This document shows positions 1-64,000 of a DNA stretch of 64,000 nucleotides, in pieces (within the stretch, counting starts at the first letter, position 1; each line of letters opens with the position of its first letter). The stretch comes from an uncultured Bacilli bacterium (lineage in GTDB: Bacteria; Bacillota_I; Bacilli_A; RFN20; CAG-826). The translations under genes were made by a program, and so were the position numbers. The stretch lies in assembly GCA_944363525.1 (NCBI GenBank), contig CALVUF010000003.1, positions 173,776-237,775 of the forward strand, written 5' to 3'. Under the pieces are notes generated by a model. That model was not told the DNA's origin. It saw nothing but the letters and a program-made list of their open reading frames with translations, and ran no database searches.

Positions 1-63
1 GTACCTTGGTTTTTAAAATTACTGCAAGTTAAATCACGCCATTTTTGGTAAAAACAGCAACAT

Positions 64-94
64 AATACCGGTCATTTTTACAAAAACCGGTATT
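64..94. repeat. Perfect 9-bp inverted repeat AATACCGGT-N13-ACCGGTATT (operator or RNA hairpin candidate)
   Basis: Read directly at 64-72 and 86-94. The reverse complement of the left arm equals the right arm. Confidence 0.4.
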
Positions 95-128
95 AAAAAG
101 GCGCCTCCCGGCTGGAAGACGCCTTTTA
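94..128 (-). terminator. Rho-independent terminator candidate downstream of the lipoprotein gene (possibly bidirectional)
   Basis: aggcg(99-103)/cgcct(120-124) stem with an A5 run upstream and a T4 run downstream, just beyond the stop of the minus-strand ORF that ends at 142. Confidence 0.45.
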
Positions 129-141
129 AGTGGTGAATGGT

Positions 142-2082
142 TTAGTCGGCGGCGACCAAATTGGTGAGGTAGACCGCGGCATAGTCGCTGGAAGTGCTAT
201 AGCCGCCGAAGTAAGCGGTGACGTTATAGGTCGCGCCGGTGGTGATGACGAAGGAGGAAGGGGTGTATGACGGTTCGATTAAGGCATCGGAACCATCGAT
301 CTTCAAGGTGAAGAAACTCTTTCCGTCCGCCGAGATCTTTCCGGCAGTCGAAGTCCAGGTGTACTTCTTGAGTTCGGTCATGGCGAAGCTTTCTTTCCCG
401 ACCCAGGAATCGGCGATTTCCGCGGTTAGCGGAGTGGCGGCCGGAATGGTGATGCCGAGGTCTTCGTTCAAGACGGTGACTTCGTCATCTTTGGTGAACT
501 GGTAGAAGCCATGATAGGAGCTGACCATGCCGGAGAGCTGGACCGCGGTCCCGATCTTATAGGTTGAAGGGACGGTGCTGTTGAGGTGGTAATAGATGGC
601 CGCGGTGCCATCATTGACTACAAAACCTTTGGTGGTGATGGCGTCAATCACCCCTTTGACGGTGTAATTGCCGACTTTGTTGATGTTGGCGATTTTGGTC
701 TCGGCCGGGCCGGTCGCGTCACCAGTCTTGGTCAAGGAGGTCAAATAGATGCTGGCGTAGGTCTTATAGAAGCCCCCGAAGTAAGCGGTGACGGTGTAAG
801 TCGCCCCGACTTCGATCGAGAAGTCGGAGGTCGGAGCGATGGCTTCGATCGTGGTATTGGAACCATCGACGGGGAAGAGGTAATACGTGGTCTGGCCTTT
901 GCTGCTGGTGACGGTGGTTTCGCCGGCGACGGCAGTCCAGGTGTATTCCTTGATTTCGTCGGTCCCGAAGTTCGACTTGGTGGCCCAGGAATCGGCGATC
1001 GCTTTGGTGAGCGCCGTCGGGGCCGCCGGGGTGATGCCGGATTGGCCGCTCAGGGCTTGGATCGAGGCGTTTTCGTAATCGAACTGGAAGGCGCCGTTGT
1101 AGGTGCTGACGGTCCCACTGGCCTCGACGTAGTCCCCGATGGAGAATTCGGCGGCGGCATCCCGGTCGTGGTAGTAGATGGAATCGGCCCCGTCGGTGAT
1201 GATCAAACCTTGGGTGGTCAAAGCGTCAACGACCCCGCGGACGGTGTAGGTTCCAGCACTGGTGATTTGGCCGATGGCATAGTCATCGGATGGCTCCGGA
1301 TCGGGATCCGGGGTCGGATCCTCGCCTTCGCTGGTCTTGGTGAGGCTGGTCAGATAGAAAGCGGCGTAGTTACCATACTTCTCTCCGGCATAGCCAGCGA
1401 AGTAAGCGGTGACCTCATAGGTCGCGCCTTCTTCGATGTTGAACTCGTCTGGTTTATAGGAGGGCTCGACGGTAACTTCCGATCCGGCAAGGTTCAAGGT
1501 GAAGTAATCGCCGCTCTTGCCAGCGGTCGCCTGCCACTTGTACTCTTTCATGTCGGTGACGGCGAAGCTGGTGGCCTTGCTCCATTTGTCGAGGTCGGCG
1601 GCGGTCAACGTCTTGGGCTCGGGGATGGTGTAAGACGGGGTCTCGCTGAGCTTGGCGATCTTGGCTTCGGCGGTGAATTGGAACATTCCGTTGAAAGCCC
1701 CGATTTTGCCCTCGACCTCAAGGTAATCGCCGATTGAATAGGCGCTCGGTTCGGCGTTTAGGTAGACGTAAACGGAGGCGGTCCCGTCGGTGATCACGAA
1801 CCCTTTGGTGGTTTTGGCGTCGACTACGCCCCGGACGGTGTAGGTCTGGTCTTTGGCTTCGATTTGGCTGATGGCGTATTCCTTGCTCGGCTCCGGGGTC
1901 GATTGTTCTTCGCTGCTGGAAGAGGAGGAGGAACCGGTGTCGACCGGGCTCGTTTGGCTATTCCCGGTGTCGGAGGGCGATTGAGTGGGGGAACTGCTGG
2001 TGGTGCCCGCCGGATCGCAGGAGGCGAGGGCGAGGGCGCTGCCGACGAGCAATAACGACATTAGTTGCTTGGCTTTCATCAT
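142..2082 (-). CDS. Surface lipoprotein (646 aa) built from three ~180-aa tandem repeats, each with a YhcR-type OB-fold (tRNA_anti-like) module plus an unknown module
   Basis: N-terminus MMKAKQLMSLLLVGSALALASC is a signal peptide with a lipobox. A Ser/Thr/Pro-rich linker follows. There are three repeats of Y-A-I-x-Q-I...TYTVRGVVDA.TT.GF.ITDG..S.Y.Y...IGDY.E..G.....G..QF, which is the OB-fold nucleic-acid-binding signature of extracellular nucleases such as YhcR. An AAGGA ribosome-binding site sits 4 nt upstream of the ATG. Confidence 0.8.
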   Translation of the reverse strand: MMKAKQLMSLLLVGSALALASCDPAGTTSSSPTQSPSDTGNSQTSPVDTGSSSSSSSEEQSTPEPSKEYAISQIEAKDQTYTVRGVVDAKTTKGFVITDGTASVYVYLNAEPSAYSIGDYLEVEGKIGAFNGMFQFTAEAKIAKLSETPSYTIPEPKTLTAADLDKWSKATSFAVTDMKEYKWQATAGKSGDYFTLNLAGSEVTVEPSYKPDEFNIEEGATYEVTAYFAGYAGEKYGNYAAFYLTSLTKTSEGEDPTPDPDPEPSDDYAIGQITSAGTYTVRGVVDALTTQGLIITDGADSIYYHDRDAAAEFSIGDYVEASGTVSTYNGAFQFDYENASIQALSGQSGITPAAPTALTKAIADSWATKSNFGTDEIKEYTWTAVAGETTVTSSKGQTTYYLFPVDGSNTTIEAIAPTSDFSIEVGATYTVTAYFGGFYKTYASIYLTSLTKTGDATGPAETKIANINKVGNYTVKGVIDAITTKGFVVNDGTAAIYYHLNSTVPSTYKIGTAVQLSGMVSSYHGFYQFTKDDEVTVLNEDLGITIPAATPLTAEIADSWVGKESFAMTELKKYTWTSTAGKISADGKSFFTLKIDGSDALIEPSYTPSSFVITTGATYNVTAYFGGYSTSSDYAAVYLTNLVAAD

Positions 2083-2275
2083 GTTTCCTTTCTAGCCGAT
2101 TGGCTATTTGATGAATTGTTCAAGGGGACTGATGCCTCGATGGACGGCTTATTGTATCCCCTTTTCTATGCGCGGGTACGTAAAGAAAAATTTACATTCG
2201 GGGAAGCCGGCTGTCCTTACCCAAAATCGGAAACGTTTTTATCGGCATCGCCGTCCTATAATATGGGGCGAACAT

Positions 2276-2773
2276 ATGCGAAAACCCTTTGGTCTATTCC
2301 TTCCCTTGCTCCTCTTGCTTCCTTCTTGCCAAAAGGCGACGCTTTATTTAGCGAAAGATCCGAATAGCAACCTTGAGCTTTATCTCACCCAAGCGGTCAA
2401 AGACGAGGATTTGACCGATCTTTATTACCTACCCATCGGCTTTGGGGTCGAGGTATATCTTTCCGTCCCGCCTTTGGAGAATGGGGCGAAGCCTGACCAA
2501 TGCGTCCGTTACCAGTTGACCGCTTATCCCGATTATGCCGATGGGGGGCGCTATGTCACCGGTATCTCCATTACCGATCCCACCTATACTGTTTATGGAT
2601 TAACGATCAATTCCTCCGCTGACGATTTTAAGGTGGCGATGGAGGAATGGGGCTTTGCCCTAAGCGAGTCTGGCCTCTCGGCTGACTGGGGAAACGGCTC
2701 GATCGGCCTTACTCCGGGGAAGAGCCTTAGGCTGCAGGCCAAGGTGACCAACCGCGATAACATCATTTTCTGA
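2276..2773 (+). CDS. Small lipoprotein; the ORF-track N-terminal extension (2108-2275) is probably not translated
   Basis: The internal Met begins MRKPFGLFLPLLLLLPSC, a signal peptide with a lipobox. A TATAAT box sits at 2257-2262, 13 nt upstream. Confidence 0.55.
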   Translation: MRKPFGLFLPLLLLLPSCQKATLYLAKDPNSNLELYLTQAVKDEDLTDLYYLPIGFGVEVYLSVPPLENGAKPDQCVRYQLTAYPDYADGGRYVTGISITDPTYTVYGLTINSSADDFKVAMEEWGFALSESGLSADWGNGSIGLTPGKSLRLQAKVTNRDNIIF

Positions 2774-2859
2774 ACTTGGCCCGAAAAAACGGACATCGAG
2801 TTTCGCTTGGCCCCTTTTGGCCGAACATTGATTACAATTACGCCTTGGAGGAAACAACC

Positions 2860-4167
2860 ATGAAAGTCATTTGCCCGCATTGCCAAACCGAATTCGAATT
2901 GACCGATGCCGGTTACCAGGACCTGCTGTCTCAGGTCAAAACGAAGGAGTTCGCCAAAGAACTCGAGGAGAAGCTCGCCACTTACAAGGAGAAAGAGGAG
3001 GCGAAGAAGAAGCTAGATGAAGCCGACGCCTTAGCCAAATTCAATCAAGAGAAAAACGCCCTTGAGAAGCGGATTCAGGAGCTTAATGCCCAACTTCAAG
3101 GAGCCGACGCCGCCAAGCGATTAGCCTTAAGCGAGCAAAAGGAAAGCGTCACTAAGGATTTGGACAAGAAAAACGAGGAGATCAACGAACTGAAGCTCTC
3201 GCTCCAGAAAGCCCAAGTCGAGGCCAAAGCCGCGGTCGATAAAGCCACCGCCCAACTCGCCAATCAGGTGAATGAGTTGAAAAACCAACTGAGTCTGGCC
3301 GCTAAAGACAAGCAATTGGAGCTGACCAATCAAAAGACCACCTACGAATCCGCCCTCCAGCTGAAGGATGAGGAAATCAATCGGCTGAAGGACTTCAAAC
3401 TCCGCGAATCGACCAAGATGGTGGGGGAGAACCTCGAGCAATATTGCCACGATGAGTTCGATAAGCTTCGGGCCGTCGCCTTCCCGTCGGCCTACTTCGA
3501 GAAGGACAACGATGCCAAGACCGGCTCGAAAGGCGACTTCATCTTCCGCGATTACGATGATGAGGGGAACGAATATGTCTCCATCATGTTCGAGATGAAG
3601 AACGAGATGGATGCCACCGCGACCAAGCATAAGAACGCCGACTTCTTCAAGGAACTCGATAAGGACCGGAACGAGAAGAAATGCGAATACGCCGTCTTGG
3701 TCAGCATGCTGGAGCAGGACTCCAATCTCTATAACCAAGGGATCGTCGACGTCTCCCATCTCTACCCCAAGATGTACGTCATCCGCCCCCAATTCTTCAT
3801 CCCCCTCATCTCGTTGCTTAAAAACGCGGCCCAAAACAGCATCGGGTTAAAGAAGCAGCTTATCGCGATGAAGAATCAGAACCTTGAGCTCGAGACCTTC
3901 GAGGATAACCTCCAAGCCTTCAAGGACGGGTTCAGCCGGAACTTTGAGCTGGCCAAGAAGAAATATGATTCGGCCATCGAGCAGATTGATAAGTCCATCG
4001 CCGCCCTGACCAAGGTCAAGGAGGCCCTGATGGGGAGCGAGAAGAGCCTGGCAATCGCCAACAACAAGATCGATGACGTCACCATCCGGAAGCTGACCAA
4101 AGGGGCCCCGACCATCGCCGCCAAATTCAAAGAGATTCAGGAAGAGAAGAAGCAAAGCAACCAATAA
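2860..4167 (+). CDS. Zinc-ribbon / long coiled-coil protein with a C-terminal PD-(D/E)xK-like domain (DUF2130-like)
   Basis: GGAGG ribosome-binding site then the start MKVICPHCQTEF (CxxC zinc ribbon). About 200 aa of heptad-like, K/E/Q/L-rich sequence follow. The C-terminal region contains GDFIFRD...IMFEMKNE, a D...E-x-K arrangement. The ORF-track start at 2776 is upstream of the ribosome-binding site. Confidence 0.7.
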   Translation: MKVICPHCQTEFELTDAGYQDLLSQVKTKEFAKELEEKLATYKEKEEAKKKLDEADALAKFNQEKNALEKRIQELNAQLQGADAAKRLALSEQKESVTKDLDKKNEEINELKLSLQKAQVEAKAAVDKATAQLANQVNELKNQLSLAAKDKQLELTNQKTTYESALQLKDEEINRLKDFKLRESTKMVGENLEQYCHDEFDKLRAVAFPSAYFEKDNDAKTGSKGDFIFRDYDDEGNEYVSIMFEMKNEMDATATKHKNADFFKELDKDRNEKKCEYAVLVSMLEQDSNLYNQGIVDVSHLYPKMYVIRPQFFIPLISLLKNAAQNSIGLKKQLIAMKNQNLELETFEDNLQAFKDGFSRNFELAKKKYDSAIEQIDKSIAALTKVKEALMGSEKSLAIANNKIDDVTIRKLTKGAPTIAAKFKEIQEEKKQSNQ

Positions 4168-4172
4168 CCATG

Positions 4173-4215
4173 CAAAAAGGCGCTTACTCGGATGAATAGG
4201 CGCCTTTGGTTTTTA
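4173..4215. terminator. Bidirectional rho-independent terminator between convergent genes
   Basis: aggcgc(4178-4183)/gcgcct(4200-4205) stem, with an A-run before it and tttggttttt after it. Confidence 0.6.
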
Positions 4216-5229
4216 ATCCGCTTTTGCGGGCGTCTCGCTGTTCTCGGCGATCTTCTCCTTCAATTTGCCAAGCATATCGGCTTCTAGGAGCCGTTTGGTC
4301 TCGAGAATCGTCTCCTTGAAGGTCTCGGCCTTGGATTTGCCATGGCACTTCATGACCAGCTTCTTGACCCCAAGGAGCGGGGCGCAGGCTTTCTTCGCGT
4401 ATTCGAAGGGCTTCTTGACGTTCTTTAGTCCCTTTAGTTGGAACAAGGCCCCGAGCTTAGTGAAGATATTCTTGAAGATGGCTTCTTTGAAAAGGTCGGA
4501 GATGTAGTAGCAGGCCTCCTCGGTCCCTTTGAGGAAGACGTTGCCGGCGAACCCATCGGCGATGACGGCATCGGCCTCGCCTTTTAAGACGTGGTCGCCC
4601 TCGATCGAGCCGACGAAGTTGAGCCCCGAGTTTTTGAGCAGGGTATAGGCTTCCTTGGTCAATTCGTTGCCTTTCCCTTCCTCATTCCCGACGTTCAATA
4701 ATCCGATCCGGGGATTATCGATCCCGATGGTCTCGAGGTAAGTCGCGGCCATATAGGCGAATTGAAGGAGGTATTCGGGCTTGCAGTCCATATTGGCCCC
4801 GGCATCCATCACTCGGACCAATTTCCCGGTGCGGGTCGGCAAAGTCGCCATCAAGGCCGGCCGGCTGACGCCAGGCAAACGGCCGAGCCGGAATAAGCCG
4901 CCGGAGAGGATGGCTCCGGTTGGACCGGCCGAGACCAAGGCCCCGGCTTGCTCATCGCTTCGTAGCCGTTCATAGGCCAAAGCCAAGGAGCAATTGGGCT
5001 TCTCCTTGAAGAAGGTCGCCGGGTGATCGGTATTTTGAACTGCGACTTCGGTATCGACGATCTCGACTTTCGTTTTCAATTCCCCTAAACCCTCTTCGAT
5101 CCTCGCTTTCGCTCCGAAGGCGACGATATCGAGGCTCGGATCCGCGGTTAAGGCGTCCTTTAGGCCTTTGACGCATTCTTCAGGGGCGTAATCCCCGCCT
5201 AAGCAATCGAGCAGTATCTTCATAGCCAT
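4213..5229 (-). CDS. plsX: Phosphate acyltransferase PlsX
   Basis: MAMKILLDCLGGDYAPEECVKG... shows the characteristic PlsX N-terminus and overall pattern, at 338 aa. It is isolated, with no fab genes adjacent. Confidence 0.9.
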   Translation of the reverse strand: MAMKILLDCLGGDYAPEECVKGLKDALTADPSLDIVAFGAKARIEEGLGELKTKVEIVDTEVAVQNTDHPATFFKEKPNCSLALAYERLRSDEQAGALVSAGPTGAILSGGLFRLGRLPGVSRPALMATLPTRTGKLVRVMDAGANMDCKPEYLLQFAYMAATYLETIGIDNPRIGLLNVGNEEGKGNELTKEAYTLLKNSGLNFVGSIEGDHVLKGEADAVIADGFAGNVFLKGTEEACYYISDLFKEAIFKNIFTKLGALFQLKGLKNVKKPFEYAKKACAPLLGVKKLVMKCHGKSKAETFKETILETKRLLEADMLGKLKEKIAENSETPAKAD

Positions 5230-5251
5230 CTCCTATTTGACTGGCTAATAT

Positions 5252-5259
5252 TGTATAAT
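5252..5259 (+). promoter_or_regulatory. TG-TATAAT -10 element 7 nt upstream of the ATG at 5267 (leaderless candidate)
   Basis: tgtataat at 5252-5259, no Shine-Dalgarno sequence, ATG at 5267. Confidence 0.5.
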
Positions 5260-5266
5260 CGTTTCG

Positions 5267-5968
5267 ATGCCAAATGAAAACCGGGTTTCCCGACCCTTGC
5301 TTATCTGCCTCTGCGGCTACTTGCTGCTGATCCTTATTTCCGCCATCTGCTGCCTGGCGATTAACTTTTCCTATCTTAAGCTTGGCTATGGCCTCTTTTT
5401 GCTGGTCTTATTCGCTGCCGAGTCGATGCGGATCCTGCCGCTTTTGTTCGGATTTTCGAAAAAAGAGCTGGGTTTTGCTAAGTTATACGGCCGTTTCACC
5501 TTGGCCGGTCACTTGTTAGAAGCCGTCGCCATCTTTGGCCTTATCTATCTTGGTCGATACCTATCTTCCGACTTAACTTACGTCGTCATGTCGAGTTCGG
5601 AGGCCGAGCCGGCTTATCCCAATAGCCTCTACATCTTCGTCTCGACGTTCTTCTTGGCCTTCCTCTTCGTCTTCTTGTTCTTCGGCTCCAACTCCTGGAC
5701 CGAGCAGAAGCCGAAGCTTTTGGTCTCCTTATGCCGGAACATCTCCTTTTTGATCCTGTGCCTGCTTTGCTTCACCCAATACCTCTTCATCTCCTTGAAC
5801 TCGACCTTCGCCTCCCCTTTGTCCTATGTCTTCGTCTACGCCTTCCTCTTTGGAATCGGCAACGCCGTTTTCTCCTTGTTCATCGCCAAGGATAGGCGAG
5901 CGGCCTACGCCTATATCCTCGTCATCCTCTCGGTCATCGGGTTCGCTCTTACCGGTCTATTAATCTAG
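5267..5968 (+). CDS. Polytopic membrane protein, unknown function
   Basis: 233 aa with five or more hydrophobic helices and no recognizable motif. Confidence 0.65.
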   Translation: MPNENRVSRPLLICLCGYLLLILISAICCLAINFSYLKLGYGLFLLVLFAAESMRILPLLFGFSKKELGFAKLYGRFTLAGHLLEAVAIFGLIYLGRYLSSDLTYVVMSSSEAEPAYPNSLYIFVSTFFLAFLFVFLFFGSNSWTEQKPKLLVSLCRNISFLILCLLCFTQYLFISLNSTFASPLSYVFVYAFLFGIGNAVFSLFIAKDRRAAYAYILVILSVIGFALTGLLI

Positions 5969-5994
5969 CCTTGTGCACGCGCGCGCCCTTGTTC

Positions 5995-6000
5995 TATAAT
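5995..6000 (+). promoter_or_regulatory. TATAAT -10 box 9 nt upstream of the ATG at 6010, with a possible -35 TTGTGC 18 nt upstream
   Basis: Read directly. No Shine-Dalgarno sequence lies between the box and the ATG. Confidence 0.45.
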
Positions 6001-6009
6001 CGGCACGCC

Positions 6010-7326
6010 ATGAACGAAGATTTGCTGAAGCGTTATTTAGACCATACTGAAGACAACGAAGCCGAGATCCTTTCCTCGGATAAAGTCGCCTGCCTTTCCT
6101 GCGGCTCCCTTTCCTCGGCCCGGGAGGTCAAGGAATGGGATGACGACGGGGGCAAGGTTAAGGCCTGCTGCCCTTTATGCGGCCTCCCGACCATCGTCGG
6201 CGACTCCTCGGGACTTCCTTTTGATCCGGATACCCTCGCCAAAGTCAAAGCGGCCTTGCTTAGCCGCGGGGGCGATAAAGAGTATCTAACCGAGATGAAG
6301 CGATATTGCGACCGCTTCGTCAATGAGGAGATCGCCCACAGTGAAGAAAGCGAGAAGATCTTTCTCCGTTATTGCCATCTCTTGGCTGAGCATGGCAACC
6401 ATGACGCCTATCTTGACCTCGGCGATTTCTACATGAATGGCGGGGTCGCCATCCCATCTGACCTCGATAAGGCCATCCATTATTACAGTTCCCCGATTTT
6501 AGCTCACGATATTCAGGCTTTGATAAACCTGGCTATCATTTACCGGATTGGGACCCCCAAGCATAAGTCGAACCCCAAGAAGGTCATCGACCTTTTAACC
6601 CGGGCGGTCATGCTCGGTTCCCACAAGGCCAAGATGCTTTTCTGCGACCTCTATGACGAAGGGGAAGGGGTTAAGCCCGACCCGTTCCTTTCAACCAAGG
6701 TCCTCTCCTCCCTTTATGATCTGGCCTATCATTCATACCTCATCCAAGGTTATGACTCCGATTTGGATTTAGGGGAGATCGCCGCCCGGCTTTTCTCCCA
6801 TTTCCATCAAGGGTTCGGAGCCCCGGTCGATGAGGAGGGGGCTTTCGGCTTAGCCTTGGTCGCCGAGCATTGCTACCAGACCAATCCCGAGCAATACAAC
6901 GAGGATTTGCCCCGGCAGATCCAAGGCTATATCAATGACGCCTCGGTAAAGTTCCATTACCAGCCGGGGGAGATGGTTTTCGACGTCGATACCTTCAACG
7001 ACACGATGCTGATGATGCCGCAGGCGTTCTTGCTTCGCCTCTCGAATCTTTCCTTCGACGAAAGCGAGCACACCCTGACTTTCGATCTTCTCTCCCCGAC
7101 CCCGATATTGCTGGTCGACTATGCCTCGATTTCGACTAAAGTCCTCTCCGGTTCCCAGACCTTCGTCTTCGATTCGGTGGCCTCGATCAAGGGCGAGGAG
7201 ACCGATGACATCAATTTCTCCAACTTCCGGCTAGAAGGGGATAGCCTCCGGTTCTACCGGTTGTCTGGGGATGGGGAAGCCGAGGTATTCCGGATCGTCT
7301 TATTCCCGAAGGAGGCGGCGAAATGA
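6010..7326 (+). CDS. Zinc-ribbon plus Sel1-like repeat protein
   Basis: Likely start MNEDLLKRY. It has a CxxC...CCPLC zinc ribbon and Sel1/TPR-like repeats (YLDLGDFYMNGGVAIPSDLDKAIHYY; INLAIIYRIG). The ORF-track start at 5971 precedes the -10 box. Confidence 0.65.
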   Translation: MNEDLLKRYLDHTEDNEAEILSSDKVACLSCGSLSSAREVKEWDDDGGKVKACCPLCGLPTIVGDSSGLPFDPDTLAKVKAALLSRGGDKEYLTEMKRYCDRFVNEEIAHSEESEKIFLRYCHLLAEHGNHDAYLDLGDFYMNGGVAIPSDLDKAIHYYSSPILAHDIQALINLAIIYRIGTPKHKSNPKKVIDLLTRAVMLGSHKAKMLFCDLYDEGEGVKPDPFLSTKVLSSLYDLAYHSYLIQGYDSDLDLGEIAARLFSHFHQGFGAPVDEEGAFGLALVAEHCYQTNPEQYNEDLPRQIQGYINDASVKFHYQPGEMVFDVDTFNDTMLMMPQAFLLRLSNLSFDESEHTLTFDLLSPTPILLVDYASISTKVLSGSQTFVFDSVASIKGEETDDINFSNFRLEGDSLRFYRLSGDGEAEVFRIVLFPKEAAK

Positions 7327-9044
7327 AATCGCTTAATTGCTTAAAGGGGCAATACGCCAAAGTCATCTTCGCCCCGATCCTCAAGATCGTCGAATGCATC
7401 TGCGAACTGATCGTCCCCTTCGTCGTCAAGTCGATCATCGATGAGGGGTTATCGAGTGACGGGGCCCATTACGGGGAGACCGATTACATTGTCTTGATGT
7501 CATTGCTGGTTTTGGGGTTGGCCTTATTGGGGTTTGGGGCGACCATGGTCACCCAATACGTCGCCTCCAAAGTCTCGACCGATTTCGGTTTTCGCCTGCG
7601 GGGCGCGGTCTATGGGCAGATCAATTCCTTATCCTCCTCCGAGCTCGATAAGTACGGGCGGAGCAAGGCCTTGAACCTCCTATCCAGCGACTCGTTTTCC
7701 TTGCAAAACGGCTTATTCATGTTCATGCGCCTTTTGGTCCGGGCGCCGTTTTTGACCCTCGGCTCGATCGTCTGCTCTTTCATTTTGAATGTCTATGCCG
7801 GCTTAGCCGTCGTCATCGCCCTCGCTTTATGCGCGGTGGTGGTGGCCCTGGTCTTAGCCTATACGCCCAAGAAGTATGGGGCGGTCCAAAGCTCGCTCGA
7901 TAAGCTGACCTCTTTAAGCGAAGACGGGGTCTCGGGGGCGAGGGTCATCCGGAGCTTCAACAAGCAGGAAGACGAAGTGGGGCTCTTCCAGCAAGTCTCC
8001 TCCGAATACCAGCACCGTTCCGACTTCTTGGCCAAAATCAATGCGCTGATCAACCCGTTGACCTTCGGCTTAGTCAACCTCGCCATCGTCGTCGTCTTCT
8101 ACCTCGGCTCCTTCCAGTTTGAGGTCTCGGGGTTATCCTCTGGCAGCATCGTCGCCATCATGGGATTATTGACCCAGAGTTTGACGGCCCTGATCCAGTT
8201 CTCCCGGCTCGTCACCTCCTTATCGAAGGCCTATGCCTCCAAGAAGCGGCTCGACGCCTTCCTTTCCTTGGAATCGAAGATCCAAGACGGGGATAAGCCC
8301 TTGCCGGAAGTCGAGGATGGCAAGCCGCTGCTCGAAGCCAATAAGGCCTGTCTATCCTATGGGGGCGAGTCGCTCGCGGTCGACCACGTCGATTTCCTGT
8401 TGAACCGAGGCGAATCGATCGGGATCCTCGGCGGGACGGGCTCCGGCAAATCGACGTTGCTATCGCTGCTGCTCCGCTTTGTCGACCCCAATGACGGGGC
8501 CCTCTATTATGGCGGGGTCCCCTATTCTTCCCTGAGGGCGGACGATATCCGGAGCCAAATCGCCATCGTCTTGCAGAAAGCCCAGCTGTTCAAGGGGAGC
8601 GTCAAAGACAACGTGGCCTTGGGGAACCCTAATTGCGATGAGGCGACCTTGCAGTCCGCCCTCCGCGATTCCTTGGCCGAGGAATTCGTCTCCCGTTATC
8701 CCGACGGGGTGAATCACCCGATCGAGGAGGGCGGGGCCAACCTCTCGGGCGGGCAGAAGCAACGGCTGCTCATCGCCCGGGCCCTTTGCTCGTTACGGCC
8801 GATCCTGATCTTGGATGACAGCACGTCGGCCCTCGACTACAAGTCGGATCTATTGGTCCGGACCAACATCAAGAAACGGAAGAACGTCTCGCTCATCCTC
8901 GTCTCCCAGCGGGCGACCTCGATCAAAGACTGCGACCGGATCTACGTCTTAGACAAAGGGGCGGTCGTCGGGGTCGGGAAACACGAGGAGCTATTGGAAA
9001 ACTGCCCGATTTATAAACAGACCTTCGAGGCTCAAGTGAGGTAA
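7323..9044 (+). CDS. ABC exporter, fused permease/ATPase half-transporter; its nucleotide site lacks the catalytic glutamate
   Basis: Six-helix transmembrane domain. Walker A is GGTGSGKST and the signature LSGGQKQR is canonical. Walker B reads ILILDDSTSALD, with D in place of the catalytic E. A GGAGG ribosome-binding site precedes it, and it overlaps the upstream gene by 4 nt. Confidence 0.9.
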   Translation: MKSLNCLKGQYAKVIFAPILKIVECICELIVPFVVKSIIDEGLSSDGAHYGETDYIVLMSLLVLGLALLGFGATMVTQYVASKVSTDFGFRLRGAVYGQINSLSSSELDKYGRSKALNLLSSDSFSLQNGLFMFMRLLVRAPFLTLGSIVCSFILNVYAGLAVVIALALCAVVVALVLAYTPKKYGAVQSSLDKLTSLSEDGVSGARVIRSFNKQEDEVGLFQQVSSEYQHRSDFLAKINALINPLTFGLVNLAIVVVFYLGSFQFEVSGLSSGSIVAIMGLLTQSLTALIQFSRLVTSLSKAYASKKRLDAFLSLESKIQDGDKPLPEVEDGKPLLEANKACLSYGGESLAVDHVDFLLNRGESIGILGGTGSGKSTLLSLLLRFVDPNDGALYYGGVPYSSLRADDIRSQIAIVLQKAQLFKGSVKDNVALGNPNCDEATLQSALRDSLAEEFVSRYPDGVNHPIEEGGANLSGGQKQRLLIARALCSLRPILILDDSTSALDYKSDLLVRTNIKKRKNVSLILVSQRATSIKDCDRIYVLDKGAVVGVGKHEELLENCPIYKQTFEAQVR

Positions 9045-9048
9045 AGTT

Positions 9049-10767
9049 ATGAAGAAGATCAAGAGTTTGCTTCCCTATTTAAAAGGCAGTTACCCCCTGT
9101 GCGTGCTTTCGCTTCTTTTCGCCTCGCTCTCCGTCGCCTCGAAGATGGCGATCCCCTTCATCACCGGTTTAGCCGTCGATTGCTTAGAGGAGGGCAATTT
9201 CGACATCGGGGTCCATCTGATCCTCTGTCTCGGCTTGCTTTTATTAGGCTCGGTGTTCCGTTATTTCTTCGATTTCTCGGTCTCGATCATTGGGAACCGG
9301 GTGGTGAAGAAGATGCGGGATGACCTCTTTGCCAAGTATCTGCACGCCCCGATTTCCTATATCGACTCCAAAGACCATGGCGATTTGATCCAACGGCTCA
9401 TCGCCGATATCGAGAACGTCCAGACCGGCCTCATCACCGGGGCCGGGGCGGTCTATGAAGGGGCGGTTCAGATCCTCATCACCTTGGTGTTCATGTTCTA
9501 TTTGAACTATGCCTTGGCCTTATTGGTCGTGGTCTTGACCCCGGTTTCGGCCTTGGTCTCAAAATTCATCAGCACAAGAAACGCCAAATACTTCAAGAAG
9601 CAATCGGCCGAACGGGGCCAACTCAACGCCTATGGCTTAGAGTCGATCACCAATTTGGAATCGATCCAATCCTATGGTTTAGCCCAAGAGAAGGAAGAAA
9701 CGTTTGCCTTAGTTAACGAAGAAGTACGCTTAGCCAACTTCAAAGCCAGCTTCGCCGCCTCCTGGATTAACCCCGGGACCCGCCTAGTCAATAACTTCAT
9801 CTATGGCTTGGTCATCCTCTTCGGGGCTTATATCATCGTCGCTGATCTTAACCTCGGGGTCGCCTTCTCGGTCGGGGCTTTGTCCTCTTTCCTGACTTAC
9901 TCCCTCCAATACATGACCCCCTTCAACGAGATCGCCGATGCCGCGAGCGACGTCTTCTACGCCTTAACCAGCTTAGCCAGAGTCCAAGAAGAGATCGAGA
10001 GCCCGGATGATATTGACGAAGGGGAGATCGAACTGGTGGATAAAGTCGAATCCTTGGAAGCCAAGCATCTGAACTTCGGCTATACCAAAGGGCAGAAGAT
10101 CATCGACGACTTCTCCCTCGATGTCTATAAAGGCCATAAGATCGCCCTTGTCGGCCCGACGGGATGCGGCAAAACGACCATCATCAATCTTCTTATGCGG
10201 TTCTATGACCCCCAGGAGGGCGGATTCTATTTCAACGGGATCGATTCGAAGCAAATCAAGAAGCATTCGCTCCGTTCCCATATCGGGATGGTCCTCCAAG
10301 ATACCTGGCTCGCCAATATGTCGGTGAAGGACAACATCGCCTTCGCCAAACCCGAGGCCAGCTTTGAGGAGATCGTCGCGGCCGCCAAAAAGGCCCATGC
10401 CGATGAATTCATCCGCCGGTTGCCTAGTGGCTACGACACGATCGTCGGCAATAACTCCGGCCTCTCGATGGGGGAGAAGCAATTGCTCTGCGTCGCCCGG
10501 ATCATCCTGCTCGCCCCCGAGATTGTCTTGCTTGATGAAGCGACGTCCAATATCGACCTCCGGACGGAATTGTCTTTGGCTTCGGCTTTTGACGAATTGA
10601 TGAAAGGCAAGACCTCCTTAGTCGTCGCCCACCGGTTAAGCACTATTCGGAACGCCGATTATATTTTGGTCATGAAAGCGGGGAAGATCATCGAGGCTGG
10701 GAATTTCGGCGAATTGATGGCCCAAAACGGTTTCTTCGCTGAATTGTATAATTCGCAATTGGCTTAA
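9049..10767 (+). CDS. ABC exporter half-transporter, partner subunit with a degenerate signature motif
   Basis: Walker A is GPTGCGKTT and Walker B is IVLLDEATS (intact). The signature reads LSMGEKQ instead of LSGGQ. It starts 4 nt after the stop of the previous half-transporter. Confidence 0.9.
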   Translation: MKKIKSLLPYLKGSYPLCVLSLLFASLSVASKMAIPFITGLAVDCLEEGNFDIGVHLILCLGLLLLGSVFRYFFDFSVSIIGNRVVKKMRDDLFAKYLHAPISYIDSKDHGDLIQRLIADIENVQTGLITGAGAVYEGAVQILITLVFMFYLNYALALLVVVLTPVSALVSKFISTRNAKYFKKQSAERGQLNAYGLESITNLESIQSYGLAQEKEETFALVNEEVRLANFKASFAASWINPGTRLVNNFIYGLVILFGAYIIVADLNLGVAFSVGALSSFLTYSLQYMTPFNEIADAASDVFYALTSLARVQEEIESPDDIDEGEIELVDKVESLEAKHLNFGYTKGQKIIDDFSLDVYKGHKIALVGPTGCGKTTIINLLMRFYDPQEGGFYFNGIDSKQIKKHSLRSHIGMVLQDTWLANMSVKDNIAFAKPEASFEEIVAAAKKAHADEFIRRLPSGYDTIVGNNSGLSMGEKQLLCVARIILLAPEIVLLDEATSNIDLRTELSLASAFDELMKGKTSLVVAHRLSTIRNADYILVMKAGKIIEAGNFGELMAQNGFFAELYNSQLA

Positions 10768-11303
10768 AACCTAGCTTCCCGGCATAAGCCCGAGGGCTGA
10801 TAGGGACGGCATAATAAAACCATATCTTCCTTGGCTAATTCCCCGTCTTGGCTGACCGGGTAATAACCGGAAAGGCGAAAGAAGGAAACCGCCCTTTGGT
10901 AAAGTTTAGGGAGATAGACGAAGAAGGAAGTCTCCTTGAATTGGCTATGGATTGAGGCTAAAAGGTTCCGTCCATACCCTTGCCCTTCATAGGCCGGATC
11001 GATGCCTAAGAACTTAATGAGGATGATTCGTTCCCCTTTGTAGGCAATCCGTTCGAAGACGGATTCGCTGTTTTTGAAGGCTTTTCCAGCGGGGAAGCAG
11101 TCATCGAGGCTTGAGCCGATCTCAAACATCCCGAGGTCCCGCCGGGCTGAGGAATAGACATAGACATGGTCGAGGTCAATCGGCTGGGGATAGAAGGTTT
11201 CGAAGCTCGCGAGCCCCGCCCGTTCCAAGCCGTCCTCGATCCGATTTAGCAATTTAGCCAATAGAGGGCGATTGGCTTCTTTAGCCTTGGTTAATCTTTC
11301 CAC
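10764..11303 (-). CDS. GNAT family N-acetyltransferase
   Basis: Motif A reads GIDPAYEGQGYGRNLL. The protein is 179 aa. Confidence 0.75.
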   Translation of the reverse strand: MERLTKAKEANRPLLAKLLNRIEDGLERAGLASFETFYPQPIDLDHVYVYSSARRDLGMFEIGSSLDDCFPAGKAFKNSESVFERIAYKGERIILIKFLGIDPAYEGQGYGRNLLASIHSQFKETSFFVYLPKLYQRAVSFFRLSGYYPVSQDGELAKEDMVLLCRPYQPSGLCREARF

Positions 11304-11355
11304 TTGCTTATCCTTTTAGGCGGTTTTATTCTACACTTCTAGACGAGGAAGACGG

Positions 11356-14300
11356 ATGTTTTGCTACGGTGATAAATTATATAAGGGCCATGCCATCCGC
11401 CTCCGTTATGATCCCGAGACCAACGCTGACCTCTGCCCCGACTTAGAGAAAAGGCTGGCGGCCTATAGTTCCCTTTATTTCCGGAAAGGCCACGCCGGCT
11501 ACCCCCGGGATTATGTCTTGCTAGACGAAGACGAAGAGGAATTGTTTTCCTTTTCCTTAGCCGATTGGACCATCGTCGCCTATGAAGTCGATGAAAAAGG
11601 AACCCCGTTATATGTCTTATTGGCCCATTTAGGTGGGTTCATTCCCTCTTATGTCGTGAATTTGGCTAATGGGGAGATCGCCGTCGCCTTGTTCGAGGAA
11701 TACCACGTGGTGGCCGAGGGACAGCATTATTGGCTCCGCGAACTCCGCAGCCTCTTCGACGACCCGAAATACATCCCTCTGGTTAGTCCTGGTCGACGGG
11801 TTAAACCCCGTTACGAAGAGGAGGAAGAGGAAGCCGACGTTCCGGAAGTGCAAGGCTATTTTCAGACTAACGCCAAAAAGAAGATAAGGAACCTCGGCTA
11901 TAGCCCCCGAAACGTGGAAGAAGAGGAAGAATCGGCCGAACAGCCGGATATCCCTGCCTTTGCCCCGCCGTTCACCCCGGGCTCGTCGAAGAAGCCCAAA
12001 CGGATCACCGGCTCCTTCGATCCCAAGCCGAAAATAGCCCCGGCGAACATCGGGCAATTCAAGAAACCGGCCTTTGAAGCCGAAAGGAAAGGGCCAATCC
12101 CCAACCTTGAAGCCAACCCCAATTACCGGAAGAAACCCAGCTACCGGACTTACGTCAAGGTCAACCCGACCTATGATTTCCGACCCGGGGCGGCCGTCTC
12201 CCGCAACACCTATTACCAGTTGGTCGGGAATCCGGCCAATTACTCGATCAAATCCCGAATCGAGAAGGAACTATCGAATGGCAAGCCCGAGTTCGATGAC
12301 CATTGCATCTATTGCCCGCGGGCCCTTCCTTCTGGCGACTTGGTCTACGACCTTTTAGCCGATTTCCGTCCGGAGGATTACGCCATTCTGGCTGCGGTCG
12401 GGAACCAAGCCAAAGTCGCCTCGCAGGTTTTGCTCCGCCATATCGGCGAGCCCTTGTTTTATCTTGTCCTTCAATTGGGACGGAAGAATAAACTGCCGAT
12501 CCTGGCCTATTCAAGCATTGACGTCTCGGTCGATAATAATTTCGTCTCCGGCAATTTCCTGTATTCGATCTACGAAAAGGAAAACGCGGTCGAAGAAAAG
12601 GCAGCGGAACCCGAGCCGGTTGTCACCCCCGAGCCAATCAAAGAAGAGCCGTTCGTTCCCACGGTCCCCGAACCTCCTTTGCCTGAAGCCCCAATCGAAG
12701 AGGAAGAGCCGGAAGTCGATTTCGACTTGGTCGAGGAACGGCGCTTATTCCGTTGTTTCCGTTTCCAGACCTCCTTGGCTAAACTCGTCGATAAGCATCC
12801 GGAGGCCGAAGAGGAGATCGCCAATCTGCAGAAAGAGATCATCACCCGGAGCGAAGGCAGTTTCCGGCAATATTTGGAAAGCCGGAACCACAAACAGATC
12901 AAAAAGATCCATAAGTTCCGCCTTAAGGGCGTCGATTACGCCGCCGCCCGAATTTTCTTCATCTTCGGTTCCGACGCCGCCCGTTATCCGAGCTTAGCCA
13001 ACCGGAATTTCCTCTCCTCCGATGTCTTGCTGCTTGACATCATTCCCCATGAGCAGCATGACCAGCAGGGCGAGTGGGCCGCCTTTTGGGAGGCTCGGTT
13101 GAAGGAGAACCGCTCTTTGCAGCTCGAACGGGTGTTCCTCGACGTCAACAAGAAGAAGACTGATTCGATTGCTTATCCAAGCGAAAAGCAATTCAATTTG
13201 CTCCGGAATGCCAGTTTGGTCCCACCGGTCGCCTTCATCGGCTCCGCCGGGACGGGAAAAACCATTCTTTCCTTGCAAAACTGCCTTGATTTACAAGGAA
13301 ATGGCTCAGTTCTGTATTTGACTTACGAGCCGGCTTTGCGGGATTATGCCGAGAAAAAGCTCTCGGAAATGGGGGCCAATAACGTCGAATGCTATACCTA
13401 CGCCGAGCTCGCTTCCTCCGAGCTTGGTGGGGCCAAGTTAGCCGATGAGGCTTACTTCCATTCCTTCCTGCTCGATTACTTGGATAAACGGCCTCCGCTA
13501 AGCAAAAAACTGAAAGCTATTGGCGGGTCAAGGGCCGCCCAAGCCAGCCGGGTGTATCTCTTCCTTCGGGGATTGATGTTCGGCTCGAAAGAGTGTGAAC
13601 AATCATCTAAATTGAGCCTTGATCAATTCCTATCCAAGATGGCCGATGAGCCTTCGATATCCAGCGAACTGGCTTCGGTTATTTACGAGATCGGGGTGGC
13701 TTATGAAAAGCAGCTTAAAGCCGATGGCCTCGCGACCGATAACCTCTTGGCTTGCCGGCTCATTAATAAGAAGAAACGGAGCCATTCCTATAGCGCGGTG
13801 GTCCTCGATGAATACCAGGATCTGACTGAGCTCCAGTTCATCTCCTTATTGCCGTATTTAGGGAGGAAGGAGACCCGACGGCTTTCCTTATATCTATATG
13901 GCGACGAGAACCAATGCGTCAACCCGACCATCTTCTCCTGGTCGCGGGCTAATGCCGCCTTGACCGAATACTTCGACCATTCATTCAAGATCTCGACCTT
14001 ATCCCTTGATGGCTCCTATCGAAGCGGCCCCAACCTTCTGGCTTTCATCAATAAGCTGAAAACCATCAAGAAGGAATCGATTGGGGCCCAGAAGCAGGAA
14101 CTCGACGCCGAGGAGAAATCCTTGCGGGAAGACCAAGAGGACCTCTTCGTCGCCTATATCGAGGAGAAAGGGAAGTTCGCCGATATCGTCAAAGTGGCCG
14201 CCCTTTCTGACGCCGACATCGTCTTCCTCTTCCCTTCGCCATCCTCTTGCAAAGCCAAGAAGGTCAGTTTGAAGCCGATTGAGGATCCGACCGTTCAAAC

Positions 14301-15060
14301 CTATATTCAAAGTTCCTTCCTCTCGGTCGGGGAAGCCAAAGGCCGGGAATGGGACGCGGTGGTCTTAGTCGATTTCCTAAGCGAATTCGGGGAGGAGTTT
14401 GCCGCTTGCTTAGAAGGCAAAGACTCCTCGACCCATGCCTCGACTATCCACCGGATGATGTTCAACCGGCTTTACGTCGGCTTGACCCGGGCCCGTAACC
14501 AGATCCTGATTTACGAGGAGGATGTTCCGGAGGTTTCAAAGGAAAAACTTTTAGTGAGCCTTGAGCCCTTGCCATTTGAGGATTATCGCTCCTTATTCCG
14601 CGACATCGTCGACCCGAAGCATTGGATCGCCCATGGGAAGCGGTTACTAGCCGAGCGCGATTACCTCGGAGCCAAACGGGCCTTCGAACGGGTAAAAGAA
14701 GACAAAGAAGGGGAACGGCTACTGAAGATCGCCGAAACCTACGTCCATTACGAGGATTGCCTCAACCTCCGCGATTCCTCTAATTGGGAAAGCGACTACA
14801 TCAATTTCCTTCTTAGCCAAAATGACCTCGCCCATCTTCGTGACCTCTATCGGAGATTGGGGCAAAAGGAGAAAGCCGATTTGCTCCATTTAACCCATAC
14901 CTCCCAGGAAGAAGGGGATGTGGTCGACTTATTCCGGAAGGTGGTGGAGCAATCCACTTTCTTAGAGAAAGCCACCTTCTTCGATTTCAGTTGCCGGAAA
15001 CTCGGCAAGAAGATAAAAAACGCCTTGAAAGGAGATAACGCCAATGGAAAACGCCGATGA
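11356..15060 (+). CDS. Large (1234 aa) protein: unknown N-terminal domain, an acidic/Pro-rich disordered linker, a UvrD/PcrA-like SF1 helicase core and a C-terminal TPR-like tail
   Basis: Helicase motifs: Walker A FIGSAGTGKT, motif II VVLDEYQDLTE, motif III YGDENQ, motif IV YRSGPN, motif VI YVGLTRARN. The N-terminal ~140 aa contain VLLDEDEE...YEVDEKG, a possible PD-(D/E)xK site. The linker contains PEPVVTPEPIKEEPFVPTVPEPPLPEAPIEEEEPE. A GAGGAAG ribosome-binding site precedes the start. Confidence 0.85.
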   Translation: MFCYGDKLYKGHAIRLRYDPETNADLCPDLEKRLAAYSSLYFRKGHAGYPRDYVLLDEDEEELFSFSLADWTIVAYEVDEKGTPLYVLLAHLGGFIPSYVVNLANGEIAVALFEEYHVVAEGQHYWLRELRSLFDDPKYIPLVSPGRRVKPRYEEEEEEADVPEVQGYFQTNAKKKIRNLGYSPRNVEEEEESAEQPDIPAFAPPFTPGSSKKPKRITGSFDPKPKIAPANIGQFKKPAFEAERKGPIPNLEANPNYRKKPSYRTYVKVNPTYDFRPGAAVSRNTYYQLVGNPANYSIKSRIEKELSNGKPEFDDHCIYCPRALPSGDLVYDLLADFRPEDYAILAAVGNQAKVASQVLLRHIGEPLFYLVLQLGRKNKLPILAYSSIDVSVDNNFVSGNFLYSIYEKENAVEEKAAEPEPVVTPEPIKEEPFVPTVPEPPLPEAPIEEEEPEVDFDLVEERRLFRCFRFQTSLAKLVDKHPEAEEEIANLQKEIITRSEGSFRQYLESRNHKQIKKIHKFRLKGVDYAAARIFFIFGSDAARYPSLANRNFLSSDVLLLDIIPHEQHDQQGEWAAFWEARLKENRSLQLERVFLDVNKKKTDSIAYPSEKQFNLLRNASLVPPVAFIGSAGTGKTILSLQNCLDLQGNGSVLYLTYEPALRDYAEKKLSEMGANNVECYTYAELASSELGGAKLADEAYFHSFLLDYLDKRPPLSKKLKAIGGSRAAQASRVYLFLRGLMFGSKECEQSSKLSLDQFLSKMADEPSISSELASVIYEIGVAYEKQLKADGLATDNLLACRLINKKKRSHSYSAVVLDEYQDLTELQFISLLPYLGRKETRRLSLYLYGDENQCVNPTIFSWSRANAALTEYFDHSFKISTLSLDGSYRSGPNLLAFINKLKTIKKESIGAQKQELDAEEKSLREDQEDLFVAYIEEKGKFADIVKVAALSDADIVFLFPSPSSCKAKKVSLKPIEDPTVQTYIQSSFLSVGEAKGREWDAVVLVDFLSEFGEEFAACLEGKDSSTHASTIHRMMFNRLYVGLTRARNQILIYEEDVPEVSKEKLLVSLEPLPFEDYRSLFRDIVDPKHWIAHGKRLLAERDYLGAKRAFERVKEDKEGERLLKIAETYVHYEDCLNLRDSSNWESDYINFLLSQNDLAHLRDLYRRLGQKEKADLLHLTHTSQEEGDVVDLFRKVVEQSTFLEKATFFDFSCRKLGKKIKNALKGDNANGKRR

Positions 15061-15502
15061 CAAGTTGATCAAGACCTTAGAGAGCCTTGAGCAATTAGAG
15101 GAGGACATCGCCTCAATTAAGGAAGTGGAGGAAAGCTTTGATAGCCGGCTCGCCGAATTATCCGACCAGGTCGAATCGCTCCATAACCGCCTAGGCGAAT
15201 ATAACCGCCAACTCGATGCCTTATCCTCCTGGGTCGAGAAGATCGAATCCTTTGCCAGCAAGTTCGCCGCCGTCAGCGCTTTGCTTGACCAGACCATGAA
15301 CGCCCTGACCAAGGAGACACTGGAAGCCACCGGGCAAAAACTCGACGAGGTCAAAGGGGCCTGCGAAGAGGTTGTCAGCAAACTTAATGAAGCCTCCGAG
15401 ACCAAGGAAAAGGAAAAAGAAGTCAAAACCGTCGGCAAAGGGATCAAATATGACCCGAAGAAGCGGAGCGGGGCCAAAGGGCAGGGGAAGAAAAAGAAAT
15501 GA
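15044..15502 (+). CDS. Coiled-coil protein (152 aa) with a Lys-rich C-terminal tail
   Basis: It overlaps the helicase gene end by 17 nt and the downstream gene by 4 nt (ATGA). The sequence is a heptad-like, E/L/S-rich helix ending in GAKGQGKKKK. Confidence 0.55.
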   Translation: MENADDKLIKTLESLEQLEEDIASIKEVEESFDSRLAELSDQVESLHNRLGEYNRQLDALSSWVEKIESFASKFAAVSALLDQTMNALTKETLEATGQKLDEVKGACEEVVSKLNEASETKEKEKEVKTVGKGIKYDPKKRSGAKGQGKKKK

Positions 15503-16404
15503 GCCGGGATCCCGCCGTCGTCTCCTTCACCATGAGCCATATCAAAGGCAAGGATACGGGGATCGAATTAAAACTAAGGAAGCGGCTATACTCCGATGGC
15601 TTCCGATTCTTAACCAATTCCAAACGGGCGTTCGGCCATCCGGATATTCTCTTTCCCGGGATTCGGCTGGCTGTCTTCGCCGATTCGGAGTTTTGGCATG
15701 GGTATAAATTCGCGGAAAATGAAGCCAAACTCGCAACCCATCGGGATTATTGGGTAGCGAAGATTAAACGGAACATGGCCCGGGACGCGGAAGTGAACGC
15801 TGAGTTGGCCAAGCAAGGATATAAGGTCCTCCGTTATTGGGGCTTTGAGATCAATAAGGATTTCAAAAGAGTCATCGCGGAAATCGAGGATGCCGTAAGG
15901 TTACGGCAACAAGCGTTGGCGCTGGCTAAACGTCCTAAGGAATTCACCACCTTAAGCTATTACAAGCAAGGCTCCAAATATCTGCTGCTTTATCGCGACA
16001 AGAAGAGAAACGATCTGAATGAGGGTAAGTATTTAGGCATCGGAGGCCATGTCGAAGAGGGCGAAACCTACCTTGAAGCCAGTAGACGGGAATTCGCCGA
16101 AGAGACCGGATTAACCGTCAGCAAACAGGCCTATTTAGGGCGGATCGATTTCGTCGCTTTCCCCTCCTACGCCGAACGGATGTATTTGTTCCGGGTCGAG
16201 GAAACGATAGGGCAACTAAACACCAACTGCGACGAAGGGGAACTCCGTTATGTCGAGGAAAACGACATTTTTAGTCTCCCGATGTGGGAAGGGGACAAAG
16301 TCTTCTTGCCCCGGCTCCTCTCCAACACCCGTTTTCGCCTGACTTTGATCTATCAGAACGGCCAATTAATCGACGTTATTGGGCCGATTGACGTCAAGAG
16401 TTGA
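15499..16404 (+). CDS. vsr: Very-short-patch-repair (Vsr) endonuclease fused to a Nudix hydrolase
   Basis: The N-terminal half aligns with Vsr: MSHIKGKDTGIELKLRKRL; GHPDILFP; FADSEFWHGY, with the D/D/H catalytic positions kept. The C-terminal half has a perfect Nudix box, GGHVEEGETYLEASRREFAEETGL. Confidence 0.85.
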   Translation: MSRDPAVVSFTMSHIKGKDTGIELKLRKRLYSDGFRFLTNSKRAFGHPDILFPGIRLAVFADSEFWHGYKFAENEAKLATHRDYWVAKIKRNMARDAEVNAELAKQGYKVLRYWGFEINKDFKRVIAEIEDAVRLRQQALALAKRPKEFTTLSYYKQGSKYLLLYRDKKRNDLNEGKYLGIGGHVEEGETYLEASRREFAEETGLTVSKQAYLGRIDFVAFPSYAERMYLFRVEETIGQLNTNCDEGELRYVEENDIFSLPMWEGDKVFLPRLLSNTRFRLTLIYQNGQLIDVIGPIDVKS

Positions 16405-16507
16405 AGCGGCGGCAAAAAAGTTTATTTTTCTTATTGACCTAGACTTCGCTTTGACTAAAATATGCGTTGCCCGATGGAAGGCCCGACCCCTAGCCCTTCC
16501 ATCGGGT

Positions 16508-16516
16508 TTTTGTGTT
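16508..16516 (+). promoter_or_regulatory. Extended -10 TGtTATATT, 14 nt upstream of the candidate ATG at 16531
   Basis: Read directly. Confidence 0.4.
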
Positions 16517-16530
16517 ATATTAGCCGCGTT

Positions 16531-17103
16531 ATGGAAAAAGCCACGATCGATGTCTCCCCAAAAGAGATCTACGCCGACGGGAAAGCCGGTGGATATCTAT
16601 TATCGGCCTTAAACCAATTTTGCCCCGATTTAGCCCCGAACGTCTCCTATTTATTCGTCGGCTATTCCTTGCTTGACCAAGACCTCTATGGGGCGTTGTT
16701 TGATTTAGCGATGATCAGCCTCTCCTCCTTGGTCTTAAAACGCCAGCTCCTCATTGGCCAAGACGAGACCAAATTGCCGGAGTGGGGGGATTTCCCGCCC
16801 GACCCGAATCAGGAGAAGTTTCTAAAACTCTCCGAGGTCTTAATCGGCAGTTTGACGGTGAACCTCGCCAATAAGGAAGGGATGGACCTCATCGATTGCT
16901 TTGGTCCAGCCCAAGCGATGGCCGGGGCTCTCTATGAAGGGATCCGCGATGGGTATAATGAGGATAGCGAAGACAAAAAGCAGGCTTTGGCCCATTTTAA
17001 GGACATCTATCTAAGCAGTCCCGACAAGCAAAGCCATTTTATCGAAATAACCAAAGGGCTCGAGCGGATTCTCCTCGAAACCTCGTTTAGGAGCGCAGCA
17101 TGA
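16531..17103 (+). CDS. Hypothetical protein (start uncertain; the ORF track begins at 16462)
   Basis: Continuous ORF with a short overlap into the downstream aminopeptidase gene. No recognizable motif. Confidence 0.45.
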   Translation: MEKATIDVSPKEIYADGKAGGYLLSALNQFCPDLAPNVSYLFVGYSLLDQDLYGALFDLAMISLSSLVLKRQLLIGQDETKLPEWGDFPPDPNQEKFLKLSEVLIGSLTVNLANKEGMDLIDCFGPAQAMAGALYEGIRDGYNEDSEDKKQALAHFKDIYLSSPDKQSHFIEITKGLERILLETSFRSAA

Positions 17104-18833
17104 ATATCTACGATGAACGGATCGCCCACTTACGGGCGGAGATGAAAAAGAATGGGGTCAAGGCCTACCTCGTCTTAACCGGTGACCCCCATAACAGCGA
17201 GACCCCGCTTCCCTATTACGGGGCCGAGCGGAAGTTCTTTTGCCCCTTCACCGGCGACAATGCCTATTTGCTTATTTCTCAAGAAGCGGCTTTGCTTTGG
17301 ACTGATGGCCGGTTCTTCATCTCGGCTAAGCAGGAACTTTCCGGAACCTCCATTCAATTGATGGAGATGGGGACCCCGGGGGTGCCGACTCTGAATGAAT
17401 ACTTGGCTTCGAACTCCCTTTTCCCGTTGGCCACCTCCTTTCTCATCGCCCCGATCGGCTTCATTCAGTCGTTGAAGAAACTCGGGGAAGTCCAAGATCT
17501 AAGCTTTGATTACTTGGTTGAGCAGAAACCGGCTTTGCCTAACGATCCCTTGTTTGAACTGAGCCTAGACATCGCTGGCGAATCCGCCGGAAGCAAGATC
17601 GCCCGGGTCAAAGCCCAATTGAAGGCCGCCAAGGCCGTCCTTATCTCTACCTTAGACGACATTGCTTATCTTACCAATCTAAGGGGTCATGACATCCCTT
17701 ACGCCCCCTTGTTCCATTCCTATTTGTATTTAGGAGAAGAGGATATCCTCTTCGTCGATCCCTCCAGGGTCCCCGCGACTTACAAGGCGACCGAAGTCCG
17801 GCCTTTAGATGAGCTATTGCCCTTTTTAAGGACGGTGAAAGAGGTTCCGACGCTGCTCGATTCCAATAACCTCAACGCCGAGCTTTATTATTTATTTGCT
17901 GAGCCGATCGAAGGTCCGTCGCCTTCCCGATTGATGAAAGCCATCAAAAACCCGGTCGAGATCGCCAATACCATCGCCACCCAGATCAAGGACGGGACCG
18001 CCGTTCTCCGGTTCCAAATGGAACTTGAACGCCGCTTAAAGGAAGCGGGGCGAACCGATGAATGGAGCTTAGCCCTCTATCTCCATTATTGCCGTTCCCT
18101 TAACGAAGGGTTCATCGAGGAAAGCTTTGAGAACATTTCCTCGGTCGGGAGCAATGCCGCCATGATGCATTATGCCCCGAGCGAAGATAAATACTCCCCC
18201 GTGACCACGGATTCCATCGCCTTATTGCTCGATTCCGGCGGCACTTATTTCGGCGGGACGACCGATACCACCCGGACCTTCCCGATTAAGCCGACGGATG
18301 AATTCATGCATGACTACACCTTGACCTTGAAATCGCTCATCGCCTTGTCAAAAGCCGTCTTCATTGCCGGCAGCAACGGGCGGTGCTTAGATGGGCTGGC
18401 CCGGGAAGTGATGTGGGAGGAGGGGCTTGATTACAAATGCGGGACTGGCCACGGGGTCGGGTATATGAACGTGGTCCACGAAGGGCCGAACGCTTTCCGT
18501 TATAAAGACGCCGGCCGCCATGATGGGGCCGACATCGTCCCGGGGATGATCACCACCGTCGAGCCCGGGGTCTACAAAGAAGGGAAATACGGGATCCGGA
18601 TCGAGAATAACCTCCTCTGCGTCCCGGCCTTTAGCAACGAATGCGGGACCTTCTATAAATTCAAGACCATCACCTACGTCCCAATTGAAACCAGCTGCCT
18701 CGATAAATCGCTGTTGACCCAAGAAGAAAAAGATTGGCTCAATAACTATCACGCCGAAGTCAAAGAAAAACTCTCCCCCTTATTGAACGCGGAGGAGAGG
18801 GAATACCTAGCGAAGAAGACGAAGGCTATTTGA
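17100..18833 (+). CDS. Xaa-Pro aminopeptidase (M24B family, aminopeptidase P-like)
   Basis: N-terminal creatinase/prolidase-like domains and a C-terminal pita-bread domain with HGVGYMNVVHEGP, VEPGVYKEG and IRIENNLLC. An AGGAG ribosome-binding site precedes the start. Confidence 0.85.
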   Translation: MNIYDERIAHLRAEMKKNGVKAYLVLTGDPHNSETPLPYYGAERKFFCPFTGDNAYLLISQEAALLWTDGRFFISAKQELSGTSIQLMEMGTPGVPTLNEYLASNSLFPLATSFLIAPIGFIQSLKKLGEVQDLSFDYLVEQKPALPNDPLFELSLDIAGESAGSKIARVKAQLKAAKAVLISTLDDIAYLTNLRGHDIPYAPLFHSYLYLGEEDILFVDPSRVPATYKATEVRPLDELLPFLRTVKEVPTLLDSNNLNAELYYLFAEPIEGPSPSRLMKAIKNPVEIANTIATQIKDGTAVLRFQMELERRLKEAGRTDEWSLALYLHYCRSLNEGFIEESFENISSVGSNAAMMHYAPSEDKYSPVTTDSIALLLDSGGTYFGGTTDTTRTFPIKPTDEFMHDYTLTLKSLIALSKAVFIAGSNGRCLDGLAREVMWEEGLDYKCGTGHGVGYMNVVHEGPNAFRYKDAGRHDGADIVPGMITTVEPGVYKEGKYGIRIENNLLCVPAFSNECGTFYKFKTITYVPIETSCLDKSLLTQEEKDWLNNYHAEVKEKLSPLLNAEEREYLAKKTKAI

Positions 18834-19362
18834 ACTCGTAACGCTTGATCTCGCAGTTATCGATTAAGTAGGAGATGAACTGCTCGTTTTCCATATCGTC
18901 GACGAAATAGGCGTTGACGATGCGGGAGATGCCCCCATGGGCGACTAAAAGGATATCTTTGTCTTTATAGTTCTTTTTCAGGTAATCAAGGAACGGGAAG
19001 ACCCGGGCGGCGACGTCGAGGTAGGATTCCCCATTCGGGTAGCGGTGGGCGAAGCTCGACCGTTGCTTGAAATAATCCTCCCCATGCCGGCTTTTGCCCT
19101 CGAAGTCGCCATAATGCTCTTCCCGGAGGGCGTCGACGAATTGAATGTCGAGATGATGGGCCTCGTTGATGATCTCGGCGGTTTTCTTAGCCCTTATTAA
19201 GGGGGAGGAGAAAATCAAATCGAGATGGACGTCTTTAAGCTTATCGCGGGTCGCCTCGGCCTGCTTGATCCCCGTCTGGTCTAAGGGGGCGTCGATGCTC
19301 CCTTGGATTTTGTAAGCGAGGTTATAGGCCGTCTGGCCGTGGCGAACATAATAGATAGACAT
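18826..19362 (-). CDS. Histidine phosphatase (phosphoglycerate mutase-like) family protein
   Basis: The RHGQT catalytic motif sits right after the candidate start MSIYYVRHGQTAYN. The longer ORF-track start at 19434 would overlap the divergent alpha-galactosidase start, so I prefer 19362. Confidence 0.7.
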   Translation of the reverse strand: MSIYYVRHGQTAYNLAYKIQGSIDAPLDQTGIKQAEATRDKLKDVHLDLIFSSPLIRAKKTAEIINEAHHLDIQFVDALREEHYGDFEGKSRHGEDYFKQRSSFAHRYPNGESYLDVAARVFPFLDYLKKNYKDKDILLVAHGGISRIVNAYFVDDMENEQFISYLIDNCEIKRYEFK

Positions 19363-19405
19363 AAGCAAAAGCGATAACATTATTACGATACACGGAGCAA
19401 GCAAC

Positions 19406-21673
19406 ATGATAAAGGCCATTGGAAGCGCATTCATCCTGACTAATGAGGTGGCGAGTTACGTCATCTATATCCACGATCGTCGCCCGACCCTCCTCCATTA
19501 CGGGGGCAAGGTCAAAGAGAGCGACATCCCCTCCTTGAACCTCGATTATTCGATTCCGACCGGCCGGGCGGTATATAGCGATGGCGAGACGACGCTGAAC
19601 CTCGTCCCCTTAGAGGTCTCGGGCCTTGGCAAAGGCGATTACCTTACCCCTTCTTATAGCTTAGAAAGAAATGGGAAAACCGTCTTCGATTTCCGTTATG
19701 CCGATTATTGGATCAACGAGGAGGCCGACCGCTCGAATCCCTTCCCTTTGCCCCGGGGCGGGGAGGAATTGGTCTTGCTCCTGCGCGACAAAGAAGGCCA
19801 GGCGTCCTTGGAACTTCATTACATTGTTTATCCCAAGGCTATTGCCCGTTATGCCACCATCCATAACGAAGGGGCTGAGGTCCTTTATATCAATCACCTG
19901 GCTTCCTTCTCCCTCGATTTCCCTTATCTTGGGCAAAAGGGCTATTTCCTTTCTTCCAGTTGGGGCGCCGAAGCCCAAGCCGAATTGCTCGATCTCCCCA
20001 AAGGCGAATTGAAGTTCAAAGGCTTGACCGGGGCCTCTTCCGATTGCTTCAACCCCTTCTTCGCCATCTTCGGCCCCGAAGCGACCAAAGACGAAGGCGA
20101 GGCCTATGGCTTCAACCTTATGTATTCCGGCTCCTACGAGATCTCGGTGAGCCGCGATTCCTTTTACCGGCTAAGAGTCCAAGAAGGGCTTCCTTCAACC
20201 GATTTCCATTACGGGGTCAAATGCAATAAGACCTTCTATTCGCCGGTGGCCGTCTTGACCTATTCCGATCAGGGGGCCAATGGCTTAAGGAAAGCCAATG
20301 CCGACTTTATCCATAATCACGTCATAAGGGAACGATTCGTCAACGTCCCCCGACCGATCGTCTACAACAACTGGGAGGCGACTTTCTTCGATTTCAGCAC
20401 CTTGAAGATCCATTCCTTGGTTGACCAGGCGGCCGACCTTGGGGTCGAGCTCTTCGTCTTAGATGACGGCTGGTTCGGCAAGCGGAACGACGATAAGTCT
20501 GGCTTAGGCGATTGGACGGTCAATAAGAGGAAAGTGCTCGGAGGGATGGCGGCTTTAGCCGATTTCGTCCACGAAAGGGGGCTGAAGTTCGGCCTTTGGT
20601 TCGAGCCGGAGATGGTCAATCCCGATTCCGACCTCTATCGGGCCCATCCGGAATATGTCTTAAGCGAGCGGAAGGAACCGGCCTTGTGCCGTAATCAATT
20701 GATCCTCGATTTACGGCAAGCCTCCGTCCAGGACTTCTTGGTCGAGACCATCGTCAACGCCGTTAAGGATTATCATCTCGACTATATTAAGTGGGACTGC
20801 AACCGGGCCTTCTCCGACATCGATCAAGCGGCCATCTACGATTATTACCTTGGACTCTATAAAGTCTTGGGTCGGATCGTTGGGCAATGCCCCGATACCC
20901 TTTTCGAGAACTGCGCCTCTGGGGGGATGCGGTTCGACCTCGGGATGATGTCCTTCTTCCCCTATACCTGGGTGAGCGACGACACCGATTCCTATGAACG
21001 GGCGAAGATCCAAAGGGCTTTGTCGCTTGGCTATCCTTTTTCAACCTTCTCCAATCACGTCTCGGCCAAAATATCCCATCAGATGTTCCGGAAGACCACC
21101 TTCGGGACCAAGTTCGACGTGGCGATGCTGGGGGCGCTCGGCTATGAATTGGACCTTAATCACCTCTCCGGCTTAGACCAAGAGGAGATCAAGGAACAGA
21201 TCGCCTTTTACAAAAAGCATCGGGATTTAGCCCTTTATGGCGACCCGGTCGATCTTTCGTTCGGGGAGAACATCGTCATGGCCTCGAAAAAGGGCGACGA
21301 GATGCTCATTAGTTTCTGCTCGGGGGTCAATCACCCGTTGCCGAGCCTTGAGATCCTCCGGGTCAAAGGACTCGAGGAAGAAGCCGATTACTCCATCGCC
21401 ACCCGCCCGGAATACTTCGATATCCGCGACTTCGGCGATATGGTCAATCAGATCTCCCCGGTCAAGCTCAAACCCGATGGGGTGGTGGCCAATGCGGTGA
21501 GCAAAGTCTACCGTTATCCGAGTGAGACGACTGAGGTCACCTTAAGCGGGGCGGCCTTGGCCCATTCGGGTTTGAAACTCGGGATGAAATGGTCGGGGTC
21601 CGGGATATCGAAAACCGGGCGGATCATGTTCGATTTCTCAGCCCGGGCTTATTACCTCAGCAAGGCGAAATAA
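19406..21673 (+). CDS. GH36 alpha-galactosidase (melibiase)
   Basis: 755 aa with LDDGWFGKRNDDKSGLGDW, KWDCNR and a C-terminal beta-sandwich. Size and motifs are typical of the AgaA/GalA type. Confidence 0.85.
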   Translation: MIKAIGSAFILTNEVASYVIYIHDRRPTLLHYGGKVKESDIPSLNLDYSIPTGRAVYSDGETTLNLVPLEVSGLGKGDYLTPSYSLERNGKTVFDFRYADYWINEEADRSNPFPLPRGGEELVLLLRDKEGQASLELHYIVYPKAIARYATIHNEGAEVLYINHLASFSLDFPYLGQKGYFLSSSWGAEAQAELLDLPKGELKFKGLTGASSDCFNPFFAIFGPEATKDEGEAYGFNLMYSGSYEISVSRDSFYRLRVQEGLPSTDFHYGVKCNKTFYSPVAVLTYSDQGANGLRKANADFIHNHVIRERFVNVPRPIVYNNWEATFFDFSTLKIHSLVDQAADLGVELFVLDDGWFGKRNDDKSGLGDWTVNKRKVLGGMAALADFVHERGLKFGLWFEPEMVNPDSDLYRAHPEYVLSERKEPALCRNQLILDLRQASVQDFLVETIVNAVKDYHLDYIKWDCNRAFSDIDQAAIYDYYLGLYKVLGRIVGQCPDTLFENCASGGMRFDLGMMSFFPYTWVSDDTDSYERAKIQRALSLGYPFSTFSNHVSAKISHQMFRKTTFGTKFDVAMLGALGYELDLNHLSGLDQEEIKEQIAFYKKHRDLALYGDPVDLSFGENIVMASKKGDEMLISFCSGVNHPLPSLEILRVKGLEEEADYSIATRPEYFDIRDFGDMVNQISPVKLKPDGVVANAVSKVYRYPSETTEVTLSGAALAHSGLKLGMKWSGSGISKTGRIMFDFSARAYYLSKAK

Positions 21674-21677
21674 GTGC

Positions 21678-21706
21678 GAGGCGGGGCTGGGGGCTCCGCC
21701 TTTTAC
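21678..21706. terminator. Rho-independent terminator after the alpha-galactosidase gene
   Basis: aggcggggc...gctccgcct stem followed by TTTT. Confidence 0.6.
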
Positions 21707-21764
21707 TTATCTAAGTCGCGAAACAATTCGCCGGCGTCGCGATAGACTTTGGCCTTGGGATCGG

Positions 21765-21818
21765 TCAATAGGGGAAAAGGACTAAGGATGAGAGACCTAG
21801 GATCAACGCTTTCTTCAT
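21765..21818 (-). CDS. Candidate small ORF, 17 aa, MKKALILGLSSLVLFPY, possibly the remnant of a signal peptide
   Basis: A GGAGG (21827-21831 on the minus strand) lies 8 nt upstream of the ATG. A TGA stop follows, but the next frame continues for 22 codons to a TAA placed directly before the terminator. Confidence 0.25.
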   Translation of the reverse strand: MKKALILGLSSLVLFPY

Positions 21819-21929
21819 GATTGCTTCCTCCAGCCGATATTTAGGCTTCTGTTGAAGTTAAGTCAAACTCTACCTAAAAAACCTTCCGATCGAAGGAAGG
21901 GGAAAACTGATAAAACAAGGGGGATTTGC

Positions 21930-22571
21930 TTAGATATCGCTTTCCTTATCCTGCAATTCCGGGACGAAAAGCAAAGCCAAATAAAGCAACGGGATCAGCA
22001 AGAAAAGGAACATCCAATAGCCTTGGTAAAAGACGAAGGCCAGGCATTCGGGGAGAAAGGCGAAAATAAAGGAGAAGAGGAAGAAGAGGATGCCCAAGCG
22101 GACGGTTTTCTCCTCCTCGCTTCTGAAGGCGGGGATTATCAATCGGACCATTCGCATCAAATAGGCGATTAAGGCCGGGGTGCCAAGCAGGAAGGCTTTG
22201 GCTTCGGTGATCTCCCCGAAGAGGTTCCCAAGGGAAAGCAAGGATAAGCCGATCCCGAGGATGCAGAGGATGATCTCGATGATGTCGAGCGTCGCCCCGT
22301 TTTTCTCCCGGTCGGCTTTCGGGGTCAAAGCGAATAAAGGCATCCCGGTGGACGAAGCGCAGGTTAAAGACATCCCGGCCATGACGGCGATATAGACATA
22401 GATCCCGGTCGGCATCAAGCCCATCGCGGCGTCGGCTAGCTCCGGCCCCCATTCCTCCAATAGCCCTTTGGCTAAGCCGAGCAAGAAGATGACGGCGGTC
22501 GCCAAGACGAAAAGGGCGAGGCCGACGACGATGGTTAAACGCCGATAATGGGGGAGGTCTTTCTCAATCAT
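21930..22571 (-). CDS. Polytopic membrane protein, unknown function
   Basis: 213 aa with six predicted helices. It overlaps the upstream gene by 8 nt. Confidence 0.6.
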   Translation of the reverse strand: MIEKDLPHYRRLTIVVGLALFVLATAVIFLLGLAKGLLEEWGPELADAAMGLMPTGIYVYIAVMAGMSLTCASSTGMPLFALTPKADREKNGATLDIIEIILCILGIGLSLLSLGNLFGEITEAKAFLLGTPALIAYLMRMVRLIIPAFRSEEEKTVRLGILFFLFSFIFAFLPECLAFVFYQGYWMFLFLLIPLLYLALLFVPELQDKESDI

Positions 22572-23562
22572 AGACGACCTCCAAGCCGTCGAGTTTCAAA
22601 CTCACCGTCGCCTCGGCCCCTTCGATGAAAGGCAACGAGGGCGGCAAGTGACCAAGCGGGGCATTGAAGATCAGCGGGACGTTTAAGTCGCCAAGTATTT
22701 CCAACGCCATCTCCTTGAACCCGAGCCCAAACGCCGTCTCCCCATAATGGAGGGGGCGGCCGAAGATGAAGAGCTTGGTCGAGCGGAAATAGCCGGCTTG
22801 TTTTAGTTGGAATAGCCCCCTTCTGAAGGAGAGGGGATTGAGGTCGCAGCATTCGAGGAAGAAGATCATCTCCTTATCCTTGACGAAATCGGCGACTTTA
22901 TCGAAAGGGGTGCCGCAGATGGATAAGATGCAATCGAGGCAGCCGCCTAATAAGGTCCCATGGACTGGTCCGGAATAATTCTGTCCTTCGATCTTATTGG
23001 GCCGGCGATAGGAGCAGAGTTTCAGATACGGATCCTCTTTTTTGTTGCCATAAGTCCACTTCGGATAGCCTTCGACATGGTTAACCCCCGAAAGCAGGGC
23101 CAAGGCATCGGCTTGGTTGACCCGGGGCTTTTTCTCATAGAAAGAGGGGGCATTGGGGCCGTAGATGGCTTTGACCTCGCTTAGGATCGGCAATAGGAAA
23201 GAGAGGTTGGTGTTGTCGGAGAAGCCCATGAACCACTTGGGGTCGGCTTCTTTGATCTTAGGGAAATCGACGTAGGGCAGGATCTCGTTCATGATCTCCC
23301 CGCCGCCGACGGAAAGGACTAAGTCGGTTTCTGGGTCAAGGTAGGCGTCCATGAATTCCTTGGCCCTTAATTGAGCCGAGGCCGAGGCGATCGGATCATC
23401 GGCTAAATAGACGTTCGGCCCGACTTTGACTTGGTATCCCCATTTCCGGAAGTTTTCGATCGCGGCTTCAAGCCGGGTGAAATAGGGTTCGATATTGCAT
23501 CCGAAAGACGGGGCGATCAAGTTGATCGTTGAAGCTAAGCTAAGGAAAGGCGGGGTTCTCAT
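22564..23562 (-). CDS. LD-carboxypeptidase (peptidase S66, LdcA/MccF-like)
   Basis: GFSDNTNLSF is the S66 GxSDxTxL catalytic-serine motif. The likely start is the internal Met MRTPPFL, since the first 44 codons of the ORF-track call are low-complexity. Confidence 0.75.
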   Translation of the reverse strand: MRTPPFLSLASTINLIAPSFGCNIEPYFTRLEAAIENFRKWGYQVKVGPNVYLADDPIASASAQLRAKEFMDAYLDPETDLVLSVGGGEIMNEILPYVDFPKIKEADPKWFMGFSDNTNLSFLLPILSEVKAIYGPNAPSFYEKKPRVNQADALALLSGVNHVEGYPKWTYGNKKEDPYLKLCSYRRPNKIEGQNYSGPVHGTLLGGCLDCILSICGTPFDKVADFVKDKEMIFFLECCDLNPLSFRRGLFQLKQAGYFRSTKLFIFGRPLHYGETAFGLGFKEMALEILGDLNVPLIFNAPLGHLPPSLPFIEGAEATVSLKLDGLEVVYD

Positions 23563-23587
23563 CGGGGGTATTATCTTCCCCAACGGC

Positions 23588-24316
23588 TTATAAGTCGATA
23601 TCGGAGAGCAAATAGGTCTCGTTCGAGGCGCTGGTATCGTCTTCCGAGGGTTCAACCACTGGGAGTTGGGCTTCGTAAAGCTGGCTGGCCTCATCGACTT
23701 GCTCGTTTAGGCCTAACCGGAGGGCGCCGGCTCTCGAGATCTGGGCGACCCCGACCCCGACGGCGGCGACGAAGCAGGAGAAGATGCCGAGCAAAGAAGC
23801 GTAAAGCTGTTTCTTCTTTTTGGTCCGGATTTGGCCCGAGCGGATACTGGCGGCCAAGTTGGTGTCCATCATCATCGGGTTCTTATAAAGGATATAGCTC
23901 GATTCGAGGTTGAATTCCTCAAGCAGCCGGTCGATGAAAGTCAGCGTCGGGACCGCGTCGCCTAATTCATAGGAACGGAGGCTGCGGACTGAAGCGCCGG
24001 TTTTGACGGCGAGTTCGTTTTGGGTTAAGCCGCGGGCATTGCGGAAGAACTGCAATTGGACTGAGATGATTTCCGGATCCAAGGGCTTATTGACGATTTG
24101 ACTGTCGTTTTCCCGTCTGGCGAACAAATCGTCGAGGGTTAGGTTCAAGGCGTTGGCTAAGCTTGGGGCGACGAGCAAGGAAATCGAAAGGCGGCCAGCC
24201 TCGAATTTCGAGAAGGCCTGGGGCGAGTAGCCGACGTAGCTGGCTAACTCAGTCTGGGTGAGGCGGAGCAATTTCCGTCTCCGTTCCACGAATTTTCCAA
24301 TCGGTTCCTTTTTCAT
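23588..24316 (-). CDS. Membrane-tethered XRE-family HTH regulator (N-terminal HTH, second HTH-like segment, one TM helix, C-terminal extracytoplasmic tail)
   Basis: LRLTQTELASYVGYSPQAFSKFEAG is an XRE helix-turn-helix. LYASLLGIFSCFVAAVGVGVA is a transmembrane helix. A TACAAT box on the minus strand (24331-24326) lies 9 nt upstream of the ATG at 24316. Confidence 0.7.
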   Translation of the reverse strand: MKKEPIGKFVERRRKLLRLTQTELASYVGYSPQAFSKFEAGRLSISLLVAPSLANALNLTLDDLFARRENDSQIVNKPLDPEIISVQLQFFRNARGLTQNELAVKTGASVRSLRSYELGDAVPTLTFIDRLLEEFNLESSYILYKNPMMMDTNLAASIRSGQIRTKKKKQLYASLLGIFSCFVAAVGVGVAQISRAGALRLGLNEQVDEASQLYEAQLPVVEPSEDDTSASNETYLLSDIDL

Positions 24317-24434
24317 TGCCTTCGCATTGTAGGATAGAATTGGCAAAAGTTGATAAACTTTTTTGCCGGTTTTTGGCTATTTACCCAAACTAGATCGCCC
24401 TTTATCATTTAATCGATGTTTCCTGGAGGCAAAA

Positions 24435-25217
24435 ATGGTCGCGACTAATCCCTATACCCTTTTCGGCGTCGATTTCGGATCCAACCCCGGACAACGGGAA
24501 TTGATCCGCCAGATCAATGAGGACCCGGCGCGGAAGCCGGTCGTCTTCTGCGTCGGGGCGGCCGGGACGGGCAAGACCTTCGCCGCCTTAGCCGGGGCCC
24601 TATCCTTAGTAAGAGGCAAAGGGGCGAAGAAGAAATACAAGACCCTTTTCTACGTCCGCGAGCCGGTCGAGATCGGTCATCGGCTCGGTTACCTCAAAGG
24701 GACCGAGGAAGATAAGTACGCCCCTTACTTAGGGCCGTTGCTCGATAACTACAACCACTTAATGCAGAAAGCTAGGAATGAAGGGGTCATCCCGGAGAAG
24801 GTAAGGCAGCCGAAGAAGCTGAAGGGGATCTTAGAGGACGAGGACCTGATGCCCAAGGCTTATCAGAAGCTCCCCAACGATATCGTCCCCCTAGCCCCCG
24901 AGTTCATGCGGGGCCGGTCGTTCGAGAACTGCATAATCTTAGTCGACGAGGCCCAGAACCTGACCCTCGATGAACTGCAGACTTTAGTCACCCGGATCGG
25001 GGAATACACCAAGATGGTCATCATTGGGTCCCCCAATCAGATCGATATACCGGGGATGGACGAGGAGAACAACGCTTTCATGACCGCTTATAGGATTTTG
25101 GAACCGACCGGGCTAGTGGGGTATGTCGAACTCCTTAACCCGATGCGGTCCTCCTTCGTCGCCGACTTCGACCTCCGCTTCGTCGAATACAAGATGGCCC
25201 ACAAGAAGGGGAAGTAG
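24435..25217 (+). CDS. PhoH-like P-loop ATPase
   Basis: A GGAGG sits 5 nt upstream of the start MVATNPY. Walker A is GAAGTGKT and Walker B is ILVDEAQN, with IIGSPNQID near the C-terminus. Confidence 0.85.
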   Translation: MVATNPYTLFGVDFGSNPGQRELIRQINEDPARKPVVFCVGAAGTGKTFAALAGALSLVRGKGAKKKYKTLFYVREPVEIGHRLGYLKGTEEDKYAPYLGPLLDNYNHLMQKARNEGVIPEKVRQPKKLKGILEDEDLMPKAYQKLPNDIVPLAPEFMRGRSFENCIILVDEAQNLTLDELQTLVTRIGEYTKMVIIGSPNQIDIPGMDEENNAFMTAYRILEPTGLVGYVELLNPMRSSFVADFDLRFVEYKMAHKKGK

Positions 25218-25220
25218 GAT

Positions 25221-26429
25221 ATGGAAAAAGTATCGCAAATCAAATCGGATGGTTCGTTAGTTTTAGATTACGATTCCTCATACACTCGCACGGAAATATT
25301 CAAGGTGCTGCAAGAACTTTTCGGCGATCGTGTTAGGAAGGACCGGAAACAATTTATCGTTTCCAGTAAAGTCGCATTGCTTGTCAAAAACATAACTTTC
25401 CTTGGCCATTCTTGGACTGCCGACAAAAAGAGAATGCAACTGCCGGATTACTATCCGAAGTATGTTTTGGACAATTCAGGGAAGGGTCTTCAATCGGTTT
25501 ACCTCGGTATTTATCACTATCGAGATGTCCGGTTGTATGTCGTTTATGACCCCAATCAATTCATTGATAAAAAGAGTCACAATTCTTCAGCTCATGTTAA
25601 CGTCTTTAACTTGCAGTACGCCCAGTTAAACGGTTATTTCAGCAAGCGAGATCGCAATGGGAACGACGTTCGCGTATATAAAAAAGATGGGTTCGTCGAT
25701 TATATTAGTCGCTTGATTGCTGACGAGAAGGTTGATCTATTAAGTGAAGTCGACCAATTCCTGGCTAACTGTGCCACCGACATATCTAAATTCATTCCCA
25801 AGAAATGGAATGCGATTGAATGCATGAAGGAAATGCGTGACGCAGGATTCAACAATTATCGGCAAAACCGCTGGGAGGGATGGTATTTTGAATTCCTAGT
25901 TCAAAAATACTTAAAAGGAAACCCGACGTCTAAATTGGTTTGGCACAACGATAAAACCAAAGAAGGCATCGATTTCGATATGGTAATCAGCAAAGAAAAA
26001 GCGATTTACCTTGATCTTAAGACGCATTCTAGCGGCGATTCAATTATGGGAAACACAATCGAGAGTTTCGAAAAAGTTGTCGAGGATCACGATGGCCGAG
26101 TTTACTATTTGTGTCTGGACTTGAAAGCGGAAAAGGATTCTGACCACGGCTATGTCGCAACTAAATTTTGGAATACCCTGCGCGACCACCCGGAAACAGA
26201 CGAGGAAAAATTGATTAACGAGTCTGGGAAGAATTTCAAATACAGCGTGGAAGTCGTCGGTATTTGCCTTCTTTCCATTAATAGGATTAGTTTTGAAATC
26301 CTTAAACAGAAGCCGTTTAACCAAGGGCATAATTCCGACGGTAAGCCAAGGAAACCCAAGGTTAACGTGGCCAAGAAATACATCGATGACTTGACCATTT
26401 ATTATCAGGATTTAACTAAAGAAAAATAG
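25221..26429 (+). CDS. Putative Type II restriction endonuclease (402 aa) paired with the downstream m5C methyltransferase
   Basis: Its GC is clearly lower than its neighbours. It sits immediately upstream of the C5-MTase. GIDFDMVISKEKAIYLDLK is a candidate PD-(D/E)xK site. There is no similarity to anything else in the window. Confidence 0.5.
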   Translation: MEKVSQIKSDGSLVLDYDSSYTRTEIFKVLQELFGDRVRKDRKQFIVSSKVALLVKNITFLGHSWTADKKRMQLPDYYPKYVLDNSGKGLQSVYLGIYHYRDVRLYVVYDPNQFIDKKSHNSSAHVNVFNLQYAQLNGYFSKRDRNGNDVRVYKKDGFVDYISRLIADEKVDLLSEVDQFLANCATDISKFIPKKWNAIECMKEMRDAGFNNYRQNRWEGWYFEFLVQKYLKGNPTSKLVWHNDKTKEGIDFDMVISKEKAIYLDLKTHSSGDSIMGNTIESFEKVVEDHDGRVYYLCLDLKAEKDSDHGYVATKFWNTLRDHPETDEEKLINESGKNFKYSVEVVGICLLSINRISFEILKQKPFNQGHNSDGKPRKPKVNVAKKYIDDLTIYYQDLTKEK

Positions 26430-26476
26430 TTAAGAAAAAGCTAGCTTTTCTCGAACAAAGCTAGTACAATTGGGCT

Positions 26477-27646
26477 ATGCCAATTAAAGAAAATTTCGCT
26501 TTTATAGACCTCTTCTCCGGCATCGGTGGGTTCCATCAAGCCATGACGGCTTTCGGCGGTCATTGCGTGTTGGCCTCCGATATCGATCCGGATGCTGTTA
26601 AGGTTTATAAAACCAATTACGGAATTGATTCCAATATCAATGTTCGCAACATTAAAGACGACATGGTACCCGATCACGAGGTTTTATGCGCCGGATTCCC
26701 TTGCCAGGCCTTCTCGAAAGCCGGCAAGCAAAAAGGTTTTATGGACCAAACTCGCGGTACCTTGTTTTTCGAAGTGGCGAGGATTCTTAAGGCTAAGCGA
26801 CCTAAGTACATTATGCTTGAGAACGTTCGCAATCTAGTAAGTCACGATAACGGAAATACCTATCGGACCATTTGCTCGGTCTTAAAAGAATTAGGATATA
26901 GGATACCCGATCAGTCTTTAATTCTTTCCCCTCATCAATTTGGGGTTCCGCAAATTCGCGAACGGATTTATATCCCTGGGGTTTATGATCCTGACCATGT
27001 TTCTGAACCGATTTTCATTGAGTTTGATCATTTGTTGAATAAATCTGACAATTCAATCGATTCGGTGTTGGAAGAAGGGCCGGTTGATCCGCTTTACTCT
27101 ATTTCCGAGCATGTTCTTGATGTCTTGACGGCTTGGGATGAGTTTTATCACGGGGTCGACGTCAAGGTTATTGGCTTCCCCGTTTGGTTTGATCATTTTT
27201 TGGATAAATCCATTGATCCTTCTCTGCCTGAATGGAAACAAACTTTCCTTAGGAAAAATCGCGAGCTTTACTTAAGGAATAAAGAGTTTATCGATGATTG
27301 GTCAAAAAAGTGGAAACATCTAAAAGGCTTCACTCCGACGGAGCGAAAGTTTGAGTGGCAATGTGGCACATCGCTTAATTCGATTTTCGAGGCCGTTATT
27401 CAAATGCGGCCATCGGGCATTCGGGTTAAGAAGCCTGATTGTTTCCAGGCTTTAGTGGCCTTGGTTCAAACACCGATTATCGGGAAGCTTAAGCGGAAGT
27501 TGACTGTGCGTGAGGCTGCAAGGCTGCAATCTTTTCCCGATTCTTTTAAACCCGACCCGAAGACGGGGCAAGCCTATAAGCAATTTGGCAATTCCGTGAA
27601 TATAAATGTCGTGAAAGAAGTCTTTGCCAAATTGATCCAATATTAG
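26477..27646 (+). CDS. dcm: DNA (cytosine-5)-methyltransferase, Dcm-like
   Basis: Motif I FSGIGGF, motif IV GFPCQAFS, motif VI LENV, motif VIII QIRER, motif IX REAARLQSFPD, motif X QFGNSV. GC is lower than the window average. Confidence 0.9.
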   Translation: MPIKENFAFIDLFSGIGGFHQAMTAFGGHCVLASDIDPDAVKVYKTNYGIDSNINVRNIKDDMVPDHEVLCAGFPCQAFSKAGKQKGFMDQTRGTLFFEVARILKAKRPKYIMLENVRNLVSHDNGNTYRTICSVLKELGYRIPDQSLILSPHQFGVPQIRERIYIPGVYDPDHVSEPIFIEFDHLLNKSDNSIDSVLEEGPVDPLYSISEHVLDVLTAWDEFYHGVDVKVIGFPVWFDHFLDKSIDPSLPEWKQTFLRKNRELYLRNKEFIDDWSKKWKHLKGFTPTERKFEWQCGTSLNSIFEAVIQMRPSGIRVKKPDCFQALVALVQTPIIGKLKRKLTVREAARLQSFPDSFKPDPKTGQAYKQFGNSVNINVVKEVFAKLIQY

Positions 27647-27648
27647 TT

Positions 27649-28059
27649 ATGGGTAAGAAAACCGTCCGAGCCGTGGCCGCCGTCATCGTCAAAGACGGCA
27701 AGTATTTCGCCGCCAAGCGGGGCTATGGTTTCCTAAAAGGCTACTTTGAATTCCCTGGTGGGAAGATCGAGGAAGGGGAGACGCCGGAGCAAGCCTTGAT
27801 TAGGGAAATCGAGGAGGAACTCAGCAGCGAGATCCTCGTCCACGACAAACTATTGACGGTCAATTACGAATACCCGGACTTCATCCTGGATATGGATGTC
27901 TTCTTCGCTTCGTTAAAGCAAGGGCGGCTCCTGCTCCATGAAGGGATCCACCTTGAGGAACGGTTCTTTGAATTGGACGAAATGGACGAATCACTCTTCT
28001 GCCCGGCCGACCAATTGATCGTCGCGGCTTTGAAGCGGCGCGACTTTGCTTTGCGATAA
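27649..28059 (+). CDS. MutT/NudG-type Nudix (d)NTP pyrophosphohydrolase
   Basis: GYFEFPGGKIEEGETPEQALIREIEEE is nearly identical in pattern to the E. coli MutT Nudix box region. It starts 2 nt after the MTase stop. Confidence 0.85.
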   Translation: MGKKTVRAVAAVIVKDGKYFAAKRGYGFLKGYFEFPGGKIEEGETPEQALIREIEEELSSEILVHDKLLTVNYEYPDFILDMDVFFASLKQGRLLLHEGIHLEERFFELDEMDESLFCPADQLIVAALKRRDFALR

Positions 28060-28067
28060 ACCGCTTT

Positions 28068-28550
28068 TTGGTTTACCCTATGCCTATGGAACGGCAAAAG
28101 GACAGGATTTTGGGCTTCGGCTTGGTCTATGGGACGATGGCCCGCTTCTTAGCCGACGCCTACCAGCAAGAAGAGCTGTCGAAGGAAGAGGCGGCTTTGA
28201 TGGCGGCCTATATTTTCCTTAGCGAATCGCTTGGGGCTGACGTCGATGTCTTCCTATCCGAGCTTAACGATTTGATCAAGACCAACGAGTTCGTTTCTAA
28301 CGACGGGGTGTTGATGCTCCCCGATGATAGTTTCCATTCGATCGGGTATGTCCTCTCGATGTTAGGGGAGAACGAGTTCGCCTATGACGAAGGGCTCTAT
28401 AATGAGCTGAAGCAGAAGATCGATGAGGGGTATGAGACCTTCCTCCCCTCGACCGATGACTTGTGCCGGAGCTTGATCAACGATGTCTGCCCGGACGGGG
28501 ATTTAGCCCCTCTATATCAAAAGATAAAGGACCTGCGGGTCGGAGGATAG
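28068..28550 (+). CDS. Hypothetical protein
   Basis: 160-aa acidic protein with no motif recognized. It is tightly linked to the Nudix gene. Confidence 0.5.
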   Translation: MVYPMPMERQKDRILGFGLVYGTMARFLADAYQQEELSKEEAALMAAYIFLSESLGADVDVFLSELNDLIKTNEFVSNDGVLMLPDDSFHSIGYVLSMLGENEFAYDEGLYNELKQKIDEGYETFLPSTDDLCRSLINDVCPDGDLAPLYQKIKDLRVGG

Positions 28551-28554
28551 CGAT

Positions 28555-29382
28555 ATGGTGATGAAAAGCGAGCATAGCGACCATCGGCTGCAGGCCTATT
28601 TGTATGGTGAGACCTGCCAAGCCCATTTATCGAGGGTCGAATCCGATTTAGCCCAGGAATACCCGGTCGCCTTCAAACGGGACTTATTGGTCTTGATCGA
28701 GGCCTTGGCCCGCTTCGTCGACGACTCCATCGTCTCCCCCCGTTTGTTATATCCTTCGCCAAGCGACCCCATCACCTATCTTTGTTTGGCGGTTGGTCAG
28801 GATCCGGAATTAGCCGGGCGCCTGCTCGATTACCTCAAAGCCAAGAACTATTATTGCTTCGACGCCGGTATCAATTTATACAATGCTTTGATCAAGCGGC
28901 TTTCCTTAGCGCTTGATGCCCCCTATTTATCCCGCATCGCCCTCCGTTCCCCCTCCCCTTCGGCCGGTCTTGAATACGCGGTGGCCAAGGGCAAGCTTCT
29001 AGAAGCCAACGTCACCTTCTCCGCCTCCCAATTGGCGGAGCTGGATATGAAGCAGAAACGGGTCAGTATCAAGACCCGGGTCGAGATCACCGACATCGCC
29101 GATCAGGGCGCGGTCTATGGGATGATCGTCCTCAACACCAAGTCCTTGACCAAGTCGCGGCGTTACGTCTTGACCCCCAACGGGACGGGCGAGCTATACA
29201 AAGGGTTTGAGTTATCTTATCCCCTTGCCGACCTTGGCCCCTATGCCCGGGCGGACTTAGGGCTCATCATCCAAGTGAGGGGCCACGAATCGAAGTTCGA
29301 TAAGGATGGCCATAAGCTGAAGGAGAAGTTCTCCCAGCTGACCCTGCCTCTTTCGGCTAACCTCGTTTTCCCGAAGGAATAA
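28555..29382 (+). CDS. Hypothetical protein
   Basis: 275 aa with no motif recognized. Confidence 0.5.
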   Translation: MVMKSEHSDHRLQAYLYGETCQAHLSRVESDLAQEYPVAFKRDLLVLIEALARFVDDSIVSPRLLYPSPSDPITYLCLAVGQDPELAGRLLDYLKAKNYYCFDAGINLYNALIKRLSLALDAPYLSRIALRSPSPSAGLEYAVAKGKLLEANVTFSASQLAELDMKQKRVSIKTRVEITDIADQGAVYGMIVLNTKSLTKSRRYVLTPNGTGELYKGFELSYPLADLGPYARADLGLIIQVRGHESKFDKDGHKLKEKFSQLTLPLSANLVFPKE

Positions 29383-29384
29383 CC

Positions 29385-30479
29385 ATGGCCGATTTAGATA
29401 AAATCGCATCCGGGTGCCTCCATTGCCCGAAAGCCTTTTGCTCATTGGCCTGCCCCCTCCATAATCCCATCAGCGAGGCCCTTTCTTTATACTCCAAAGG
29501 GGAGAAAGCCAAGGCGGCCGAGCTTATCTATCAATATAACCCTTTCCCCGAATTGACCGGGGCCCTATGCGAACGCTTTTGCGCGAAAAACTGCGTCAAA
29601 CACCGACTAGGCGAACCGATAGCTTTCTCGCCTTTTGAAAGCGAAATCGCGCAATACCCGGATATTCGGGCGAAAAACGAACCGACCGGGAAGCGTATCG
29701 CCGTCATCGGGGCCGGGCCGGCTGGCTTGGCCTATGCCTATAAGCTTCTGCTCTTAGGAGACGAGGTCACGGTCTATGACGCCTATCCCTCCGTTGGGGG
29801 CGCCATCTACGCCTATATTCCAGGGTTCCGCTTTGATATGGGAATCCTCGATCACGTTCAGAAGCGGCTGGAAAGACTCGGCTGCCATTTCAAATTGGGG
29901 CATAGGGTCGAAGAGGAACCGGCCGGGTTCGATAAAGTGGTCTATGCCACCGGGGCTTATGAGGCCAATTTGGCCGGGTTCAAATTGAATGAACGAATCC
30001 AGTTGGGGCTGGACCTCCTTTATGGCCTTAAGCATGGCGGGTTAACCTTACCTTTGGCTGGTCATTATTTCGTCTATGGCGGGGGCAACGTCGCCTTGGA
30101 TTGCCTTCGAAGCTTAGCCCGCTTAGGGCTTGATGTCACTTTGGTCTATCGCCGGAGTGAACTGGAGATGCCCGGTGACAAGGAACAACTGATGTTGGCC
30201 GAGCAAGAAGGGGCCAAGACCCGGTTTTTGACGGTGATCGATAAAGCGGAAGCCAATATCCTTGTTCTCAAGCAATGCGAACTCGGGCCGGTCGGTTCTG
30301 ATGGCCGGCGGGCCTTTAAAGTCCTCGATGGGAGCGAAGAAAAAGTTCCTTTCGATAAGCTCTATCTTTGCTTAGGCGAACGGGGCAAAACCCTTCCGGG
30401 GAGGACTTATATTGGGGACGCCGTATTGGGTTCAAGCAACGTTCCCTCGGCGATCTATTCGGCCTTGAGCCTCGACTGA
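29385..30479 (+). CDS. GltD-like (glutamate synthase small subunit / NfnB / SudA family) Fe-S flavoprotein oxidoreductase, short form
   Basis: CLHCPKAFCSLACP...FPELTGALCERFCAKNC aligns with the GltD cysteine clusters. IAVIGAGPAG is a Rossmann fold and YGGGNVALD is a second dinucleotide site. The protein is only 364 aa. Confidence 0.7.
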   Translation: MADLDKIASGCLHCPKAFCSLACPLHNPISEALSLYSKGEKAKAAELIYQYNPFPELTGALCERFCAKNCVKHRLGEPIAFSPFESEIAQYPDIRAKNEPTGKRIAVIGAGPAGLAYAYKLLLLGDEVTVYDAYPSVGGAIYAYIPGFRFDMGILDHVQKRLERLGCHFKLGHRVEEEPAGFDKVVYATGAYEANLAGFKLNERIQLGLDLLYGLKHGGLTLPLAGHYFVYGGGNVALDCLRSLARLGLDVTLVYRRSELEMPGDKEQLMLAEQEGAKTRFLTVIDKAEANILVLKQCELGPVGSDGRRAFKVLDGSEEKVPFDKLYLCLGERGKTLPGRTYIGDAVLGSSNVPSAIYSALSLD

Positions 30480-30581
30480 ACTGAAACTTTTTTGCCCGTT
30501 TTCCGCTTTTTTGATTTGCCTCCTATTGTTTTTGCTTTTCGCTTCTCTACAATTGTAGAGAAAGAAGACGGAGGGCGGAAT

Positions 30582-31286
30582 ATGGATGACATCATGGTCG
30601 CCAGCAAGATGCGGAAAGTGTTCGGTTCGGGCGAATCGGAAGTCATCGCCCTCAATGACATTGATTTTTCGATTAAGCGGGGGGAATTGGTCATCATCCT
30701 CGGTCCCTCGGGAGCGGGCAAATCGACCCTTTTGAACTTGATCGGCGGGATGGATTCCTTAACCAGCGGCTCCCTTATCGTCGATGGGGAGGAACTCGCG
30801 ACCGCGAGCAAACGCGAACTGACCGAATACCGTCGGAATAAAATCGGATTTGTCTTCCAATTCTATAACCTCATGCCGAATCTGACGGCGAAGGAGAATA
30901 TCGAATTGGCCACCGAGCTGAAGAAAGACGCCTTGCCGCCGGAAGAGGTCTTAGCCAAAGTCGGCTTGGCTGACCGGCAGGATAATTTCCCTTCCCAATT
31001 AAGCGGGGGTGAGCAGCAACGGGTGTCTTTAGCCAGGGCCATCGCCAAGAACCCGGATATCATCCTTTGCGATGAGCCGACCGGAGCCCTCGATTACGAA
31101 ACCGGGAAGGAGATCCTTTCCTTGTTGTCATTAGCGGCCCGAAAGCAGGGTAAGACCGTCATCATCGTCACCCATAACAGCGCCCTCAAGGACATGGGCG
31201 ACCATCTACTAAGAATCAAGAACGGGCGGATCGTGCTCGATGAGCATAACGACCACCCGATGGACATCAAGGACATTGAGTGGTGA
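30582..31286 (+). CDS. ABC transporter ATP-binding protein (MacB/LolD/FtsE-like)
   Basis: A GGAGGG sits 6 nt upstream of the start MDDIM. Walker A is GPSGAGKST, the signature is LSGGEQQR and Walker B is [11 protein letters not shown]. Confidence 0.85.
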
Positions 31287-33190
31287 TGAAGGCCTATAGC
31301 AAGACGTTATTCCGGATGGTCTCCCATAACAAGGGGAGGTTTTTGGCCAACTTCTTCATTTGCCTCATCTCGGTTTTCGTCTCGAGTGGCCTCGCTGCCT
31401 GCCCCGATTCCTTTGAGCAGTCCTATGTCTTAGGCTATGACGACAACCCGCCGGATTTAATCGTCAAATCGACTGAGGAGACGGGTTTTTCCGATGAGGA
31501 TATCCAGGCTTTGCAGGGTATTTCCGGTTATCAGGACAGTTTTTCCTTCTTCTCCTATGACTTCTCGCCCAATGACGATGGAGATTACTACCGGGTCTAT
31601 TTAGTCGATATGACAACGATGGAGATGGCTAAGCCAGCGGCCGATGCTTATCCTTCCGCCTTAAACGAAGTGGTCGCCATTAAGGGAATCGGGAATTACG
31701 AAGTGGGGCAGGCTTTGGGCTTCGATCCTTTGAAGGCCATCACTGATTCAGTCAAAGAGCAGGCGGGCCCGATGGCCGGCATGTTCAACTTCCCTTCGGC
31801 CGAGGAGTATGAAATCGTCTCCTTAGCTGAGAATTCCTTATACCGGTGCACCGCCCCCGAGACGGCTATGATCGATTCGGAGGAAGATGAATACATCGAA
31901 GGCATCTTCTATTTGGATCGTTATTACTTGCGGACCGTCCTTCCCGACGCCATCGCCGGGAAGTTCAACATCGAGTCCTTCTTCCCGACCACCGACGTCT
32001 ATTTGACTTTCGCCGCTAAATCGAAGTATATGACCGCCGCCTATAACGATGAGATGGCGGGAAAAGCCGCGGAAGTCAAAACCTTGCTCGGCGATAAGAT
32101 TGAGGTCTTGACCTTGAAGGAGAATACCTCCTATTCGATGTTCGATTACTACAACGACAAAGTCCGGGGCATCTCCTTCGTCATCCCCTGCTTCTTCATC
32201 GTCATCTGCGCCCTCATCAACTTGATCACCATGCAGCGCCTGATGAAGGATGAACGGAGCGAGATCGGCTGCTATGCCTCCTTGGGTTTCCATAAGGCCT
32301 CGATCGCCGGCAAGTTCCTCTTCTTCGCTTTCTTCTCGGCCGCGACCGGTTGCTTAGCCGGGTTTTTGTCCGGGACCCCTTTATTGCCGTTATTGCTTTT
32401 CCCGGCCTATAGTTCGGTCTTCACGATGGGGGATTTCGCGATCTCCTTCTTCACCGTGGCTGGGACCTTGCTCGCGATCGGCATCGTCTGCGTCTCGCTA
32501 CTGGTCACGACTTATATCGCCCTTTCTTACCTCAAAGAGGTGCCGGCGGAACTATTGAAGGAAAAGGCCCCGAAGCCAGGGAAGAAGATATGGTTAGAGA
32601 GGATCAAGCCGCTTTGGAAGCGGATATCCTTCTCCTGGAAGAGCAGTTTACGGAACATCTTTAGGCAAAAGAAGAACCTGATCCTCACCACCTTATCGGT
32701 CATCGGGGGGACAGTCATCGTGATGTTGGGCTTTGCCCTCAATGACGCCTCGTCGGCCATGACTGATGACCCCCTATTCGGACGGGTCGCCTCCTCGATG
32801 GGCACCATCAGCGCCGTCATCATCCTGCTTGCCATCGCCCTCGCCGTCACCGTCATCTATTCCTTAGCCAACATGAACATCGAGGACCGGAAAAGAGAGA
32901 TCGCGACCTTAAAGGTCCTCGGTTACCATAACGTCGAATGCTCGCTTTATACCTTCCGCGAGATCATCTTCATCGTCATCGTGGCCTCGATCCTCGGGGT
33001 TGGCGTTGGGACCGGCGTCGTCTATTGGGCCTTTGATTTCCTTCAATTCGGGGAGCTAAGCGACGTCCAATGGTATTCTTACCTCGCTTCCCCGATCCTC
33101 ATCATTATCTCGACGGTTCTGGTCAATTTGATCTTGTCGCCCCATATCGCCCACATCGACATGAACTCGTCCTTGAAGCAATTGGACTAA
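31286..33190 (+). CDS. FtsX/MacB-type ABC permease with a large extracytoplasmic domain
   Basis: TGATG overlap with the ATPase gene. One N-terminal TM helix, an extracellular domain of about 250 aa, then two groups of 3-4 helices, the FtsX-like architecture. Confidence 0.8.
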   Translation: MKAYSKTLFRMVSHNKGRFLANFFICLISVFVSSGLAACPDSFEQSYVLGYDDNPPDLIVKSTEETGFSDEDIQALQGISGYQDSFSFFSYDFSPNDDGDYYRVYLVDMTTMEMAKPAADAYPSALNEVVAIKGIGNYEVGQALGFDPLKAITDSVKEQAGPMAGMFNFPSAEEYEIVSLAENSLYRCTAPETAMIDSEEDEYIEGIFYLDRYYLRTVLPDAIAGKFNIESFFPTTDVYLTFAAKSKYMTAAYNDEMAGKAAEVKTLLGDKIEVLTLKENTSYSMFDYYNDKVRGISFVIPCFFIVICALINLITMQRLMKDERSEIGCYASLGFHKASIAGKFLFFAFFSAATGCLAGFLSGTPLLPLLLFPAYSSVFTMGDFAISFFTVAGTLLAIGIVCVSLLVTTYIALSYLKEVPAELLKEKAPKPGKKIWLERIKPLWKRISFSWKSSLRNIFRQKKNLILTTLSVIGGTVIVMLGFALNDASSAMTDDPLFGRVASSMGTISAVIILLAIALAVTVIYSLANMNIEDRKREIATLKVLGYHNVECSLYTFREIIFIVIVASILGVGVGTGVVYWAFDFLQFGELSDVQWYSYLASPILIIISTVLVNLILSPHIAHIDMNSSLKQLD

Positions 33191-33212
33191 AAAAGCCTCC
33201 ACTGAGGCTTTA
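33190..33212. terminator. Bidirectional terminator between convergent genes
   Basis: agcctc/gaggct stem with a cact loop, an A-run and a T-run. Confidence 0.6.
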
Positions 33213-34256
33213 TCAATATACTTCGATGACGCCGGCGCCTTGGTTTTTGGCTTTAAGTAAGGCGGTATCGGCCCGGCGGAAGGCGATGTTGCCGGATTCC
33301 CCAAGTTCCGCCACGTAGAGGCCGACCGAGAGGCTGAGGTTATGCTTGCTTAGGTTATCATTGACCATCTCCAGCCGGTGGAGGGTCTCTTCTTTATTGA
33401 GCCGGGTGATGATGGCGAATTCGTCCCCACCCCAACGATAGGCGTTTTGGAAGTAACGACGGAGGGTATCGGCGACGATCCGGAGGGCCTGATCCCCATA
33501 GCCGTGGCCTTTGAGGTCATTGACCTGCTTGAAGCGGTCGATGTCGACGACGGCGAAGACATAGGCGGTTTTGAGCTTATCGATATAGGCGATCTGCTTA
33601 TCGAGGTTCCGCCGGTTGCCTAAGCCCGTCAATTCATCGAGGAGCGATTCCTTCCGTAATTTGTTATAGCCCAGGTAATGGGCTTTGCTATTGGCATAGA
33701 CCGCATAGCAGGCGACGCACATGACGCCGGTGAAGACCATAGCCCCGATGTAGTTGACCCAGGAGAAGTTGAATCCGGGGATCGATTGGAGGGAGAAGGC
33801 TAGGGCTAGGCAGCCCCCGATCTGGAGGGCGAAGCTGGTGGTCGGGTGCATCAAGATGATCAGAGGGACGGCGGAAGCCACGACGAAATAGGAGATGGGG
33901 CGGGCCCCGTTATGGGCCGCCTCCAAATAGGCCGAGAGGACGGAGAAGGCGGTCATGAAGACGGCGAAGACGACGAAGAAGGAGGCGTAGGTCGCTTCCT
34001 TCCAGAACCCTTTATCCTTCTTCTCGGTGAAATAGATCAAAAGCAAGGAGGCGAGCGACATCGCGGTCAGCAAACCGTAGATGACGATGTAGACGATGGC
34101 CCCATTCGGGCTGATGGGGTAGGTTTGGACCCCGCACCAAACGCCTTCGAAGATGCCTAAGACCAGGAGGAAGGAGCAGAGGATGAAGATGAGTTTCCGC
34201 CTTTCGATCAAGGCCGAGCCGATGATCCGGAGGTGGGTGAAGAAGACGTTTTTCAT
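33213..34256 (-). CDS. Membrane-bound diguanylate cyclase (N-terminal multi-TM sensor plus GGDEF)
   Basis: About six transmembrane helices, then RWGGDEF with GHGYGD upstream. No RxxD I-site. Confidence 0.85.
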   Translation of the reverse strand: MKNVFFTHLRIIGSALIERRKLIFILCSFLLVLGIFEGVWCGVQTYPISPNGAIVYIVIYGLLTAMSLASLLLIYFTEKKDKGFWKEATYASFFVVFAVFMTAFSVLSAYLEAAHNGARPISYFVVASAVPLIILMHPTTSFALQIGGCLALAFSLQSIPGFNFSWVNYIGAMVFTGVMCVACYAVYANSKAHYLGYNKLRKESLLDELTGLGNRRNLDKQIAYIDKLKTAYVFAVVDIDRFKQVNDLKGHGYGDQALRIVADTLRRYFQNAYRWGGDEFAIITRLNKEETLHRLEMVNDNLSKHNLSLSVGLYVAELGESGNIAFRRADTALLKAKNQGAGVIEVY

Positions 34257-35332
34257 GCCATCGACACCTCCTCGACCGATTGGCCGTTGAATAGCCCCTT
34301 GCCGGCTTTCTTCGATTCATAGAGCCGCCGATCGGCTTCGGCGAAGCAATAGTCCCGGGCTTCGCCGGGTTTGGCGGCGTAGATCCCGAAGCTGACGGTG
34401 ACGCCTAAATCCGATAGTTCCTTCTTGGTTTCGGCCAAAGCCCGTTGGAGCTCACCCTCTGGGGCTTTGGTCAAGACCACGAACTCATCCCCGCCATAAC
34501 GGTAGCAGTACTCGAAGTGGTGGGCTAAGGCGTTGGCCGAGCCGACGATGACGTCGTCGCCCCGGGAATGCCCGTCCCGGTCATTGATTTCCTTAAGGCC
34601 ATCGAGGTCGGCCATGATGATGATGAAGCTCTCTTGCCTCTCGATTATTGCGTTGACGTCCATTTCCAACTTCTTGCGGTTGGGTATAAGGGTCAATTCA
34701 TCGGTATAGGCGAGGTCGGCCATTCTTTTCTCCGAGCGGTGGCCGAAGGTGATCCCGGTGTAGCGGACCCCGACGGCGATGACCATGACGATGGCATAGA
34801 GGATGAAGTTGGCGTAGTCGTGTTCATTGAGGCTTAAGCCAGTGAAGTGGCAGCAGAGCAAAAGGACGGCGGTGCCGATGATCTCGAGGGCGGCTATCAA
34901 GAAGGGATCGGGGACGAAGAAAAAGGCGAGGATGGTCATGAAGGTGAAGTAGGAGATCGGCATGGCCCCGCCAGCCATCTCGGCATAGGCCAAGGCGACC
35001 GATAAACTGGCCAAAATGACCGTGAAGCCAATGAAGTACCAGTGGAAAAACTTTATCTGACGCTGAAAAGACGCCTTTCGTTTTAAGATGTGGAGCATAA
35101 TCGCGGTCGTGAACCCGAGCGCGGCGATTAGATATAGCAAAGAAGTCCGCTCCGCATGGTACCAACCACCATGTTCCTCCAAGAGGAAATGGTAAATCAT
35201 GATGATGGTCCCGTAGATAAGACAAAAAGCTCCCAAACCGTAGTTCAGGATCAGGATGGCGGTGCGGTTTTTGTTAATGTGCTCGGCTAGCAACGAATGG
35301 TCTATTGCTAGGAGGTTCTTGCGGTTTTCCAT
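34253..35332 (-). CDS. Second membrane-bound diguanylate cyclase (multi-TM plus GGDEF)
   Basis: RYGGDEF is intact. It overlaps the downstream GGDEF gene by 4 nt. The likely start is MENRKNLLAID, since the ORF-track start at 35485 adds 51 non-hydrophobic codons. Confidence 0.8.
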   Translation of the reverse strand: MENRKNLLAIDHSLLAEHINKNRTAILILNYGLGAFCLIYGTIIMIYHFLLEEHGGWYHAERTSLLYLIAALGFTTAIMLHILKRKASFQRQIKFFHWYFIGFTVILASLSVALAYAEMAGGAMPISYFTFMTILAFFFVPDPFLIAALEIIGTAVLLLCCHFTGLSLNEHDYANFILYAIVMVIAVGVRYTGITFGHRSEKRMADLAYTDELTLIPNRKKLEMDVNAIIERQESFIIIMADLDGLKEINDRDGHSRGDDVIVGSANALAHHFEYCYRYGGDEFVVLTKAPEGELQRALAETKKELSDLGVTVSFGIYAAKPGEARDYCFAEADRRLYESKKAGKGLFNGQSVEEVSMA

Positions 35333-35699
35333 GGCAAATAAACTATTGGTTTCCCTAGGTTGGAGGGTAGTAAATATAAATAGGAAAAATCGTTTTTCTG
35401 TCAAGGGTTCTGCCCCCAAAAGAAAGGATTTTCGTTCCCAAATTTCGGATTCATATTTTTTCGTTGACAGCGAATGAAAAAGCACATTTTGGGAAAAACT
35501 GGGTTAAGAGAGATTTTTGCTCGGCTAAAAAAGGGGCTTTTTTTTCGGACGCTTGATTTAACTCCAGCAATAATTCATTGACTTACGTTGCTTTTGGCGT
35601 AAAAGAATGTAAAATCTATGTAAAATATTTTGATGACGGCAGCAAAATAGTCTCTCCCCAAGGTCCAGAAAGCCTTTTATCTAGGATAAAAGTTTTCAT

Positions 35700-35727
35700 T
35701 TGATATTCCCTAGACCGATCCTATAAT
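35700..35727 (+). promoter_or_regulatory. Strong sigma-A promoter TTGATA-N16-TATAAT with the ATG 6 nt downstream (leaderless transcript candidate)
   Basis: -35 at 35700-35705, -10 at 35722-35727, ATG at 35734, no Shine-Dalgarno sequence. Confidence 0.6.
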
Positions 35728-35733
35728 GCGCCT

Positions 35734-36288
35734 ATGGAAGAGAATTCCGGGGTCAGGATGGACAAGCAGGCGGTTGTTAAGCTTGCCTACCGTTTTGGCG
35801 TGACGGTCAAACTGATCGAGGATGAGTATTATCCCCTCTGTCAGGGCAAGAAGCCGCCTTCCCGGGGATTCGGGGAGATTTTCTCCTTATTGTATTTATC
35901 GCTTCCCCATATCCGGCAGGACCAGTCGTTATTGGATTACCTCCCCTCCTTGGCCCTAGAAGCCTATGACACCGGACGGCTCGAATCCGATGGCTATGTC
36001 TACCGTTTCCCGGCCGAACTGACTCCCTTAGGGACGATGGCTTCCCTCTACATCGCCCTTTATTGGGGTTTAGAGCATCATGATGAGTCCTTCTCCCATT
36101 TGAACTATATTTTCTCCTTGGCTTATGAGCTTGAGCGTTCCGCCGAGGATGGCTTCGCCTTAAAAGAGGACGAAGAAGGGTACGTCGAGAAGACGAAATT
36201 GGCGTTGGCCGCCACCGAAGGCGACCGGGGAAAGCTCTATTCTTCAATCGATAAGCAGATCACTTCCTTAAGGAAGGTCCGGGCCTAA
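35734..36288 (+). CDS. Hypothetical protein (184 aa)
   Basis: Continuous ORF flanked by a promoter and a terminator. No recognizable motif. Confidence 0.6.
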   Translation: MEENSGVRMDKQAVVKLAYRFGVTVKLIEDEYYPLCQGKKPPSRGFGEIFSLLYLSLPHIRQDQSLLDYLPSLALEAYDTGRLESDGYVYRFPAELTPLGTMASLYIALYWGLEHHDESFSHLNYIFSLAYELERSAEDGFALKEDEEGYVEKTKLALAATEGDRGKLYSSIDKQITSLRKVRA

Positions 36289-36298
36289 GCAAAAGAAT

Positions 36299-36331
36299 TT
36301 AGCACTCAACACTTGCGAGTGCTAATTTTTT
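36299..36331 (+). terminator. Rho-independent terminator
   Basis: ttagcactc/gagtgctaa 9-bp stem, a 9-nt loop, then TTTTTT. Confidence 0.8.
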
Positions 36332-36369
36332 CGTTATAGTTTATCCGGACAAAGGAGGTGCGAAAGAAC

Positions 36370-38493
36370 ATGAATATGCAAGAAACCGGTCCGGTCGATT
36401 ACGCCAACGACCCCAACGTCTTGGAGAAATTCGGCCGGAATGTCTGCGATGCCGTCCGGGAAGGCAAACTCGACCCCGTCATCGGGCGGGATGAGGAAAT
36501 CCGCAAAGTCATTCAGGTCTTGGCCCGGAAGACCAAGAACAACGTCGTCTTACTCGGCGAGCCGGGCGTCGGCAAAACCGCCATCGTCGAAGGCTTGGCC
36601 GAACGGATCGTCAAAAACGATGTCCCGACCTCCTTGCAGGGCAAGGAAGTCTATGAGCTCGACATGGGGGCCCTGGTCGCCGGGGCCAAATACCGGGGCG
36701 AATTCGAGGAACGTTTAAAGGCGGTCCTTAACAAAATCAAGGAGACCAATGGCAAGACCATCCTCTTCATCGATGAGATTCATCTGATCGTCGGGGCCGG
36801 CAAAGCCGATGGGGCCCTTGACGCCTCGAATATGCTGAAGCCGATGCTCGCCCGGGGCGAGATCAGCTGCATCGGGGCCACCACCCTCAATGAGTACCGG
36901 GAATACATCGAGAAGGACCGGGCCCTGGAACGGCGTTTCCAGCCGGTCATGGTCGGGGAACCAAGCGTGGCCGACACCATCTCGATCCTCCGCGGCTTGA
37001 AAGAAAGATTCGAATCCTATCATGGGGTAAGGATCACCGATGGGGCTTTAGTAAGCGCCGCCACCCTCTCGAACCGTTATATCACCAACCGTTTTCTCCC
37101 CGATAAGGCCATCGACCTTCTCGATGAGGCTTGCGCCTCGATTAAGGTCGAGATCGAATCGATGCCGACCGAGCTTGACGAGGCCAATCGGAAGATCCGC
37201 CAGTTGGAGATCGAACGGGTGGCCTTAGCCAAGGAAAAAGACGAGTCGAGCCAGAAACGGCTTTCGGCCCTTGATGAGGAATTGAACGCCGAGAAGGCCA
37301 AATTTGATTCCTTAAAGGCCGAATGGGATAAGGAGAAAGCCTCGGTCAATGAGGCCAAGGAGCTGAAGAAGCAACTAGAGAAAGCCAAATTCGACCTCTC
37401 CAATAAGTTCGCTTCCGGCGATTACCAGGAGGCCTCGAGGCTCCAATACCAAGTAATTCCTTCGTTAGAGTCCAAACTCAACGCCACCTTGAAGGAGAAC
37501 TCGGGGGCCGACCGCTTAGTCAACGAAGTGGTTGACGAGCAGGAGATCGCCAATATCGTCTCCCGCATGACCGGGATCCCGGTCTCGCGGATCGCCAAAG
37601 GCGACCGGGAGAAGGTGTTGGAACTCAAATCGACCTTGGAGAAACGGGTCATCGGGCAGGAGGAGGCCATCACCTTGGTGAGCAATGCCATTCTCCGTCA
37701 ACGGGCCGGGATCAAAAACCCCAACCGCCCGATCGGCTCCTTCCTCTTCCTAGGCCCGACCGGGGTCGGCAAGACCGAGGTCAGCAAAGCCTTAGCCGAA
37801 GCCTTATTCGACAACGAGAACAACATCATCCGGATCGATATGTCCGAGTATATGGAAAAGTACTCGGTCTCCCGCCTCATCGGCGCCCCGCCGGGATATG
37901 TCGGTTATGAAGAAGGGGGGCAATTGACCGAGAAGGTCCGCCGGAACCCGTACTCCATCGTTCTCTTCGATGAGATCGAGAAAGCCAACCCGGAGGTGTT
38001 CAACCTCTTGCTCCAGGTGCTCGACGAAGGCCGATTGACCGATAGCCAAGGGCGGCTCGTCGACTTCAAGAACACCGTCATCATCATGACCAGCAACTTA
38101 GGATCGGAATACCTGCTTAAAGGCGAGAAGGCAGCGGTCAAGCAATTATTGGCCCATACCTTCAAGCCGGAGTTCCTCAACCGGATCGATGAGATCGTTT
38201 ACTTCAATCCGTTGTCGAAGGATACCCAGCTGCTTATCGTCGAGAAGATGCTTAAGGAACTGCAAGGACGCTTGGCTGAGCAATACTTCACCGTCGACTT
38301 CACTTCGGAGTTGAAGCATTACGTCCTCGATTCGGCTTATTCGAGCGAATTCGGGGCCCGGCCCTTGAAGCGCTTCATCCAGGACCAAGTCGAGACCGCG
38401 TTAGCGACCGCCATCATCGACGGGACCCTCTCCACCAAGGAGAAATACCTCGTCGATTACGACGGGAAGCAAATCGTCATCAAAAAGGCTTAA
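36370..38493 (+). CDS. clpB: ClpB-type AAA+ disaggregase lacking the N-terminal domain
   Basis: Starts [10 protein letters not shown]...[48 protein letters not shown], which aligns to E. coli ClpB from about residue 150. It has two AAA modules and a long coiled-coil M-domain. GGAGG lies 11 nt upstream of ATG 36370. The ORF-track GTG at 36358 overlaps the ribosome-binding site. Confidence 0.9.
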
Positions 38494-38502
38494 GGGCCTT
38501 CT

Positions 38503-38534
38503 GCCAAGGGATAGTTCCCTTGGCTTTTCTTTTG
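38503..38534 (+). terminator. Rho-independent terminator
   Basis: gccaaggga/tcccttggc stem with a tagt loop, then ttttcttttg. Confidence 0.8.
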
Positions 38535-38567
38535 CTTCAATATCCTATTCGGTCATTATCCGCTGGG

Positions 38568-38576
38568 TGGTACAAT
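38568..38576 (+). promoter_or_regulatory. Extended -10 TGgTACAAT, 6 nt upstream of ATG 38583 (leaderless candidate)
   Basis: Read directly. No Shine-Dalgarno sequence. Confidence 0.5.
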
Positions 38577-38582
38577 AGCCGC

Positions 38583-39611
38583 ATGGTTACCACTTCCTTG
38601 CTTTCCCAGGCTCGGCGTTCCCGTCCGCGGCTCTATATACCGATACTGGGAATCGTCTTTTTGCTCGTTTTGGGGGCGGGCTTCCTAACCCGTTATATGG
38701 TCGGGAAAGTGGCCTTCCTTGATAATTTATTGCTTAAGATCGATTTCACCGTCCCTTTCCTTGACGTCCATCTTTATGGGCCGGAGCTGATGAATGATTA
38801 CCTCTGGGTCATCTTCTGCCTGCCGGGAACGATCTTGATCTTCGTTTTGACCACCATCATGGCCCACCGGAAGAAAGCCTATTCTTTCCTGGCGGCTCTT
38901 GAGTCTTTGTCTTCCTTCATCGTTTTATTGGCGATGGTCATCATCATCTTGCTCCCGAAGTATTTCAAAGCCGAGTACATGAAGATCGTCTTAGAGGTCT
39001 ACAAGTACGGCCGTTATGCCTTCCTCGGGATCCATGGCTTAGCCTGTGTCTTCGCCTTCTTCGACCCCTGGCTCATCGCATCGAAGTATCGGGAGATATA
39101 CAAGTTACGAAGAGTCCGGCTGATGCGGAGCAAGCAGTACCACAAGGACAAGAAGACGTTTAAGAAGCTGTTCGCTCGGCGGAAGTACCCCGAACTGTGC
39201 GAATTCCTCTATGAGCCTTACATCGATCCGAATTCCAACCTCAAATTGACCCCCTCTGCCATCGAATACCTCGTCTATTCCGGGGCTGAGGCCCGGAAGA
39301 CCTTAGAGACCATCCGGCTGACCCAGATGGCGCGGACTGGCCAGACCACCGGGATGAAGGTCGAGGTGGCGGCCAATAAGGCCGAGGCCAAACGGCTATT
39401 GGGCGACCAATATTACGTCGATCCGAAAACCGTCCCGCCCTTTTTAGCCAAATACGGGAAGAAAGGGCCGGTCGAGGTCACCCCCAATACCCCGAGCAAA
39501 AAGATGCTCAAGAAGATGAGGAAAGCCGAGAAAAAGGCCGAAAAGGAGCGGCGGAAAGTCGCCCATAAGGCTTTGAAGGCGGCCAAGAAGCAGGGGAAGA
39601 TCCGCCCATAA
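38583..39611 (+). CDS. Polytopic membrane protein with a polybasic C-terminal tail
   Basis: Starts MVTTSLL. Six or more transmembrane helices. The tail is KKMLKKMRKAEKKAEKERRKVAHKALKAAKKQGKIRP. The ORF-track start at 38520 lies inside the upstream terminator. Confidence 0.6.
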   Translation: MVTTSLLSQARRSRPRLYIPILGIVFLLVLGAGFLTRYMVGKVAFLDNLLLKIDFTVPFLDVHLYGPELMNDYLWVIFCLPGTILIFVLTTIMAHRKKAYSFLAALESLSSFIVLLAMVIIILLPKYFKAEYMKIVLEVYKYGRYAFLGIHGLACVFAFFDPWLIASKYREIYKLRRVRLMRSKQYHKDKKTFKKLFARRKYPELCEFLYEPYIDPNSNLKLTPSAIEYLVYSGAEARKTLETIRLTQMARTGQTTGMKVEVAANKAEAKRLLGDQYYVDPKTVPPFLAKYGKKGPVEVTPNTPSKKMLKKMRKAEKKAEKERRKVAHKALKAAKKQGKIRP

Positions 39612-39669
39612 TTGGAGTCAACTCGAAAAGGCGCCCTTAAAGTCGCCGTCTTTTTGGGATCATTAGGCC

Positions 39670-40194
39670 ATGTCGATTGGATTAAAGAAGAATACGGTTT
39701 CGCTTGAGCCCCATTCCGATGAATGGGCTGGCCTGGTTTTGCTATTGGCTTATCGGTTTAAGTCGGCGGTCGGCGATTTGCCTTGCAACATCAAGCATAT
39801 CGGCAGCACCGCCCTCCCTATCAAGGCCAAGCCGATCATCGATCTCTTGGTCGGGGTCAAGGACTTCGAGGAGCTTTTTCAATATAACGATCAGCTATCG
39901 GCCAAAGGCTTCGTCTATCGCGGCTCGGACCAGCCGAACCAATACCTTTACGTGGTCTATGACGATAAAGACCCGGAGGTCGTCATCGTCCATGTCCATG
40001 CGGTGAAGGTCCATGGGACCGCTTATCGGCGTTACCTCGCCTTCCGCGATTACCTATTGGACCATCCGGCGGCCGCCAAGCGTTACGAGGAATTGAAAGA
40101 GCAACTGGCCTATCAATACCCGAATGACCGGCAAGCCTATACGGCGGGGAAGAAAGAATTCATCGCCGCCATCTTGAAATCGGCGAAAGTCTAA
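39670..40194 (+). CDS. GrpB/UPF0157 family protein (nucleotidyltransferase fold)
   Basis: HIGSTALPIKAKPIIDLLVGV is the family signature. Confidence 0.75.
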   Translation: MSIGLKKNTVSLEPHSDEWAGLVLLLAYRFKSAVGDLPCNIKHIGSTALPIKAKPIIDLLVGVKDFEELFQYNDQLSAKGFVYRGSDQPNQYLYVVYDDKDPEVVIVHVHAVKVHGTAYRRYLAFRDYLLDHPAAAKRYEELKEQLAYQYPNDRQAYTAGKKEFIAAILKSAKV

Positions 40195-40195
40195 A

Positions 40196-40232
40196 GGAAA
40201 AGGAGGCCGCGGCCTCCGTTTTCTTTTATTCG
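40196..40232. terminator. Bidirectional terminator (perfect 16-bp palindrome GGAGGCCGCGGCCTCC)
   Basis: Palindrome at 40203-40218 with a T-run on both strands. Confidence 0.8.
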
Positions 40233-41998
40233 TTCAATAACGCCTTGAGCTTATCGACCAACTCCTGCATCCGTTTGACGACGGCGAGGAACGGTTCTTT
40301 GGTCGTTAAGTCGACCCCGGCCGCCTTGACCTGCTCGACCGGGTAGGCCGAGCCGCCGCTGCGGAGGAGGTTAATGTAATTGTCGAAGGCCCCGGGGACC
40401 TTGTCCTTCACTTTCTCATATAAGAGCATCGAGGATGTGAAGCTGGTCGCGTATTGATAGACGTAGAATGGGGTATAGAAGAGGTGGGGGATATAAGCCC
40501 AGACTAAGGGTTTGTATTTCTCTTCCTCGATATCGATCCCATAATATCGGAGATAGAGTTCCTTCATTTTGCTGTTGAGGACCGAGTAATTGATTGGTTC
40601 GCCTTTTTCGGCGAGCCTCGCGATATCGCGCTCGAAATGGCCAAAGAGGGTTTGACGGTAGAAAGTCGAGCAGATCTCGTCGATCGATTTCTGGAGGAGG
40701 AAGATTTTATCCTCTTTGCTTAGATCGTCTTTTTCCAAGAGGTAATCGAGGAGGTTATGTTCGTTGAAGGTCGAGGCGATCTCGGCGACGAAGATGGTGT
40801 AATCCTGGGTCGGGAGGGGCTGGCTTTCCTCGGAGTAGAGGGTATGGATCGAATGCCCGGATTCGTGGGCGAGGGTGAAGACGTCGTTCAATTCCCCAAC
40901 GAAGTTGAGGAGGATGTAAGGATGGAAGTCATAGCCCCCATTCGAATAAGCCCCGGTCCGCTTCCCTTCGGAGGGATAGACATCGACGAAGCCGGGCTTT
41001 AAGACCTCATGGGCTTTCTCTTGGAAGTCAGAGGGGAACCATTTGATCGAATCGAAGAAGAGGTCCTTGGCTTCTTCGTAAGTGTATTTCTTGCTCGACT
41101 GAGCTAAGGGAAGGAACCGGTCATAGCTTCGATGTTTGGCTAAGCCTAGGGCTTTCCGCCGAATCTCATAGTATTCCTTTAAGGGACCGGAGTTGGTCGA
41201 GGCGACTTCGATTAACGATTCGAATACCGCCTCGGGGATGGCGTCGCCATGGAGATGGGTATCGAGGATCGATTTATAGCCCCGGGTCTTCATCGTCGCC
41301 AATTGGCTTTGGAGGCCGAGGTTATACATCTCGGCGTAGGTGGTCTTCCGGTCGTCATAATACTTATAGAGGGCCTCGAAGATGAGCTGGCGGTCCTCGG
41401 CCGACTTGGCTTCCTTGATGAGGCTCGACCAATTGGCCATGGTGACGGTGACTTTGCTGCCATCGGATAAAGCCGCTTCGGCTGGTTTCCGGTCGGCCAC
41501 GGTCAAGGCCGAATACAAAGTCCCTTGCTCCCCTTGGATCGGGTTGAAGGCGCTTAATAAACTTTCCTTATCCCCGGATAAAACATGGTCTTTCTTCAAG
41601 AACAGCTTCTGGAAGAAGAAGCGGTAGGGCTCATACTTCGGGTTATCGGATAGGAAGCGCTCGATCTTGTCTTGGCCAAGGGAAAGCATCTCCGGGGCGT
41701 CGAAGGCGGTGGCTTCCGATAAGAGGTTGACCGCGTATTCGACTTTCGAGAGGCGTTCGCTCCGTTTAACGTCTTTCTTGTCGAGGTCGCTGTCCATCGC
41801 GGCGTAGAAATAGATTTTGGCGAAGAGCTTATTGGCCTCCTCGCTTAGATCGAGGTATTCGCCAAGTTTCTCGGCGAGTTTCCCTTGATAGGCTTGGAGT
41901 TTGGCCGGATAGCCTTTGAACTCCTCGAGGGCGGATTCAAACGCGGCTTCGTTTTCGAAGAAGTAGGTCAAATCCCAACTGGTGGTTTGTTTTTCCAT
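40226..41998 (-). CDS. pepF: Oligoendopeptidase F (M3B)
   Basis: HESGHSIH is a HExxH motif. The protein is 590 aa with M3B-typical spacing. Confidence 0.85.
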   Translation of the reverse strand: MEKQTTSWDLTYFFENEAAFESALEEFKGYPAKLQAYQGKLAEKLGEYLDLSEEANKLFAKIYFYAAMDSDLDKKDVKRSERLSKVEYAVNLLSEATAFDAPEMLSLGQDKIERFLSDNPKYEPYRFFFQKLFLKKDHVLSGDKESLLSAFNPIQGEQGTLYSALTVADRKPAEAALSDGSKVTVTMANWSSLIKEAKSAEDRQLIFEALYKYYDDRKTTYAEMYNLGLQSQLATMKTRGYKSILDTHLHGDAIPEAVFESLIEVASTNSGPLKEYYEIRRKALGLAKHRSYDRFLPLAQSSKKYTYEEAKDLFFDSIKWFPSDFQEKAHEVLKPGFVDVYPSEGKRTGAYSNGGYDFHPYILLNFVGELNDVFTLAHESGHSIHTLYSEESQPLPTQDYTIFVAEIASTFNEHNLLDYLLEKDDLSKEDKIFLLQKSIDEICSTFYRQTLFGHFERDIARLAEKGEPINYSVLNSKMKELYLRYYGIDIEEEKYKPLVWAYIPHLFYTPFYVYQYATSFTSSMLLYEKVKDKVPGAFDNYINLLRSGGSAYPVEQVKAAGVDLTTKEPFLAVVKRMQELVDKLKALLNE

Positions 41999-42012
41999 TT
42001 ATTTCATTCCTT

Positions 42013-43185
42013 TCATAACCATAAGGTATTGAACAGCATGTCGTCGAGGTTCCGGTAGAAGGGGTTGTTGAAGGACCCTTTCCCTTCCCAGAACAAGGAA
42101 CGGAAGTAGGCTTTCTCGGCATTGGGTTTCTGGTCGTAAAGCGAGGCCTCGGCGATGATCTTCCGCCCCATCTCCTCGATGCCGTATTCCTTATAGGGAT
42201 CGAGGCCGAATAAGGATGCCACCCGTTCCAAGTTAAGCAAGAAGAAGGCGACTTCGTTTTGGTTTTTCAATCGTTTGGCCCCGGTCGAGAGCTTCTTAAA
42301 GGCTTTGTTCACGAAGCTAGCCCCGAACTTCAATCCTTCTTTGGCGTGCTTCAAAGCCAATGATTCCAAGGCTTTGTTCGGGTGGAAGCAATACTTCTCC
42401 CCCTTATTGATCCCGAGGGCGACCTTGGCGTCGAGATAGCCGAGCTTGATGTTCTTATCGATCATCTCCCGGTTGAAGGAGAGGAAACTCCCTTGATCGC
42501 GCGAGGGGGAGATCATGATGACGTTGGGAAGACGGAAGTATTCCTTCTTTTGGGGCGGGGGGAAGCATTGGAGCTCGATTCCGATGACCTTATCGGCCCC
42601 AAGCTCGAAGCAATAATCGATCGGGACCTCGTTTTTCCATCCCCCGTCGACATAGGACTTTTTCCCGATCTTGCACACCGGGAAGGCGGGGAAGCAGGAA
42701 CAGGAAGCCAAAAGGTAATCCTTCACTTCCTCGGGTTTTAGTTCATTGAGGAGATAATGCTCCTCATTGAATCCGGGATAGGTGCAAGCCACGATCCCCA
42801 TCTTGACTTTGAGGTTCGCCACGTCGATCCCCTCAAGGTTATCCTTGATCATCTTCTTTAAAGGGGTGACGTCGGCCCCGATGTGGTCTTTTAGATAGGA
42901 ACGGAGGAACTTCTGGAACTTCGAGTCTTTCTTTAAGGAAAAAGTATGGGTGATGGGCAAGGCGAAATCGAACCCATCGACGATGACGTCATCGATGGTG
43001 ACCGATTCCCAGACCTTCTTCATTCGGTCCATTCTCGCGGCCGCGAGCAAGGTTCCATTCAAGGCCCCGATCGAGGTGCCGGTGATGACGTCGAAATGGT
43101 ACCCGGCGGACAAGAGGGCTTGAATCGCCCCGTATTCATATCCCCCGAGGCTCCCGCCCCCGCTTAAGGCCAATCCCCATTTCAT
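42013..43185 (-). CDS. Patatin-like phospholipase
   Basis: The N-terminal Gly-rich segment GGGSLGG serves as the oxyanion hole. GTSIGA is the GxSxG nucleophile elbow. Confidence 0.8.
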   Translation of the reverse strand: MKWGLALSGGGSLGGYEYGAIQALLSAGYHFDVITGTSIGALNGTLLAAARMDRMKKVWESVTIDDVIVDGFDFALPITHTFSLKKDSKFQKFLRSYLKDHIGADVTPLKKMIKDNLEGIDVANLKVKMGIVACTYPGFNEEHYLLNELKPEEVKDYLLASCSCFPAFPVCKIGKKSYVDGGWKNEVPIDYCFELGADKVIGIELQCFPPPQKKEYFRLPNVIMISPSRDQGSFLSFNREMIDKNIKLGYLDAKVALGINKGEKYCFHPNKALESLALKHAKEGLKFGASFVNKAFKKLSTGAKRLKNQNEVAFFLLNLERVASLFGLDPYKEYGIEEMGRKIIAEASLYDQKPNAEKAYFRSLFWEGKGSFNNPFYRNLDDMLFNTLWL

Positions 43186-43270
43186 ACCCTCGAATTATCG
43201 CATAAGCTGGACGGTTGTAAACGAGGAATCGTTTGGTTTTGTTCCCTTTTATGGACTATCTTATAGCCGT

Positions 43271-43990
43271 ATGGAATATAAACTCATCGCCCCCGATACC
43301 TATAAGCTCATCGAACCGGGGCCGGCCGGCCGGGTCAATATGTATTTGCTCCTTGGGAAGGAGAGAGCCCTTTTGATCGATTCCGGTTATGGTAAGGCCG
43401 ATCTAAAGTCCACGGTCGAGCGGTTAACCAACTTACCGGTCATCCTCTATAACACCCATGGTCATCCCGACCATGCCTTAGGCTCCTATGCCTTCGACGC
43501 TTATTTACGGAAAGAGGATGAGGACATCTATCTATCGGCCACCGAACCCCAATACGGTATCAGACGGGCGGCGATGAAAGAGCTCCCCTTAGGCGAATTG
43601 GACTTAGGGGGTCGGAAGGTCTTGGTTATCTTGACTCCCGGCCATACCCAGGGCTCGATCTGCGTCCTCGACCCCTTAGCCAAGATGGCTTTCGTCGGCG
43701 ATACCATCAACCCGGGCGAAGTCTGGCTGGGTCTTCAGGAATCAACCGGGGTGGGGCAATACCTTGAATCCTTATTAACCTTGCAAAAGGCCTGCGAAAG
43801 ATTGGAAATCGCCTATATCCAGTCCGGCCATTCAGCCAAGCCGATGAACATGAATAAGCTCGCAAACCTCATTCATTTATCCCGGAATATCCTATCCGGC
43901 AAAACCAAAGGGAAAGCGGTTAACGAAGGGCTTTGCCAAGGGCATCGGGCGACCTATAAATACAATTGCATAATTTACCGCGATCTATGA
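43271..43990 (+). CDS. MBL-fold metallo-hydrolase
   Basis: Contains the HGHPDH (HxHxDH) motif. Confidence 0.8.
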   Translation: MEYKLIAPDTYKLIEPGPAGRVNMYLLLGKERALLIDSGYGKADLKSTVERLTNLPVILYNTHGHPDHALGSYAFDAYLRKEDEDIYLSATEPQYGIRRAAMKELPLGELDLGGRKVLVILTPGHTQGSICVLDPLAKMAFVGDTINPGEVWLGLQESTGVGQYLESLLTLQKACERLEIAYIQSGHSAKPMNMNKLANLIHLSRNILSGKTKGKAVNEGLCQGHRATYKYNCIIYRDL

Positions 43991-44334
43991 AACTCGACCT
44001 TTCCTCTTTGACCAATGACCCCTCGCCCTTAGTCAAGCGGGCCGAGGAGGTTTTTCGTTCAGGCAAGGTGTTTAGCCTTCGTCGCGACGGGAATGCTTTC
44101 TTTGCCCGGGTCGAAGGGAAAAGCAAAGCCAGCTACCCGGTGACCATCCACATCGATGGGAATGGCCGAATGGATAGCTATAGTTGCGACTGCGAAGCGT
44201 CGCGCCGCTACCCGGGCCCGTGCAAGCATGTGGTGGCGGCTTTATTCGCCATAAAAGAAAAGTACGCCGAGCCCGAGGGACTCGACGACGATTCCGGGTT
44301 TTACAGCGATATCGATTATTCGGATTTGTTTTAG
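43966..44334 (+). CDS. SWIM zinc-finger protein (122 aa)
   Basis: CDCEASRRYPGPCKHV is a CxC...CxH SWIM motif. It overlaps the upstream gene by 25 nt. Confidence 0.55.
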   Translation: MHNLPRSMKLDLSSLTNDPSPLVKRAEEVFRSGKVFSLRRDGNAFFARVEGKSKASYPVTIHIDGNGRMDSYSCDCEASRRYPGPCKHVVAALFAIKEKYAEPEGLDDDSGFYSDIDYSDLF

Positions 44335-44972
44335 TCGCGCCGCTTCTTGAGGTTCCGCCATAAGATCATGATGATCTCAATCGGGACCCCGGCCACCATC
44401 AATAACCATAAATCATCCCGTTGGGTACCGAGTGGTATGACGATTAATAGGGCCCATAAGGCGCAGGAAGCGAGGATCAAGGTCCCTAAGGAATTATGGT
44501 AGAAAAGATGGGTCTCGGCCGCCATTAGGAACAGGCCGATCGGGATCATCCAGAGGAACACCGGCCATAAGCCGTTTTTGTCTATGCTCTCATCGGTGAA
44601 GAAATAACGCGAGAAGAAGACGGCGATGGCGATGAGGATCAAGACGGCCAAGGTCATGGCCATGATGGTCGGCCGGTTGACGTCTTTGGGCTGGACCGAG
44701 GCGGTCTCCTTGACTTCCTCCTCCTGGTGCTCGCTGACTAAGAAATCGAGGGTCACCCCGTAGAAGGAGGCAAAATCCAAAAGGATGTCGACGCTTGGCA
44801 AAGCATAGCCTAATTCCCATTTAGAGATCGATTTGTCGGAATAATTGATTTGCCGGGCGAGATCCTGCTGGGTCATCCCTTTGGCTTTCCGAAGGGTTTG
44901 CAGATTCTTGCCGACGACGGCGGGAAGGTTTTCCATAGGCGATATTTTGTCCTTTTCTAGCCCCTTAATCAA
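44331..44972 (-). CDS. Membrane-tethered XRE-family HTH regulator (HTH plus 4 TM)
   Basis: LRKAKGMTQQDLARQINYSDKSISKWELG is an XRE helix-turn-helix, followed by four hydrophobic helices. The start is either a TTG at 44972 overlapping the upstream stop, or the ATG at 44936. Confidence 0.7.
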   Translation of the reverse strand: MIKGLEKDKISPMENLPAVVGKNLQTLRKAKGMTQQDLARQINYSDKSISKWELGYALPSVDILLDFASFYGVTLDFLVSEHQEEEVKETASVQPKDVNRPTIMAMTLAVLILIAIAVFFSRYFFTDESIDKNGLWPVFLWMIPIGLFLMAAETHLFYHNSLGTLILASCALWALLIVIPLGTQRDDLWLLMVAGVPIEIIMILWRNLKKRRD

Positions 44973-47900
44973 TAATCATAAGTCGGTTCAATGAGCTCTT
45001 TCGCATTGTTGAAGGCGGCGGAATATTGCTTGTTGTCTTTATCGTAGAACCGGTCGCGGTAGAAGGAGGCGATGCTGGCGTTGGTGGTCGTGATGTTCCG
45101 ACTTGAGACCCCCGTCACCAAGCCATTGACGATGTAGTCGGAGGCGAAGACGTCTTGGTAGACGCCGTTTTCGATGTTGGTCAAAGAGCCATTGAAGCTG
45201 ACGTTAACGTTGAGGATAGAGGCGACGCTGACGGAAAGCGAGCCGGCGAAAGAGGACAAGGTCTTTCCCCCGTTATTGAGGGTTGAGGAACCGATGGTCA
45301 GGGGGAGGTCGGATAACTGGGCGACATCGCTGCTCGAACCCAACATCTGCATCGGGATGGCGGCTAAGCCCAGGTTGAAAGTCCAACTGGGGTTGCCCTT
45401 GGAATCTAGCGTTGAGCTGAAGCCTTTGAGCAGATCCTCGCCATGGATGGCCTTGGTGGTATCGATTTTTATGCCATCGATGATGCTTTGGACCAAATCC
45501 CTATACCCTAAGGTCGTTTGAAGAATATGGCCAAGGAGGTTGGCGTTGAAGTTTTCGCCTTTGATTTTGGCGGTTCGGGCGGCGGCGCTGCTGCTGAACA
45601 AAAATGATTCAACATCATATTGTTCAACATAGGCCCAGCCATCGGGATTCGCCGTATCGTTGCCATTGATGTAGTAATAAAGGTTTACGTAACGGGTCCC
45701 GCTGGTCCTGGTTAGACTGAATCCGATGTTCATCACGTTTTTCAATGGTTCATTCAACGAAAAGAACATCATGATTTCTGATCCTTGGAGACGGATGAAG
45801 GCGTCGAAGTTGGTTTTGATCTCGTCATAAACGGGCATGTCGATGGTCAGGCTTCCGGTCAGCCGGTAAGTCGAGGTATAGCCATTCTCGACCGTCGCCC
45901 CTAAAGTCAACGACCCTTCAAGGTAATCCATGAGACTGCCTAAGGTGGAGAAATCAGTGAAGGTATAAGCCGCGCCACCAAAGACCTCGGCGATTTGCTG
46001 CTTAATCTCATTCACTTCCTTCGATTCCATGTTTTCGATTCGGATATAGACGTTTTGCAGGCTTTCGGCTGATCCGATCGCGGTGCTTAACTCAATCGAA
46101 TCCAGCCCGTTTTCCCCGTAATTCAAGGCGATTTCGATCGGTTCGCTGGTGCCGAAGGCATCAGGGGAGAAACTCACCGAATCCCGGGCTTCGGAGAAGG
46201 AGGCGGCGATGATGAATTCGCTGGAGATGGCTTCAAGGAATTTAGAGTTTGTCAGCAGGTAAATAAGTCCCGAATTCATGACCGAGGAGAACATATTGGT
46301 CAGCCGTTCAAACCGGGGATCGGAGGAGGTTAGGAAGGTCTTGGCGACTTTGAAGATCGAGGCAAAGGTCGCTTCCTCCATCCGCCCATTGAGCCCATCG
46401 GCATCATTCGGATTGGTCCGGGATCCCGATTCCCCGTCCGGGATTTTTTCGGAGTTCTTCGAGTCATAATGGAAGAGCAAGGAATTCTTCTTCTCCCCTT
46501 GGGAATCGACATAGCCTTGGTCGGAATAGGACAGCTGGAGGTGGTGGTTGTTCCGATACTCGGCCTTCCGGTCATAGACGGTCAAGTTCGCCATACCTGA
46601 TTCCGATTCGACGTCAAAGGCCGCCTGTCCTTGGAAGCCGAAGCCGGTTTGCATATAGGCGAGGTCAGGGAGTTCGCTTGGAACGCTCGATTCGCTAAGT
46701 TTTCCAAAGTATCCGGTGATTTCAAAAGAGCCATTACGGGCTTCGTTAAAGGAAGCGAGCCCATCGGCTAAAGTCGGGAGGTGGGTTAAGTGGTGGTAAA
46801 GGGTAGGATCGATTGACTCCGGGGCGACGTAGTTCTCGATGGTGATGGTCCCGTCGAAGGTCAAGTTGCTGGCCCCGGCTTCCTTTAATTCAATCCGGGC
46901 TAGTTCGTTGCTTTTCCCGTCCAAGGTCAAAGCGACCTGGCCTTTTAGGCCGACTTTATCGAGGTCGAGGGTGGCGACGATCTTGTTATCTTCGTTATGA
47001 AGGGAATCGACTAAGGTGATGATCTCTTCGTAACGTCCTTCTCTTAAGGAAGCGATTAAAGAGGAATTGAGGATCGGAGAGATGAAATCATTGAGCTTTA
47101 GGAAAGCGAATAAGACGTCATAGGAGGCGGCCGCTTCGCCAAAGACATCGCCCAAGGAATTGATTAAGGCGTTGATGGTCGAAAGCTCGCTATAGGCGTT
47201 GACGACGCCGTTTAAGCTTAGATAGGCGTTATCGTCGACTAAATCGATTTGCAAGGATTGGCTATGGTTATTGCAACTAGTCGAAGCGGCGATGCTTAAG
47301 CCTTTTAAGTTCCCGCCGCCGACATCGACTGAGGAATCAAGCTTCATGATGGCCGTCTCCTCGATGGCGGGCCTCGCAAACCCATAATCACCTCCGTCAT
47401 AGGCTTCTTCGCTATGTTTGACGGTGACGCCATCTTCGCCGGTAGAGAGGTTGAACTGGGGCGCGACCGCCAGGAGGGCGATCTTTTTGAATAATTCTAA
47501 GGAATCGTTGAGTTCAGGATATTCTAAGGCGGCTGGATCGACGGCGAAGTTGGCCTTCCGATCCGTCAAGGTGGCATTTAAGGAATAACCGATGCCATCG
47601 TTAACGAAATAACTATCGGTATTGGGCAGGTTAATGGCTTCTAAAATCCCATTCCCGACTAAACCAATCGGCAGGGTCATCTCCCCTAAGGGGAGTTCCC
47701 AAAGGTAATGGGCGTTGTCATCGTAAGCCGGGTCGAGGCTGATGTTATTTAGCGATTCTAAGACCGCCATCGCATCGATTGGCGAGGTCTTTGATTGAGA
47801 GACCTGGTACTGATAGCCTCCATCGGTGATGGCGTTAAGAATGGTGTCGATGCAGTAATCGAGCATCCCATAATCGTAATAGATGATGCCCCCGGTCAAT

Positions 47901-48379
47901 TCGTCTTCGACTGGGCCGTTCTCATCGGTCACGTCCATTGAAGACAAGGAGACTTTATAGGATAGTTCAACCTCGTCATAACGGGTGGGATCGGTCAATT
48001 GGACATAGAGCCAATCGTTATGAAGGTTCAAAGTTAGGTTGAGCGATTGCTCGTTATAGGTTAATGGCAAGTCGGCGAATAGCGATATGCCGTGCATCGA
48101 GAAGGAAGAAATGGCAAGATCAAGCCGCCCATCGTTGATCTTAATGACGTTATCGACGCCTCCGAGATCGATGGCTCCTTGGATATCAAGACTCAACCCT
48201 TCGGCGAGCGAGGAAAGCAATTGCTGGGGGAAAGAGGGCGCGTTCAAAGTGGGTTCATTGGTCGCGTCGGTGCTTTCTTCCGGCTGGGCCGTCGCTTTAT
48301 TCTTTGGCGAATAGGAAGCGAGGAGCAGGGAAGGGAAGAGAAACAACGGGAGGATATGGGAATAAACCCTTTTACCCAT
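44969..48379 (-). CDS. Giant (1136 aa) membrane-anchored or secreted beta-rich protein, paralog A
   Basis: N-terminal signal/TM LPLFLFPSLLLASYS. Long runs of alternating hydrophobic residues (LNLTLNL, LDLAISSF). It shares motifs with paralog B. Confidence 0.85.
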   Translation of the reverse strand: MGKRVYSHILPLFLFPSLLLASYSPKNKATAQPEESTDATNEPTLNAPSFPQQLLSSLAEGLSLDIQGAIDLGGVDNVIKINDGRLDLAISSFSMHGISLFADLPLTYNEQSLNLTLNLHNDWLYVQLTDPTRYDEVELSYKVSLSSMDVTDENGPVEDELTGGIIYYDYGMLDYCIDTILNAITDGGYQYQVSQSKTSPIDAMAVLESLNNISLDPAYDDNAHYLWELPLGEMTLPIGLVGNGILEAINLPNTDSYFVNDGIGYSLNATLTDRKANFAVDPAALEYPELNDSLELFKKIALLAVAPQFNLSTGEDGVTVKHSEEAYDGGDYGFARPAIEETAIMKLDSSVDVGGGNLKGLSIAASTSCNNHSQSLQIDLVDDNAYLSLNGVVNAYSELSTINALINSLGDVFGEAAASYDVLFAFLKLNDFISPILNSSLIASLREGRYEEIITLVDSLHNEDNKIVATLDLDKVGLKGQVALTLDGKSNELARIELKEAGASNLTFDGTITIENYVAPESIDPTLYHHLTHLPTLADGLASFNEARNGSFEITGYFGKLSESSVPSELPDLAYMQTGFGFQGQAAFDVESESGMANLTVYDRKAEYRNNHHLQLSYSDQGYVDSQGEKKNSLLFHYDSKNSEKIPDGESGSRTNPNDADGLNGRMEEATFASIFKVAKTFLTSSDPRFERLTNMFSSVMNSGLIYLLTNSKFLEAISSEFIIAASFSEARDSVSFSPDAFGTSEPIEIALNYGENGLDSIELSTAIGSAESLQNVYIRIENMESKEVNEIKQQIAEVFGGAAYTFTDFSTLGSLMDYLEGSLTLGATVENGYTSTYRLTGSLTIDMPVYDEIKTNFDAFIRLQGSEIMMFFSLNEPLKNVMNIGFSLTRTSGTRYVNLYYYINGNDTANPDGWAYVEQYDVESFLFSSSAAARTAKIKGENFNANLLGHILQTTLGYRDLVQSIIDGIKIDTTKAIHGEDLLKGFSSTLDSKGNPSWTFNLGLAAIPMQMLGSSSDVAQLSDLPLTIGSSTLNNGGKTLSSFAGSLSVSVASILNVNVSFNGSLTNIENGVYQDVFASDYIVNGLVTGVSSRNITTTNASIASFYRDRFYDKDNKQYSAAFNNAKELIEPTYDY

Positions 48380-48382
48380 CGC

Positions 48383-51300
48383 TTACTCCTGACTTAGATA
48401 GTAATTGCCGGCCGGCCCATCCTTATGGGTGAACTTCTCGGTGGCGAAGGCGGAAGAAACGTCTTTTCCCTTTTCATCGATGAAGTAGGTGCGGTAGGCG
48501 TTTTCACAGAAAGCAAAGCCATCGGCGTAAACTCCGTTGGCGAGGTTATTGAGTTTGGCTTCTAAAGCGATCGAGCAGACGCTTAATTCGCCCTTTAAAG
48601 CCAATCCGGCGTCAAGGCTGATCCGTTCGATCGCATGGAACTTGGTGTCGGCGCTCGAGGCGTTGGTCCCGTAGATTCCGAGGTTCATATCGCCTAAGAA
48701 TCCAAACCCGGTCAATTCGCCTAAATCCAATCCCATTTCCAGATAGGGGGCGGAATCGGCTTCCCCTAAGACGAACTTATTCAAGATGTCTTCGGGATGG
48801 ATGGCCGGCAGCTCGAAGGCAGTGGGTTCGCTTTCGGTGGCGACGGTCTCTTGTTCAAAGAAGGACTCGTTGATGCCGAGGAGGTATTTAAGTAGGTACC
48901 CCGGGATATCGGAAAGGAAGGTCGCCCCGTCAAGTCGGAGGGCGTCTTTGACGTTGCGGAGCCGCCCATAGCTGGAATCGCGGGTCATTAGCACTTCGCC
49001 CTCGGGATCGATCCCATCGGCATAGTAATAGAAGGCGACGTCGCGGGTCCCTAAGTATTCCTGGGGCCGGAAGTAATGGATATCCTCCGGGGCGTTGATC
49101 CCTTTGACTAAGGGCATGTCCTTGATCTCGGCGTAAAGCATGGTTTTCGCCCCTTCTAACCGAGCCCCGAGTTTGAGTTTGAGGGCGTTGAACTCGTATT
49201 GGCCGAGGACGATATCGAGGTTGGCCTCGACTTCATAGGTCGAAACCCCGAAGTTATCTTTGGCCCCTAAGGTCAAGGTATCGAGGAAGTAGCTCGAAAG
49301 GTTGGCTAAGCCACCGAGGTCGGTGAATTGATCTTCGGAGATAGAGGATAAGTAGGAAAGGTTCTCGGCGCTGGCTTTGGTGTCTTTTAAACTGATGGTG
49401 AGGTTGAAATCCTCGTTGGCGATCTGACCTAAGATCGATAAAGAGGAGAAACCGCCTTCGGTGAATTCGCTCCCTTCCTGGGGCGCGGCCTCATAGGCGA
49501 TCGTGATGGTGACTTCCCCTTCTAAGCCGAGGGAAGAGCCATCTAAGACGAAGACGTGGTTATCGCCTGCAACCGAGGCTGACTTAATGACGTGGAGGCG
49601 GAGGAGATCGAAATACTGGCCTTTGGTCAAAGAGCCGAGCAAGGAAGAGGAGGTCTCGGGGGCTAGGCTGGCGAAGAGCCGGTTGAAGCGGTGTTCCAAC
49701 TTGTCTAAGCCCATAAGCGAATCCATTAAGGGGGATAAGGAATCGATATTCATCTTGCCCCGTAATGGAGTGGTGTTCTTCGGGTTGTTGGCATTCCCTT
49801 CCTTATAGGAGGAATAGGAGAGGCGGGCTTGGTCTAACTTGCCAGCTTCGTCGGAGGATAAATCGGCTAAAACGGTGTGGGTATTGCGGGAATTTTCCTC
49901 CCCGGCGGTGATTTCCATCTTCAAGGCCCCTGCCGCTTGATTTAGGTCAAAGGCCAGGGTCCCGTTGGCTTCGATTTCCCCCAAGCTCAAGTTGAGGCCG
50001 AGGGTCGCCTGCTTGGAGTTCGCGATGGCTTCGACTTGCTCGGCCACCCCGACTAAATGGGTGAGTTCCTGGTATTGGGCTTTGGCTTCCTCGTCTAAAG
50101 ACGGGGCTTTGAAAGCGGTCGTCTTCAAAGACCCATCGAAAGTGAAGGAAGCGAATTTGATGCTGTTAAAATCGATGTTAAGCAAGGACTTCCCTTCGTT
50201 GCCGTCCAAGGTCAAGGTGAGCCCCCCTTCGATGCCAATCGGCTCTAGGGTGATCTCGACTTTGATGAGGTTGTTATCGTTTTTGATGCTCTTTAATAGA
50301 TTGAGGGCGGCTTCGTAATGGCCGTCTTGGAGGCCGGCCGCCAAATCCCCTTGGAGGTAATTGGTGATGGCGGAGACGACGCTTCCGGTCATATCCATCT
50401 GTGACTCGGTGATAGCCCCGTCTTTGTCGGAAGCTAAAGCGTCTTTTATCTTGCCAAGCAATTCATCGTTGGTGACTTTGCTGGTTTTGGCTTTCAAGAC
50501 GTTATTGACGTTAAGATAGGCCTCCCCATCGAGGATATGGGTCGAAAGGGTCTGACTGGCAGATTCATCGTCATTGACGTAGAGGCCAAGATTGGCTTCG
50601 GCCGAGCGGAAGACCCGTTTATCCATGTCGACCTGGCCATTTAAGGCTAAGGTCGCCTTTTCGTCGATCGCGTCTTTCCCGACGACTAGAGTCGAGGCTT
50701 CGATCGCCTCTTCCTGGTGGGTTAAGGAGGCGTTGAGCTCAAAGCCGAACTGCGGATGGGCGACCATCCCGGCTAAGCCGCGGAATAAGCCCATCGAATC
50801 CTCAAGCCGTTTATACTCTTCTTTCGGATAGGGCAAAGACCAATTGATGGTCCCGGCTGAGGAGACGGTGGCCGAAAGGTCGAGAGTCAAGTCATTGCCT
50901 AAGGAAACCGACCCATCGGTATAAGGCAGGTCGATGCCGGTGAGGTTATAGGCGGCATCGGTCTTTAAGCCAATCGGCAAGGATAATCCGGCGATTTCCA
51001 AATCCCATTGGAAGTAGGGGGAACCGCCGACGGTGGTTTCTTTCATCGCGTCCATCGAGGCGAGGATGGCGTTGACGTCGAGGGCGGAACCCGTGGATTC
51101 GCTTGAGCCAGCCAGGGCATCGCCAATCGAAGGGAAGGAGACGTTGATGTCGCCATCGCTTAGGATCGAGAGGATATCCTCGATGACCCAGTCGAGCTTG
51201 CCGTATTCGTATTGGAGGATGCCGCCGGTGGTCGGATCCTCTTGGGGATTGCCATCGGAATCCAAGATATCCTCAGAGGCGGTTGAGACTTTGTATTTGA

Positions 51301-51754
51301 AATCGTAATTGGTCCCATCGTCTTGTTTATTGGAGATGGAGAAATAGATATTGTCGTCGAGCAAGGCCAATTCGAGGGACCGTTGCTTGGAATTGTAATC
51401 GACCGGGGCTTCGATGGTTAAATCGATGCCATGGAGGTTTAAAGCCCCGAGGGCTAAGTTGACCTTGGCCCCGTCGAACTTCAAGGTGTTTTTCTCATTT
51501 AAGGATAAGGTCGCCTGATCGAGGGTCAAGGAAAGTCCATCGCCCATCGCTTGGTCGAGGAGGGAGTTGATCAGGATGTCCTTATGGGTTTGCTGGCTCG
51601 GGGTCGACGGGGTGGAAGGGTTGGGATTCGAATCACCATCGACGACGGTTTCGACTTTTTGGGGCATCAGGTAGTAGGTAACCCCGGTCGAGACGCCGAA
51701 GAAGGCGAGGAAGAAGAGCCCGCTGACGAGCAGGGATTTGGTTTTAGCTTGCAT
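48383..51754 (-). CDS. Giant (1123 aa) membrane-anchored beta-rich protein, paralog B
   Basis: N-terminal TM LLVSGLFFLAFFGV. Segment DILDSDGNPQEDPTTGGILQYEYGKLDWVIEDILSILSDGD aligns with paralog A segment DVTDENGPVEDELTGGIIYYDYGMLDYCIDTILNAITDGG. It lies 3 nt upstream of paralog A. Confidence 0.85.
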   Translation of the reverse strand: MQAKTKSLLVSGLFFLAFFGVSTGVTYYLMPQKVETVVDGDSNPNPSTPSTPSQQTHKDILINSLLDQAMGDGLSLTLDQATLSLNEKNTLKFDGAKVNLALGALNLHGIDLTIEAPVDYNSKQRSLELALLDDNIYFSISNKQDDGTNYDFKYKVSTASEDILDSDGNPQEDPTTGGILQYEYGKLDWVIEDILSILSDGDINVSFPSIGDALAGSSESTGSALDVNAILASMDAMKETTVGGSPYFQWDLEIAGLSLPIGLKTDAAYNLTGIDLPYTDGSVSLGNDLTLDLSATVSSAGTINWSLPYPKEEYKRLEDSMGLFRGLAGMVAHPQFGFELNASLTHQEEAIEASTLVVGKDAIDEKATLALNGQVDMDKRVFRSAEANLGLYVNDDESASQTLSTHILDGEAYLNVNNVLKAKTSKVTNDELLGKIKDALASDKDGAITESQMDMTGSVVSAITNYLQGDLAAGLQDGHYEAALNLLKSIKNDNNLIKVEITLEPIGIEGGLTLTLDGNEGKSLLNIDFNSIKFASFTFDGSLKTTAFKAPSLDEEAKAQYQELTHLVGVAEQVEAIANSKQATLGLNLSLGEIEANGTLAFDLNQAAGALKMEITAGEENSRNTHTVLADLSSDEAGKLDQARLSYSSYKEGNANNPKNTTPLRGKMNIDSLSPLMDSLMGLDKLEHRFNRLFASLAPETSSSLLGSLTKGQYFDLLRLHVIKSASVAGDNHVFVLDGSSLGLEGEVTITIAYEAAPQEGSEFTEGGFSSLSILGQIANEDFNLTISLKDTKASAENLSYLSSISEDQFTDLGGLANLSSYFLDTLTLGAKDNFGVSTYEVEANLDIVLGQYEFNALKLKLGARLEGAKTMLYAEIKDMPLVKGINAPEDIHYFRPQEYLGTRDVAFYYYADGIDPEGEVLMTRDSSYGRLRNVKDALRLDGATFLSDIPGYLLKYLLGINESFFEQETVATESEPTAFELPAIHPEDILNKFVLGEADSAPYLEMGLDLGELTGFGFLGDMNLGIYGTNASSADTKFHAIERISLDAGLALKGELSVCSIALEAKLNNLANGVYADGFAFCENAYRTYFIDEKGKDVSSAFATEKFTHKDGPAGNYYLSQE

Positions 51755-51769
51755 GGATATCGCCTCCGA

Positions 51770-52726
51770 TTAAGCTTCGTAAGCTGAGTAATCGATCGAT
51801 TCGGATAAGGAAGGGATGCTGACTTCCTTAGTCGAATAATGGGTGGTGAGGGAGCCGGTGCATTTGGATTTGATGAACCCCATGTCGGCTTGGTAACGTT
51901 CATGGGTGGTCATGGAAATCAGATTGAGGTCAGCATCGGTGACGACGGTCAGGTGGCAATACTCGAAGACCGGGTAGCTCTTTAAGCCGGAGATGGTCTT
52001 CATCTGCTTTTGATAATTGGCGATGCCGGGCATGACGTCGTTTTCGATCTTCATCTCGATCTCGATGGTGTAGCCATTGCCGTTATCGTAGATCCCGGTT
52101 TCCTTTTGCCCGGAGATGGTGGCGCCTTCCATGATGGTGGAAGGGGAGACGATGTAAATAAGCGGATCGGAGACGGTCCGGCCCATCAATTCGGCATAGG
52201 CCTCATTGGTCATGGTTTCCTCGGGATGGGAAGCGTAATCATCATCGGAACCCCAATAGGTTTTGGTGGATTCCCCTTCTTCATACATCCGGTTATAAAT
52301 ATTGACGATGCCGAGGGAGTTCGATTCCTCGAAATACTCCTCGCCGTTTTTGATTGAGCAGGATTGGATGGTTTGCTTGGCGATGCCGGCATCGGATAGG
52401 CCGACCCCGATGGCTTTGCCGTATTCGGCGTCTTCATAGAAGGAGTAGGCTAGGTTGACCGCTTCATCGGCGGTTAAGGCGTCTTTAAAGGAGGTGCCGT
52501 CTTCTTTGGCACCATTGTATTTGGCTTTTGCTTCCATCAAGTAGGCGTCGCCGACTTGATAGGAGTCGCCATTGGCCACGTGCTGGACGAGCGGTTGCTT
52601 GAAGGCGCAGGCGCCGGCGAAGCCCGCCCCGGCCCCGAGGACGACCGCGAAGGCTCCAAGCATCGAGTAACGGAAGCCTTTCCGTTGGGTGAGTTTCTTT
52701 TTGTTTTGCTTGTTGGTGGTGTTCAT
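51770..52726 (-). CDS. Membrane-anchored or secreted protein (318 aa), first gene of the giant-protein operon
   Basis: Basic N-terminus followed by a hydrophobic helix (MLGAFAVVLGAGAGFAGACAF). It ends 16 nt upstream of paralog B. Confidence 0.65.
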   Translation of the reverse strand: MNTTNKQNKKKLTQRKGFRYSMLGAFAVVLGAGAGFAGACAFKQPLVQHVANGDSYQVGDAYLMEAKAKYNGAKEDGTSFKDALTADEAVNLAYSFYEDAEYGKAIGVGLSDAGIAKQTIQSCSIKNGEEYFEESNSLGIVNIYNRMYEEGESTKTYWGSDDDYASHPEETMTNEAYAELMGRTVSDPLIYIVSPSTIMEGATISGQKETGIYDNGNGYTIEIEMKIENDVMPGIANYQKQMKTISGLKSYPVFEYCHLTVVTDADLNLISMTTHERYQADMGFIKSKCTGSLTTHYSTKEVSIPSLSESIDYSAYEA

Positions 52727-53128
52727 TTACTTTCCTGCCGAGCGTCATTCTATAGAATGGGGGCCAGTTAGCACTCTATTTCCGCCTTTCCGGCTTGTAG
52801 ATAGCCGTTCTCTATATTGGAGAAATCTGAATTTATCCGATGGTTAGTAGGGAAATTAACCATGTAACAAATGTAAGAGAATTCGAAAATGTTAGAAAAT
52901 AGCCATCTCGTTTTAATAACTAGATGTCATAAGGAGAAGAAAAAATCAGCCCTTCATCGGAGGTTAAGCAAGTAATGGACAAAACGGCCGAAATGTTTAT
53001 TAACTCCGTTGGAAAACCATTAATATCTACCGGTTTTGCGTCTACTTCTGTTATGAAATATCCGCCTTTTGGTGGCGTTTTTGCGACTTCTATATCGCAA
53101 AATCTACTTATTTAATCGGTTTTTGCCG

Positions 53129-54313
53129 TCAATTCACTTTCGTTTCCAAGAAGCCGAATAAGTCCTCTACTTGCTGGAATCCGCCGTAATAGACGTCGCT
53201 CATGTCGTCTGATCGATCGGGATTGGAGTAGAAATCGACGCCCAAGAAGGTCTTAGTTATCTCGTTGAACTTCGCTTCCAGATCGATGTCTTGGTATTGC
53301 TCAGGATAGCAAGTGGCCCCGACCCAGTAGGCGTCGCAATAGGCGATCTCCAAGTTGGTGTAATAGGAGTTGTACGGCATCTGAAGGTAGACCTCGCCTT
53401 CTTCGACGGCCTTAATACTCGAAAGGATTTCTTTCTTCTCCTCGCTAGCTAGGTCGCCTTTTAAGATGGCGAGGCTGCTGGCATCAAGAAACACCTTGTC
53501 GGGGGAATCGAGAATCAAGTCCTCTAAGTTGACGTTGCCTTGATAACCGGTGAGCCCTCTCTCGTCAAGGACATTGGTGACCCCGGCCGCGTCGAAAATC
53601 GAATACTGGGCGGTCGAGGATTCAAACGACTTCAACCCATAACGGGCTTGGCCGGCCAAATAGGCCCGAACCCGTTCGGAGTCGGGGATGTCTTTCTGCC
53701 GGGCTTGGAGGTCGGCGTATATCCCCTCGATATAGGCCACCAGTTCGTTGGCCCTTTCTTCTTTGTCCAAAGCCTGGCCAAGGATCTTTAATGAGTCATA
53801 AAGGGTTTGATCGAAGGCTTCGGTCTCCCCATAGGAAAGGGTCACCACCGGTACCCCTAAATCTGATTGCAAAGTATCCATTCCGAGCTTATCGGTGTCA
53901 TAAGCCGAGATGATCAAGTCGGGACGACATGATAGGATGGCCTCTTCCTCGACTACCTGGGCTTTGGGGCCGCCGGTGCCGCAAGATGGGAGATCGGTCC
54001 AGTTATGGCCAAAGACTTTTTGATAAGGCCTGAGGGCATAAGGGGAATTAAGATAACCGAAAGCCCCATCGTCGCCGGAATCGACTTCGATCCGTTCAAC
54101 CCCGGCGAGTTTGTCTTGGTCCCCGATATAGGAATAAAGGCGTAAGGCCCCGGCCCCGATGCAGACAATCCGTTTGGCCTCGCCTGGCACTAGGCTCACT
54201 TCTCGACCTAAGGCATCGATGATGGTGATTTGGTTAGGATTGCTGCTTATTCCCGGATTAGTCCGGCATCCAGTAAGTAGAAGAACGTTGAGAATAAGTA
54301 ATGGTTTTTTCAT
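53129..54313 (-). CDS. ABC importer substrate-binding lipoprotein (Fe-siderophore/cobalamin type, FecB/FhuD/BtuF-like)
   Basis: Lipobox LLLTGC. Two-lobed periplasmic binding protein pattern. It sits in an operon with a FecCD permease and a FecE ATPase. Confidence 0.75.
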   Translation of the reverse strand: MKKPLLILNVLLLTGCRTNPGISSNPNQITIIDALGREVSLVPGEAKRIVCIGAGALRLYSYIGDQDKLAGVERIEVDSGDDGAFGYLNSPYALRPYQKVFGHNWTDLPSCGTGGPKAQVVEEEAILSCRPDLIISAYDTDKLGMDTLQSDLGVPVVTLSYGETEAFDQTLYDSLKILGQALDKEERANELVAYIEGIYADLQARQKDIPDSERVRAYLAGQARYGLKSFESSTAQYSIFDAAGVTNVLDERGLTGYQGNVNLEDLILDSPDKVFLDASSLAILKGDLASEEKKEILSSIKAVEEGEVYLQMPYNSYYTNLEIAYCDAYWVGATCYPEQYQDIDLEAKFNEITKTFLGVDFYSNPDRSDDMSDVYYGGFQQVEDLFGFLETKVN

Positions 54314-55065
54314 AAGTATGAGACGAAGAGCTCGCCATCGAGGAGTTTGATCTTCAGATCGACCCCGTAGGCTCGCTGCAACACTTCCTCCGTTAATGAT
54401 TGTTTGTTTGGGATATGGATTAACCTTTCTTCGATTAAGAGATAGAACTCATCGGCCAATCGATAGGCCAATTCGATGTCATGGAGGCAAGCGAGGATGG
54501 CTTTGCCTTTGCTGGCCTCTTCTTTCAATATCCCCATCACCTCTTTGGTGGCTTTCACATCCAAGGCTGAAGTCGGCTCATCAAGCAACATTATGTTGGC
54601 ATCGTTAACCAAGGCTCGGGCTAAGGCGACTTTCTGTTTCTCCCCTCCCGATAGATGGGAGGCATCTTGATAGGCGAGTGATTGCAGGCTCAATCTTGAT
54701 ATGGCTTCCTCGGCTTTCTTTAGATCCGCTGGTTTATAGATGTGAGGGGAATAAGGCAAGCGACCCATCAAGATGGCGTCGATGACTGGGCTATTGGCGA
54801 AACTCGGGCTTTGGGGGACATAAGCGATTTGCTTGGCCAATTGGCTTCGTTTTATCTGCCGATAATCCTGACCATCCAGTGTTATTGTCCCAAGATTCGG
54901 CTTTAGCAATCCCAGCAATAGGCGAAGGATGGTGGTCTTACCCGCCCCGTTATTGCCAAGCAAGACGGCGATTCGGCCGGGCTTAAGCTCTAGCGAGGCT
55001 TGCTTAAGGATCGGCTTCTCCTTTTTCGAGTAGGCGAAATCGATATTGGTGAATACTAAACTCAT
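54310..55065 (-). CDS. ABC importer ATP-binding protein (FecE/FepC-like)
   Basis: Walker A is GNNGAGKTT, the signature is LSGGEKQK and Walker B is MLLDEPTSALD. Confidence 0.9.
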   Translation of the reverse strand: MSLVFTNIDFAYSKKEKPILKQASLELKPGRIAVLLGNNGAGKTTILRLLLGLLKPNLGTITLDGQDYRQIKRSQLAKQIAYVPQSPSFANSPVIDAILMGRLPYSPHIYKPADLKKAEEAISRLSLQSLAYQDASHLSGGEKQKVALARALVNDANIMLLDEPTSALDVKATKEVMGILKEEASKGKAILACLHDIELAYRLADEFYLLIEERLIHIPNKQSLTEEVLQRAYGVDLKIKLLDGELFVSYL

Positions 55066-56195
55066 CCGTTTCGCCTCCGATTGGTCAAAAGGATATAGAT
55101 GAAGATCGGGGCTCCGATGATGGCGGTCAAGGCCCCAACCGGGAGATTAGTCCCGCTTAGCAAGATCCGGGATAAGAGGTCGCAGAAGAGCAAGACGATG
55201 CCTCCAACCAGGGCCGAGACGGGAATCAGATAACGATTATCCGCCCCAATAAGCCGCTTCATCACTTGGGGGATGACTAAGCCAATGAAGCCGATGATCC
55301 CGACGAACGAGACCGAGACGGCGGTGATTAGCGAAGCCAACAATAAGCCGATGAACCGGATTAACCCGACGTTGACCCCAAGGCTTTTGGCCGTTTCATC
55401 CCCTTCCTCGATGGCGTTGAGCTTGGGGGATAACAACAAGAAGACCAATAGACAGGGGAAGATGACCGCCATGAGGATATAGATTTGTTCATAGGTGGCC
55501 CTAGTCAAATCGCCAAAGGTCCAGTAGACGGCGCTGGCTAAGGCGGTGTCGGAAGCGAAATACTGGACTAAGTTGGTCAAAGCCTGGAACAGCATCCCCA
55601 GGGCGACCCCGCTTAAGGCGACGATTTCAGGGGCAAAGCCTTTGATCTTGGATAAGCCTAAAATTATTAAGATAGCCAACACCGAGAAAAGGAAGGCGAA
55701 GCCGGTTACGGCATAGGGGGAGGAGATCGATATCCCGGATGACGAGAAGGCGCCGCCGCTTAAAAAGAGGATGGCTAAGGTCGCCCCAAAGGTGGCGGAT
55801 TCGCTGACCCCCAGGGTCGAGGGAGAGGCCATCGGGTTTTTTAGGGTGCTTTGCATGACCGCCCCGGAGGCGCTTAACCCCATTCCCACGACGATGGCGG
55901 CCAATACCCTTCGACCTCTTATATTCCGGATGATGACATTGGCCTCATGGCTCCCTTGCCCAAAAATAGCGAGGAATTCATCACCCCATGAGAGGCCATG
56001 ATTATCGACTAGTAACGATAACAACGCGAAAACTAGGAGCAAAAGCAAAAGGACCCCCAGGAGGATATAGCGGTTTCGGATGAGTTTTTGCCTTCGGCTT
56101 AGCAAGGTGAGGGAAGCGTCTTTTTCCATCGGAGTTATGTTTGTTCCGCACGGGCGCGATTGCAAATGGAATAGGGCGGATATCGGGCGAATCAA
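55062..56195 (-). CDS. FecCD-family ABC permease (start uncertain: TTG at 56195 or ATG at 56129)
   Basis: About nine transmembrane helices and the FecCD signature region ...GGIVLLFCDLLSR...GALTAIIGAPIFIYIL. Confidence 0.8.
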   Translation of the reverse strand: MIRPISALFHLQSRPCGTNITPMEKDASLTLLSRRQKLIRNRYILLGVLLLLLLVFALLSLLVDNHGLSWGDEFLAIFGQGSHEANVIIRNIRGRRVLAAIVVGMGLSASGAVMQSTLKNPMASPSTLGVSESATFGATLAILFLSGGAFSSSGISISSPYAVTGFAFLFSVLAILIILGLSKIKGFAPEIVALSGVALGMLFQALTNLVQYFASDTALASAVYWTFGDLTRATYEQIYILMAVIFPCLLVFLLLSPKLNAIEEGDETAKSLGVNVGLIRFIGLLLASLITAVSVSFVGIIGFIGLVIPQVMKRLIGADNRYLIPVSALVGGIVLLFCDLLSRILLSGTNLPVGALTAIIGAPIFIYILLTNRRRNG

Positions 56196-56201
56196 TCATA
56201 A

Positions 56202-56223
56202 ATTCCCGAACTATTGTTCGGAA
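56202..56223. promoter_or_regulatory. Palindromic operator candidate tTCCCGAACtattGTTCGGaAa in the divergent TetR / ABC-importer promoter region
   Basis: Perfect 6-bp arms CCGAAC/GTTCGG (56205-56210 and 56215-56220), extendable to 8 of 9. It lies just upstream of the TGtgTATAAT -10 (56229-56234) of the TetR gene. Confidence 0.5.
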
Positions 56224-56256
56224 AGTGTATAATTAGTCCGTTTTGGGGAACTAAGG

Positions 56257-56823
56257 ATGGATACTAGACGGCAAAAGACCCGGGATAAGATCGTCTTCCA
56301 ATATAGAAGGCTGCTTATCAATGTCGGCTATGACAACATCACCGTCGACATGATTTTAAATGCCGTTCCGGTTGCCCGTTCGACCTTTTATTCCCATTTC
56401 CGTTCGATCGATGACATTGGGGTCTCTTTCTGCGACCAGATGTTCGACCATATTCTCGCGCCCAAGCACGAAAAGGAGTTCGGCCACGACTTTTCGGCTT
56501 ATGACGGCACTTTCTCACCCAACCAAGACCTGGCCCATATCTTCTATCACTTCATGGAGGCTAAGGGGTTCTTAGATCCGCTTCTGAAGTGCAAGGGGTC
56601 ATTCCCTTTCCTTCAGGCCTTAAGAAGGCGGCTCCATTCCTTCTTTATGAAGCTCGCCGGCTCCGAGGATTACCGGGTCGATAACGTCCCAACCAAGATC
56701 ACGGCCCTCATGATGAGCGAGGCCTTTATCGGCTTGCTTACCCATTGGCTTGATATGGGATGCATCTCCTCGCCGGAACACGCCGCCCATTTCTTCATCA
56801 AGACGTTCCGCCGGGTTAAGTAA
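56257..56823 (+). CDS. TetR/AcrR family transcriptional regulator
   Basis: N-terminal HTH ITVDMILNAVPVARSTFYSHF is a TetR signature. The protein is 188 aa. Confidence 0.85.
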   Translation: MDTRRQKTRDKIVFQYRRLLINVGYDNITVDMILNAVPVARSTFYSHFRSIDDIGVSFCDQMFDHILAPKHEKEFGHDFSAYDGTFSPNQDLAHIFYHFMEAKGFLDPLLKCKGSFPFLQALRRRLHSFFMKLAGSEDYRVDNVPTKITALMMSEAFIGLLTHWLDMGCISSPEHAAHFFIKTFRRVK

Positions 56824-56908
56824 GCATCGGCGGAAGTCGATAAAAACCTTAAAAAAGTTCGGCATAAAACCATAGGCAATTCTTGCTTGTAGTAGTATAG
56901 TCTTGATA

Positions 56909-58123
56909 ATGAAAAACAATCTACTCCGCTTGGTCAGGCGCAGCAAGGAAATGACCCAGGAAGAGGCCAGCAGCGCCCTCGGATTACCCTTAAGGACTTA
57001 CTCGGATTACGAGAACAAAGAGGAACGGCTTGATAGTCTCAAATACCGTTATCTGCTGTCCTCACTTTCGGAGTATTCCCCGACCGCCTTCAGCTTCGAT
57101 TACAACTTACTGCCGTATCTATTGACCTCCGGAGTCGGTTTTGTCTTTGCTTATCCCTATTTCGGCGAAACCCGGATCATCGCCGACAAAGAGGCCTTTT
57201 TGCCTGGTGGGATAAAAGTCAGCGTCCCCGCCGACCTCAGCAAGGAAGAGTTGGTCCATGCCCTTCAAAATGGGCGGATTATCTACCGGAAGGACGAAGG
57301 GCAGTCTTCCCTGGTAAGCCATCCGGCCCCGATCAATCGACTGACTTTCAATGGCTTACGGGTCTATGTCGATGACATGGCTTTGACCGGAATGGAGAAA
57401 CTGCTCGGCAAGGAAGGGAAGTATACCTACCTCGCCTATTTGCTTTCCGACCAAAACCGCTTCCTCATCTCCGTCATTTATAAAGGGAAGCAACGGCAAT
57501 TCAAAGGCTCGCTCCTCCACCTCTACGATGAACTGTTTGGCTTTATCAAGATGGTCGGTGGGAAGAACGCCGAGGCTATCATCAAGGCGATCCTCTGCTT
57601 CGACTATGAGGCGGCCGGCGAAGCCCGGGTTACCATCCTTCCTTCTTCCTTTTCCTTTGACGCCCCGGCCCGGAATCATCCCGATCCGTTGCTCGAGCTC
57701 CTCTATGAGCAGTATTTGAACGCCAATGAGGGCTCTGATAACGAAAATGATAATGAAAACGGCGGTGAAACTTCTTTATCAAAGCCTCAAAATGCAGTTG
57801 ATAATGAAAACGTTATCACTGCAGAAAAACAAGAAACCATCGAAGAAAAACGAGATAATGATAAAGTAAGAAAACCTAATGAGGAAGGTTTGAAACAAAT
57901 TTCTCACTTCGAAAAGAACCCGCTCGATGAACTTAACGGCAAGGAGAGATTGGTCCTTTCCGAGGTCAAAAAGAACACCCATATCACCCGTAACGAATTG
58001 ATTGAAATCACTTCGATAGCCCCGGCGACCTTGTCCCGGATATTTAAAACATTGAAGGACAAAGGGTTCCTCCGCCGGCAGGGATCGGACAAAACGGGTT
58101 ATTGGGAAGTAATTGAGAAATAG
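56909..58123 (+). CDS. Two-HTH regulator: N-terminal XRE-type HTH and C-terminal MarR/winged-helix-like domain, separated by a low-GC acidic linker
   Basis: N-terminus LRLVRRSKEMTQEEASSALGLPLRTYSDYEN. C-terminus ITRNELIEITSIAPATLSRIFKTLKDKGFLRR. The ORF-track start at 56903 is a TTG, so I prefer ATG 56909. Confidence 0.65.
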   Translation: MKNNLLRLVRRSKEMTQEEASSALGLPLRTYSDYENKEERLDSLKYRYLLSSLSEYSPTAFSFDYNLLPYLLTSGVGFVFAYPYFGETRIIADKEAFLPGGIKVSVPADLSKEELVHALQNGRIIYRKDEGQSSLVSHPAPINRLTFNGLRVYVDDMALTGMEKLLGKEGKYTYLAYLLSDQNRFLISVIYKGKQRQFKGSLLHLYDELFGFIKMVGGKNAEAIIKAILCFDYEAAGEARVTILPSSFSFDAPARNHPDPLLELLYEQYLNANEGSDNENDNENGGETSLSKPQNAVDNENVITAEKQETIEEKRDNDKVRKPNEEGLKQISHFEKNPLDELNGKERLVLSEVKKNTHITRNELIEITSIAPATLSRIFKTLKDKGFLRRQGSDKTGYWEVIEK

Positions 58124-58147
58124 GGCGATCTTTATCGCCTGCAATCG

Positions 58148-58181
58148 GGGTCTCCGCTTGATCGGAGGCCCTTTCCTTTTT
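58148..58181 (+). terminator. Rho-independent terminator
   Basis: gggtctccg/cggaggccc 9-bp stem with one G-U pair, a 6-nt loop, then tttcctttttg. Confidence 0.8.
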
Positions 58182-58587
58182 GCGGTCTATTCAGTCTTGC
58201 GTGGCTCGTCAATCAAAACCATTTTGACCGATGCTGCTTTCTTCATTATCAGCTGTCTTTTAAGTCTTTGAGTTAGAGGTTAAGTCGTTTTGGGGTGACG
58301 ATGGACTTTTCGTCAAAGTGAATTTTCATTGACGAAGCAAATATAGCTGGTCGCCTAAAATTTATTTTTGGTAGAGGCTATTGGTTATTTGAGGTGGTCC
58401 ACTCGAAAACCCAGTTTTTGAGTTTTCCCACCAAAATATCGACCTATCTAGAAAAGGGCTAGGAAGGCGTTTAGGGTCTCCATCGAGAATTCCTCCCTTG
58501 TTGGGCTTTGATGGCCTTAAACGGCTTCCTAGGCGTTTTTAATAGGGTGAAGAAAAGAGCCAGGCGATTGACCTGACTCAATTAGGC

Positions 58588-59466
58588 TTATTTGGTGAAC
58601 CAGTAGATGACGTTCCAATTGGCTTGGAGGAAGTCGTCGATGGTGAATTCGTTGATGGAACCCGCCGACTTCTCCAGGACCTGGCGGGGCAAATCGAGGT
58701 CGATCCCCACCAGCCCGACTTTATCATGGGTCAGCAGGTTCTTCTTTATCAACTCGACCGTGCTTTGGTACTGCTGCTCCAACAGGTTCATCTCCTCGTC
58801 GAGGTAGGCCTTGGCCCTTTCCTTTTGCTTCTCCAGCATGAAGGGAAGGTAGTCGCAATATTCCTCGTAGCTTAGTTCCGGATGGGAATCGACGAAGGTG
58901 GAACGCATCTTGGTCTCCGGGTGCTCCGGGTCATTGATTATTTCCTCGTAATAGAAACGGTGGCAACGGATATCGAAGGGGTTCTGGATTTCCGGATGCT
59001 CGGCGAAGAAGCGGTAGTAACCGGCGATCTCCGGCTGTTGCTGGTAATGCCGTCGTTGGGCCCGGGTCTTGGTTTTGAAGTCGCGTCGGATCTTATCCAG
59101 CCGGTTGGTTTCCTCGACTAGAGGGCGGGTCCGTTCGAATCGGTCCTTATCGATGGCTTGGCGATATAGTTCCTCTAAGATGGCGTAGGCGTTCTTAACG
59201 ACATTGGCCTTATAGGAGGCGTAATCGTCATATTGCTTAACGGTGATAGGAGAGGTAGGGAAGTCGCCGAAGATATAGTAGGGTTGGAGCTTTAAACACT
59301 TCGTCTTCGTCCCAAACCAGGTCCCATCGTATTCTAAGTCGATCTCTGTCCATTCGGCCGAAAGGGGCTCTTTGGCCTTGAGGATGGGGACGGCGTCGAC
59401 CGGGCTTGGGTAGACGATATAGACCCCTTTTTCGTCATGATCGCGAATGGTTTCCATCGGGGTCAA
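58588..59466 (-). CDS. Hypothetical protein (292 aa)
   Basis: Continuous ORF with no recognizable motif. Confidence 0.55.
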   Translation of the reverse strand: MTPMETIRDHDEKGVYIVYPSPVDAVPILKAKEPLSAEWTEIDLEYDGTWFGTKTKCLKLQPYYIFGDFPTSPITVKQYDDYASYKANVVKNAYAILEELYRQAIDKDRFERTRPLVEETNRLDKIRRDFKTKTRAQRRHYQQQPEIAGYYRFFAEHPEIQNPFDIRCHRFYYEEIINDPEHPETKMRSTFVDSHPELSYEEYCDYLPFMLEKQKERAKAYLDEEMNLLEQQYQSTVELIKKNLLTHDKVGLVGIDLDLPRQVLEKSAGSINEFTIDDFLQANWNVIYWFTK

Positions 59467-59604
59467 TTATAGGATGATTTGGGCGCTTTAAAAGGGAGAG
59501 GGTACCCCTTTGCCCCTTCCGCTTTTGGCGAACTGGTGGTATATTTAAGGCACCAAGGGGTCCTGATTCACTTGGGGTTCATTCGTTTTCCTTAGGAGGT
59601 GTCT

Positions 59605-60093
59605 ATGGGCGAAATCGCGGTTGGCAGCAAAGTGTTCCATCGTCGGAGCGGGCTTTGCCTCGTCCAGGAGGTCGCCCCTTTGCCCGGCGATGCCTCCGGC
59701 ACCACCTATTACGTTCTCCGCCCCCAATATGGGGATGAGAAAGGGAACATCGTCAGGGTCCCGACCGAGAACCCGATCTTCCTCCGGCCGGTCATCGATA
59801 AGGATGAGGCGACCGAATACGTCAAAGCCTGGCCGTCCTTCAAGGAAGAGCATTACATCACCGATTCCAAGAAACGGAAGCAGTCCTACGAAGAGGCTTT
59901 ATCCAAAGGCGATATCTACTTGATGGCCCCCTTAATCGTCGGGGCCTTGCAGCGGAAGAAGCGGGATGGCCATCTGAACTCGATGGATATCTCCTTCGTC
60001 TCCCGGGCTGAGCCCTTGGTCTTCGGGGAGATAAGCGAAGCCCTCGGGATCAGTTACCAGGAAGTCAGCGATCTATTGATCAAAGAGAATTAG
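59605..60093 (+). CDS. CarD/CdnL-like RNA-polymerase-binding transcription factor
   Basis: A GGAGG lies 5 nt upstream. The N-terminus MGEIAVGSKVFHRRSGLCLVQEV...YYVLRP matches the CarD_CdnL_TRCF domain pattern. The protein is 162 aa. Confidence 0.75.
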   Translation: MGEIAVGSKVFHRRSGLCLVQEVAPLPGDASGTTYYVLRPQYGDEKGNIVRVPTENPIFLRPVIDKDEATEYVKAWPSFKEEHYITDSKKRKQSYEEALSKGDIYLMAPLIVGALQRKKRDGHLNSMDISFVSRAEPLVFGEISEALGISYQEVSDLLIKEN

Positions 60094-60099
60094 GCAAAA

Positions 60100-60130
60100 G
60101 AAAACGGGACCGAGCGGTCCCGTCTTTTGT
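60100..60130. terminator. Bidirectional terminator between convergent genes
   Basis: acgggacc/ggtcccgt 8-bp stem with a gagc loop, an A-run before and a T-run after. Confidence 0.8.
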
Positions 60131-60143
60131 TGTCCTTTACTGT

Positions 60144-60608
60144 TTATTGCTTCGAGGAGGAGTAGGCTCCGTAGAAGGAGAGCAAGGCCCCGGCGAAGGA
60201 GAAGATCAACGCGCAGATGCAGCCGGTGCCGAGGGTGATGGATTCGGCCATGTCGGAGATGATCTCGGCGTTGGCGGAGGCATAGAGGGAGGGGGCTAAG
60301 CACCAGAGGACGCCTGAGCCGGCGAGCAATAAGCCGTTGAGCCCGAAGACGATGGTCCCGAGTTTGCCCGGCATGAAGGAAGCGATGAGCCCGACTAAGA
60401 TCGAAAGGCAAAGGAGGATGAAGGCGACGAGCAGCCCCGGAACTAAGGCATAGCCGGTGGTGCTGGAGCCGAACATGACCGTGAATAGCGACCCCCGGAC
60501 CGAGGGAGTATCACCAGCCCCGAAGGCGGTGGAGAAGAGGGTGAAGACGCCGATGATGCTGAGCAAGGTCACCAGCAACCCGAGGAAGAGATTGGTTTTC
60601 TTATTCAT
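60144..60608 (-). CDS. Small integral membrane protein (4 TM)
   Basis: 154 aa with four hydrophobic helices. Confidence 0.55.
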   Translation of the reverse strand: MNKKTNLFLGLLVTLLSIIGVFTLFSTAFGAGDTPSVRGSLFTVMFGSSTTGYALVPGLLVAFILLCLSILVGLIASFMPGKLGTIVFGLNGLLLAGSGVLWCLAPSLYASANAEIISDMAESITLGTGCICALIFSFAGALLSFYGAYSSSKQ

Positions 60609-60688
60609 TAATTCGTACCTACCGCGGATAAATATATACTTCGCTTCGCGAGGTTACAAACAAAACGGGCTGAAGGGCGAAAGCAGGC

Positions 60689-61411
60689 TTACCATTTGAT
60701 AAGGGAGAGGAGACTGCCTGAGTCTAAGGGATTCTTGGCCAATTCATCATTCCAGATCCTTATGACGTTATGCTTGGTGGCATATTGCAACCCCTTCATG
60801 ATCCTTGAGGCTTGATACATCGCTTTGGGATCGACTTCAGCGGGTTTGACGATCATCTCCCCTGAATAGGGGATGAGCCCGGGATTGGCTAGGTATTGTT
60901 GGTACTGTCTCGGGCATTGGGATGCCAATAGGTTCTCGATGGTGGGGTATAAAGTGAGGCTAACGGTGTTCAAGGCGTAGTAGGGGATAATCTTCCCGGA
61001 GAAGGGATCGAGGGATAGATGGTTATAGAAGTCGATGTCGATGATGGTCCCATGGATACGCCCGGATCCCCCGATGGATTTGACCTGTTCGGATAATTGG
61101 CTTAGGTATTGCTCGTATTGGGCGAGGAAAAGCTTTAGGGACCGACAATAATCGTCCATCAAGGCGTAATAGTATTCCAATGGTTTGGTATCGATTTTCT
61201 TTTTGGAGCCCCCACTTAAAAGGCAGAGGCGGTGTCTGGCGTTATAGGTGAAGAACATATAGGTTTGGTTCTTCTTGAGCATGATGATGGGCTGGCCCTT
61301 ATCCTGACAATGGATTGTCTCGCCTAAAGCCCGATAGAACTTCTTATAGGATTTGACATCGAGGGAGAAGATGCCGTCTTGATGGCGGAAATAGTCTAGC
61401 GGGCGTTTCAT
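60689..61411 (-). CDS. Hypothetical protein (240 aa)
   Basis: Continuous ORF with no motif. Confidence 0.55.
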   Translation of the reverse strand: MKRPLDYFRHQDGIFSLDVKSYKKFYRALGETIHCQDKGQPIIMLKKNQTYMFFTYNARHRLCLLSGGSKKKIDTKPLEYYYALMDDYCRSLKLFLAQYEQYLSQLSEQVKSIGGSGRIHGTIIDIDFYNHLSLDPFSGKIIPYYALNTVSLTLYPTIENLLASQCPRQYQQYLANPGLIPYSGEMIVKPAEVDPKAMYQASRIMKGLQYATKHNVIRIWNDELAKNPLDSGSLLSLIKW

Positions 61412-61689
61412 GGATTGGACTCAAGGTATTGTAAGGCAAGGGAGTGTAAATTAACTACTTTATTAGATATGGTCGATTGAATATCGGTTCCCTATCCGAA
61501 CTGCGTTAGGAGGCTGCCGATTATCTTTTACGTTCTTTTACTGGGCTAAGGGTTGCCGGCAGGGGTGAGTTGGGGTTAAGGTTTATTGACCTTAGAAGCG
61601 GTTAGGGCTCTAAAGTCAAAATGGGAAAAGGGAAGTTAGGAGCCCGTTTCCCGACATACACATTCATAGCCTATTAAGGGAGGGCAAAC

Positions 61690-63780
61690 ATGAAGAAATG
61701 TGGACGATTCGTCGCCGGCATGTTTGGGACTAGCCTTTCGCTAGCCATGCTGAGCGGCGCTTTTTTGATGGCCAACAAAGGGGCTGTCGAGGCGGAGGCG
61801 GCTGGGAGTTATAGTTGGAACTATGCTGGATCCGATCTTAAAAAGTTTGTCAAAAATCAGGCGTCTTTTACCTTGAATTTAAATGGCGTCGACTGGACCT
61901 ATACCGATGTTGGCGGTTCGGGCCTTGGCTATACTGGAACTGCCGGCAATCCTAGTGGCGTTCAACTTGGCTCATCCAGTAAAAAATTTAACGGAGCCAC
62001 TATAACTACTGATATTTCTAATTTGTCTTCTTTTGGAAACGCGGTCGAGAAGGTGTCGGTTGGGACTAGTAGCCAATCCGGCAAAGTCAATTTGACTGTT
62101 AAAGTTGGTGACGTGACGCTCATTGACAACGAAAAAACCGCTTCTGGCCAAAATTCTGCTGTCATCGAATCTACTGTGTTAGAGGAACCGGCTGTTGGGG
62201 ATATATCTATTATTTTAGAAAATAACGGCGCAAATTATGCGATGTTATCTAGCATCTCCATAGACATGGTCGATTATACCCCGGTTACTTATGACACTCT
62301 TGAGATTTCCGGTACTCCTTCCAAGACCTCATATTTTGTTGGTGATGATTTCTCGACCGAAGGCCTAGTCGTGACCGCCTCTAATGAGGCTGGTGATTCC
62401 AAAGTCGTCACCGACGACGTTGTTTGGTCCACCGATGTTGCTGAAGGTGGGTTAACCGCTGACGACACCTCAGTCAAAGTCACTGCTACTTACAACGATT
62501 TGACTGTCTCGAAAGACTTCGAGATCACCGTTGCCGAACGCCCGGTGTTCACCACGCTAGAAGCGACTGGGCTCGAAAAGACCAGCTACAAGGCCGGCGA
62601 GAAGCTTGATACCACCGGCTTAGTCGTCACCGCCAAGACCGCTGATGGATCCGATTCTTATGTCGTCCCGGTTGGCGAATACACCATCGATAAGACTGAA
62701 TTCACCATTGATGATGCAGTTACTGGAAAGGCGACTATCACCGTTTCCTATGGCGAATTGAAGGCGACCTTTGATGTTAACGTTTCGGCTATGTCGGTTG
62801 CTGAGTTCCGGGCTTTGAACAATGGCCAAAGCGGCATCTTTGTCGGCACCGTCACCGGTATGTTCAGCGCGAGCTCTAGCGGTGGCAAGAACCTTTACGT
62901 CCATGATGCCAACGGCGTTGGGCTTATGGTGTATGGCATTTACGATGACACTGATGTTTCTGGCGACATTGCAGTTGGCAAAAAGGTTCTTATTTCGGCT
63001 TCCAAAACGGTTTATAACGGTGTGACCGAAGCTGAGGATGTTGTCAAAGTTATTGTTGTCGGCGAGGGCGAAGTTACTCCGATTGAAATCAAATCGGCTG
63101 AAGACTTCACCGATGACAAAGAAGGCTCTTACGTCAAGATGACCGGCATTACTCATAAATCCGGCAGCATTGTTGATGGAAAGTACAACGCCAATGTCGT
63201 CGTTACCTTCGATGGGCAAGACTTCTATATGAGCGTTCAAAACAATCAGGGCGCCGTTGATCTTGCCGATGCTGGATTTGATGAATGGATTGAAAAGATC
63301 GAAGGACTCCCCTTTGATTACGTTGGATCCTTAGGCTGGATTGACGATTCCTATAACAAGATTGATGAACTTGGCCTGGCTCCGACTTCGATGTCCGAAT
63401 TCTCTTGCCCGGCTTACGATGAAATTCTTGATTTCATCAAAAACTATATGCATATGAATCAGTGGGTCGGCTCTGCTGCCTCTGGCGACAATGAGTGCTT
63501 GACCCTCTTCCCGGCCGCTAAAGAAGCCTTAGAGGAGCTCTCTGAAGCCCAGCAAACCTACTTCCTCAAATCCGATAATCCGGAAATCGCTGAAGCTCAG
63601 GCCCGTTACAAAGCTTGGGAAGCCGCTCAAGGCGATCAAAACGCCGCCTCGGTCATCATGAACACCGTGAACGAGAACAAGGGTACCGTCATCGCCGTCT
63701 CGGCTGTTGCCGCCCTTGGCGTCGCCGGGGCTGTCGCCTTACTCATCAGCCGCAAGAAGCGGTCCGCCAAAAACAAGTAA
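61690..63780 (+). CDS. Cell-surface protein: signal peptide, three Big (bacterial Ig-like) domains, a YhcR-type OB-fold module and a C-terminal TM anchor
   Basis: A GGAGGG ribosome-binding site precedes it. The Big-like repeats are TYDTLEISGTPSKTSYFVGDDFSTEGLVVTA and TLEATGLEKTSYKAGEKLDTTGLVVTA. The OB-fold module is GQSGIFVGTVTGMF....KNLYVHDANGVGLMVYG. The C-terminus is AVSAVAALGVAGAVALLISRKKRSAKNK. No LPxTG motif was seen. Confidence 0.8.
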   Translation: MKKCGRFVAGMFGTSLSLAMLSGAFLMANKGAVEAEAAGSYSWNYAGSDLKKFVKNQASFTLNLNGVDWTYTDVGGSGLGYTGTAGNPSGVQLGSSSKKFNGATITTDISNLSSFGNAVEKVSVGTSSQSGKVNLTVKVGDVTLIDNEKTASGQNSAVIESTVLEEPAVGDISIILENNGANYAMLSSISIDMVDYTPVTYDTLEISGTPSKTSYFVGDDFSTEGLVVTASNEAGDSKVVTDDVVWSTDVAEGGLTADDTSVKVTATYNDLTVSKDFEITVAERPVFTTLEATGLEKTSYKAGEKLDTTGLVVTAKTADGSDSYVVPVGEYTIDKTEFTIDDAVTGKATITVSYGELKATFDVNVSAMSVAEFRALNNGQSGIFVGTVTGMFSASSSGGKNLYVHDANGVGLMVYGIYDDTDVSGDIAVGKKVLISASKTVYNGVTEAEDVVKVIVVGEGEVTPIEIKSAEDFTDDKEGSYVKMTGITHKSGSIVDGKYNANVVVTFDGQDFYMSVQNNQGAVDLADAGFDEWIEKIEGLPFDYVGSLGWIDDSYNKIDELGLAPTSMSEFSCPAYDEILDFIKNYMHMNQWVGSAASGDNECLTLFPAAKEALEELSEAQQTYFLKSDNPEIAEAQARYKAWEAAQGDQNAASVIMNTVNENKGTVIAVSAVAALGVAGAVALLISRKKRSAKNK

Positions 63781-63803
63781 TCATCTAGATTAGTTGTTGT
63801 ATT

Positions 63804-63836
63804 TAGGCCATCTCCAACTAGGGGGTGGCCTTTTCT
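63804..63836 (+). terminator. Rho-independent terminator
   Basis: aggccatctcc/ggggtggcct stem with G-U pairs and an aacta loop, then ttttctt. Confidence 0.7.
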
Positions 63837-63985
63837 TATAGATGACCTCGCAATTGAGATTCATGTCGTTTAGTGTGAATTTCAACGAAAAATACGTGCA
63901 GTTTAGTGCAAAAAACAGTCATAAAACTACATTAAACTACATGAAGTTGTGGTATAGTAGGCATGTGAACAAAGGAGGAAGGACG

Positions 63986-64000
63986 ATGTATCGAAAAATC
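63986..64000 (+). CDS. 5' end of a gene continuing beyond the window (MYRKI...)
   Basis: Extended -10 TGgTATAGT at 63948-63956 and a GGAGG ribosome-binding site 8 nt upstream of ATG 63986. Confidence 0.3.

What the first reader, a model, noticed from the sequence alone, without database searches (positions are those of the whole stretch)
11356..16404. Tightly coupled three-gene operon: a large UvrD-like helicase with a novel N-terminal extension, a coiled-coil protein, and a Vsr::Nudix fusion. Candidate uncharacterized DNA-repair or defense module.
What the sequence shows: three co-directional ORFs overlapping by 17 nt and 4 nt (ATGA), so they are probably translationally coupled.

Gene 1 (1234 aa) has a complete SF1 UvrD-type motif set (GSAGTGKT, DEYQD, GDENQ, YRSG, VGLTRARN). 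These sit in the C-terminal half only. They are preceded by an unknown ~140-aa N-terminal domain carrying a possible PD-(D/E)xK-like VLLDEDEE...YEVDEKG signature, a ~300-aa acidic/proline-rich low-complexity linker, and a second unknown domain. A TPR-like tail follows.

Gene 2 is a 152-aa coiled coil ending in a Lys-rich tail.

Gene 3 is a bona fide Vsr endonuclease domain, with its catalytic D...D...H positions conserved, fused to a canonical Nudix box.

Established knowledge: Vsr nicks 5' of the T in T:G mismatches that arise from 5mC deamination. Vsr-like (DUF559) nuclease domains recur fused to SF1 helicases and as effectors in anti-phage systems. A Vsr–Nudix fusion operonic with a dedicated helicase is not a described arrangement that I know of.

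Inference: this is either a specialised mismatch or damaged-base excision module, with the helicase unwinding the Vsr-nicked strand and the Nudix sanitising modified dNTPs or processing a nucleotide-derived DNA adduct, or it is a helicase/nuclease defense system.
Basis: partly seen in the sequence, partly recalled or inferred. Interest (0 to 1): 0.78.

Follow-up and report, generated by a model that had tools for sequence, protein, structure and literature searches.

The report
Vsr–Nudix repair operon with helicase
An uncultured gut bacterium has extended its ordinary repair gene for mutations at methylated cytosines by fusing it to a nucleotide-cleaning enzyme and pairing it with a fast-evolving protein of unknown fold, here joined to a helicase, which is a new arrangement of mostly known parts and not a new kind of system.

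Summary
The three overlapping genes are real, at the stated coordinates, and recur unchanged on 12 metagenomic contigs. Gene 3 is a genuine Vsr T:G-mismatch nickase fused to an MTH1-like Nudix hydrolase; the fusion family has at least 120 clusters, all in uncultured gut Bacilli (nearest named genus Candidatus Alloenteromonas). Comparison of about 35 related loci shows stepwise accretion at one fixed chromosomal site, downstream of Sel1–ABC–ABC: unfused vsr; then Vsr–Nudix; then an upstream orphan "N-module" (two copies of a novel domain around a disordered linker with 2–5 copies of a basic motif); and, in six lineages including this one, that N-module fused to a divergent SF1A ATPase (closest folds HelD, Rep, PcrA) plus the coiled-coil gene. 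The helicase half and the coiled-coil gene always occur, and are absent, together. The N-module accompanies 16 of 18 fused loci and 0 of 16 unfused ones. A C5-cytosine methyltransferase lies 10 kb downstream. Flanks are housekeeping genes, inheritance is vertical, and no phage or plasmid copy exists, so a mobile defence island is unlikely. The proposed PD-(D/E)xK site in the N-terminus is refuted. Best reading: an elaborated very-short-patch repair module. The roles of the Nudix domain, N-module and helicase are inferred, not shown.

The parts
11356..15060 (+). Gene 1 (1234 aa): N-module fused to an orphan mid-domain, a divergent SF1A ATPase and a helical tail ('long form')
   Evidence: ORF. 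Orthologues of 1240-1290 aa, homologous end to end, in L001/7, L005/6, L011 and L015, plus a partial one in L016.
11356..11775 (+). N1 domain (aa 1-140): orphan alpha/beta domain, first copy
   Evidence: AF2 pLDDT about 65-86 for residues 9-136. No PDB fold, PDB profile, Pfam or PADLOC match. Only hydrophobic positions are conserved.
11776..12210 (+). Disordered linker (aa 141-285) with acidic patches and repeats of the motif F-x4-5-K-K-[P/K]-x-N-L. The regex finds 2 copies here (aa 169 and 240), and a third, variant copy at about aa 206 is visible by eye.
   Evidence: Predicted disordered. The motif is conserved in alignments A2/A3. There are 2-5 regex hits per protein against 0.2-0.5 in shuffles.
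12211..12585 (+). D2 domain (aa 286-410): second copy of the N1-type domain
   Evidence: hhalign of N1 vs D2 profiles gives probability 97.7 %, E = 2e-12 over 107 columns. Short-form proteins end just after this domain.
12586..12735 (+). Acidic/proline-rich connector (aa 411-460), the junction between the N-module and the helicase half
   Evidence: Sequence. The short forms lack everything from here onward.
12736..13140 (+). Mid-domain (aa 461-595): confidently folded beta-alpha3-beta4-alpha domain of unknown family, with invariant R, K, R, H and Q positions
   Evidence: AF2 pLDDT about 90. Invariant columns. No Pfam hit in 19 orthologues and no significant PDB profile hit.
13141..14535 (+). 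SF1A ATPase/helicase core (aa 596-1060) with motifs I-VI intact
14536..15057 (+). All-helical TPR-like tail (aa 1061-1234)
   Evidence: AF2 helices 614-767 of the model. Weak profile hits to consensus TPR proteins. Fast-evolving, 19-45 % identity.
15044..15502 (+). Gene 2 (152 aa): coiled-coil protein with a conserved N-terminal MENADDKLIKTLE motif and a Lys-rich tail; strictly co-occurs with the helicase half
   Evidence: ORF and AGGAG RBS. Orthologues occur only in long-form loci. Alignment A6. Only generic coiled-coil matches.
15499..15903 (+). Gene 3, Vsr domain (aa 1-135): T:G-mismatch nicking endonuclease, zinc-less subtype
   Evidence: TIGR00632 100.6 bits vs cut-off 97.85. Alignment to 1CW0. 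Catalytic and DNA-contact positions are invariant in 31 sequences and the Zn ligands are replaced.
15946..16386 (+). Gene 3, Nudix domain (aa 150-296): MTH1-like pyrophosphohydrolase with a canonical Nudix box
   Evidence: Pfam NUDIX 52.8 bits. Best PDB matches are MTH1/NUDT1 at E = 3e-11 and B. halodurans MutT 3FK9. Nudix box GGHVEEGETYLEASRREFAEETGL. Nearest annotated relatives are named '8-oxo-dGTP diphosphatase'.
26477..27646 (+). C5-cytosine DNA methyltransferase: the probable source of the 5mC whose deamination creates Vsr's substrate. It is context only and not part of the operon.
   Evidence: Pfam DNA_methylase 266 bits. TIGR00675 269 bits vs cut-off 100.65. It follows PhoH (24363-25217) and MTaX1 (25221-26429) in a low-GC patch.

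Best explanation
This is a lineage-specific elaboration of very-short-patch (VSP) repair in a group of uncultured gut Bacilli.

Shown:
- vsr is an old, vertically inherited core gene at a fixed site downstream of Sel1-ABC-ABC.
- In one clade it became fused to an MTH1-like Nudix hydrolase.
- The fused form is almost always preceded, with translational coupling, by an orphan 'N-module' protein.
- In some lineages, including this window, the N-module is fused to a divergent SF1A ATPase and is followed by a small coiled-coil protein.
- The helicase half and the coiled-coil gene are present together or absent together.

Inferred mechanism:
- The Vsr domain nicks 5' of the T in T:G mismatches made by deamination of 5-methylcytosine, which the genome's own C5-methyltransferase(s) deposit.
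- The fused Nudix domain hydrolyses an aberrant (d)NTP at the repair site, so the short resynthesis patch is not rebuilt with damaged or methylated precursors. Candidates are 5-methyl-dCTP or an oxidised or alkylated dNTP.
- The N-module acts as a non-catalytic scaffold or regulator that binds or restrains the nickase through its duplicated domain and repeated basic motifs.
- The optional SF1A motor with its coiled-coil partner unwinds the nicked strand, or clears proteins from the site, to assist excision.
For: Vsr identity. The score is above the curated cut-off. The equivalents of E. coli E25, D51, H69, F67, W68, W86, K89, N93, M14 and I17 are invariant in 31 family members (the residue roles come from my knowledge of the E. 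coli Vsr-DNA crystal structures).

Nudix identity. The Nudix box is canonical and the domain resembles MTH1 through the C-terminal MW..D..F.P motif. There is precedent for Nudix enzymes acting on methylated dNTPs: NudG and MutT on 5-methyl-dCTP (PMC3744803) and MTH1 on O6-methyl-dGTP (PMC6237811).

Source of 5mC. A C5-MTase lies at 26477-27646. The same 'DSEFWH' Vsr subtype sits directly beside C5-MTases in dozens of other lineages.

Housekeeping character. The synteny Sel1-ABC-ABC-GNAT-[module]-AmpP-HisPhos-melibiase is conserved. The Vsr and ABC_b trees broadly agree. GC content is the same as the surroundings. No phage or plasmid carries a copy.

Functional linkage. The N-module is present in 16 of 18 Vsr-Nudix loci and in 0 of 16 unfused-Vsr loci. 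Gene overlaps or gaps of at most 10 nt are conserved. The helicase half and gene 2 always co-occur, and long and short forms are interleaved on the tree, which implies repeated joint loss. The ATPase motifs are all intact.
Against: - No biochemical activity was tested.
- The vsr gene is not adjacent to the methyltransferase, unlike the canonical arrangement, and I could not show that every genome in the clade has a C5-MTase.
- The Nudix substrate is unknown. The MTH1 base-recognition positions N33 and D119 are not conserved (alignment; residue roles from memory), and the MutT equivalog score is far below its cut-off.
- Classical VSP repair needs no dedicated helicase, and ten lineages do without this one.
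- The N-module, the tail and gene 2 evolve very fast, at 14-45 % identity where Vsr-Nudix is 50-73 %. That pattern is more typical of conflict systems or of relaxed constraint.
- The best structural neighbour of the ATPase is HelD, an RNA-polymerase recycling factor and not a repair helicase.
Confidence: 0.5

Rival explanations
1. It is a chromosomally fixed conflict or defence system. The Vsr-like nickase and the Nudix domain would attack invader DNA or its modified nucleotide pool. The SF1A ATPase would act as sensor or motor (as GajB, Nhi or AbiO-type helicases do), and the fast-evolving disordered N-module would be a trigger-binding or negative-regulatory component.
For: There are weak PADLOC matches: the helicase core to GajB/AbiO/Nhi models (E down to 3e-11, partial), gene 3 to a 'Vsr' model, and the Nudix domain to candidate PDC-S07. 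The N-module, tail and gene 2 diverge rapidly. Modules are gained and lost. A PhoH-MTaX1-C5-MTase cassette lies 8 kb downstream, and MTaX1 is described as a probable modified-DNA discriminator in R-M-type systems (PMC10853773). That paper also describes fast-evolving, mostly disordered small proteins as predicted regulators in other defence systems.
Against: The locus is fixed, its flanks are housekeeping genes, and inheritance is vertical across a deep lineage. GC content shows no anomaly. No PADLOC hit exists for the N-module in 17 members, and no partner protein of any known system, such as GajA, is present. Neither the fusion nor gene 1 occurs on phages or plasmids. The T:G-mismatch recognition residues are invariant, which suits repair more than indiscriminate attack. 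Unfused vsr occupies the same locus in sister clades with no such partners.
Confidence: 0.2
2. The helicase half and gene 2 are functionally unrelated to Vsr-Nudix. They would form a HelD-like RNA-polymerase or protein-displacement factor, with a trans-acting coiled coil, that happened to fuse to the upstream gene and is simply co-transcribed. Only the N-module plus Vsr-Nudix pair would be a functional unit.
Against: The covalent fusion to the N-module is conserved in all six long-form lineages, and almost every end-to-end relative of the helicase half in 1.8 billion proteins sits behind a long N-terminal region. Translational coupling to gene 3 is conserved. HelD is only marginally ahead of Rep, PcrA and FBH1. 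The HelD equivalog score is far below its cut-off (28.8 vs 543).
Confidence: 0.17
3. The N-module is mainly an inhibitor (antitoxin-like or DNA-mimic) of a potentially mutagenic or toxic Vsr-Nudix nickase, so the pair would behave as a toxin-antitoxin-like addiction or regulatory module and not as a repair complex.
For: The upstream gene is translationally coupled, fast-evolving, rich in acidic patches and largely disordered. It has no catalytic-looking conserved residues. It appears only with the fused form.
Against: Two lineages carry Vsr-Nudix without any N-module (L013, L092), so the fusion is not lethal when unguarded. Unfused Vsr needs no such partner. At 370-520 aa, with two folded domains and basic repeats, the protein is unlike typical antitoxins.
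Confidence: 0.08

Closest known systems
Vsr / very-short-patch repair endonuclease (E. coli Vsr, PDB 1CW0/1VSR; TIGR00632, PF03852)
   Same: The score is above the family cut-off. The catalytic Asp/His/Glu positions, the intercalating Phe/Trp/Trp positions and the mismatch-contact Lys/Asn positions are all conserved. The genome encodes a C5-methyltransferase.
   Different: The structural zinc site is absent and H64 is Asp. The domain is fused to a Nudix domain. The gene is not adjacent to its methyltransferase. It is embedded in an operon with an orphan partner protein, with or without an SF1A ATPase and a coiled-coil protein.
MTH1/NUDT1- and MutT-type Nudix nucleotide-pool sanitising enzymes (e.g. 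PDB 5OTN, 1IRY, 3FK9); NudG as a 5-methyl-dCTPase precedent
   Same: It has a canonical Nudix box and MTH1-like overall sequence, including the Trp and Asp of the C-terminal MW..D..F.P motif. Its nearest annotated relatives are named 8-oxo-dGTP diphosphatase.
   Different: The MutT equivalog score is far below its cut-off. Two MTH1 base-recognition positions are not conserved. The substrate is unknown. It is covalently tethered to a DNA nickase.
SF1A helicases of the UvrD/PcrA/Rep class and HelD (helicase IV-like RNAP recycling factor)
   Different: Identity is only 12-20 %. No equivalog model is met. It has a unique N-terminal architecture (duplicated orphan domain, motif-repeat linker, orphan mid-domain) and a TPR-like tail. 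It is not the genome-wide housekeeping orthologue type.
Gabija (GajA/GajB) and other UvrD-like defence helicases (Nhi, AbiO, DRT-associated)
   Same: There is partial, weak profile similarity over the helicase core.

Membership tests
Vsr endonuclease (TIGR00632 / PF03852) | Profile score above the curated cut-off | tested here: met
   TIGR00632 100.6 bits vs 97.85; PF03852 71.3 vs 27.
Vsr endonuclease (TIGR00632 / PF03852) | Catalytic residues equivalent to E. coli D51 and H69 (plus E25) | tested here: met
   D49, H67 and E23 align to them and are invariant in 31 sequences. H64 is replaced by an invariant Asp.
Vsr endonuclease (TIGR00632 / PF03852) | DNA-intercalating and mismatch-contact residues (F67, W68, W86, K89, N93, M14, I17) | tested here: met
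   All equivalents are invariant. The residue roles come from my knowledge of the Vsr-DNA structure.
Vsr endonuclease (TIGR00632 / PF03852) | Structural zinc site (C66, H71, C73, C117) | tested here: not met
   The ligands are replaced by E, Y/F, F/Y and a variable residue in all 31 members. The same DSEFWH subtype is widespread next to C5-MTases, so the site is evidently dispensable.
Vsr endonuclease (TIGR00632 / PF03852) | Cognate C5-cytosine methyltransferase adjacent (typical, not strictly defining) | tested here: not met
   None is adjacent in any Bacilli-clade locus. One lies 10 kb downstream in the window.
Vsr endonuclease (TIGR00632 / PF03852) | T:G-specific nicking 5' of T | not testable with these tools
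   Requires an enzyme assay.
Nudix hydrolase (PF00293) | Nudix box GX5EX7REUXEEXGU and a profile score above the cut-off | tested here: met
   52.8 bits vs 21.1. The box is intact and its Gly/Glu/Arg residues are invariant.
MutT / MTH1 8-oxo-dGTPase | Equivalog-level score and conserved base-recognition residues (MTH1 N33, D119, D120, W117) | tested here: not met
   TIGR00586 28 bits vs 97.9. In the MTH1 alignment W and D120 are kept, but N33 becomes L/I and D119 becomes G (residue roles from memory).
UvrD / PcrA / Rep (SF1A repair or replication helicases) | SF1 motifs I-VI and the SF1A fold | tested here: met
UvrD / PcrA / Rep (SF1A repair or replication helicases) | Orthology (equivalog model cut-offs) | tested here: not met
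   UvrD 22.4 vs 965; PcrA 16 vs 911; RecB 13.8 vs 696.
HelD (RNAP-associated helicase IV-like) | Equivalog score; an N-terminal coiled-coil domain for the secondary channel in the same chain; RNAP binding | tested here: not met
Gabija or other catalogued defence systems (PADLOC) | All cognate components present (e.g. GajA with GajB) | tested here: not met
   Only partial core hits to GajB/AbiO/Nhi models. The N-module has no hit in 17 members. No GajA-like gene is in the operon.
PD-(D/E)xK nuclease (proposed for the gene-1 N-terminus) | Conserved D...(D/E)xK catalytic motif on a restriction-endonuclease-like fold | tested here: not met
   The candidate acidic residues vary across the family. 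There is no fold or profile match.
RelE/HigB/ParE-like fold (my own idea for the mid-domain) | Profile or fold match to toxin families | tested here: inconclusive
   No Pfam hit in 19 orthologues at E <= 10 and no PDB profile hit. The isolated domain could not be given its own fold search.

The most novel reading that the evidence does not exclude
The orphan N-module would be the hub of a previously unrecognised DNA-surveillance machine. Its repeated basic motifs and duplicated domain would recruit several Vsr-Nudix units, or a replisome or RNA-polymerase component. The HelD-like ATPase with its trans-acting coiled coil would couple mismatch nicking to transcription or to protein clearance. 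That would amount to a transcription- or replication-coupled 5mC-deamination repair pathway, or alternatively a chromosomally domesticated anti-invader system, with no described counterpart.
Probability: 0.2. Interest if true: 0.75.

Novelty: new variant of a known kind. Interest (0 to 1): 0.5.

Why it matters
VSP repair is regarded as a minimal, single-enzyme addition to C5-methylation systems. Here the nickase is covalently joined to a nucleotide-pool hydrolase and tied to a dedicated partner protein of unknown fold, sometimes with its own motor. If these parts work together, this would be a first natural example linking lesion incision on DNA to sanitation of the local dNTP pool. It would also offer a tractable entry point to a new protein domain and a new short linear motif in bacteria. 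The graded series of natural variants is a ready-made deletion series for experiments: vsr alone; Vsr-Nudix; Vsr-Nudix plus N-module; and all of these plus helicase and coiled coil. If the parts do not work together, the finding is a lineage-restricted gene fusion of modest interest.

Tried and rejected
1. PD-(D/E)xK nuclease in the gene-1 N-terminus: rejected, because the residues are not conserved and no fold or profile match exists.
2. RelE/HigB-like fold for the mid-domain (my idea, from the KFRF...RvFY...VLL pattern): no Pfam or PDB profile support, so left open.
3. A single-sequence database search with the N-module found only one close relative. An alignment query found 16, which suggests the word-index prefilter misses this fast-evolving family.
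4. The N-module structure was only partly predictable (mean pLDDT 48; N1 about 75), and Foldseek against the PDB gave nothing below E = 0.2.
5. Mobile-element origin: no tRNA or Rfam element in the window, no GC anomaly at the operon, and no phage or plasmid copy.
6. PHROGs gave only generic helicase, endonuclease and Nudix families.
7. The promoter/terminator scan was not enriched over shuffles. The TTGACC-16-TAAAAT element after gene 3 is only suggestive.
8. Motif-depletion analysis for the methylase target: GCGC is the most depleted 4-mer palindrome (O/E 0.57), but 64 kb cannot separate methylation from restriction avoidance.
9. Standalone relatives of the Nudix half are not linked to Vsr, and only one (L049) has a C5-MTase nearby.
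10. Literature searches for a Vsr-Nudix fusion found nothing relevant.


Full report
OBSERVATION. They overlap by 17 nt and 4 nt. A GAGGA precedes gene 1. A canonical AGGAG lies 10 nt upstream of the gene-2 ATG, inside the end of gene 1. Genes 2 and 3 share an ATGA stop/start. The exact gene-3 protein occurs on 12 metagenomic contigs from several samples with an identical gene layout, so this is a real, recurrent locus. GC content (0.51-0.53) matches the surroundings.

DOMAIN CALLS. Gene 3 matches Vsr (PF03852 71 bits; TIGR00632 100.6 bits against a cut-off of 97.85) and NUDIX (52.8 bits). I aligned it to E. coli Vsr (1CW0) and tabulated 31 family members. The equivalents of E25, D51, H69, F67, W68, W86, K89, N93, M14 and I17 are invariant. 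H64 is always Asp. All four zinc ligands are replaced (the residue roles come from my knowledge of the Vsr structures). The Nudix box is canonical. The best solved relatives are MTH1/NUDT1 (E = 3e-11) and a Bacillus MutT, but the MutT equivalog score is far below its cut-off.

Gene 1 has only weak Pfam hits to UvrD-helicase, AAA_19 and UvrD_C_2 in residues 621-1051, and tiny scores against the UvrD, PcrA, RecB and helicase IV equivalogs. Gene 2 gives only generic coiled-coil matches.

THE FUSION IS A FAMILY. A database search with gene 3 returned 323 relatives. The best 120 clusters, at 48-95 % identity, nearly all show the same Vsr+NUDIX architecture (one is annotated with the Vsr half only). 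Where they are named, the name is 'DNA mismatch endonuclease Vsr' from Bacilli or Bacillota MAGs. The nearest named genomes are Candidatus Alloenteromonas pullicola (66 %) and Ca. A. pullistercoris (57 %).

COMPARATIVE ANATOMY OF THE LOCUS. I combined tblastn and iterative profile searches over the loci fetched. They show one chromosomal site, downstream of Sel1-ABC-ABC and usually a divergent GNAT, in four states:
- (i) Unfused vsr, preceded by a lipoprotein gene or the GNAT. 16 loci.
- (ii) Vsr-Nudix with no special partner. L013 and L092.
- (iii) Vsr-Nudix preceded by a 370-520-aa protein with no Pfam domain (the 'short form'). 10 lineages.
- (iv) Vsr-Nudix preceded by a ~1240-1290-aa protein plus a coiled-coil gene (the 'long form'). 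The window, L001/7, L005/6, L011, L015 and L016.

The short-form protein is homologous to residues ~1-400 of gene 1. It accompanies the fused Vsr in 16 of 18 loci and the unfused Vsr in 0 of 16. Gene-2 homologues occur in every long-form locus and in no other.

On both an ABC_b (species-proxy) tree and a Vsr tree, the Vsr-Nudix clade holds together, apart from the partial L016 sequence in the Vsr tree. Long and short forms are interleaved within it. Because the long forms are homologous end to end, repeated joint loss of the helicase half plus gene 2 is the parsimonious history. Downstream synteny (orphan 213-aa gene, aminopeptidase P, His_Phos, melibiase, LD-carboxypeptidase, HTH, PhoH, MTaX1) is shared with L001 at 57 % gene-3 identity, and with L005 at 66 % as far as PhoH. 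This is a vertically inherited core region and not an island.

THE N-MODULE. It consists of a first domain N1 (aa 1-140), a ~145-aa disordered linker, and a second domain D2 (aa 286-410). The linker carries acidic patches and 2-5 copies of the motif F-x4-5-K-K-[P/K]-x-N-L, against 0.2-0.5 expected in shuffles. D2 is a duplicate of N1 (hhalign probability 97.7 %, E = 2e-12). AF2 gives N1 moderate confidence as a beta-rich alpha/beta domain and predicts the linker as disordered. Foldseek against the PDB, a PDB profile search, Pfam and PADLOC all give nothing. No polar residue is invariant in N1, which argues for a scaffold or regulator and against an enzyme.

DIVERGENCE GRADIENT. The comparison uses the same genome pairs throughout:
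- ABC_b: 59-74 % identity
- Vsr: 49-73 %
- Nudix: 50-61 %
- Helicase core: 38-57 %
- Mid-domain: 24-47 %
- Gene 2: 25-41 %
- Tail: 19-45 %
- N1 and D2: 14-39 %

The accessory parts evolve several-fold faster than the enzymatic core.

METHYLATION CONTEXT. In distant lineages (Clostridia, archaea and others) the same DSEFWH-type Vsr nearly always has a C5-methyltransferase directly beside it. The Bacilli clade never does. The window does encode a C5-MTase at 26477-27646 (Pfam 266 bits; TIGR00675 269 bits). It sits behind PhoH and MTaX1 genes in a low-GC patch. MTaX1 is described as a probable modified-DNA discriminator found in R-M systems (PMC10853773). GCGC is the most depleted 4-mer palindrome (O/E 0.57), which is suggestive only.

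MOBILITY AND DEFENCE TESTS. The window has no tRNA or Rfam element. PADLOC gives only partial core matches to GajB, AbiO and Nhi, a Vsr model, and candidate PDC-S07 for the Nudix domain. No phage or plasmid record covers 80 % or more of gene 3. Gene 1 has no phage match at all and only 23-26 % identity to generic plasmid UvrD-like genes. PHROGs gives generic families only.

INTERPRETATION. Three things are shown. (1) Gene 3 is a bona fide Vsr-type mismatch nickase fused to an intact MTH1-like Nudix hydrolase. (2) It is evolutionarily bound to an orphan partner module. (3) The SF1A ATPase and the coiled-coil gene form an optional unit that is gained or lost as a whole.

The rest is inferred. 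Vsr would nick T:G mismatches arising from 5mC deamination. The Nudix domain would remove an aberrant dNTP at the repair site, with precedents in NudG and MutT on 5-methyl-dCTP (PMC3744803) and MTH1 on O6-methyl-dGTP (PMC6237811). The N-module would scaffold or restrain the nickase. The ATPase with its coiled-coil partner would assist strand or protein displacement. I put this at about 0.5.

The main rivals are these. A chromosomally fixed defence or conflict system, at about 0.2, is favoured by the fast-evolving accessory parts and the weak PADLOC hits, and disfavoured by vertical inheritance, housekeeping context and invariant T:G-recognition residues. A functionally unrelated HelD-like factor that merely fused in, at about 0.17. 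An inhibitor-nuclease pair, at about 0.08.

NOVELTY AND SCORE. All the catalytic parts belong to known families, so this is a new variant of a known kind and not a new kind. The new elements are the Vsr-Nudix fusion, which I could not find described in the searchable literature; the duplicated orphan domain with its repeat motif; the orphan mid-domain; and the natural series of locus states. Interest is 0.5.

Noticed in passing
window 23588-27646: There is an HTH regulator on the minus strand, then PhoH-like ATPase, an MTaX1-domain protein and a C5-cytosine methyltransferase, in a low-GC patch (0.445-0.484 against about 0.52). The same HTH-PhoH-MTaX1 order occurs at the equivalent position in L001 and L086. 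It looks like a methylase-associated (R-M-like) cassette with no obvious restriction endonuclease.
   Followed up: partly
window, whole 64 kb: GCGC is the most under-represented 4-mer palindrome (O/E 0.57), followed by CTAG (0.61). CTCGAG is the most depleted 6-mer palindrome (z = -4.8). CpG overall is not depleted (1.12). This may reflect the methylase target or restriction avoidance.
   Followed up: partly
window 44969-52726 (minus strand): Three consecutive ORFs of 1136, 1123 and 318 aa have no Pfam hit (E <= 1e-4). The two large ones were also scanned against NCBIfam, with no hit at E <= 1e-10. This is a large block of completely unannotatable coding sequence.
   Followed up: partly
window 16462-17103: A 213-aa orphan ORF lies immediately downstream of gene 3, with no hit in Pfam, NCBIfam, PADLOC or PHROGs. 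It is conserved at 24-40 % identity in L001, L005/6, L013 and L015 but absent from the short-form loci. A promoter-like TTGACC-16-TAAAAT ends right at its annotated ATG, so the true start may be an internal Met.
   Followed up: partly
L009, L019, L028, L032 (GTDB record titles): Contigs titled 'uncultured Bacteroidales', 'Escherichia coli' and 'Sodaliphilus sp.' carry the Bacilli-type Sel1-ABC-ABC-Vsr synteny. A contig titled 'Thermoplasmatales archaeon' carries a Vsr about 50 % identical to this one but without that synteny. These are probably mis-binned or mislabelled MAG contigs.
   Followed up: no
alignment A1 (Vsr-Nudix family) and window 15450-15502: Most Vsr-Nudix proteins end in a Lys/Arg-rich tail of about 10-25 residues. 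The window's gene 3 and its closest relative lack it, while the window's gene 2 carries such a tail. This may be a movable DNA-binding appendage.
   Followed up: no
L092 5202-6975; L089 4904-6004: These look like intermediate or variant states. L092 has Vsr-Nudix preceded by a lipoprotein-like gene, the same kind of neighbour as in the unfused-Vsr clade (no detectable sequence similarity between them), so the Nudix fusion seems to predate the N-module. L089 has a 366-aa N-module with N1 and the repeats but no D2 domain.
   Followed up: partly
window 142-2082 (minus strand): A 646-aa ORF has a weak match to the ExeM/NucH extracellular endonuclease family (E = 1e-11, far below the cut-off).
   Followed up: no

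Follow-up and report, generated by a model that had tools for sequence, protein, structure and literature searches.

In the Vsr endonuclease of E. coli (1CW0, 1VSR), Asp51, His69 and Asp97 are catalytic (PMC2677866), Phe67, Trp68 and Trp86 form a wedge that intercalates into DNA (PMC2677866, PMC4081097), a structural zinc site is built from C66, H71, C73 and C117, and a dcm-type methyltransferase gene lies next door. Such adjacency is not obligatory: in Caulobacter crescentus, which provides the precedent for a vsr unlinked to its own methyltransferase, the gene of the Vsr-like VsrA is distant from the cytosine methyltransferase genes and VsrA is functionally tied to ScmA, its molecular activity still being putative (PMC12907096). 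Nudix enzymes act on free nucleotides: human and zebrafish MTH1 (NUDT1) are pyrophosphatases of oxidised and methylated purine dNTPs, and E. coli NudG (Orf135) and MutT appear, in passages of two reports, as Nudix enzymes hydrolysing 5-methyl-dCTP (PMC5158307, PMC3744803). MutY combines a DNA mismatch-repair catalytic domain with a following MutT-like fold in one chain, and this C-terminal domain recognises 8-oxoG in duplex DNA (PMC5389931). A fusion of Vsr to a Nudix hydrolase was not found described in our literature search.

Such a fusion is encoded in the window, by which we mean the whole 64-kb stretch of DNA from an uncultured Bacilli bacterium that was analysed here. The start codon of its gene shares bases with the stop codon of the ORF before it (ATGA), and its parts are as follows:

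15499-16404, forward strand: complete Vsr-Nudix ORF, 301 aa plus stop, ATG start
15499-15861, forward strand: Vsr-type endonuclease domain of a zinc-less clade, residues 1-121 (Pfam, NCBIfam, 1CW0 alignment)
15862-15939, forward strand: connecting alpha-helix (residues 122-143) and a 4-residue link (AlphaFold2 secondary structure)
15940-16401, forward strand: MTH1/NUDT1-like Nudix hydrolase domain, residues 148-301 (Pfam, Foldseek, phmmer)

Is the single frame real? The earlier note, made from the letters alone, had read Vsr and Nudix in one 301-aa polypeptide at these positions, a reading on which the ORF list, Pfam and NCBIfam agree, and had itself raised two doubts, namely a frame or assembly error at the junction and a dead Nudix half. 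The first is rejected on three grounds: (i) 12 contigs from separate assemblies (ENA ERZ24773499, Logan ERR4096582 and ERR4096588, and others) encode the identical 301-aa product; (ii) a database search for the combined architecture, which the note had proposed, found both Pfam domains in 119 of the 120 best clusters (48-95% identity, at least 95% coverage), so that at least 119 clusters, a lower bound set by the best 120, share it; and (iii) AlphaFold2 models the junction as a long, continuous helix without a flexible linker, with pLDDT 98 at residues 121-150 in a whole-fusion model of pLDDT 92 and pTM 0.85. As to the second doubt, the Nudix box is fully intact and nothing in the translation suggests inactivity. 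Purifying selection acts on both halves: in a comparison with an 80%-identical orthologue, the Vsr half has a dN/dS of 0.08 and the Nudix half one of 0.21; within the protein, variation is greatest in the connecting helix (dN 0.35 against the L001 sequence). The catalytic residues of both halves are invariant among 77 aligned family members, and by this measure both halves look active.

What does the Vsr half keep of the E. coli enzyme? Pfam assigns residues 4-71 to Vsr (PF03852; E 6.1e-20, with 71.3 bits where the cut-off is 27) and residues 90-133 to DUF559; the curated threshold of the NCBIfam model TIGR00632 ("vsr"), 97.85 bits, is exceeded with 100.6 bits; and 1CW0 aligns with residues 4-117 (E 2.8e-10), the secondary-structure elements of the two proteins being the same in size and order. 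The strings from which Vsr had been recognised at the outset (KGKDTGIELKLRKRL, GHPDILFP and FADSEFWHGY) are all in the translation, and two short stretches locate the active site:

15643-15645, forward strand: codon of Asp49, the equivalent of E. coli Vsr catalytic Asp51, in the GHPD motif (1CW0 alignment; invariant in 77 sequences)
15682-15699, forward strand: D62-S63-E64-F65-W66-H67, the active-site and DNA-wedge loop (1CW0 alignment, family alignment), in which F65/W66/H67 correspond to E. coli F67/W68/H69

The catalytic residues D49, H67 and D96 (E. coli Asp51, His69 and Asp97), the intercalating wedge F65, W66 and W85 (Phe67, Trp68 and Trp86) and the counterparts of E. coli E25, N93 and R96 are invariant in the 77 sequences, and 118 of 120 family members have Trp where E. 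coli has Trp68. Unlike E. coli Vsr, the fusion has Asp (D62) in place of His64, carries a Nudix domain after the C-terminal helix, lacks an adjacent dcm-type methyltransferase gene and has lost the structural zinc site, all four ligands being replaced (C66/H71/C73/C117 by E64/Y69/F71/F116).

This loss is shared by the nearest stand-alone relatives, zinc-less Vsr proteins of Clostridia (e.g., Flintibacter muris L025, Clostridium porci L031, Bilophila L021) that are 43-47% identical to the Vsr half and have the CDSEF(F/W)HGY and FWG(Q/F)E motifs in common with it; they differ in their length of 140-190 aa without a Nudix domain and in a Phe at the Trp68 position, where the fusion and E. coli have Trp. 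A PF00145 C5 methyltransferase adjoins 17 of the 19 nearest of them, which identifies the zinc-less clade as genuine methyltransferase-associated Vsr; the zinc site therefore marks the E. coli type and is not a mark of Vsr function generally. That a whole methyltransferase-associated clade works without it matters for the question of what stabilises the Vsr fold.

The Nudix half matches PF00293 at residues 160-273 (E 5.4e-14, 52.8 bits, cut-off 21.1) and is modelled by AlphaFold2 with pLDDT 90-98 over residues 148-300 in the Nudix alpha/beta/alpha fold. Foldseek reaches Nudix structures at E 1e-14, its top 50 consisting of MTH1 plus 3FK9 (TM 0.78-0.89, rmsd about 1.9 Å), and phmmer relates the half to MTH1 5OTN (E 9e-12). 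Two stretches carry its signature:

16045-16113, forward strand: Nudix box, G183-L205, GHVEEGETYLEASRREFAEETGL, from the translation
16285-16296, forward strand: W263-E264-G265-D266, equivalent to W117-P118-D119-D120 of human MTH1 (MTH1 alignment, family alignment)

The box fits GX5EX7REUXEEXGU at every position, just as the earlier note had it, and its G183, E189, R197, E198, E201 and E202 are invariant in the 77 sequences, as is E246, the equivalent of the MTH1 metal ligand Glu100. With MTH1, the half shares the box, an overall fold (TM 0.82-0.89, rmsd 1.9 Å, 26-29% identity to the human and zebrafish proteins) and the equivalents of Trp117, Phe72, Glu100 and Asp120; W263 and F218, which match the base-stacking Trp117 and Phe72, are also invariant. 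It differs from MTH1 in the fused nuclease and in the residues that read the base: Asn33, Asp119 and Asp120 correspond to L179, G265 and D266, so that only Asp120 is kept, and the Asn33 position is occupied by Ile, Leu, Val or Met across the fusion family.

Which nucleotide would such a pocket select? The earlier note had proposed 5-methyl-dCTP or deaminated dNTPs, removed in concert with nicking; this is not supported, and no observation points to 5-methyl-dCTP. The half is MTH1-like and not NudG-like: it scores 20.2 bits against a cut-off of 156 for the NudG pyrimidine dNTPase model (NF007834) and 28.2 bits against 97.9 for the MutT equivalog (TIGR00586), so that it is of another type than the two E. 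coli enzymes with 5-methyl-dCTP activity. All 28 stand-alone Nudix relatives compared have the same pocket signature as the fusion and lack the same two base-reading residues of MTH1, which argues that the half was not re-tooled upon fusion. The nearest bacterial relative of solved structure (E 4e-11), the MTH1-like "MutT" Q9K704 of Bacillus halodurans (3FK9), shares with it an xGD motif at the position of MTH1 Asp119-Asp120, differs in standing alone and in having Ala where the fusion has Trp263, and, in a study whose substrates included 5-Me-dCTP, had no significant activity towards 74 Nudix substrates (PMC5158307). Finally, the argument from the partner domain is itself weakened: members of the same Nudix clade (40-50% identity) are fused to at least 10 unrelated partners (GNAT, YunG, 2-thiouracil desulfurase, esterase, kinase, Fe-ADH, tRNA methyltransferase and others), which makes fusion alone weak evidence of a shared pathway or of a function that can be read from the partner.

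Does the Vsr half have 5-methylcytosine to attend to? The window contains one candidate source, in a low-GC island (GC 0.41-0.45):

26477-27646, forward strand: C5 cytosine DNA methyltransferase, 389 aa (PF00145 266 bits, TIGR00675 269 bits, HMM match)

This gene was missed by a regular expression for the PCQ motif and found with an HMM built from confirmed methyltransferases. It starts 10 kb after the fusion stop and has no Vsr of its own, the fusion being the only Vsr in the 64-kb window; as such it speaks for the Vsr half having work to do, and its product would be a source of the 5-methylcytosine whose deamination that half would repair. At the other 11 fusion loci, covered over as much as 10 kb on each side, the same HMM search returned no match; in all, 26477-27646 is the sole match in 259 kb of fusion-bearing DNA (12 loci, the window included), and no methyltransferase adjoins the fusion gene at any locus searched. 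The Caulobacter VsrA arrangement is comparable in this respect and differs in that VsrA is alphaproteobacterial and has no Nudix domain. A separate Nudix of the MutT/NudG type lies in the window at 27649-28059; a general linkage of this gene to methyltransferases was rejected, as the two are adjacent in only 2 of 80 metagenomic relatives.

The explanation we favour, held at about even confidence, is that the fusion is a bifunctional genome-hygiene enzyme. By homology, where deamination of 5-methylcytosine has produced a T:G mismatch, F65, W66 and W85 would wedge into the duplex, and D49, H67 and D96 with bound Mg2+ would nick 5' of the T; the Nudix half, held by the rigid helix, would convert a non-canonical (d)NTP to (d)NMP and PPi through its Nudix-box glutamates. 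Both activities would most likely serve one broad end, that of keeping errors derived from base damage out of DNA, and the fusion would guarantee that they are produced together. The Vsr half would thus be a core, chromosomally fixed function, not bound to one methyltransferase gene and able to serve any C5 methyltransferase in the genome, such as that of the low-GC island. Several observations count against this explanation: the zinc site of E. coli Vsr, the only characterised Vsr structure, is gone and His64 has given way to Asp; the Nudix half is without MTH1's Asn33 and Asp119, and Q9K704 was inactive on the 74 substrates; the HMM search turned up no C5 methyltransferase around the other 11 loci; the Nudix clade has many unrelated fusion partners; and the fusion has a single origin within a narrow lineage. 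If the halves cooperate, this would be the first physical tie of 5-methylcytosine-deamination repair to cleaning of the nucleotide pool, and would offer a clue to the function of a widespread clade of bacterial MTH1-like Nudix proteins whose one biochemically tested member has no known substrate.

The strongest competitor, which we consider possible and distinctly less probable, is that two neighbouring small genes merged once, were not selected against, and encode halves that are both active in unrelated housekeeping; the value of the finding would then be limited to correcting an annotation. Each half is an ordinary member of its own family, so that the combination is new and the parts are known. 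In favour of such an accident, the Nudix pocket is like that of the stand-alone relatives and the Vsr half like its stand-alone clade, neither half having adapted after fusion, and the promiscuity of the Nudix clade described above points the same way. So does the rarity of the event: a single one of 1.84 billion representatives is a full-length Vsr-Nudix protein, and the fusion family, confined to uncultured rumen and gut Bacilli, has a single origin and is kept to one narrow lineage. Four candidates for further independent fusions, P0154, P0205, P0121 and P0040, stood out by an odd length or by matching in two stretches; they were rejected on turning out to be a tandem Vsr, a Vsr followed by an unrelated tail, and copies with frameshifts. 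Against an accident stand the persistence of the architecture down to 48% identity in the clusters counted above, the confidently predicted, rigid helix at the junction, which has no flexible linker, and a second, independent adjacency of Nudix and Vsr, in an Oscillospiraceae genome (L018), as two ORFs that overlap by 14 nt.

The genes upstream of the fusion, listed here with a promoter-like site downstream of it, invite another reading, in which it is the nuclease arm of a helicase-nuclease module:

11356-15060, forward strand: 1234-aa protein with an unannotated N-module followed by a divergent UvrD-like SF1 helicase
15044-15502, forward strand: small coiled-coil ORF, 152 aa, overlapping the helicase stop and the fusion start
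16434-16461, forward strand: promoter-like site TTGACC-16-TAAAAT just after the fusion stop, by consensus match only

On this view, the Vsr-like domain would nick or cleave DNA generally and would act together with the helicase, the coiled-coil protein and the N-module, either in nick-and-unwind repair by the logic of MutH and UvrD or in an anti-phage system in which the Nudix domain senses or depletes nucleotides. The three ORFs do overlap stop to start (15044-15060 and 15499-15502), the N-module gene lies directly upstream of the fusion in all loci examined, and PADLOC weakly and partially matches the helicase with GajB, AbiO and Nhi, and the Nudix half with the candidate PDC-S07 (29 bits). 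We nevertheless regard this reading as improbable. Six of the 12 fusion loci with context (L006, L007 and L072-L075, of which L072/L073 and L074/L075 are near-duplicate pairs) have the N-module only, without the helicase part and the coiled-coil ORF, which occurs only where the helicase extension does, and the fusion there is unchanged. A link of helicase and Vsr through shared fusion was rejected, since none of 16 helicase homologues has a Vsr or DUF559 domain. Known anti-phage systems (Gabija GajB, Nhi, AbiO, PDC-S07) were likewise rejected: the helicase matches are partial and weak (about 20-40 bits, in generic UvrD regions), and the locus has no partner genes, a GajA-like one included. Nor does the setting resemble a variable island: GC is ordinary, synteny is kept among relatives at about 50% identity, and the phage and plasmid records searched yielded no fusion, which together mark a core gene and led us to reject an origin from a mobile element.

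The N-module itself spans approximately residues 1-420 and has short repeats of the type P.FEA..KKKI.NLG; its homologue search was swamped by low-complexity words and returned one match, and a profile of 9 N-modules found no match in the PDB. The promoter-like site suggests that the fusion is the last gene of its own transcription unit, in a region where the number of such sites is not above shuffled expectation.

A more ambitious proposal, again improbable in our estimate, extends the favoured genome-hygiene enzyme to action in cis: the Nudix domain would destroy a modified dNTP, methylated or otherwise damaged, as the patch is resynthesised, or, at the nick, process a DNA end that carries a linked nucleotide. 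With the repeat-bearing protein that is always its neighbour, and in half of the loci examined with the UvrD-like helicase extension of that protein, the fusion would make up a pathway complete in itself, in which nicking and unwinding are followed by resynthesis from a cleaned pool, for any acquired C5 methyltransferase. To our knowledge, Gram-positive bacteria have no MutH; the cis-acting pathway, if true, would mean that very-short-patch repair is organised in a new way in these bacteria.

Very unlikely, in spite of the MutY precedent of an established mismatch-repair enzyme with a Nudix-clan domain, the fixed orientation of the two domains that the model suggests and the absence of a substrate for the closest bacterial relative (PMC5158307), is a Nudix fold that reads DNA, binding a damaged or modified base to direct or license the nickase without hydrolysing free nucleotides: the MutY domain no longer carries a Nudix box (human MUTYH has VX2EX11QELXRWAGP there; PMC5389931) and is degenerate as a catalyst, whereas the box of the fusion is complete and invariant, its N-terminal enzyme is a nickase where MutY is an adenine glycosylase, Pfam gives PF00293 and does not report the MutY-type PF14815 at E up to 0.1, and the identical pocket is found in free-standing 152-aa enzymes.

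In public annotation, the protein bears the name "DNA mismatch endonuclease Vsr" alone, the Nudix half having been overlooked.

The Vsr-Nudix fusion is genuine, not an artefact. Its reading frame and domains are:

15499..16404, + strand: Vsr-Nudix fusion ORF, ATG start, 301 codons
Residues 4-71: Vsr (Pfam PF03852, E 6.1e-20)
Residues 90-133: DUF559 (Pfam)
Residues 160-273: NUDIX (Pfam PF00293, E 5.4e-14)
16045-16113: GHVEEGETYLEASRREFAEETGL (translation), an exact match to the Nudix box

The Pfam and NCBIfam domains and the exact Nudix box bear out the architecture proposed in the earlier note (the NCBIfam Vsr model, TIGR00632, gives 100.6 bits, slightly over its curated cut-off of 97.85), and every peptide string cited there is found in the translation. 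A frame or assembly error at the junction, the doubt raised alongside, is excluded: (i) gene calling on 12 contigs of independent assemblies yields exactly this 301-aa product; (ii) a search of 5.8 billion clustered proteins returns 323 relatives, and 119 of the best 120 carry both Pfam domains with at least 95% query coverage at 48-95% identity, the sole exception being a frameshifted copy; (iii) compared with the 80%-identical orthologue at locus L001, the Vsr half has a dN/dS of 0.08 and the Nudix half one of 0.21; and (iv) an AlphaFold2 model, built from a 77-sequence alignment, reaches a mean pLDDT of 92 and a pTM of 0.85. In this model the C-terminal Vsr helix (122-143) leads directly into the first Nudix strand at 148 (junction pLDDT 98), predicting that no flexible linker separates the halves.

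E. coli Vsr (1CW0) aligns to the Vsr half with an E value of 2.8e-10, and its residues correspond as follows:

E. coli Glu25: fusion E23
E. coli Asp51: fusion D49
E. coli Phe67 / Trp68 / His69: fusion F65 / W66 / H67
E. coli Trp86: fusion W85
E. coli Asn93: fusion N92
E. coli Arg96 / Asp97: fusion R95 / D96

All of these fusion residues are invariant in the 77-sequence family alignment; in E. coli Vsr, Asp51, His69 and Asp97 are catalytic, while Phe67 and Trp68 intercalate (PMC2677866, PMC4081097). By contrast, the E. coli zinc ligands Cys66, His71, Cys73 and Cys117 are replaced by E64, Y69, F71 and F116, and His64 by an invariant Asp62. Is this still a Vsr? The nearest stand-alone Vsr proteins (Clostridia, Bilophila; 43-47% identity) share the zinc-site and His64 substitutions, and more distant relatives retain the canonical GCFWH..H..C and WEC motifs. 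Because a C5 cytosine methyltransferase adjoins vsr in 17 of the 19 stand-alone loci of the nearest group (by HMM; six of the 17 verified as PF00145 by Pfam), the zinc-less clade is a genuine methyltransferase-associated Vsr, and zinc loss is no argument against Vsr function. A methyltransferase-linked Clostridia clade lacking all four E. coli ligands is seen at loci L018, L021, L025, L028-L031, L035, L050 and L053; in zinc-less stand-alone proteins, Asp and Glu in place of E. coli His64 and Cys66 make the active-site loop more acidic (CDSEFFHGY).

The Nudix half is MTH1/NUDT1-like by both sequence and predicted fold: phmmer finds zebrafish MTH1 at E 9e-12 and human MTH1 at about 1e-10, and the top 50 Foldseek matches (target-normalised TM 0.78-0.89, rmsd about 1.9 A across some 150 columns) consist of MTH1 entries and B. 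halodurans 3FK9. Human MTH1 Trp117, Phe72, Glu100 and Asp120 are kept as W263, F218, E246 and D266, whereas an aliphatic residue takes the place of Asn33 (L179; mostly Ile across the family) and an invariant Gly265 that of Asp119. W-E-G-D is common to all 28 stand-alone relatives examined, and the Asn33 equivalent is aliphatic in all 20 with a readable position; the Nudix domain was thus not re-tooled after fusion. Homologues from cultured organisms (43% identity) are annotated as 8-oxo-dGTP diphosphatase; of the near relatives, however, only Q9K704 (3FK9) has been screened biochemically, and none of 74 candidate substrates gave significant activity, in a study whose substrates include 5-Me-dCTP (PMC5158307). 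On the Nudix half, the equivalog models for NudG and MutT fall well short of their cut-offs and so give no specific pointer to 5-methyl-dCTP, leaving the coupling to this nucleotide suggested in the earlier note unsupported. Both halves appear catalytically competent, and the fusion is a new combination of domains from two well-known enzyme families, Vsr (here a zinc-less nickase) and Nudix (here an MTH1-like hydrolase); no earlier description was found in the literature searched, and current annotation of the fusion proteins reads 'Vsr' only.

The fusion is conserved and lineage-restricted. HMMER over 1.84 billion cluster representatives (clustering at 50% identity) finds a single full-length fusion, P0064 (51% identity), plus two truncated ones; the remaining strong matches are stand-alone halves or other architectures, so the fusion arose once. 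Among species-representative genomes, seven uncultured MAGs have it; they come from rumen and horse faeces and bear the labels Erysipelotrichaceae, Bacilli or Firmicutes. No fusion was found in phage or plasmid records. Although the fusion proteins are only ~50% identical, their flanks are kept, with a Sel1 protein, two ABC transporters and a GNAT upstream and, often, an M24 peptidase, a histidine phosphatase and an alpha-galactosidase downstream; since GC at the locus is also ordinary, the fusion is a vertically inherited core gene.

A methyltransferase lies about 10 kb downstream of the fusion in the same window, within a low-GC island (25221-27646; 0.41-0.45 versus 0.52-0.55 around it) that abuts a separate Nudix gene:

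25221-26429: MTaX1-domain protein, 402 aa, beside the methyltransferase
26477-27646: C5 cytosine methyltransferase, 389 aa (PF00145 266 bits, TIGR00675 269 bits)
27649-28059: MutT/NudG-type Nudix, 136 aa (TIGR00586 75.6, NudG model 53.7, NUDIX_4 55.9 bits)

The methyltransferase is detected by HMM and missed by a simple PCQ-motif search. A role in discriminating modified DNA has been proposed for MTaX1 in R-M systems (PMC10853773), and a C-terminal D...DLK motif in the island's MTaX1 protein suggests a PD-(D/E)xK nuclease. The island probably represents a type II R-M system that was acquired and has no Vsr of its own; the fusion is the only Vsr found in the 64-kb window, in keeping with an acquired methyltransferase being served by a core Vsr, an unlinked arrangement with a precedent in Caulobacter VsrA and ScmA (PMC12907096). 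The 136-aa Nudix follows the methyltransferase after a 3-bp gap; its GC (about 0.50) is near the genome average and only 2 of 80 metagenomic relatives (at L093 and L101) have an adjacent C5 methyltransferase, so the two are probably neighbours only because the island happened to insert beside a native gene. At L015 (9932-17434, a sheep-colon Bacilli MAG), a stand-alone Nudix of the fusion's MTH1-like type and two C5 methyltransferase ORFs are ~4 kb apart; one of these two ORFs is 48% identical to the methyltransferase of the window.

Does fusion imply a shared pathway? We give about an even chance to a bifunctional enzyme of genome hygiene, both halves contributing to one broad process, for which the predicted rigid junction and the retention of the architecture over deep divergence both speak. 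That the halves are functionally unconnected is less probable, if a serious contender: the MTH1-like clade is a promiscuous fusion partner, joined elsewhere to unrelated domains (GNAT, YunG, 2-thiouracil desulfurase, SASA esterase, CmpB, APH kinase, UDP-glucose pyrophosphorylase, Fe-alcohol dehydrogenase, a tRNA U5-methyltransferase-like domain, an epimerase and a second Nudix), but such a union sits poorly with that junction and retention. Several partners in these fused proteins (P0124-P0262; L009 7080-8030) handle modified nucleobases or nucleotides. Also against unconnected halves, at L018 (Oscillospiraceae) the best-matching stand-alone Vsr has its start overlapped by a different Nudix (26% identity), an independent gene-level association which, as one among ~45 loci, is not compelling in statistical terms. 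By contrast, P0199 and P0202, in which Vsr relatives are fused to C5 methyltransferases, illustrate a Vsr fusion of clear function. A KptA/Tpt1 gene (RNA 2'-phosphotransferase, PF01885) adjoins zinc-less stand-alone Vsr in two Clostridia loci:

L018 9598-11058: Nudix-Vsr-KptA, no methyltransferase found
L042 2369-4912: KptA-Vsr-HTH-C5 methyltransferase

Tpt1 enzymes use phosphorylated nucleic-acid ends as substrates, and nicking by Vsr produces a 5' phosphate.

The upstream genes raise a further reading, possible but not favoured and well behind the first two, in which the fusion is part of a helicase-linked module (helicase-nuclease or defence). The ATG of the fusion and the stop of a 152-aa coiled-coil ORF overlap, and that ORF itself overlaps the end of a 1234-aa gene whose C-terminal half encodes a divergent UvrD-like SF1 helicase, and the gene for its N-terminal module abuts the fusion in every locus examined. 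However, the helicase extension and coiled-coil ORF occur only in the window and L001-L005, being absent from L006, L007 and L072-L075; none of 16 helicase homologues has a Vsr-like domain, and PADLOC gives only weak generic matches for the neighbourhood, which together tell against such a role. A MutY-like DNA-reading role for the Nudix fold is very improbable. The N-terminal module (the first ~420 residues, without a Pfam or PDB family match) has two small globular ends flanking a variable number of short repeats of the P.FEA..KKKI.NLG type, and could be a multivalent docking protein. Its ORFs lie at 11356-12615 in the window and at L002-L007, L072 and L074; the repeats (P.FEA..KKKI.NLG / P.F.P.SSKKPRNL) fall in a stretch that is acidic and probably disordered. 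Directly downstream of the fusion is one more ORF:

16462-17103: 213-aa ORF, no Pfam match, behind a promoter-like site

This ORF runs into the start of the M24 peptidase gene and has counterparts of ~27% identity in L003, L005 and L007; in L072 and L074 an opposite-strand patatin gene takes its place.

Follow-up and report, generated by a model that had tools for sequence, protein, structure and literature searches.

A conserved gene cassette in uncultured gut Bacilli encodes predicted lipid-carrier-like surface proteins and a membrane-bound XRE regulator

The window analysed here is a stretch of 64,000 nt of contig CALVUF010000003.1 (assembly GCA_944363525.1) from an uncultured Bacilli bacterium (RFN20; CAG-826). 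Its minus strand carries four closely spaced open reading frames, designated S318, GA, GB and XRE, at the positions where a preliminary description of this DNA had placed a co-directional four-gene operon. The spacing agrees with that proposal: 15 nt separate S318 from GA and 3 nt separate GA from GB, and GB overlaps XRE by 4 nt when XRE is read from a TTG start. The sequence upstream of S318, previously taken for an AT-rich promoter region, indeed has a GC content of 38.6% against 51.9% for the window; it shows conserved blocks in a six-locus alignment and matches no Rfam family. The features of the locus are as follows.

52727..53128, minus strand: AT-rich regulatory region upstream of S318, showing phylogenetic footprints (GC content and six-locus alignment)
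52809..52823, minus strand: 15-bp palindrome TCTCCAATATAGAGA, 97 nt before the ATG of S318, a candidate operator for the XRE-TM regulator
52746..52759, minus strand: perfect 14-bp palindrome CATTCTATAGAATG, 33 nt before the ATG of S318, possibly a second operator or a promoter/leader part
51770..52726, minus strand: S318, 318 aa
52601-52681, minus strand: transmembrane (TM) helix of S318, residues 16-42
51827-52570, minus strand: predicted beta half-barrel domain of S318, about residues 53-300
48383..51754, minus strand: GA, 1123 aa, with a TM signal-anchor (residues 4-28), a low-complexity linker and four domains of ~250 aa
50807-51586, minus strand: GA domain D1
50093-50806, minus strand: GA domain D2
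49316-50092, minus strand: GA domain D3
48455-49315, minus strand: GA domain D4
44969..48379, minus strand: GB, 1136 aa, a GA paralog with the D1-D4 architecture by domain HMMs (residues 49-288, 290-520, 524-810 and 811-1083)
44331..44972, minus strand: XRE-TM regulator, 213 aa from the TTG start, with HTH_3 and four TM helices
44739-44903, minus strand: HTH_3 domain of the regulator (Pfam, E = 1e-14)
44358-44669, minus strand: four TM helices of the regulator (four hydrophobic segments by hydropathy)
44265..44287, minus strand: terminator-like hairpin, possible operon end, ~45 nt past the stop codon of XRE (consensus scan)
42013..43185, minus strand: patatin-like phospholipase gene (Pfam Patatin, E = 1.5e-27), 1.1 kb downstream of the operon

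Terminator-like sites found by the consensus scan are no more numerous in the region than in shuffles. The two giant proteins, GA and GB, are paralogs, as had been suggested: they align collinearly by BLASTP over ~1160 columns with 25% identity (E = 3e-69), and share the TGGI(L/I)xY(E/D)YGxLD motif noted earlier, which is near-invariant across the giant family. Their N-terminal anchors and modelled strands likewise bear out the claim that they are membrane-tethered and beta-rich. Orthologs of GB bear a lipobox Cys where the clade of the window has LLLASY, so the N-terminal signal of GB reads as a degenerate lipoprotein signal that in this clade is without the Cys. An AF2 model of GA (pLDDT 72.6, pTM 0.53) contains eight units, each of one helix and 5-7 strands, the strands being antiparallel, 6-17 residues long and interleaved with helices; its low-confidence segments fall within domains at helical inserts, not at the junctions. 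By parity analysis, each domain comprises two units; hhalign shows D2 and D3 to be homologous (98.1% probability, E = 1e-13), and cross-matches of the domain HMMs link D1, D2 and D3. On this model, the giants consist of helix-plus-antiparallel-meander units, which do not support the beta-solenoid or beta-helix adhesin structure that had been put forward.

S318 was modelled with greater confidence (pLDDT 90.3, pTM 0.82) and is predicted to have the lipid-carrier fold of LolA, LolB, LppX, LprG and RseB, since Foldseek matched the model to LolA, LppX, LprF, LolB, RseB and EPDR1 in the PDB with probabilities of ~1.0 and TM scores of 0.4-0.5; its sequence matches nothing in Pfam, NCBIfam or the PDB. 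For GA, LprG (probability 1.0) and RseB (0.99) are among the 50 Foldseek matches listed. These similarities are modest for both models (TM 0.3-0.5, E = 1e-4 to 1e-3), and GA matches poorly over its whole chain. A LolA/LprG/RseB-type fold is suggested for the domains of the giants less strongly than for S318. The preliminary description had called S318 secreted. Its N-terminal helix, however, carries a near-invariant GxxxG (G31xxxG35), and ortholog N-termini show neither a conserved cleavage site nor a conserved Cys, which makes membrane anchoring more likely. The FEESxSxS motif is invariant among orthologs.

The membrane-tethered XRE regulator proposed earlier is supported by both its HTH_3 domain and its four hydrophobic segments. 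In an alignment of 25 orthologs, from which the start and the conserved residues were read, the true start is probably ATG 44936 (MENL), giving 201 aa and no overlap with GB; polar residues inside the membrane helices are conserved. The 15-bp palindrome upstream of S318, with the family consensus TCTCCnAATCGGAGA, is a candidate binding site for this protein. The motif TCT[AC]NNAWWNN[GT]AGA, scanned over 648 kb comprising the window and related loci, occurs 32 times compared with 3.7 +/- 1.7 in shuffles, and 24 of the 32 matches sit 30-111 nt upstream of a called S318-ortholog start, including in the distant loci L022-L032. A 25th (L014) overlaps a start call that is probably over-extended, and in the loci where the XRE gene separates the giants a further five are found 64-96 nt before the second giant. 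The window holds a single copy. As this conserved site accompanies the cassette across the family, it strengthens the earlier idea that the regulator could couple an envelope signal to transcription.

Every related locus of sufficient length, 18-20 syntenic loci altogether, carries the same cassette. The triad of regulator, S318 and giant recurs in seven more distant loci with a GC content of 30-47%, and the arrangement is far beyond chance; the regulator accompanies S318 and the giants in every triad locus. The hosts are gut or rumen bacteria. Giants follow the architecture D1-(D2-D3)n-D4, with n from 1 to about 8 and up to ~16 domains, the D2-D3 pair being amplified in relatives to a maximum of 4042 aa, and 130 of the 148 family members begin with a TM helix, signal peptide or lipobox. 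A known family in an already described operon of this kind was sought, and for the S318, GA and GB families we found no Pfam or NCBIfam match, no name and no paper. The gene set is conserved and undescribed in uncultured, Mollicutes-related gut Bacilli.

In at least five distinct settings, genes for lipid enzymes adjoin the module. A patatin gene does so in the clade of the window and in L013; it is conserved beside the cassette in seven loci (cluster 14) and is a possible functional associate, for which we do not claim operon membership. Elsewhere the neighbours are PAP2, GT2 and a PlsC-type acyltransferase (L028 and L030; PAP2 also in the truncated L027), GT4 with LPG_synthase_TM (L023 and L025), Lipase_3 (L024), or an esterase with a DAG-kinase (L031). 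Several loci, L029 and L032 among them, have unrelated neighbours, and the association is anecdotal.

We propose, with a probability of about 0.5, that the cassette is a self-regulated, surface-tethered module for lipid binding or lipid transfer. The regulator would act as a membrane-embedded one-component protein that binds the 15-bp palindrome upstream of S318, and the one before the second giant where that gene is separately transcribed, adjusting expression upon a signal sensed inside the membrane. S318, held on the outer side of the cell membrane by its single helix, would present an open beta half-barrel as in LolA/LolB/LppX/LprG and serve as the membrane-proximal partner of one or two giants, which would be tethered by a membrane helix or lipid anchor. 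As chains of related ~250-aa half-barrel domains with helical inserts, the giants may bind fatty acids, phospholipids, glycolipids or sterols and pass them between the surroundings and the cell membrane. This reading draws on the lipid-carrier resemblance of the S318 and GA models, the D2/D3 homology, the recurring lipid-enzyme neighbours, the conserved triad, the palindrome excess, the retained intramembrane polar residues and anchor GxxxG, and analogues in which such folds or lifestyles involve lipid handling. Several observations count against it. The invariant acidic and polar residues of S318 (EES-S, R146 and E276) could point to enzymatic activity or to a ligand other than a lipid; proteins with LolA-like folds also have roles unrelated to lipids, as in GerS, which activates an amidase (bioRxiv 10.1101/2025.01.13.632879); and neither S318 nor the regulator or operator is found near the 4042-aa member.

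Among the analogues, the mycobacterial LolA-like glycolipid/triacylglyceride carrier lipoproteins LprG, LppX and LprF (PMC4214796, PMC4709180, PMC10576003) are likewise tethered to the cytoplasmic membrane on its outer side, in a bacterium that does not belong to the classical Gram-negatives, and are encoded together with genes for envelope lipids; the predicted fold, an open beta-sheet and helices that surround a pocket, is shared (Foldseek probability ~1.0 for the S318 and GA models). They differ in showing no sequence similarity and in having a single ~200-aa domain rather than 4 to ~16; no partner MFS transporter is conserved here, and a dedicated membrane-bound XRE regulator is found in its place. 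The diderm carriers LolA and LolB share the predicted fold class of S318, in which 11 strands are combined with helical inserts (TM 0.4-0.5), but S318 lacks a Pfam LolA/LolB match and has a TM-helix anchor, the host has no known outer membrane for delivery, and the cassette has no LolCDE partner. In function, the nearest analogue to the role proposed here is P116 of Mycoplasma pneumoniae, a wall-less, lipid-dependent relative of Bacilli; this ~1000-aa surface protein extracts and delivers lipids without ATP (PMC10023570, PMC12487902). P116 has another fold and no such operon partners; its chains in the PDB gave no sequence match, and it is absent among the 50 Foldseek matches listed for GA.

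Lipid transfer had been suggested before in the form of an AsmA/TamB-like bridge; the general idea lives on in changed form, given the LolA/LprG/RseB-like models and lipid-enzyme neighbours, and the bridge itself, in which each giant is one continuous beta-groove along which lipids flow between two membranes, now appears most improbable. The succession of an N-terminal anchor and some eight units, each with one helix and 5-7 strands, does recall the rhythm of the repeating beta-groove in AsmA, TamB and YhdP, as do the very long beta-rich body and variable unit number, and a pTM of 0.53 with well-predicted domain junctions suggests a fairly rigid rod. Against this, the giants match no Pfam or NCBIfam family even at E <= 1, AsmA, TamB, DUF490 and Chorein_N included; discrete LolA-like half-barrels with high probability, and no structure of TamB, VPS13 or ATG2, appear among the 50 Foldseek matches listed; and two units form one domain. 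The hosts, monoderm or wall-less, are Bacilli without a known outer membrane (PMC10868615), and there is no reason to expect in this lineage a second membrane to bridge. A very unlikely role as a signal-transduction accessory complex, in which S318 and the giants report the envelope state to the regulator as extracellular sensor parts, has its model in RseB/MucB: RseB, a high-probability fold match of both models, binds lipid-like signals and reports to the membrane-spanning transcription regulator RseA, and the fold exists in Bacilli in SsdC of Bacillus subtilis (PMC7769602). The strict partnership of the three proteins fits, and the anchor GxxxG together with the intramembrane polar residues suggests helix-helix contact. 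Yet surface proteins totalling over 2200 residues, and amplified to as much as 4042 aa, seem excessive for a sensor, whose regulated genes would be only the sensor itself, with no second operator copy in the 64-kb window; these proteins also lack sequence matches to RseB, MucB or SsdC, have far more domains, and are accompanied not by an anti-sigma factor but by an XRE protein that binds DNA.

That the giants are surface adhesins or a coat is unlikely, though it has several points in its favour. On a possibly wall-less cell, elongated fibrils of variable length might attach it to the mucus of the host, to food particles or to other cells, or build up a protein layer in place of the wall; S318 would then help to assemble or anchor them, and the regulator would control the phase or level of expression. 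N-terminal tethering and a D2-D3 copy number varying up to ~16 domains would suit this, and sortases are reported absent in RFN20 (PMC10868615), so that other anchoring modes are needed. The giants are 26-30% identical where the regulator keeps 45-50%, and one relative has a type IV prepilin-like N-terminus in front of the family domains, as in modular pilins with grafted binding domains; such fast divergence and grafting are typical of adhesins or surface antigens and speak against a lipid role. However, searches of Pfam and NCBIfam detected no family of adhesins, lectins, Ig-like domains or repeats, the best structural matches are to lipid carriers and not to adhesin folds, and the lipid-enzyme neighbours and strict partnership with a LolA-like protein go unexplained. 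Quite unlikely, too, is an inducible envelope-defence module, in which a membrane-active compound (bile acids, antimicrobial lipids, lipopeptides or bacitracin-like agents) is sensed and the hydrophobic pockets of induced surface proteins soak it up or hand it off. By layout alone, the regulator resembles BcrR of Enterococcus faecalis, listed as a membrane-bound bacitracin sensor (PMC10269533): both have ~200 aa, an N-terminal XRE HTH, four C-terminal TM helices, no large extracellular domain, and an inverted repeat upstream of the controlled genes. The operator is conserved together with the module, the habitat is gut or rumen, and PAP2 phosphatase and ABC-FtsX transporter genes, often found in peptide-antibiotic resistance loci, adjoin the module in L028 and L031. 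The controlled genes here, however, are not an ABC exporter and UppP, the conserved triad has no dedicated exporter, and the module lies in a conserved housekeeping neighbourhood, not a resistance island.

A further element of the upstream region is the 14-bp palindrome CATTCTATAGAATG, which is invariant, once per locus, in the window and in L001-L005, where the proteins are only 47-86% identical. It is specific to this clade, with no copy elsewhere in the 648 kb, and might act as a second operator or belong to the promoter or leader.

The module is encoded by four co-directional ORFs, found where the preliminary description had placed them:

52726..51770, minus strand, S318, the 318-aa small protein
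51754..48383, minus strand, GA, a giant protein of 1123 aa
48379..44969, minus strand, GB, its giant paralog of 1136 aa
44972..44331, minus strand, the XRE regulator (HTH protein)

The cassette takes up 8.4 kb and is as tightly packed as that description had it, with successive ORFs separated by 15 nt and 3 nt and then overlapping by 4 nt; S318, GA and GB are each preceded by a Shine-Dalgarno-like sequence. The proposed paralogy of the two giants was borne out by an end-to-end alignment (25% identity, E = 3e-69), the AT-rich upstream region by a GC content of 38.6% in 400 bp versus 51.9% across the window, and the membrane-tethered regulator by an HTH_3 match at residues 24-78 (E = 1e-14) followed by four hydrophobic segments at 102-205. 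We moved the start of the regulator to the ATG at 44936 (201 aa), because ortholog alignment and sequence favor it over the upstream TTG and suggest that the TTG is not used. Rfam returned no match for the cassette or its leader, and a scan for consensus promoters and terminators gave no more sites than shuffled sequences, which leaves the suggested promoter (-35 TCTACA, -10 TAGAGT) a guess. Convergent on the operon end is a gene for a 122-aa SWIM zinc-finger protein (43966-44334, plus strand), whose position is kept in six loci (cluster 17).

A tblastn search with the four proteins against 21 related loci recovered the cassette wherever the locus was long enough to contain it, in the order S318-GA-GB-XRE or, in five loci (L007, L009, L011, L013 and L018), S318-GA-XRE-GB. 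Around the cassette lies a syntenic set of housekeeping genes (for an RdgB/HAM1-like protein, ClpB, RuvX, thioredoxin and PepF), from which we conclude that the module belongs to the chromosome and has been inherited vertically; the same neighborhood rules out a mobile-element origin. In context look-ups, distant family members (GC 30-47%) likewise show the triad of regulator, S318 and giant, with a single exception, a 4042-aa protein. Apart from that exception, a ~200-aa HTH_3 protein with TM segments, usually divergently transcribed, accompanies an S318 homolog of 292-355 aa (HMM E = 1e-72 to 1e-91 where checked), followed by one or two giants. The regulator is the best conserved component in distant loci, at 42-50% identity, as against ~41% for S318, ~30% for GA and ~26% for GB. 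Directly upstream of the cassette in the window lies a FecCD-type ABC importer (binding protein, ATPase and permease; 53129-56195, minus strand), found only in the window's clade (L001-L005), where it is inserted between the cassette and its otherwise conserved upstream neighbors.

The regulator layout, an N-terminal XRE HTH followed by four TM segments in ~200 aa, is kept in 25 orthologs. Its HTH is almost unchanged across the family (NYSDKSISKWELGYALPSVD), and the membrane part keeps polar residues (W..W in TM2, E...HN, S...W, and G-PIQ in TM4); these conserved intramembrane residues therefore favor a sensing domain over a passive anchor. The upstream regions of six loci, when aligned, contained footprints that led to a family-wide motif scan, in which TCT[AC]NNAWWNN[GT]AGA occurred 32 times in 648 kb, versus 3.7 +/- 1.7 times in shuffled sequence. 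Twenty-four of these copies lie 30-111 nt upstream of the start of an S318 ortholog, one more overlaps a start that is probably mis-called, and in all five loci with the regulator gene between the giants an extra copy is found 64-96 nt upstream of the second giant. Loci lacking a strict match have one-mismatch variants at the same place. The window holds exactly one copy, together with a second palindrome:

52823..52809, TCTCCAATATAGAGA, conserved 15-bp palindrome, candidate operator
52759..52746, CATTCTATAGAATG, perfect palindrome, invariant only in the window's clade

Because the 15-bp palindrome is co-conserved with the regulator throughout the family, we infer that it is the regulator's candidate operator.

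Structural prediction gave the small protein a confident model (pLDDT 90.3, pTM 0.82), with a TM helix at 16-42, three helices and then 11 strands with two helical inserts. Foldseek against the PDB matched this model to LolA (9azz, 4mxt, 7tpm), LppX (2byo), LprF (4qa8), LolB, RseB and EPDR1, as well as to a staphylococcal protein (4egd), with a probability of ~1.0 to more than 10 LolA-like members, TM scores of 0.4-0.5 and E = 7e-5 to 1e-3. The predicted fold of S318 is thus consistent with the open antiparallel beta-barrel of LolA-like proteins, with its ~11 strands and helical inserts. In its anchor helix G31-x-x-x-G35 is nearly invariant, and the domain carries an invariant FEESxSxS motif; a lipoprotein reading of S318 (FAGAC) was ruled out, as the Cys is not conserved.

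For GA, the AlphaFold model (mean pLDDT 72.6, pTM 0.53) places a TM helix at residues 4-28, continues with a disordered linker and then has eight units, each with one helix and 5-7 antiparallel strands. When the eight units were compared, all five best pairs shared parity; residues 317-554 aligned end to end with residues 555-813 in a 148-sequence alignment (98.1% probability, E = 1e-13, 192 columns), and domain HMMs cross-match among the first three domains. Each giant is therefore made of four tandem domains of ~250 aa (D1-D4), the second and third being the two segments just aligned, and a model of eight equal repeats was dropped in favor of these four two-unit domains. Domain junctions in GA are well predicted, and the low-confidence stretches (207-224, 440-461, 700-702 and 968-980) fall inside domains, at helical inserts. 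Whole-chain Foldseek matches of GA are poor (LptD, TM ~0.1); the high-probability local matches are LprG (3mh8, probability 1.0, TM 0.40) and RseB (probability 0.99), so that the GA domains may be LolA-like as well, on weaker support than for S318.

Relatives of the giants follow the architecture D1-(D2-D3)n-D4, with n = 1 in the window's giants, 2 in proteins of ~1450 aa, 3 in a 2150-aa protein and ~7-8 in the 4042-aa protein. The last (L024, 8001-20129) has a lipobox and about 16 domains, and no S318, regulator or operator lies within 28 kb of it; its 66-kb contig comes from an NCBI assembly of more than 500,000 contigs, which may be that of a eukaryote, with the contig derived from a symbiont or contaminant. 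No S318 domain is fused to any giant. The N-termini vary: GA-type proteins begin with a TM signal-anchor and a conserved Y-x-x-x-P-Q, whereas GB orthologs in L004-L019 carry a lipobox Cys (for example LLLSSC, FSLSSC or LLASC). This Cys is replaced in the clade of the window and L001-L003 (LLLASY or LLLSSL), the window's own GB reading LLLASY and thus lacking the lipobox of bacterial lipoproteins, and the mode of anchoring has therefore changed within the family. Among full-length family members, 34 of 148 have a lipobox-like signal and 96 of 148 a TM segment or signal peptide. A second giant of 1344 aa in L025 (13418-17452; also L026, 7559-11593) has a type IV prepilin-like start (KRSGFTVIELIIVIAIMG; weak Pfam N_methyl match); its giant-family domains begin at residue ~323, and the array has therefore been grafted onto a pilin-like N-terminus.

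Neither S318 nor GA nor GB has any Pfam or NCBIfam match even at E <= 1, and six distant family members are likewise without a Pfam or NCBIfam family. PADLOC and PHROGs left the three proteins unmatched too, and across these family searches the regulator drew only generic HTH matches. Against PDB sequences, neither S318 nor the profile of the giant family returned anything meaningful; by these Pfam, NCBIfam and PDB searches all three proteins stand outside the Pfam families of the LolA-like clan, and profile-profile comparison related the S318 profile to neither the giants' profile nor their domains. Among 5.8 billion proteins, a word-indexed search retrieved just 24 relatives of GA, none of them named; exhaustive profile searching of 1.84 billion representatives brought up 345 (220 at E <= 1e-30), and a broadened S318 profile yielded 219 clusters, unnamed and without Pfam domains. 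The module has no name in any database searched, and we found no description of the family in the literature and databases searched.

The few organism labels among these relatives read 'Bacilli bacterium', 'Firmicutes bacterium' or 'Ca. Enteromonas', and the loci from genome collections come from Ca. Alloenteromonas and from gut and rumen MAGs labeled Erysipelotrichaceae, Bacilli or Mollicutes. The MAG titles of L008, L010, L015 and L016 name Alistipes shahii, Parasutterella excrementihominis, Lachnospiraceae and Paludibacteraceae; the labels of these 'cleanbin' bins look wrong, because L010 and L016 show Bacilli-type synteny and L008 and L015 carry the cassette. In GTDB these genera fall in order RFN20. 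Two families of that order are without peptidoglycan, and the order as a whole without sortases, according to the predictions of a published survey (PMC10868615). The window itself encodes a PlsX phosphate acyltransferase (4213-5229), which bears on phospholipid synthesis, and an S66 LD-carboxypeptidase (22564-23694), which hints at muropeptide handling.

Genes for lipid enzymes recur beside the module.

Lipid-enzyme genes next to the module or its giants
Patatin-like phospholipase; downstream of the module; window's clade and L013
PAP2 phosphatase, GT2 glycosyltransferase and PlsC-type acyltransferase; directly downstream; L028 and L030
PAP2 phosphatase; truncated locus L027
GT4 glycosyltransferase and LPG_synthase_TM; next to the regulator; L023 and L025
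Class-3 lipase; directly after the 4042-aa member; L024
Esterase and DAG-kinase; L031

None was found beside the module in L029 and L032. As a raw recurrence in different lineages, this pattern is no more than suggestive. Of the readings considered, the one with most support is a module of lipid-carrier-like proteins that is tethered to the surface and regulates itself. We put at roughly 85% the probability that it is a conserved, co-regulated surface module with LolA-like folds; that it binds or transfers lipids is an even bet, with uptake, glycolipid export or sequestration of harmful amphiphiles as possible roles.

Several rivals draw on the same features. Anchored, strand-rich giants could also form an adhesin or coat, and the preliminary description considered long beta-solenoid or beta-taco structures and likened the pattern to adhesin-like beta-helices; in DSSP on the GA model, helices instead alternate with meanders whose antiparallel strands are 6-17 residues long, Pfam shows no adhesin families and no solenoid structures are among the Foldseek matches listed, and we reject the beta-solenoid on the predicted structure. 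Its other suggestion, an AsmA/TamB-like bridge, did not hold up at the level of family membership: no AsmA, AsmA_2, TamB/DUF490 or Chorein_N profile matched in Pfam or NCBIfam (E <= 1), and TamB, VPS13, ATG2 and P116 structures are absent from the 50 GA Foldseek matches listed.

The regulator would fit an inducible defence of the BcrR kind, in which the module answers a membrane-active compound. BcrR, a bacitracin sensor bound to the membrane and listed as one of the transmembrane transcription regulators (PMC10269533), has the same layout. Regulators of this type bind inverted repeats ahead of the operon they control, and the family's palindrome lies where such a site would be looked for. With tblastn against plasmids we picked up HTH+TM relatives that are 27-29% identical over residues 19-188; no BcrR annotation is among them. 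An RseB-like sensor complex would draw on the RseB matches of S318 and GA, which stand beside the matches to LolA, LppX, LprF and LprG.

The lipid-carrier-like module could be extended to a new extracellular lipid relay in bacteria that have no outer membrane and perhaps no wall, one that pulls host or dietary lipids into the membrane, a proposal we consider speculative and rather unlikely. Chains of LolA-like pockets, their reach set by D2-D3 amplification, would pull lipids from host or diet and hand them via anchored S318 into the membrane, and the XRE regulator, sensing within the membrane, would respond to the lipid status of the membrane by adjusting how much of the machinery there is. 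Such a relay, if true, would be a functional counterpart, from a different fold, of bridge-like lipid transfer proteins and Mycoplasma P116.

The fold class and the regulator layout are already known. In databases and papers we found no description of tandem arrays of putative LolA-like domains with variable length, of the strict pairing of such arrays with a single-domain LolA-like protein and an XRE regulator bound to the membrane, or of the family-wide candidate operator. Human and animal guts commonly harbor uncultured relatives of mycoplasmas that are reduced and depend on a host, and to our knowledge little is established about how they acquire or manage membrane lipids; a related contig of 1.17 Mb points to a small genome in this lineage. 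If the lipid reading holds, the module would represent a new lipid-transfer architecture, LolA-like domains strung together to a tunable length and served by a membrane-bound regulator of their own, and open a way into the physiology of RFN20-type bacteria and perhaps into their cultivation. Even with a different function, the regulator-operator pair and the domain family make clean, testable predictions.

Other features of the window deserve mention. Two poorly characterized proteins, of 646 aa (142-2082) and 1234 aa (11356-15060), have only an OB-fold match and weak UvrD-helicase matches, respectively, and two XRE-type regulators are unusual, one of 252 aa with two HTH_3 domains (23588-24346) and one of 406 aa with HTH_3 and a C-terminal MarR/winged-helix domain (56903-58123). 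A Vsr-NUDIX fusion is encoded at 15499-16404. At 25000-28000 the GC content drops to 43-46%, versus ~52%. Behind a gene for a PhoH-like ATPase, this stretch encodes an MTaX1 'methylase-associated' protein at 25221-26429 and, at 26477-27646, a C-5 cytosine DNA methylase; it probably represents a modification or defence island of acquired origin. On the minus strand at 33213-35485, two GGDEF diguanylate cyclase genes (347 and 410 aa) lie side by side, noteworthy in a lineage with reduced, Mollicutes-like relatives.
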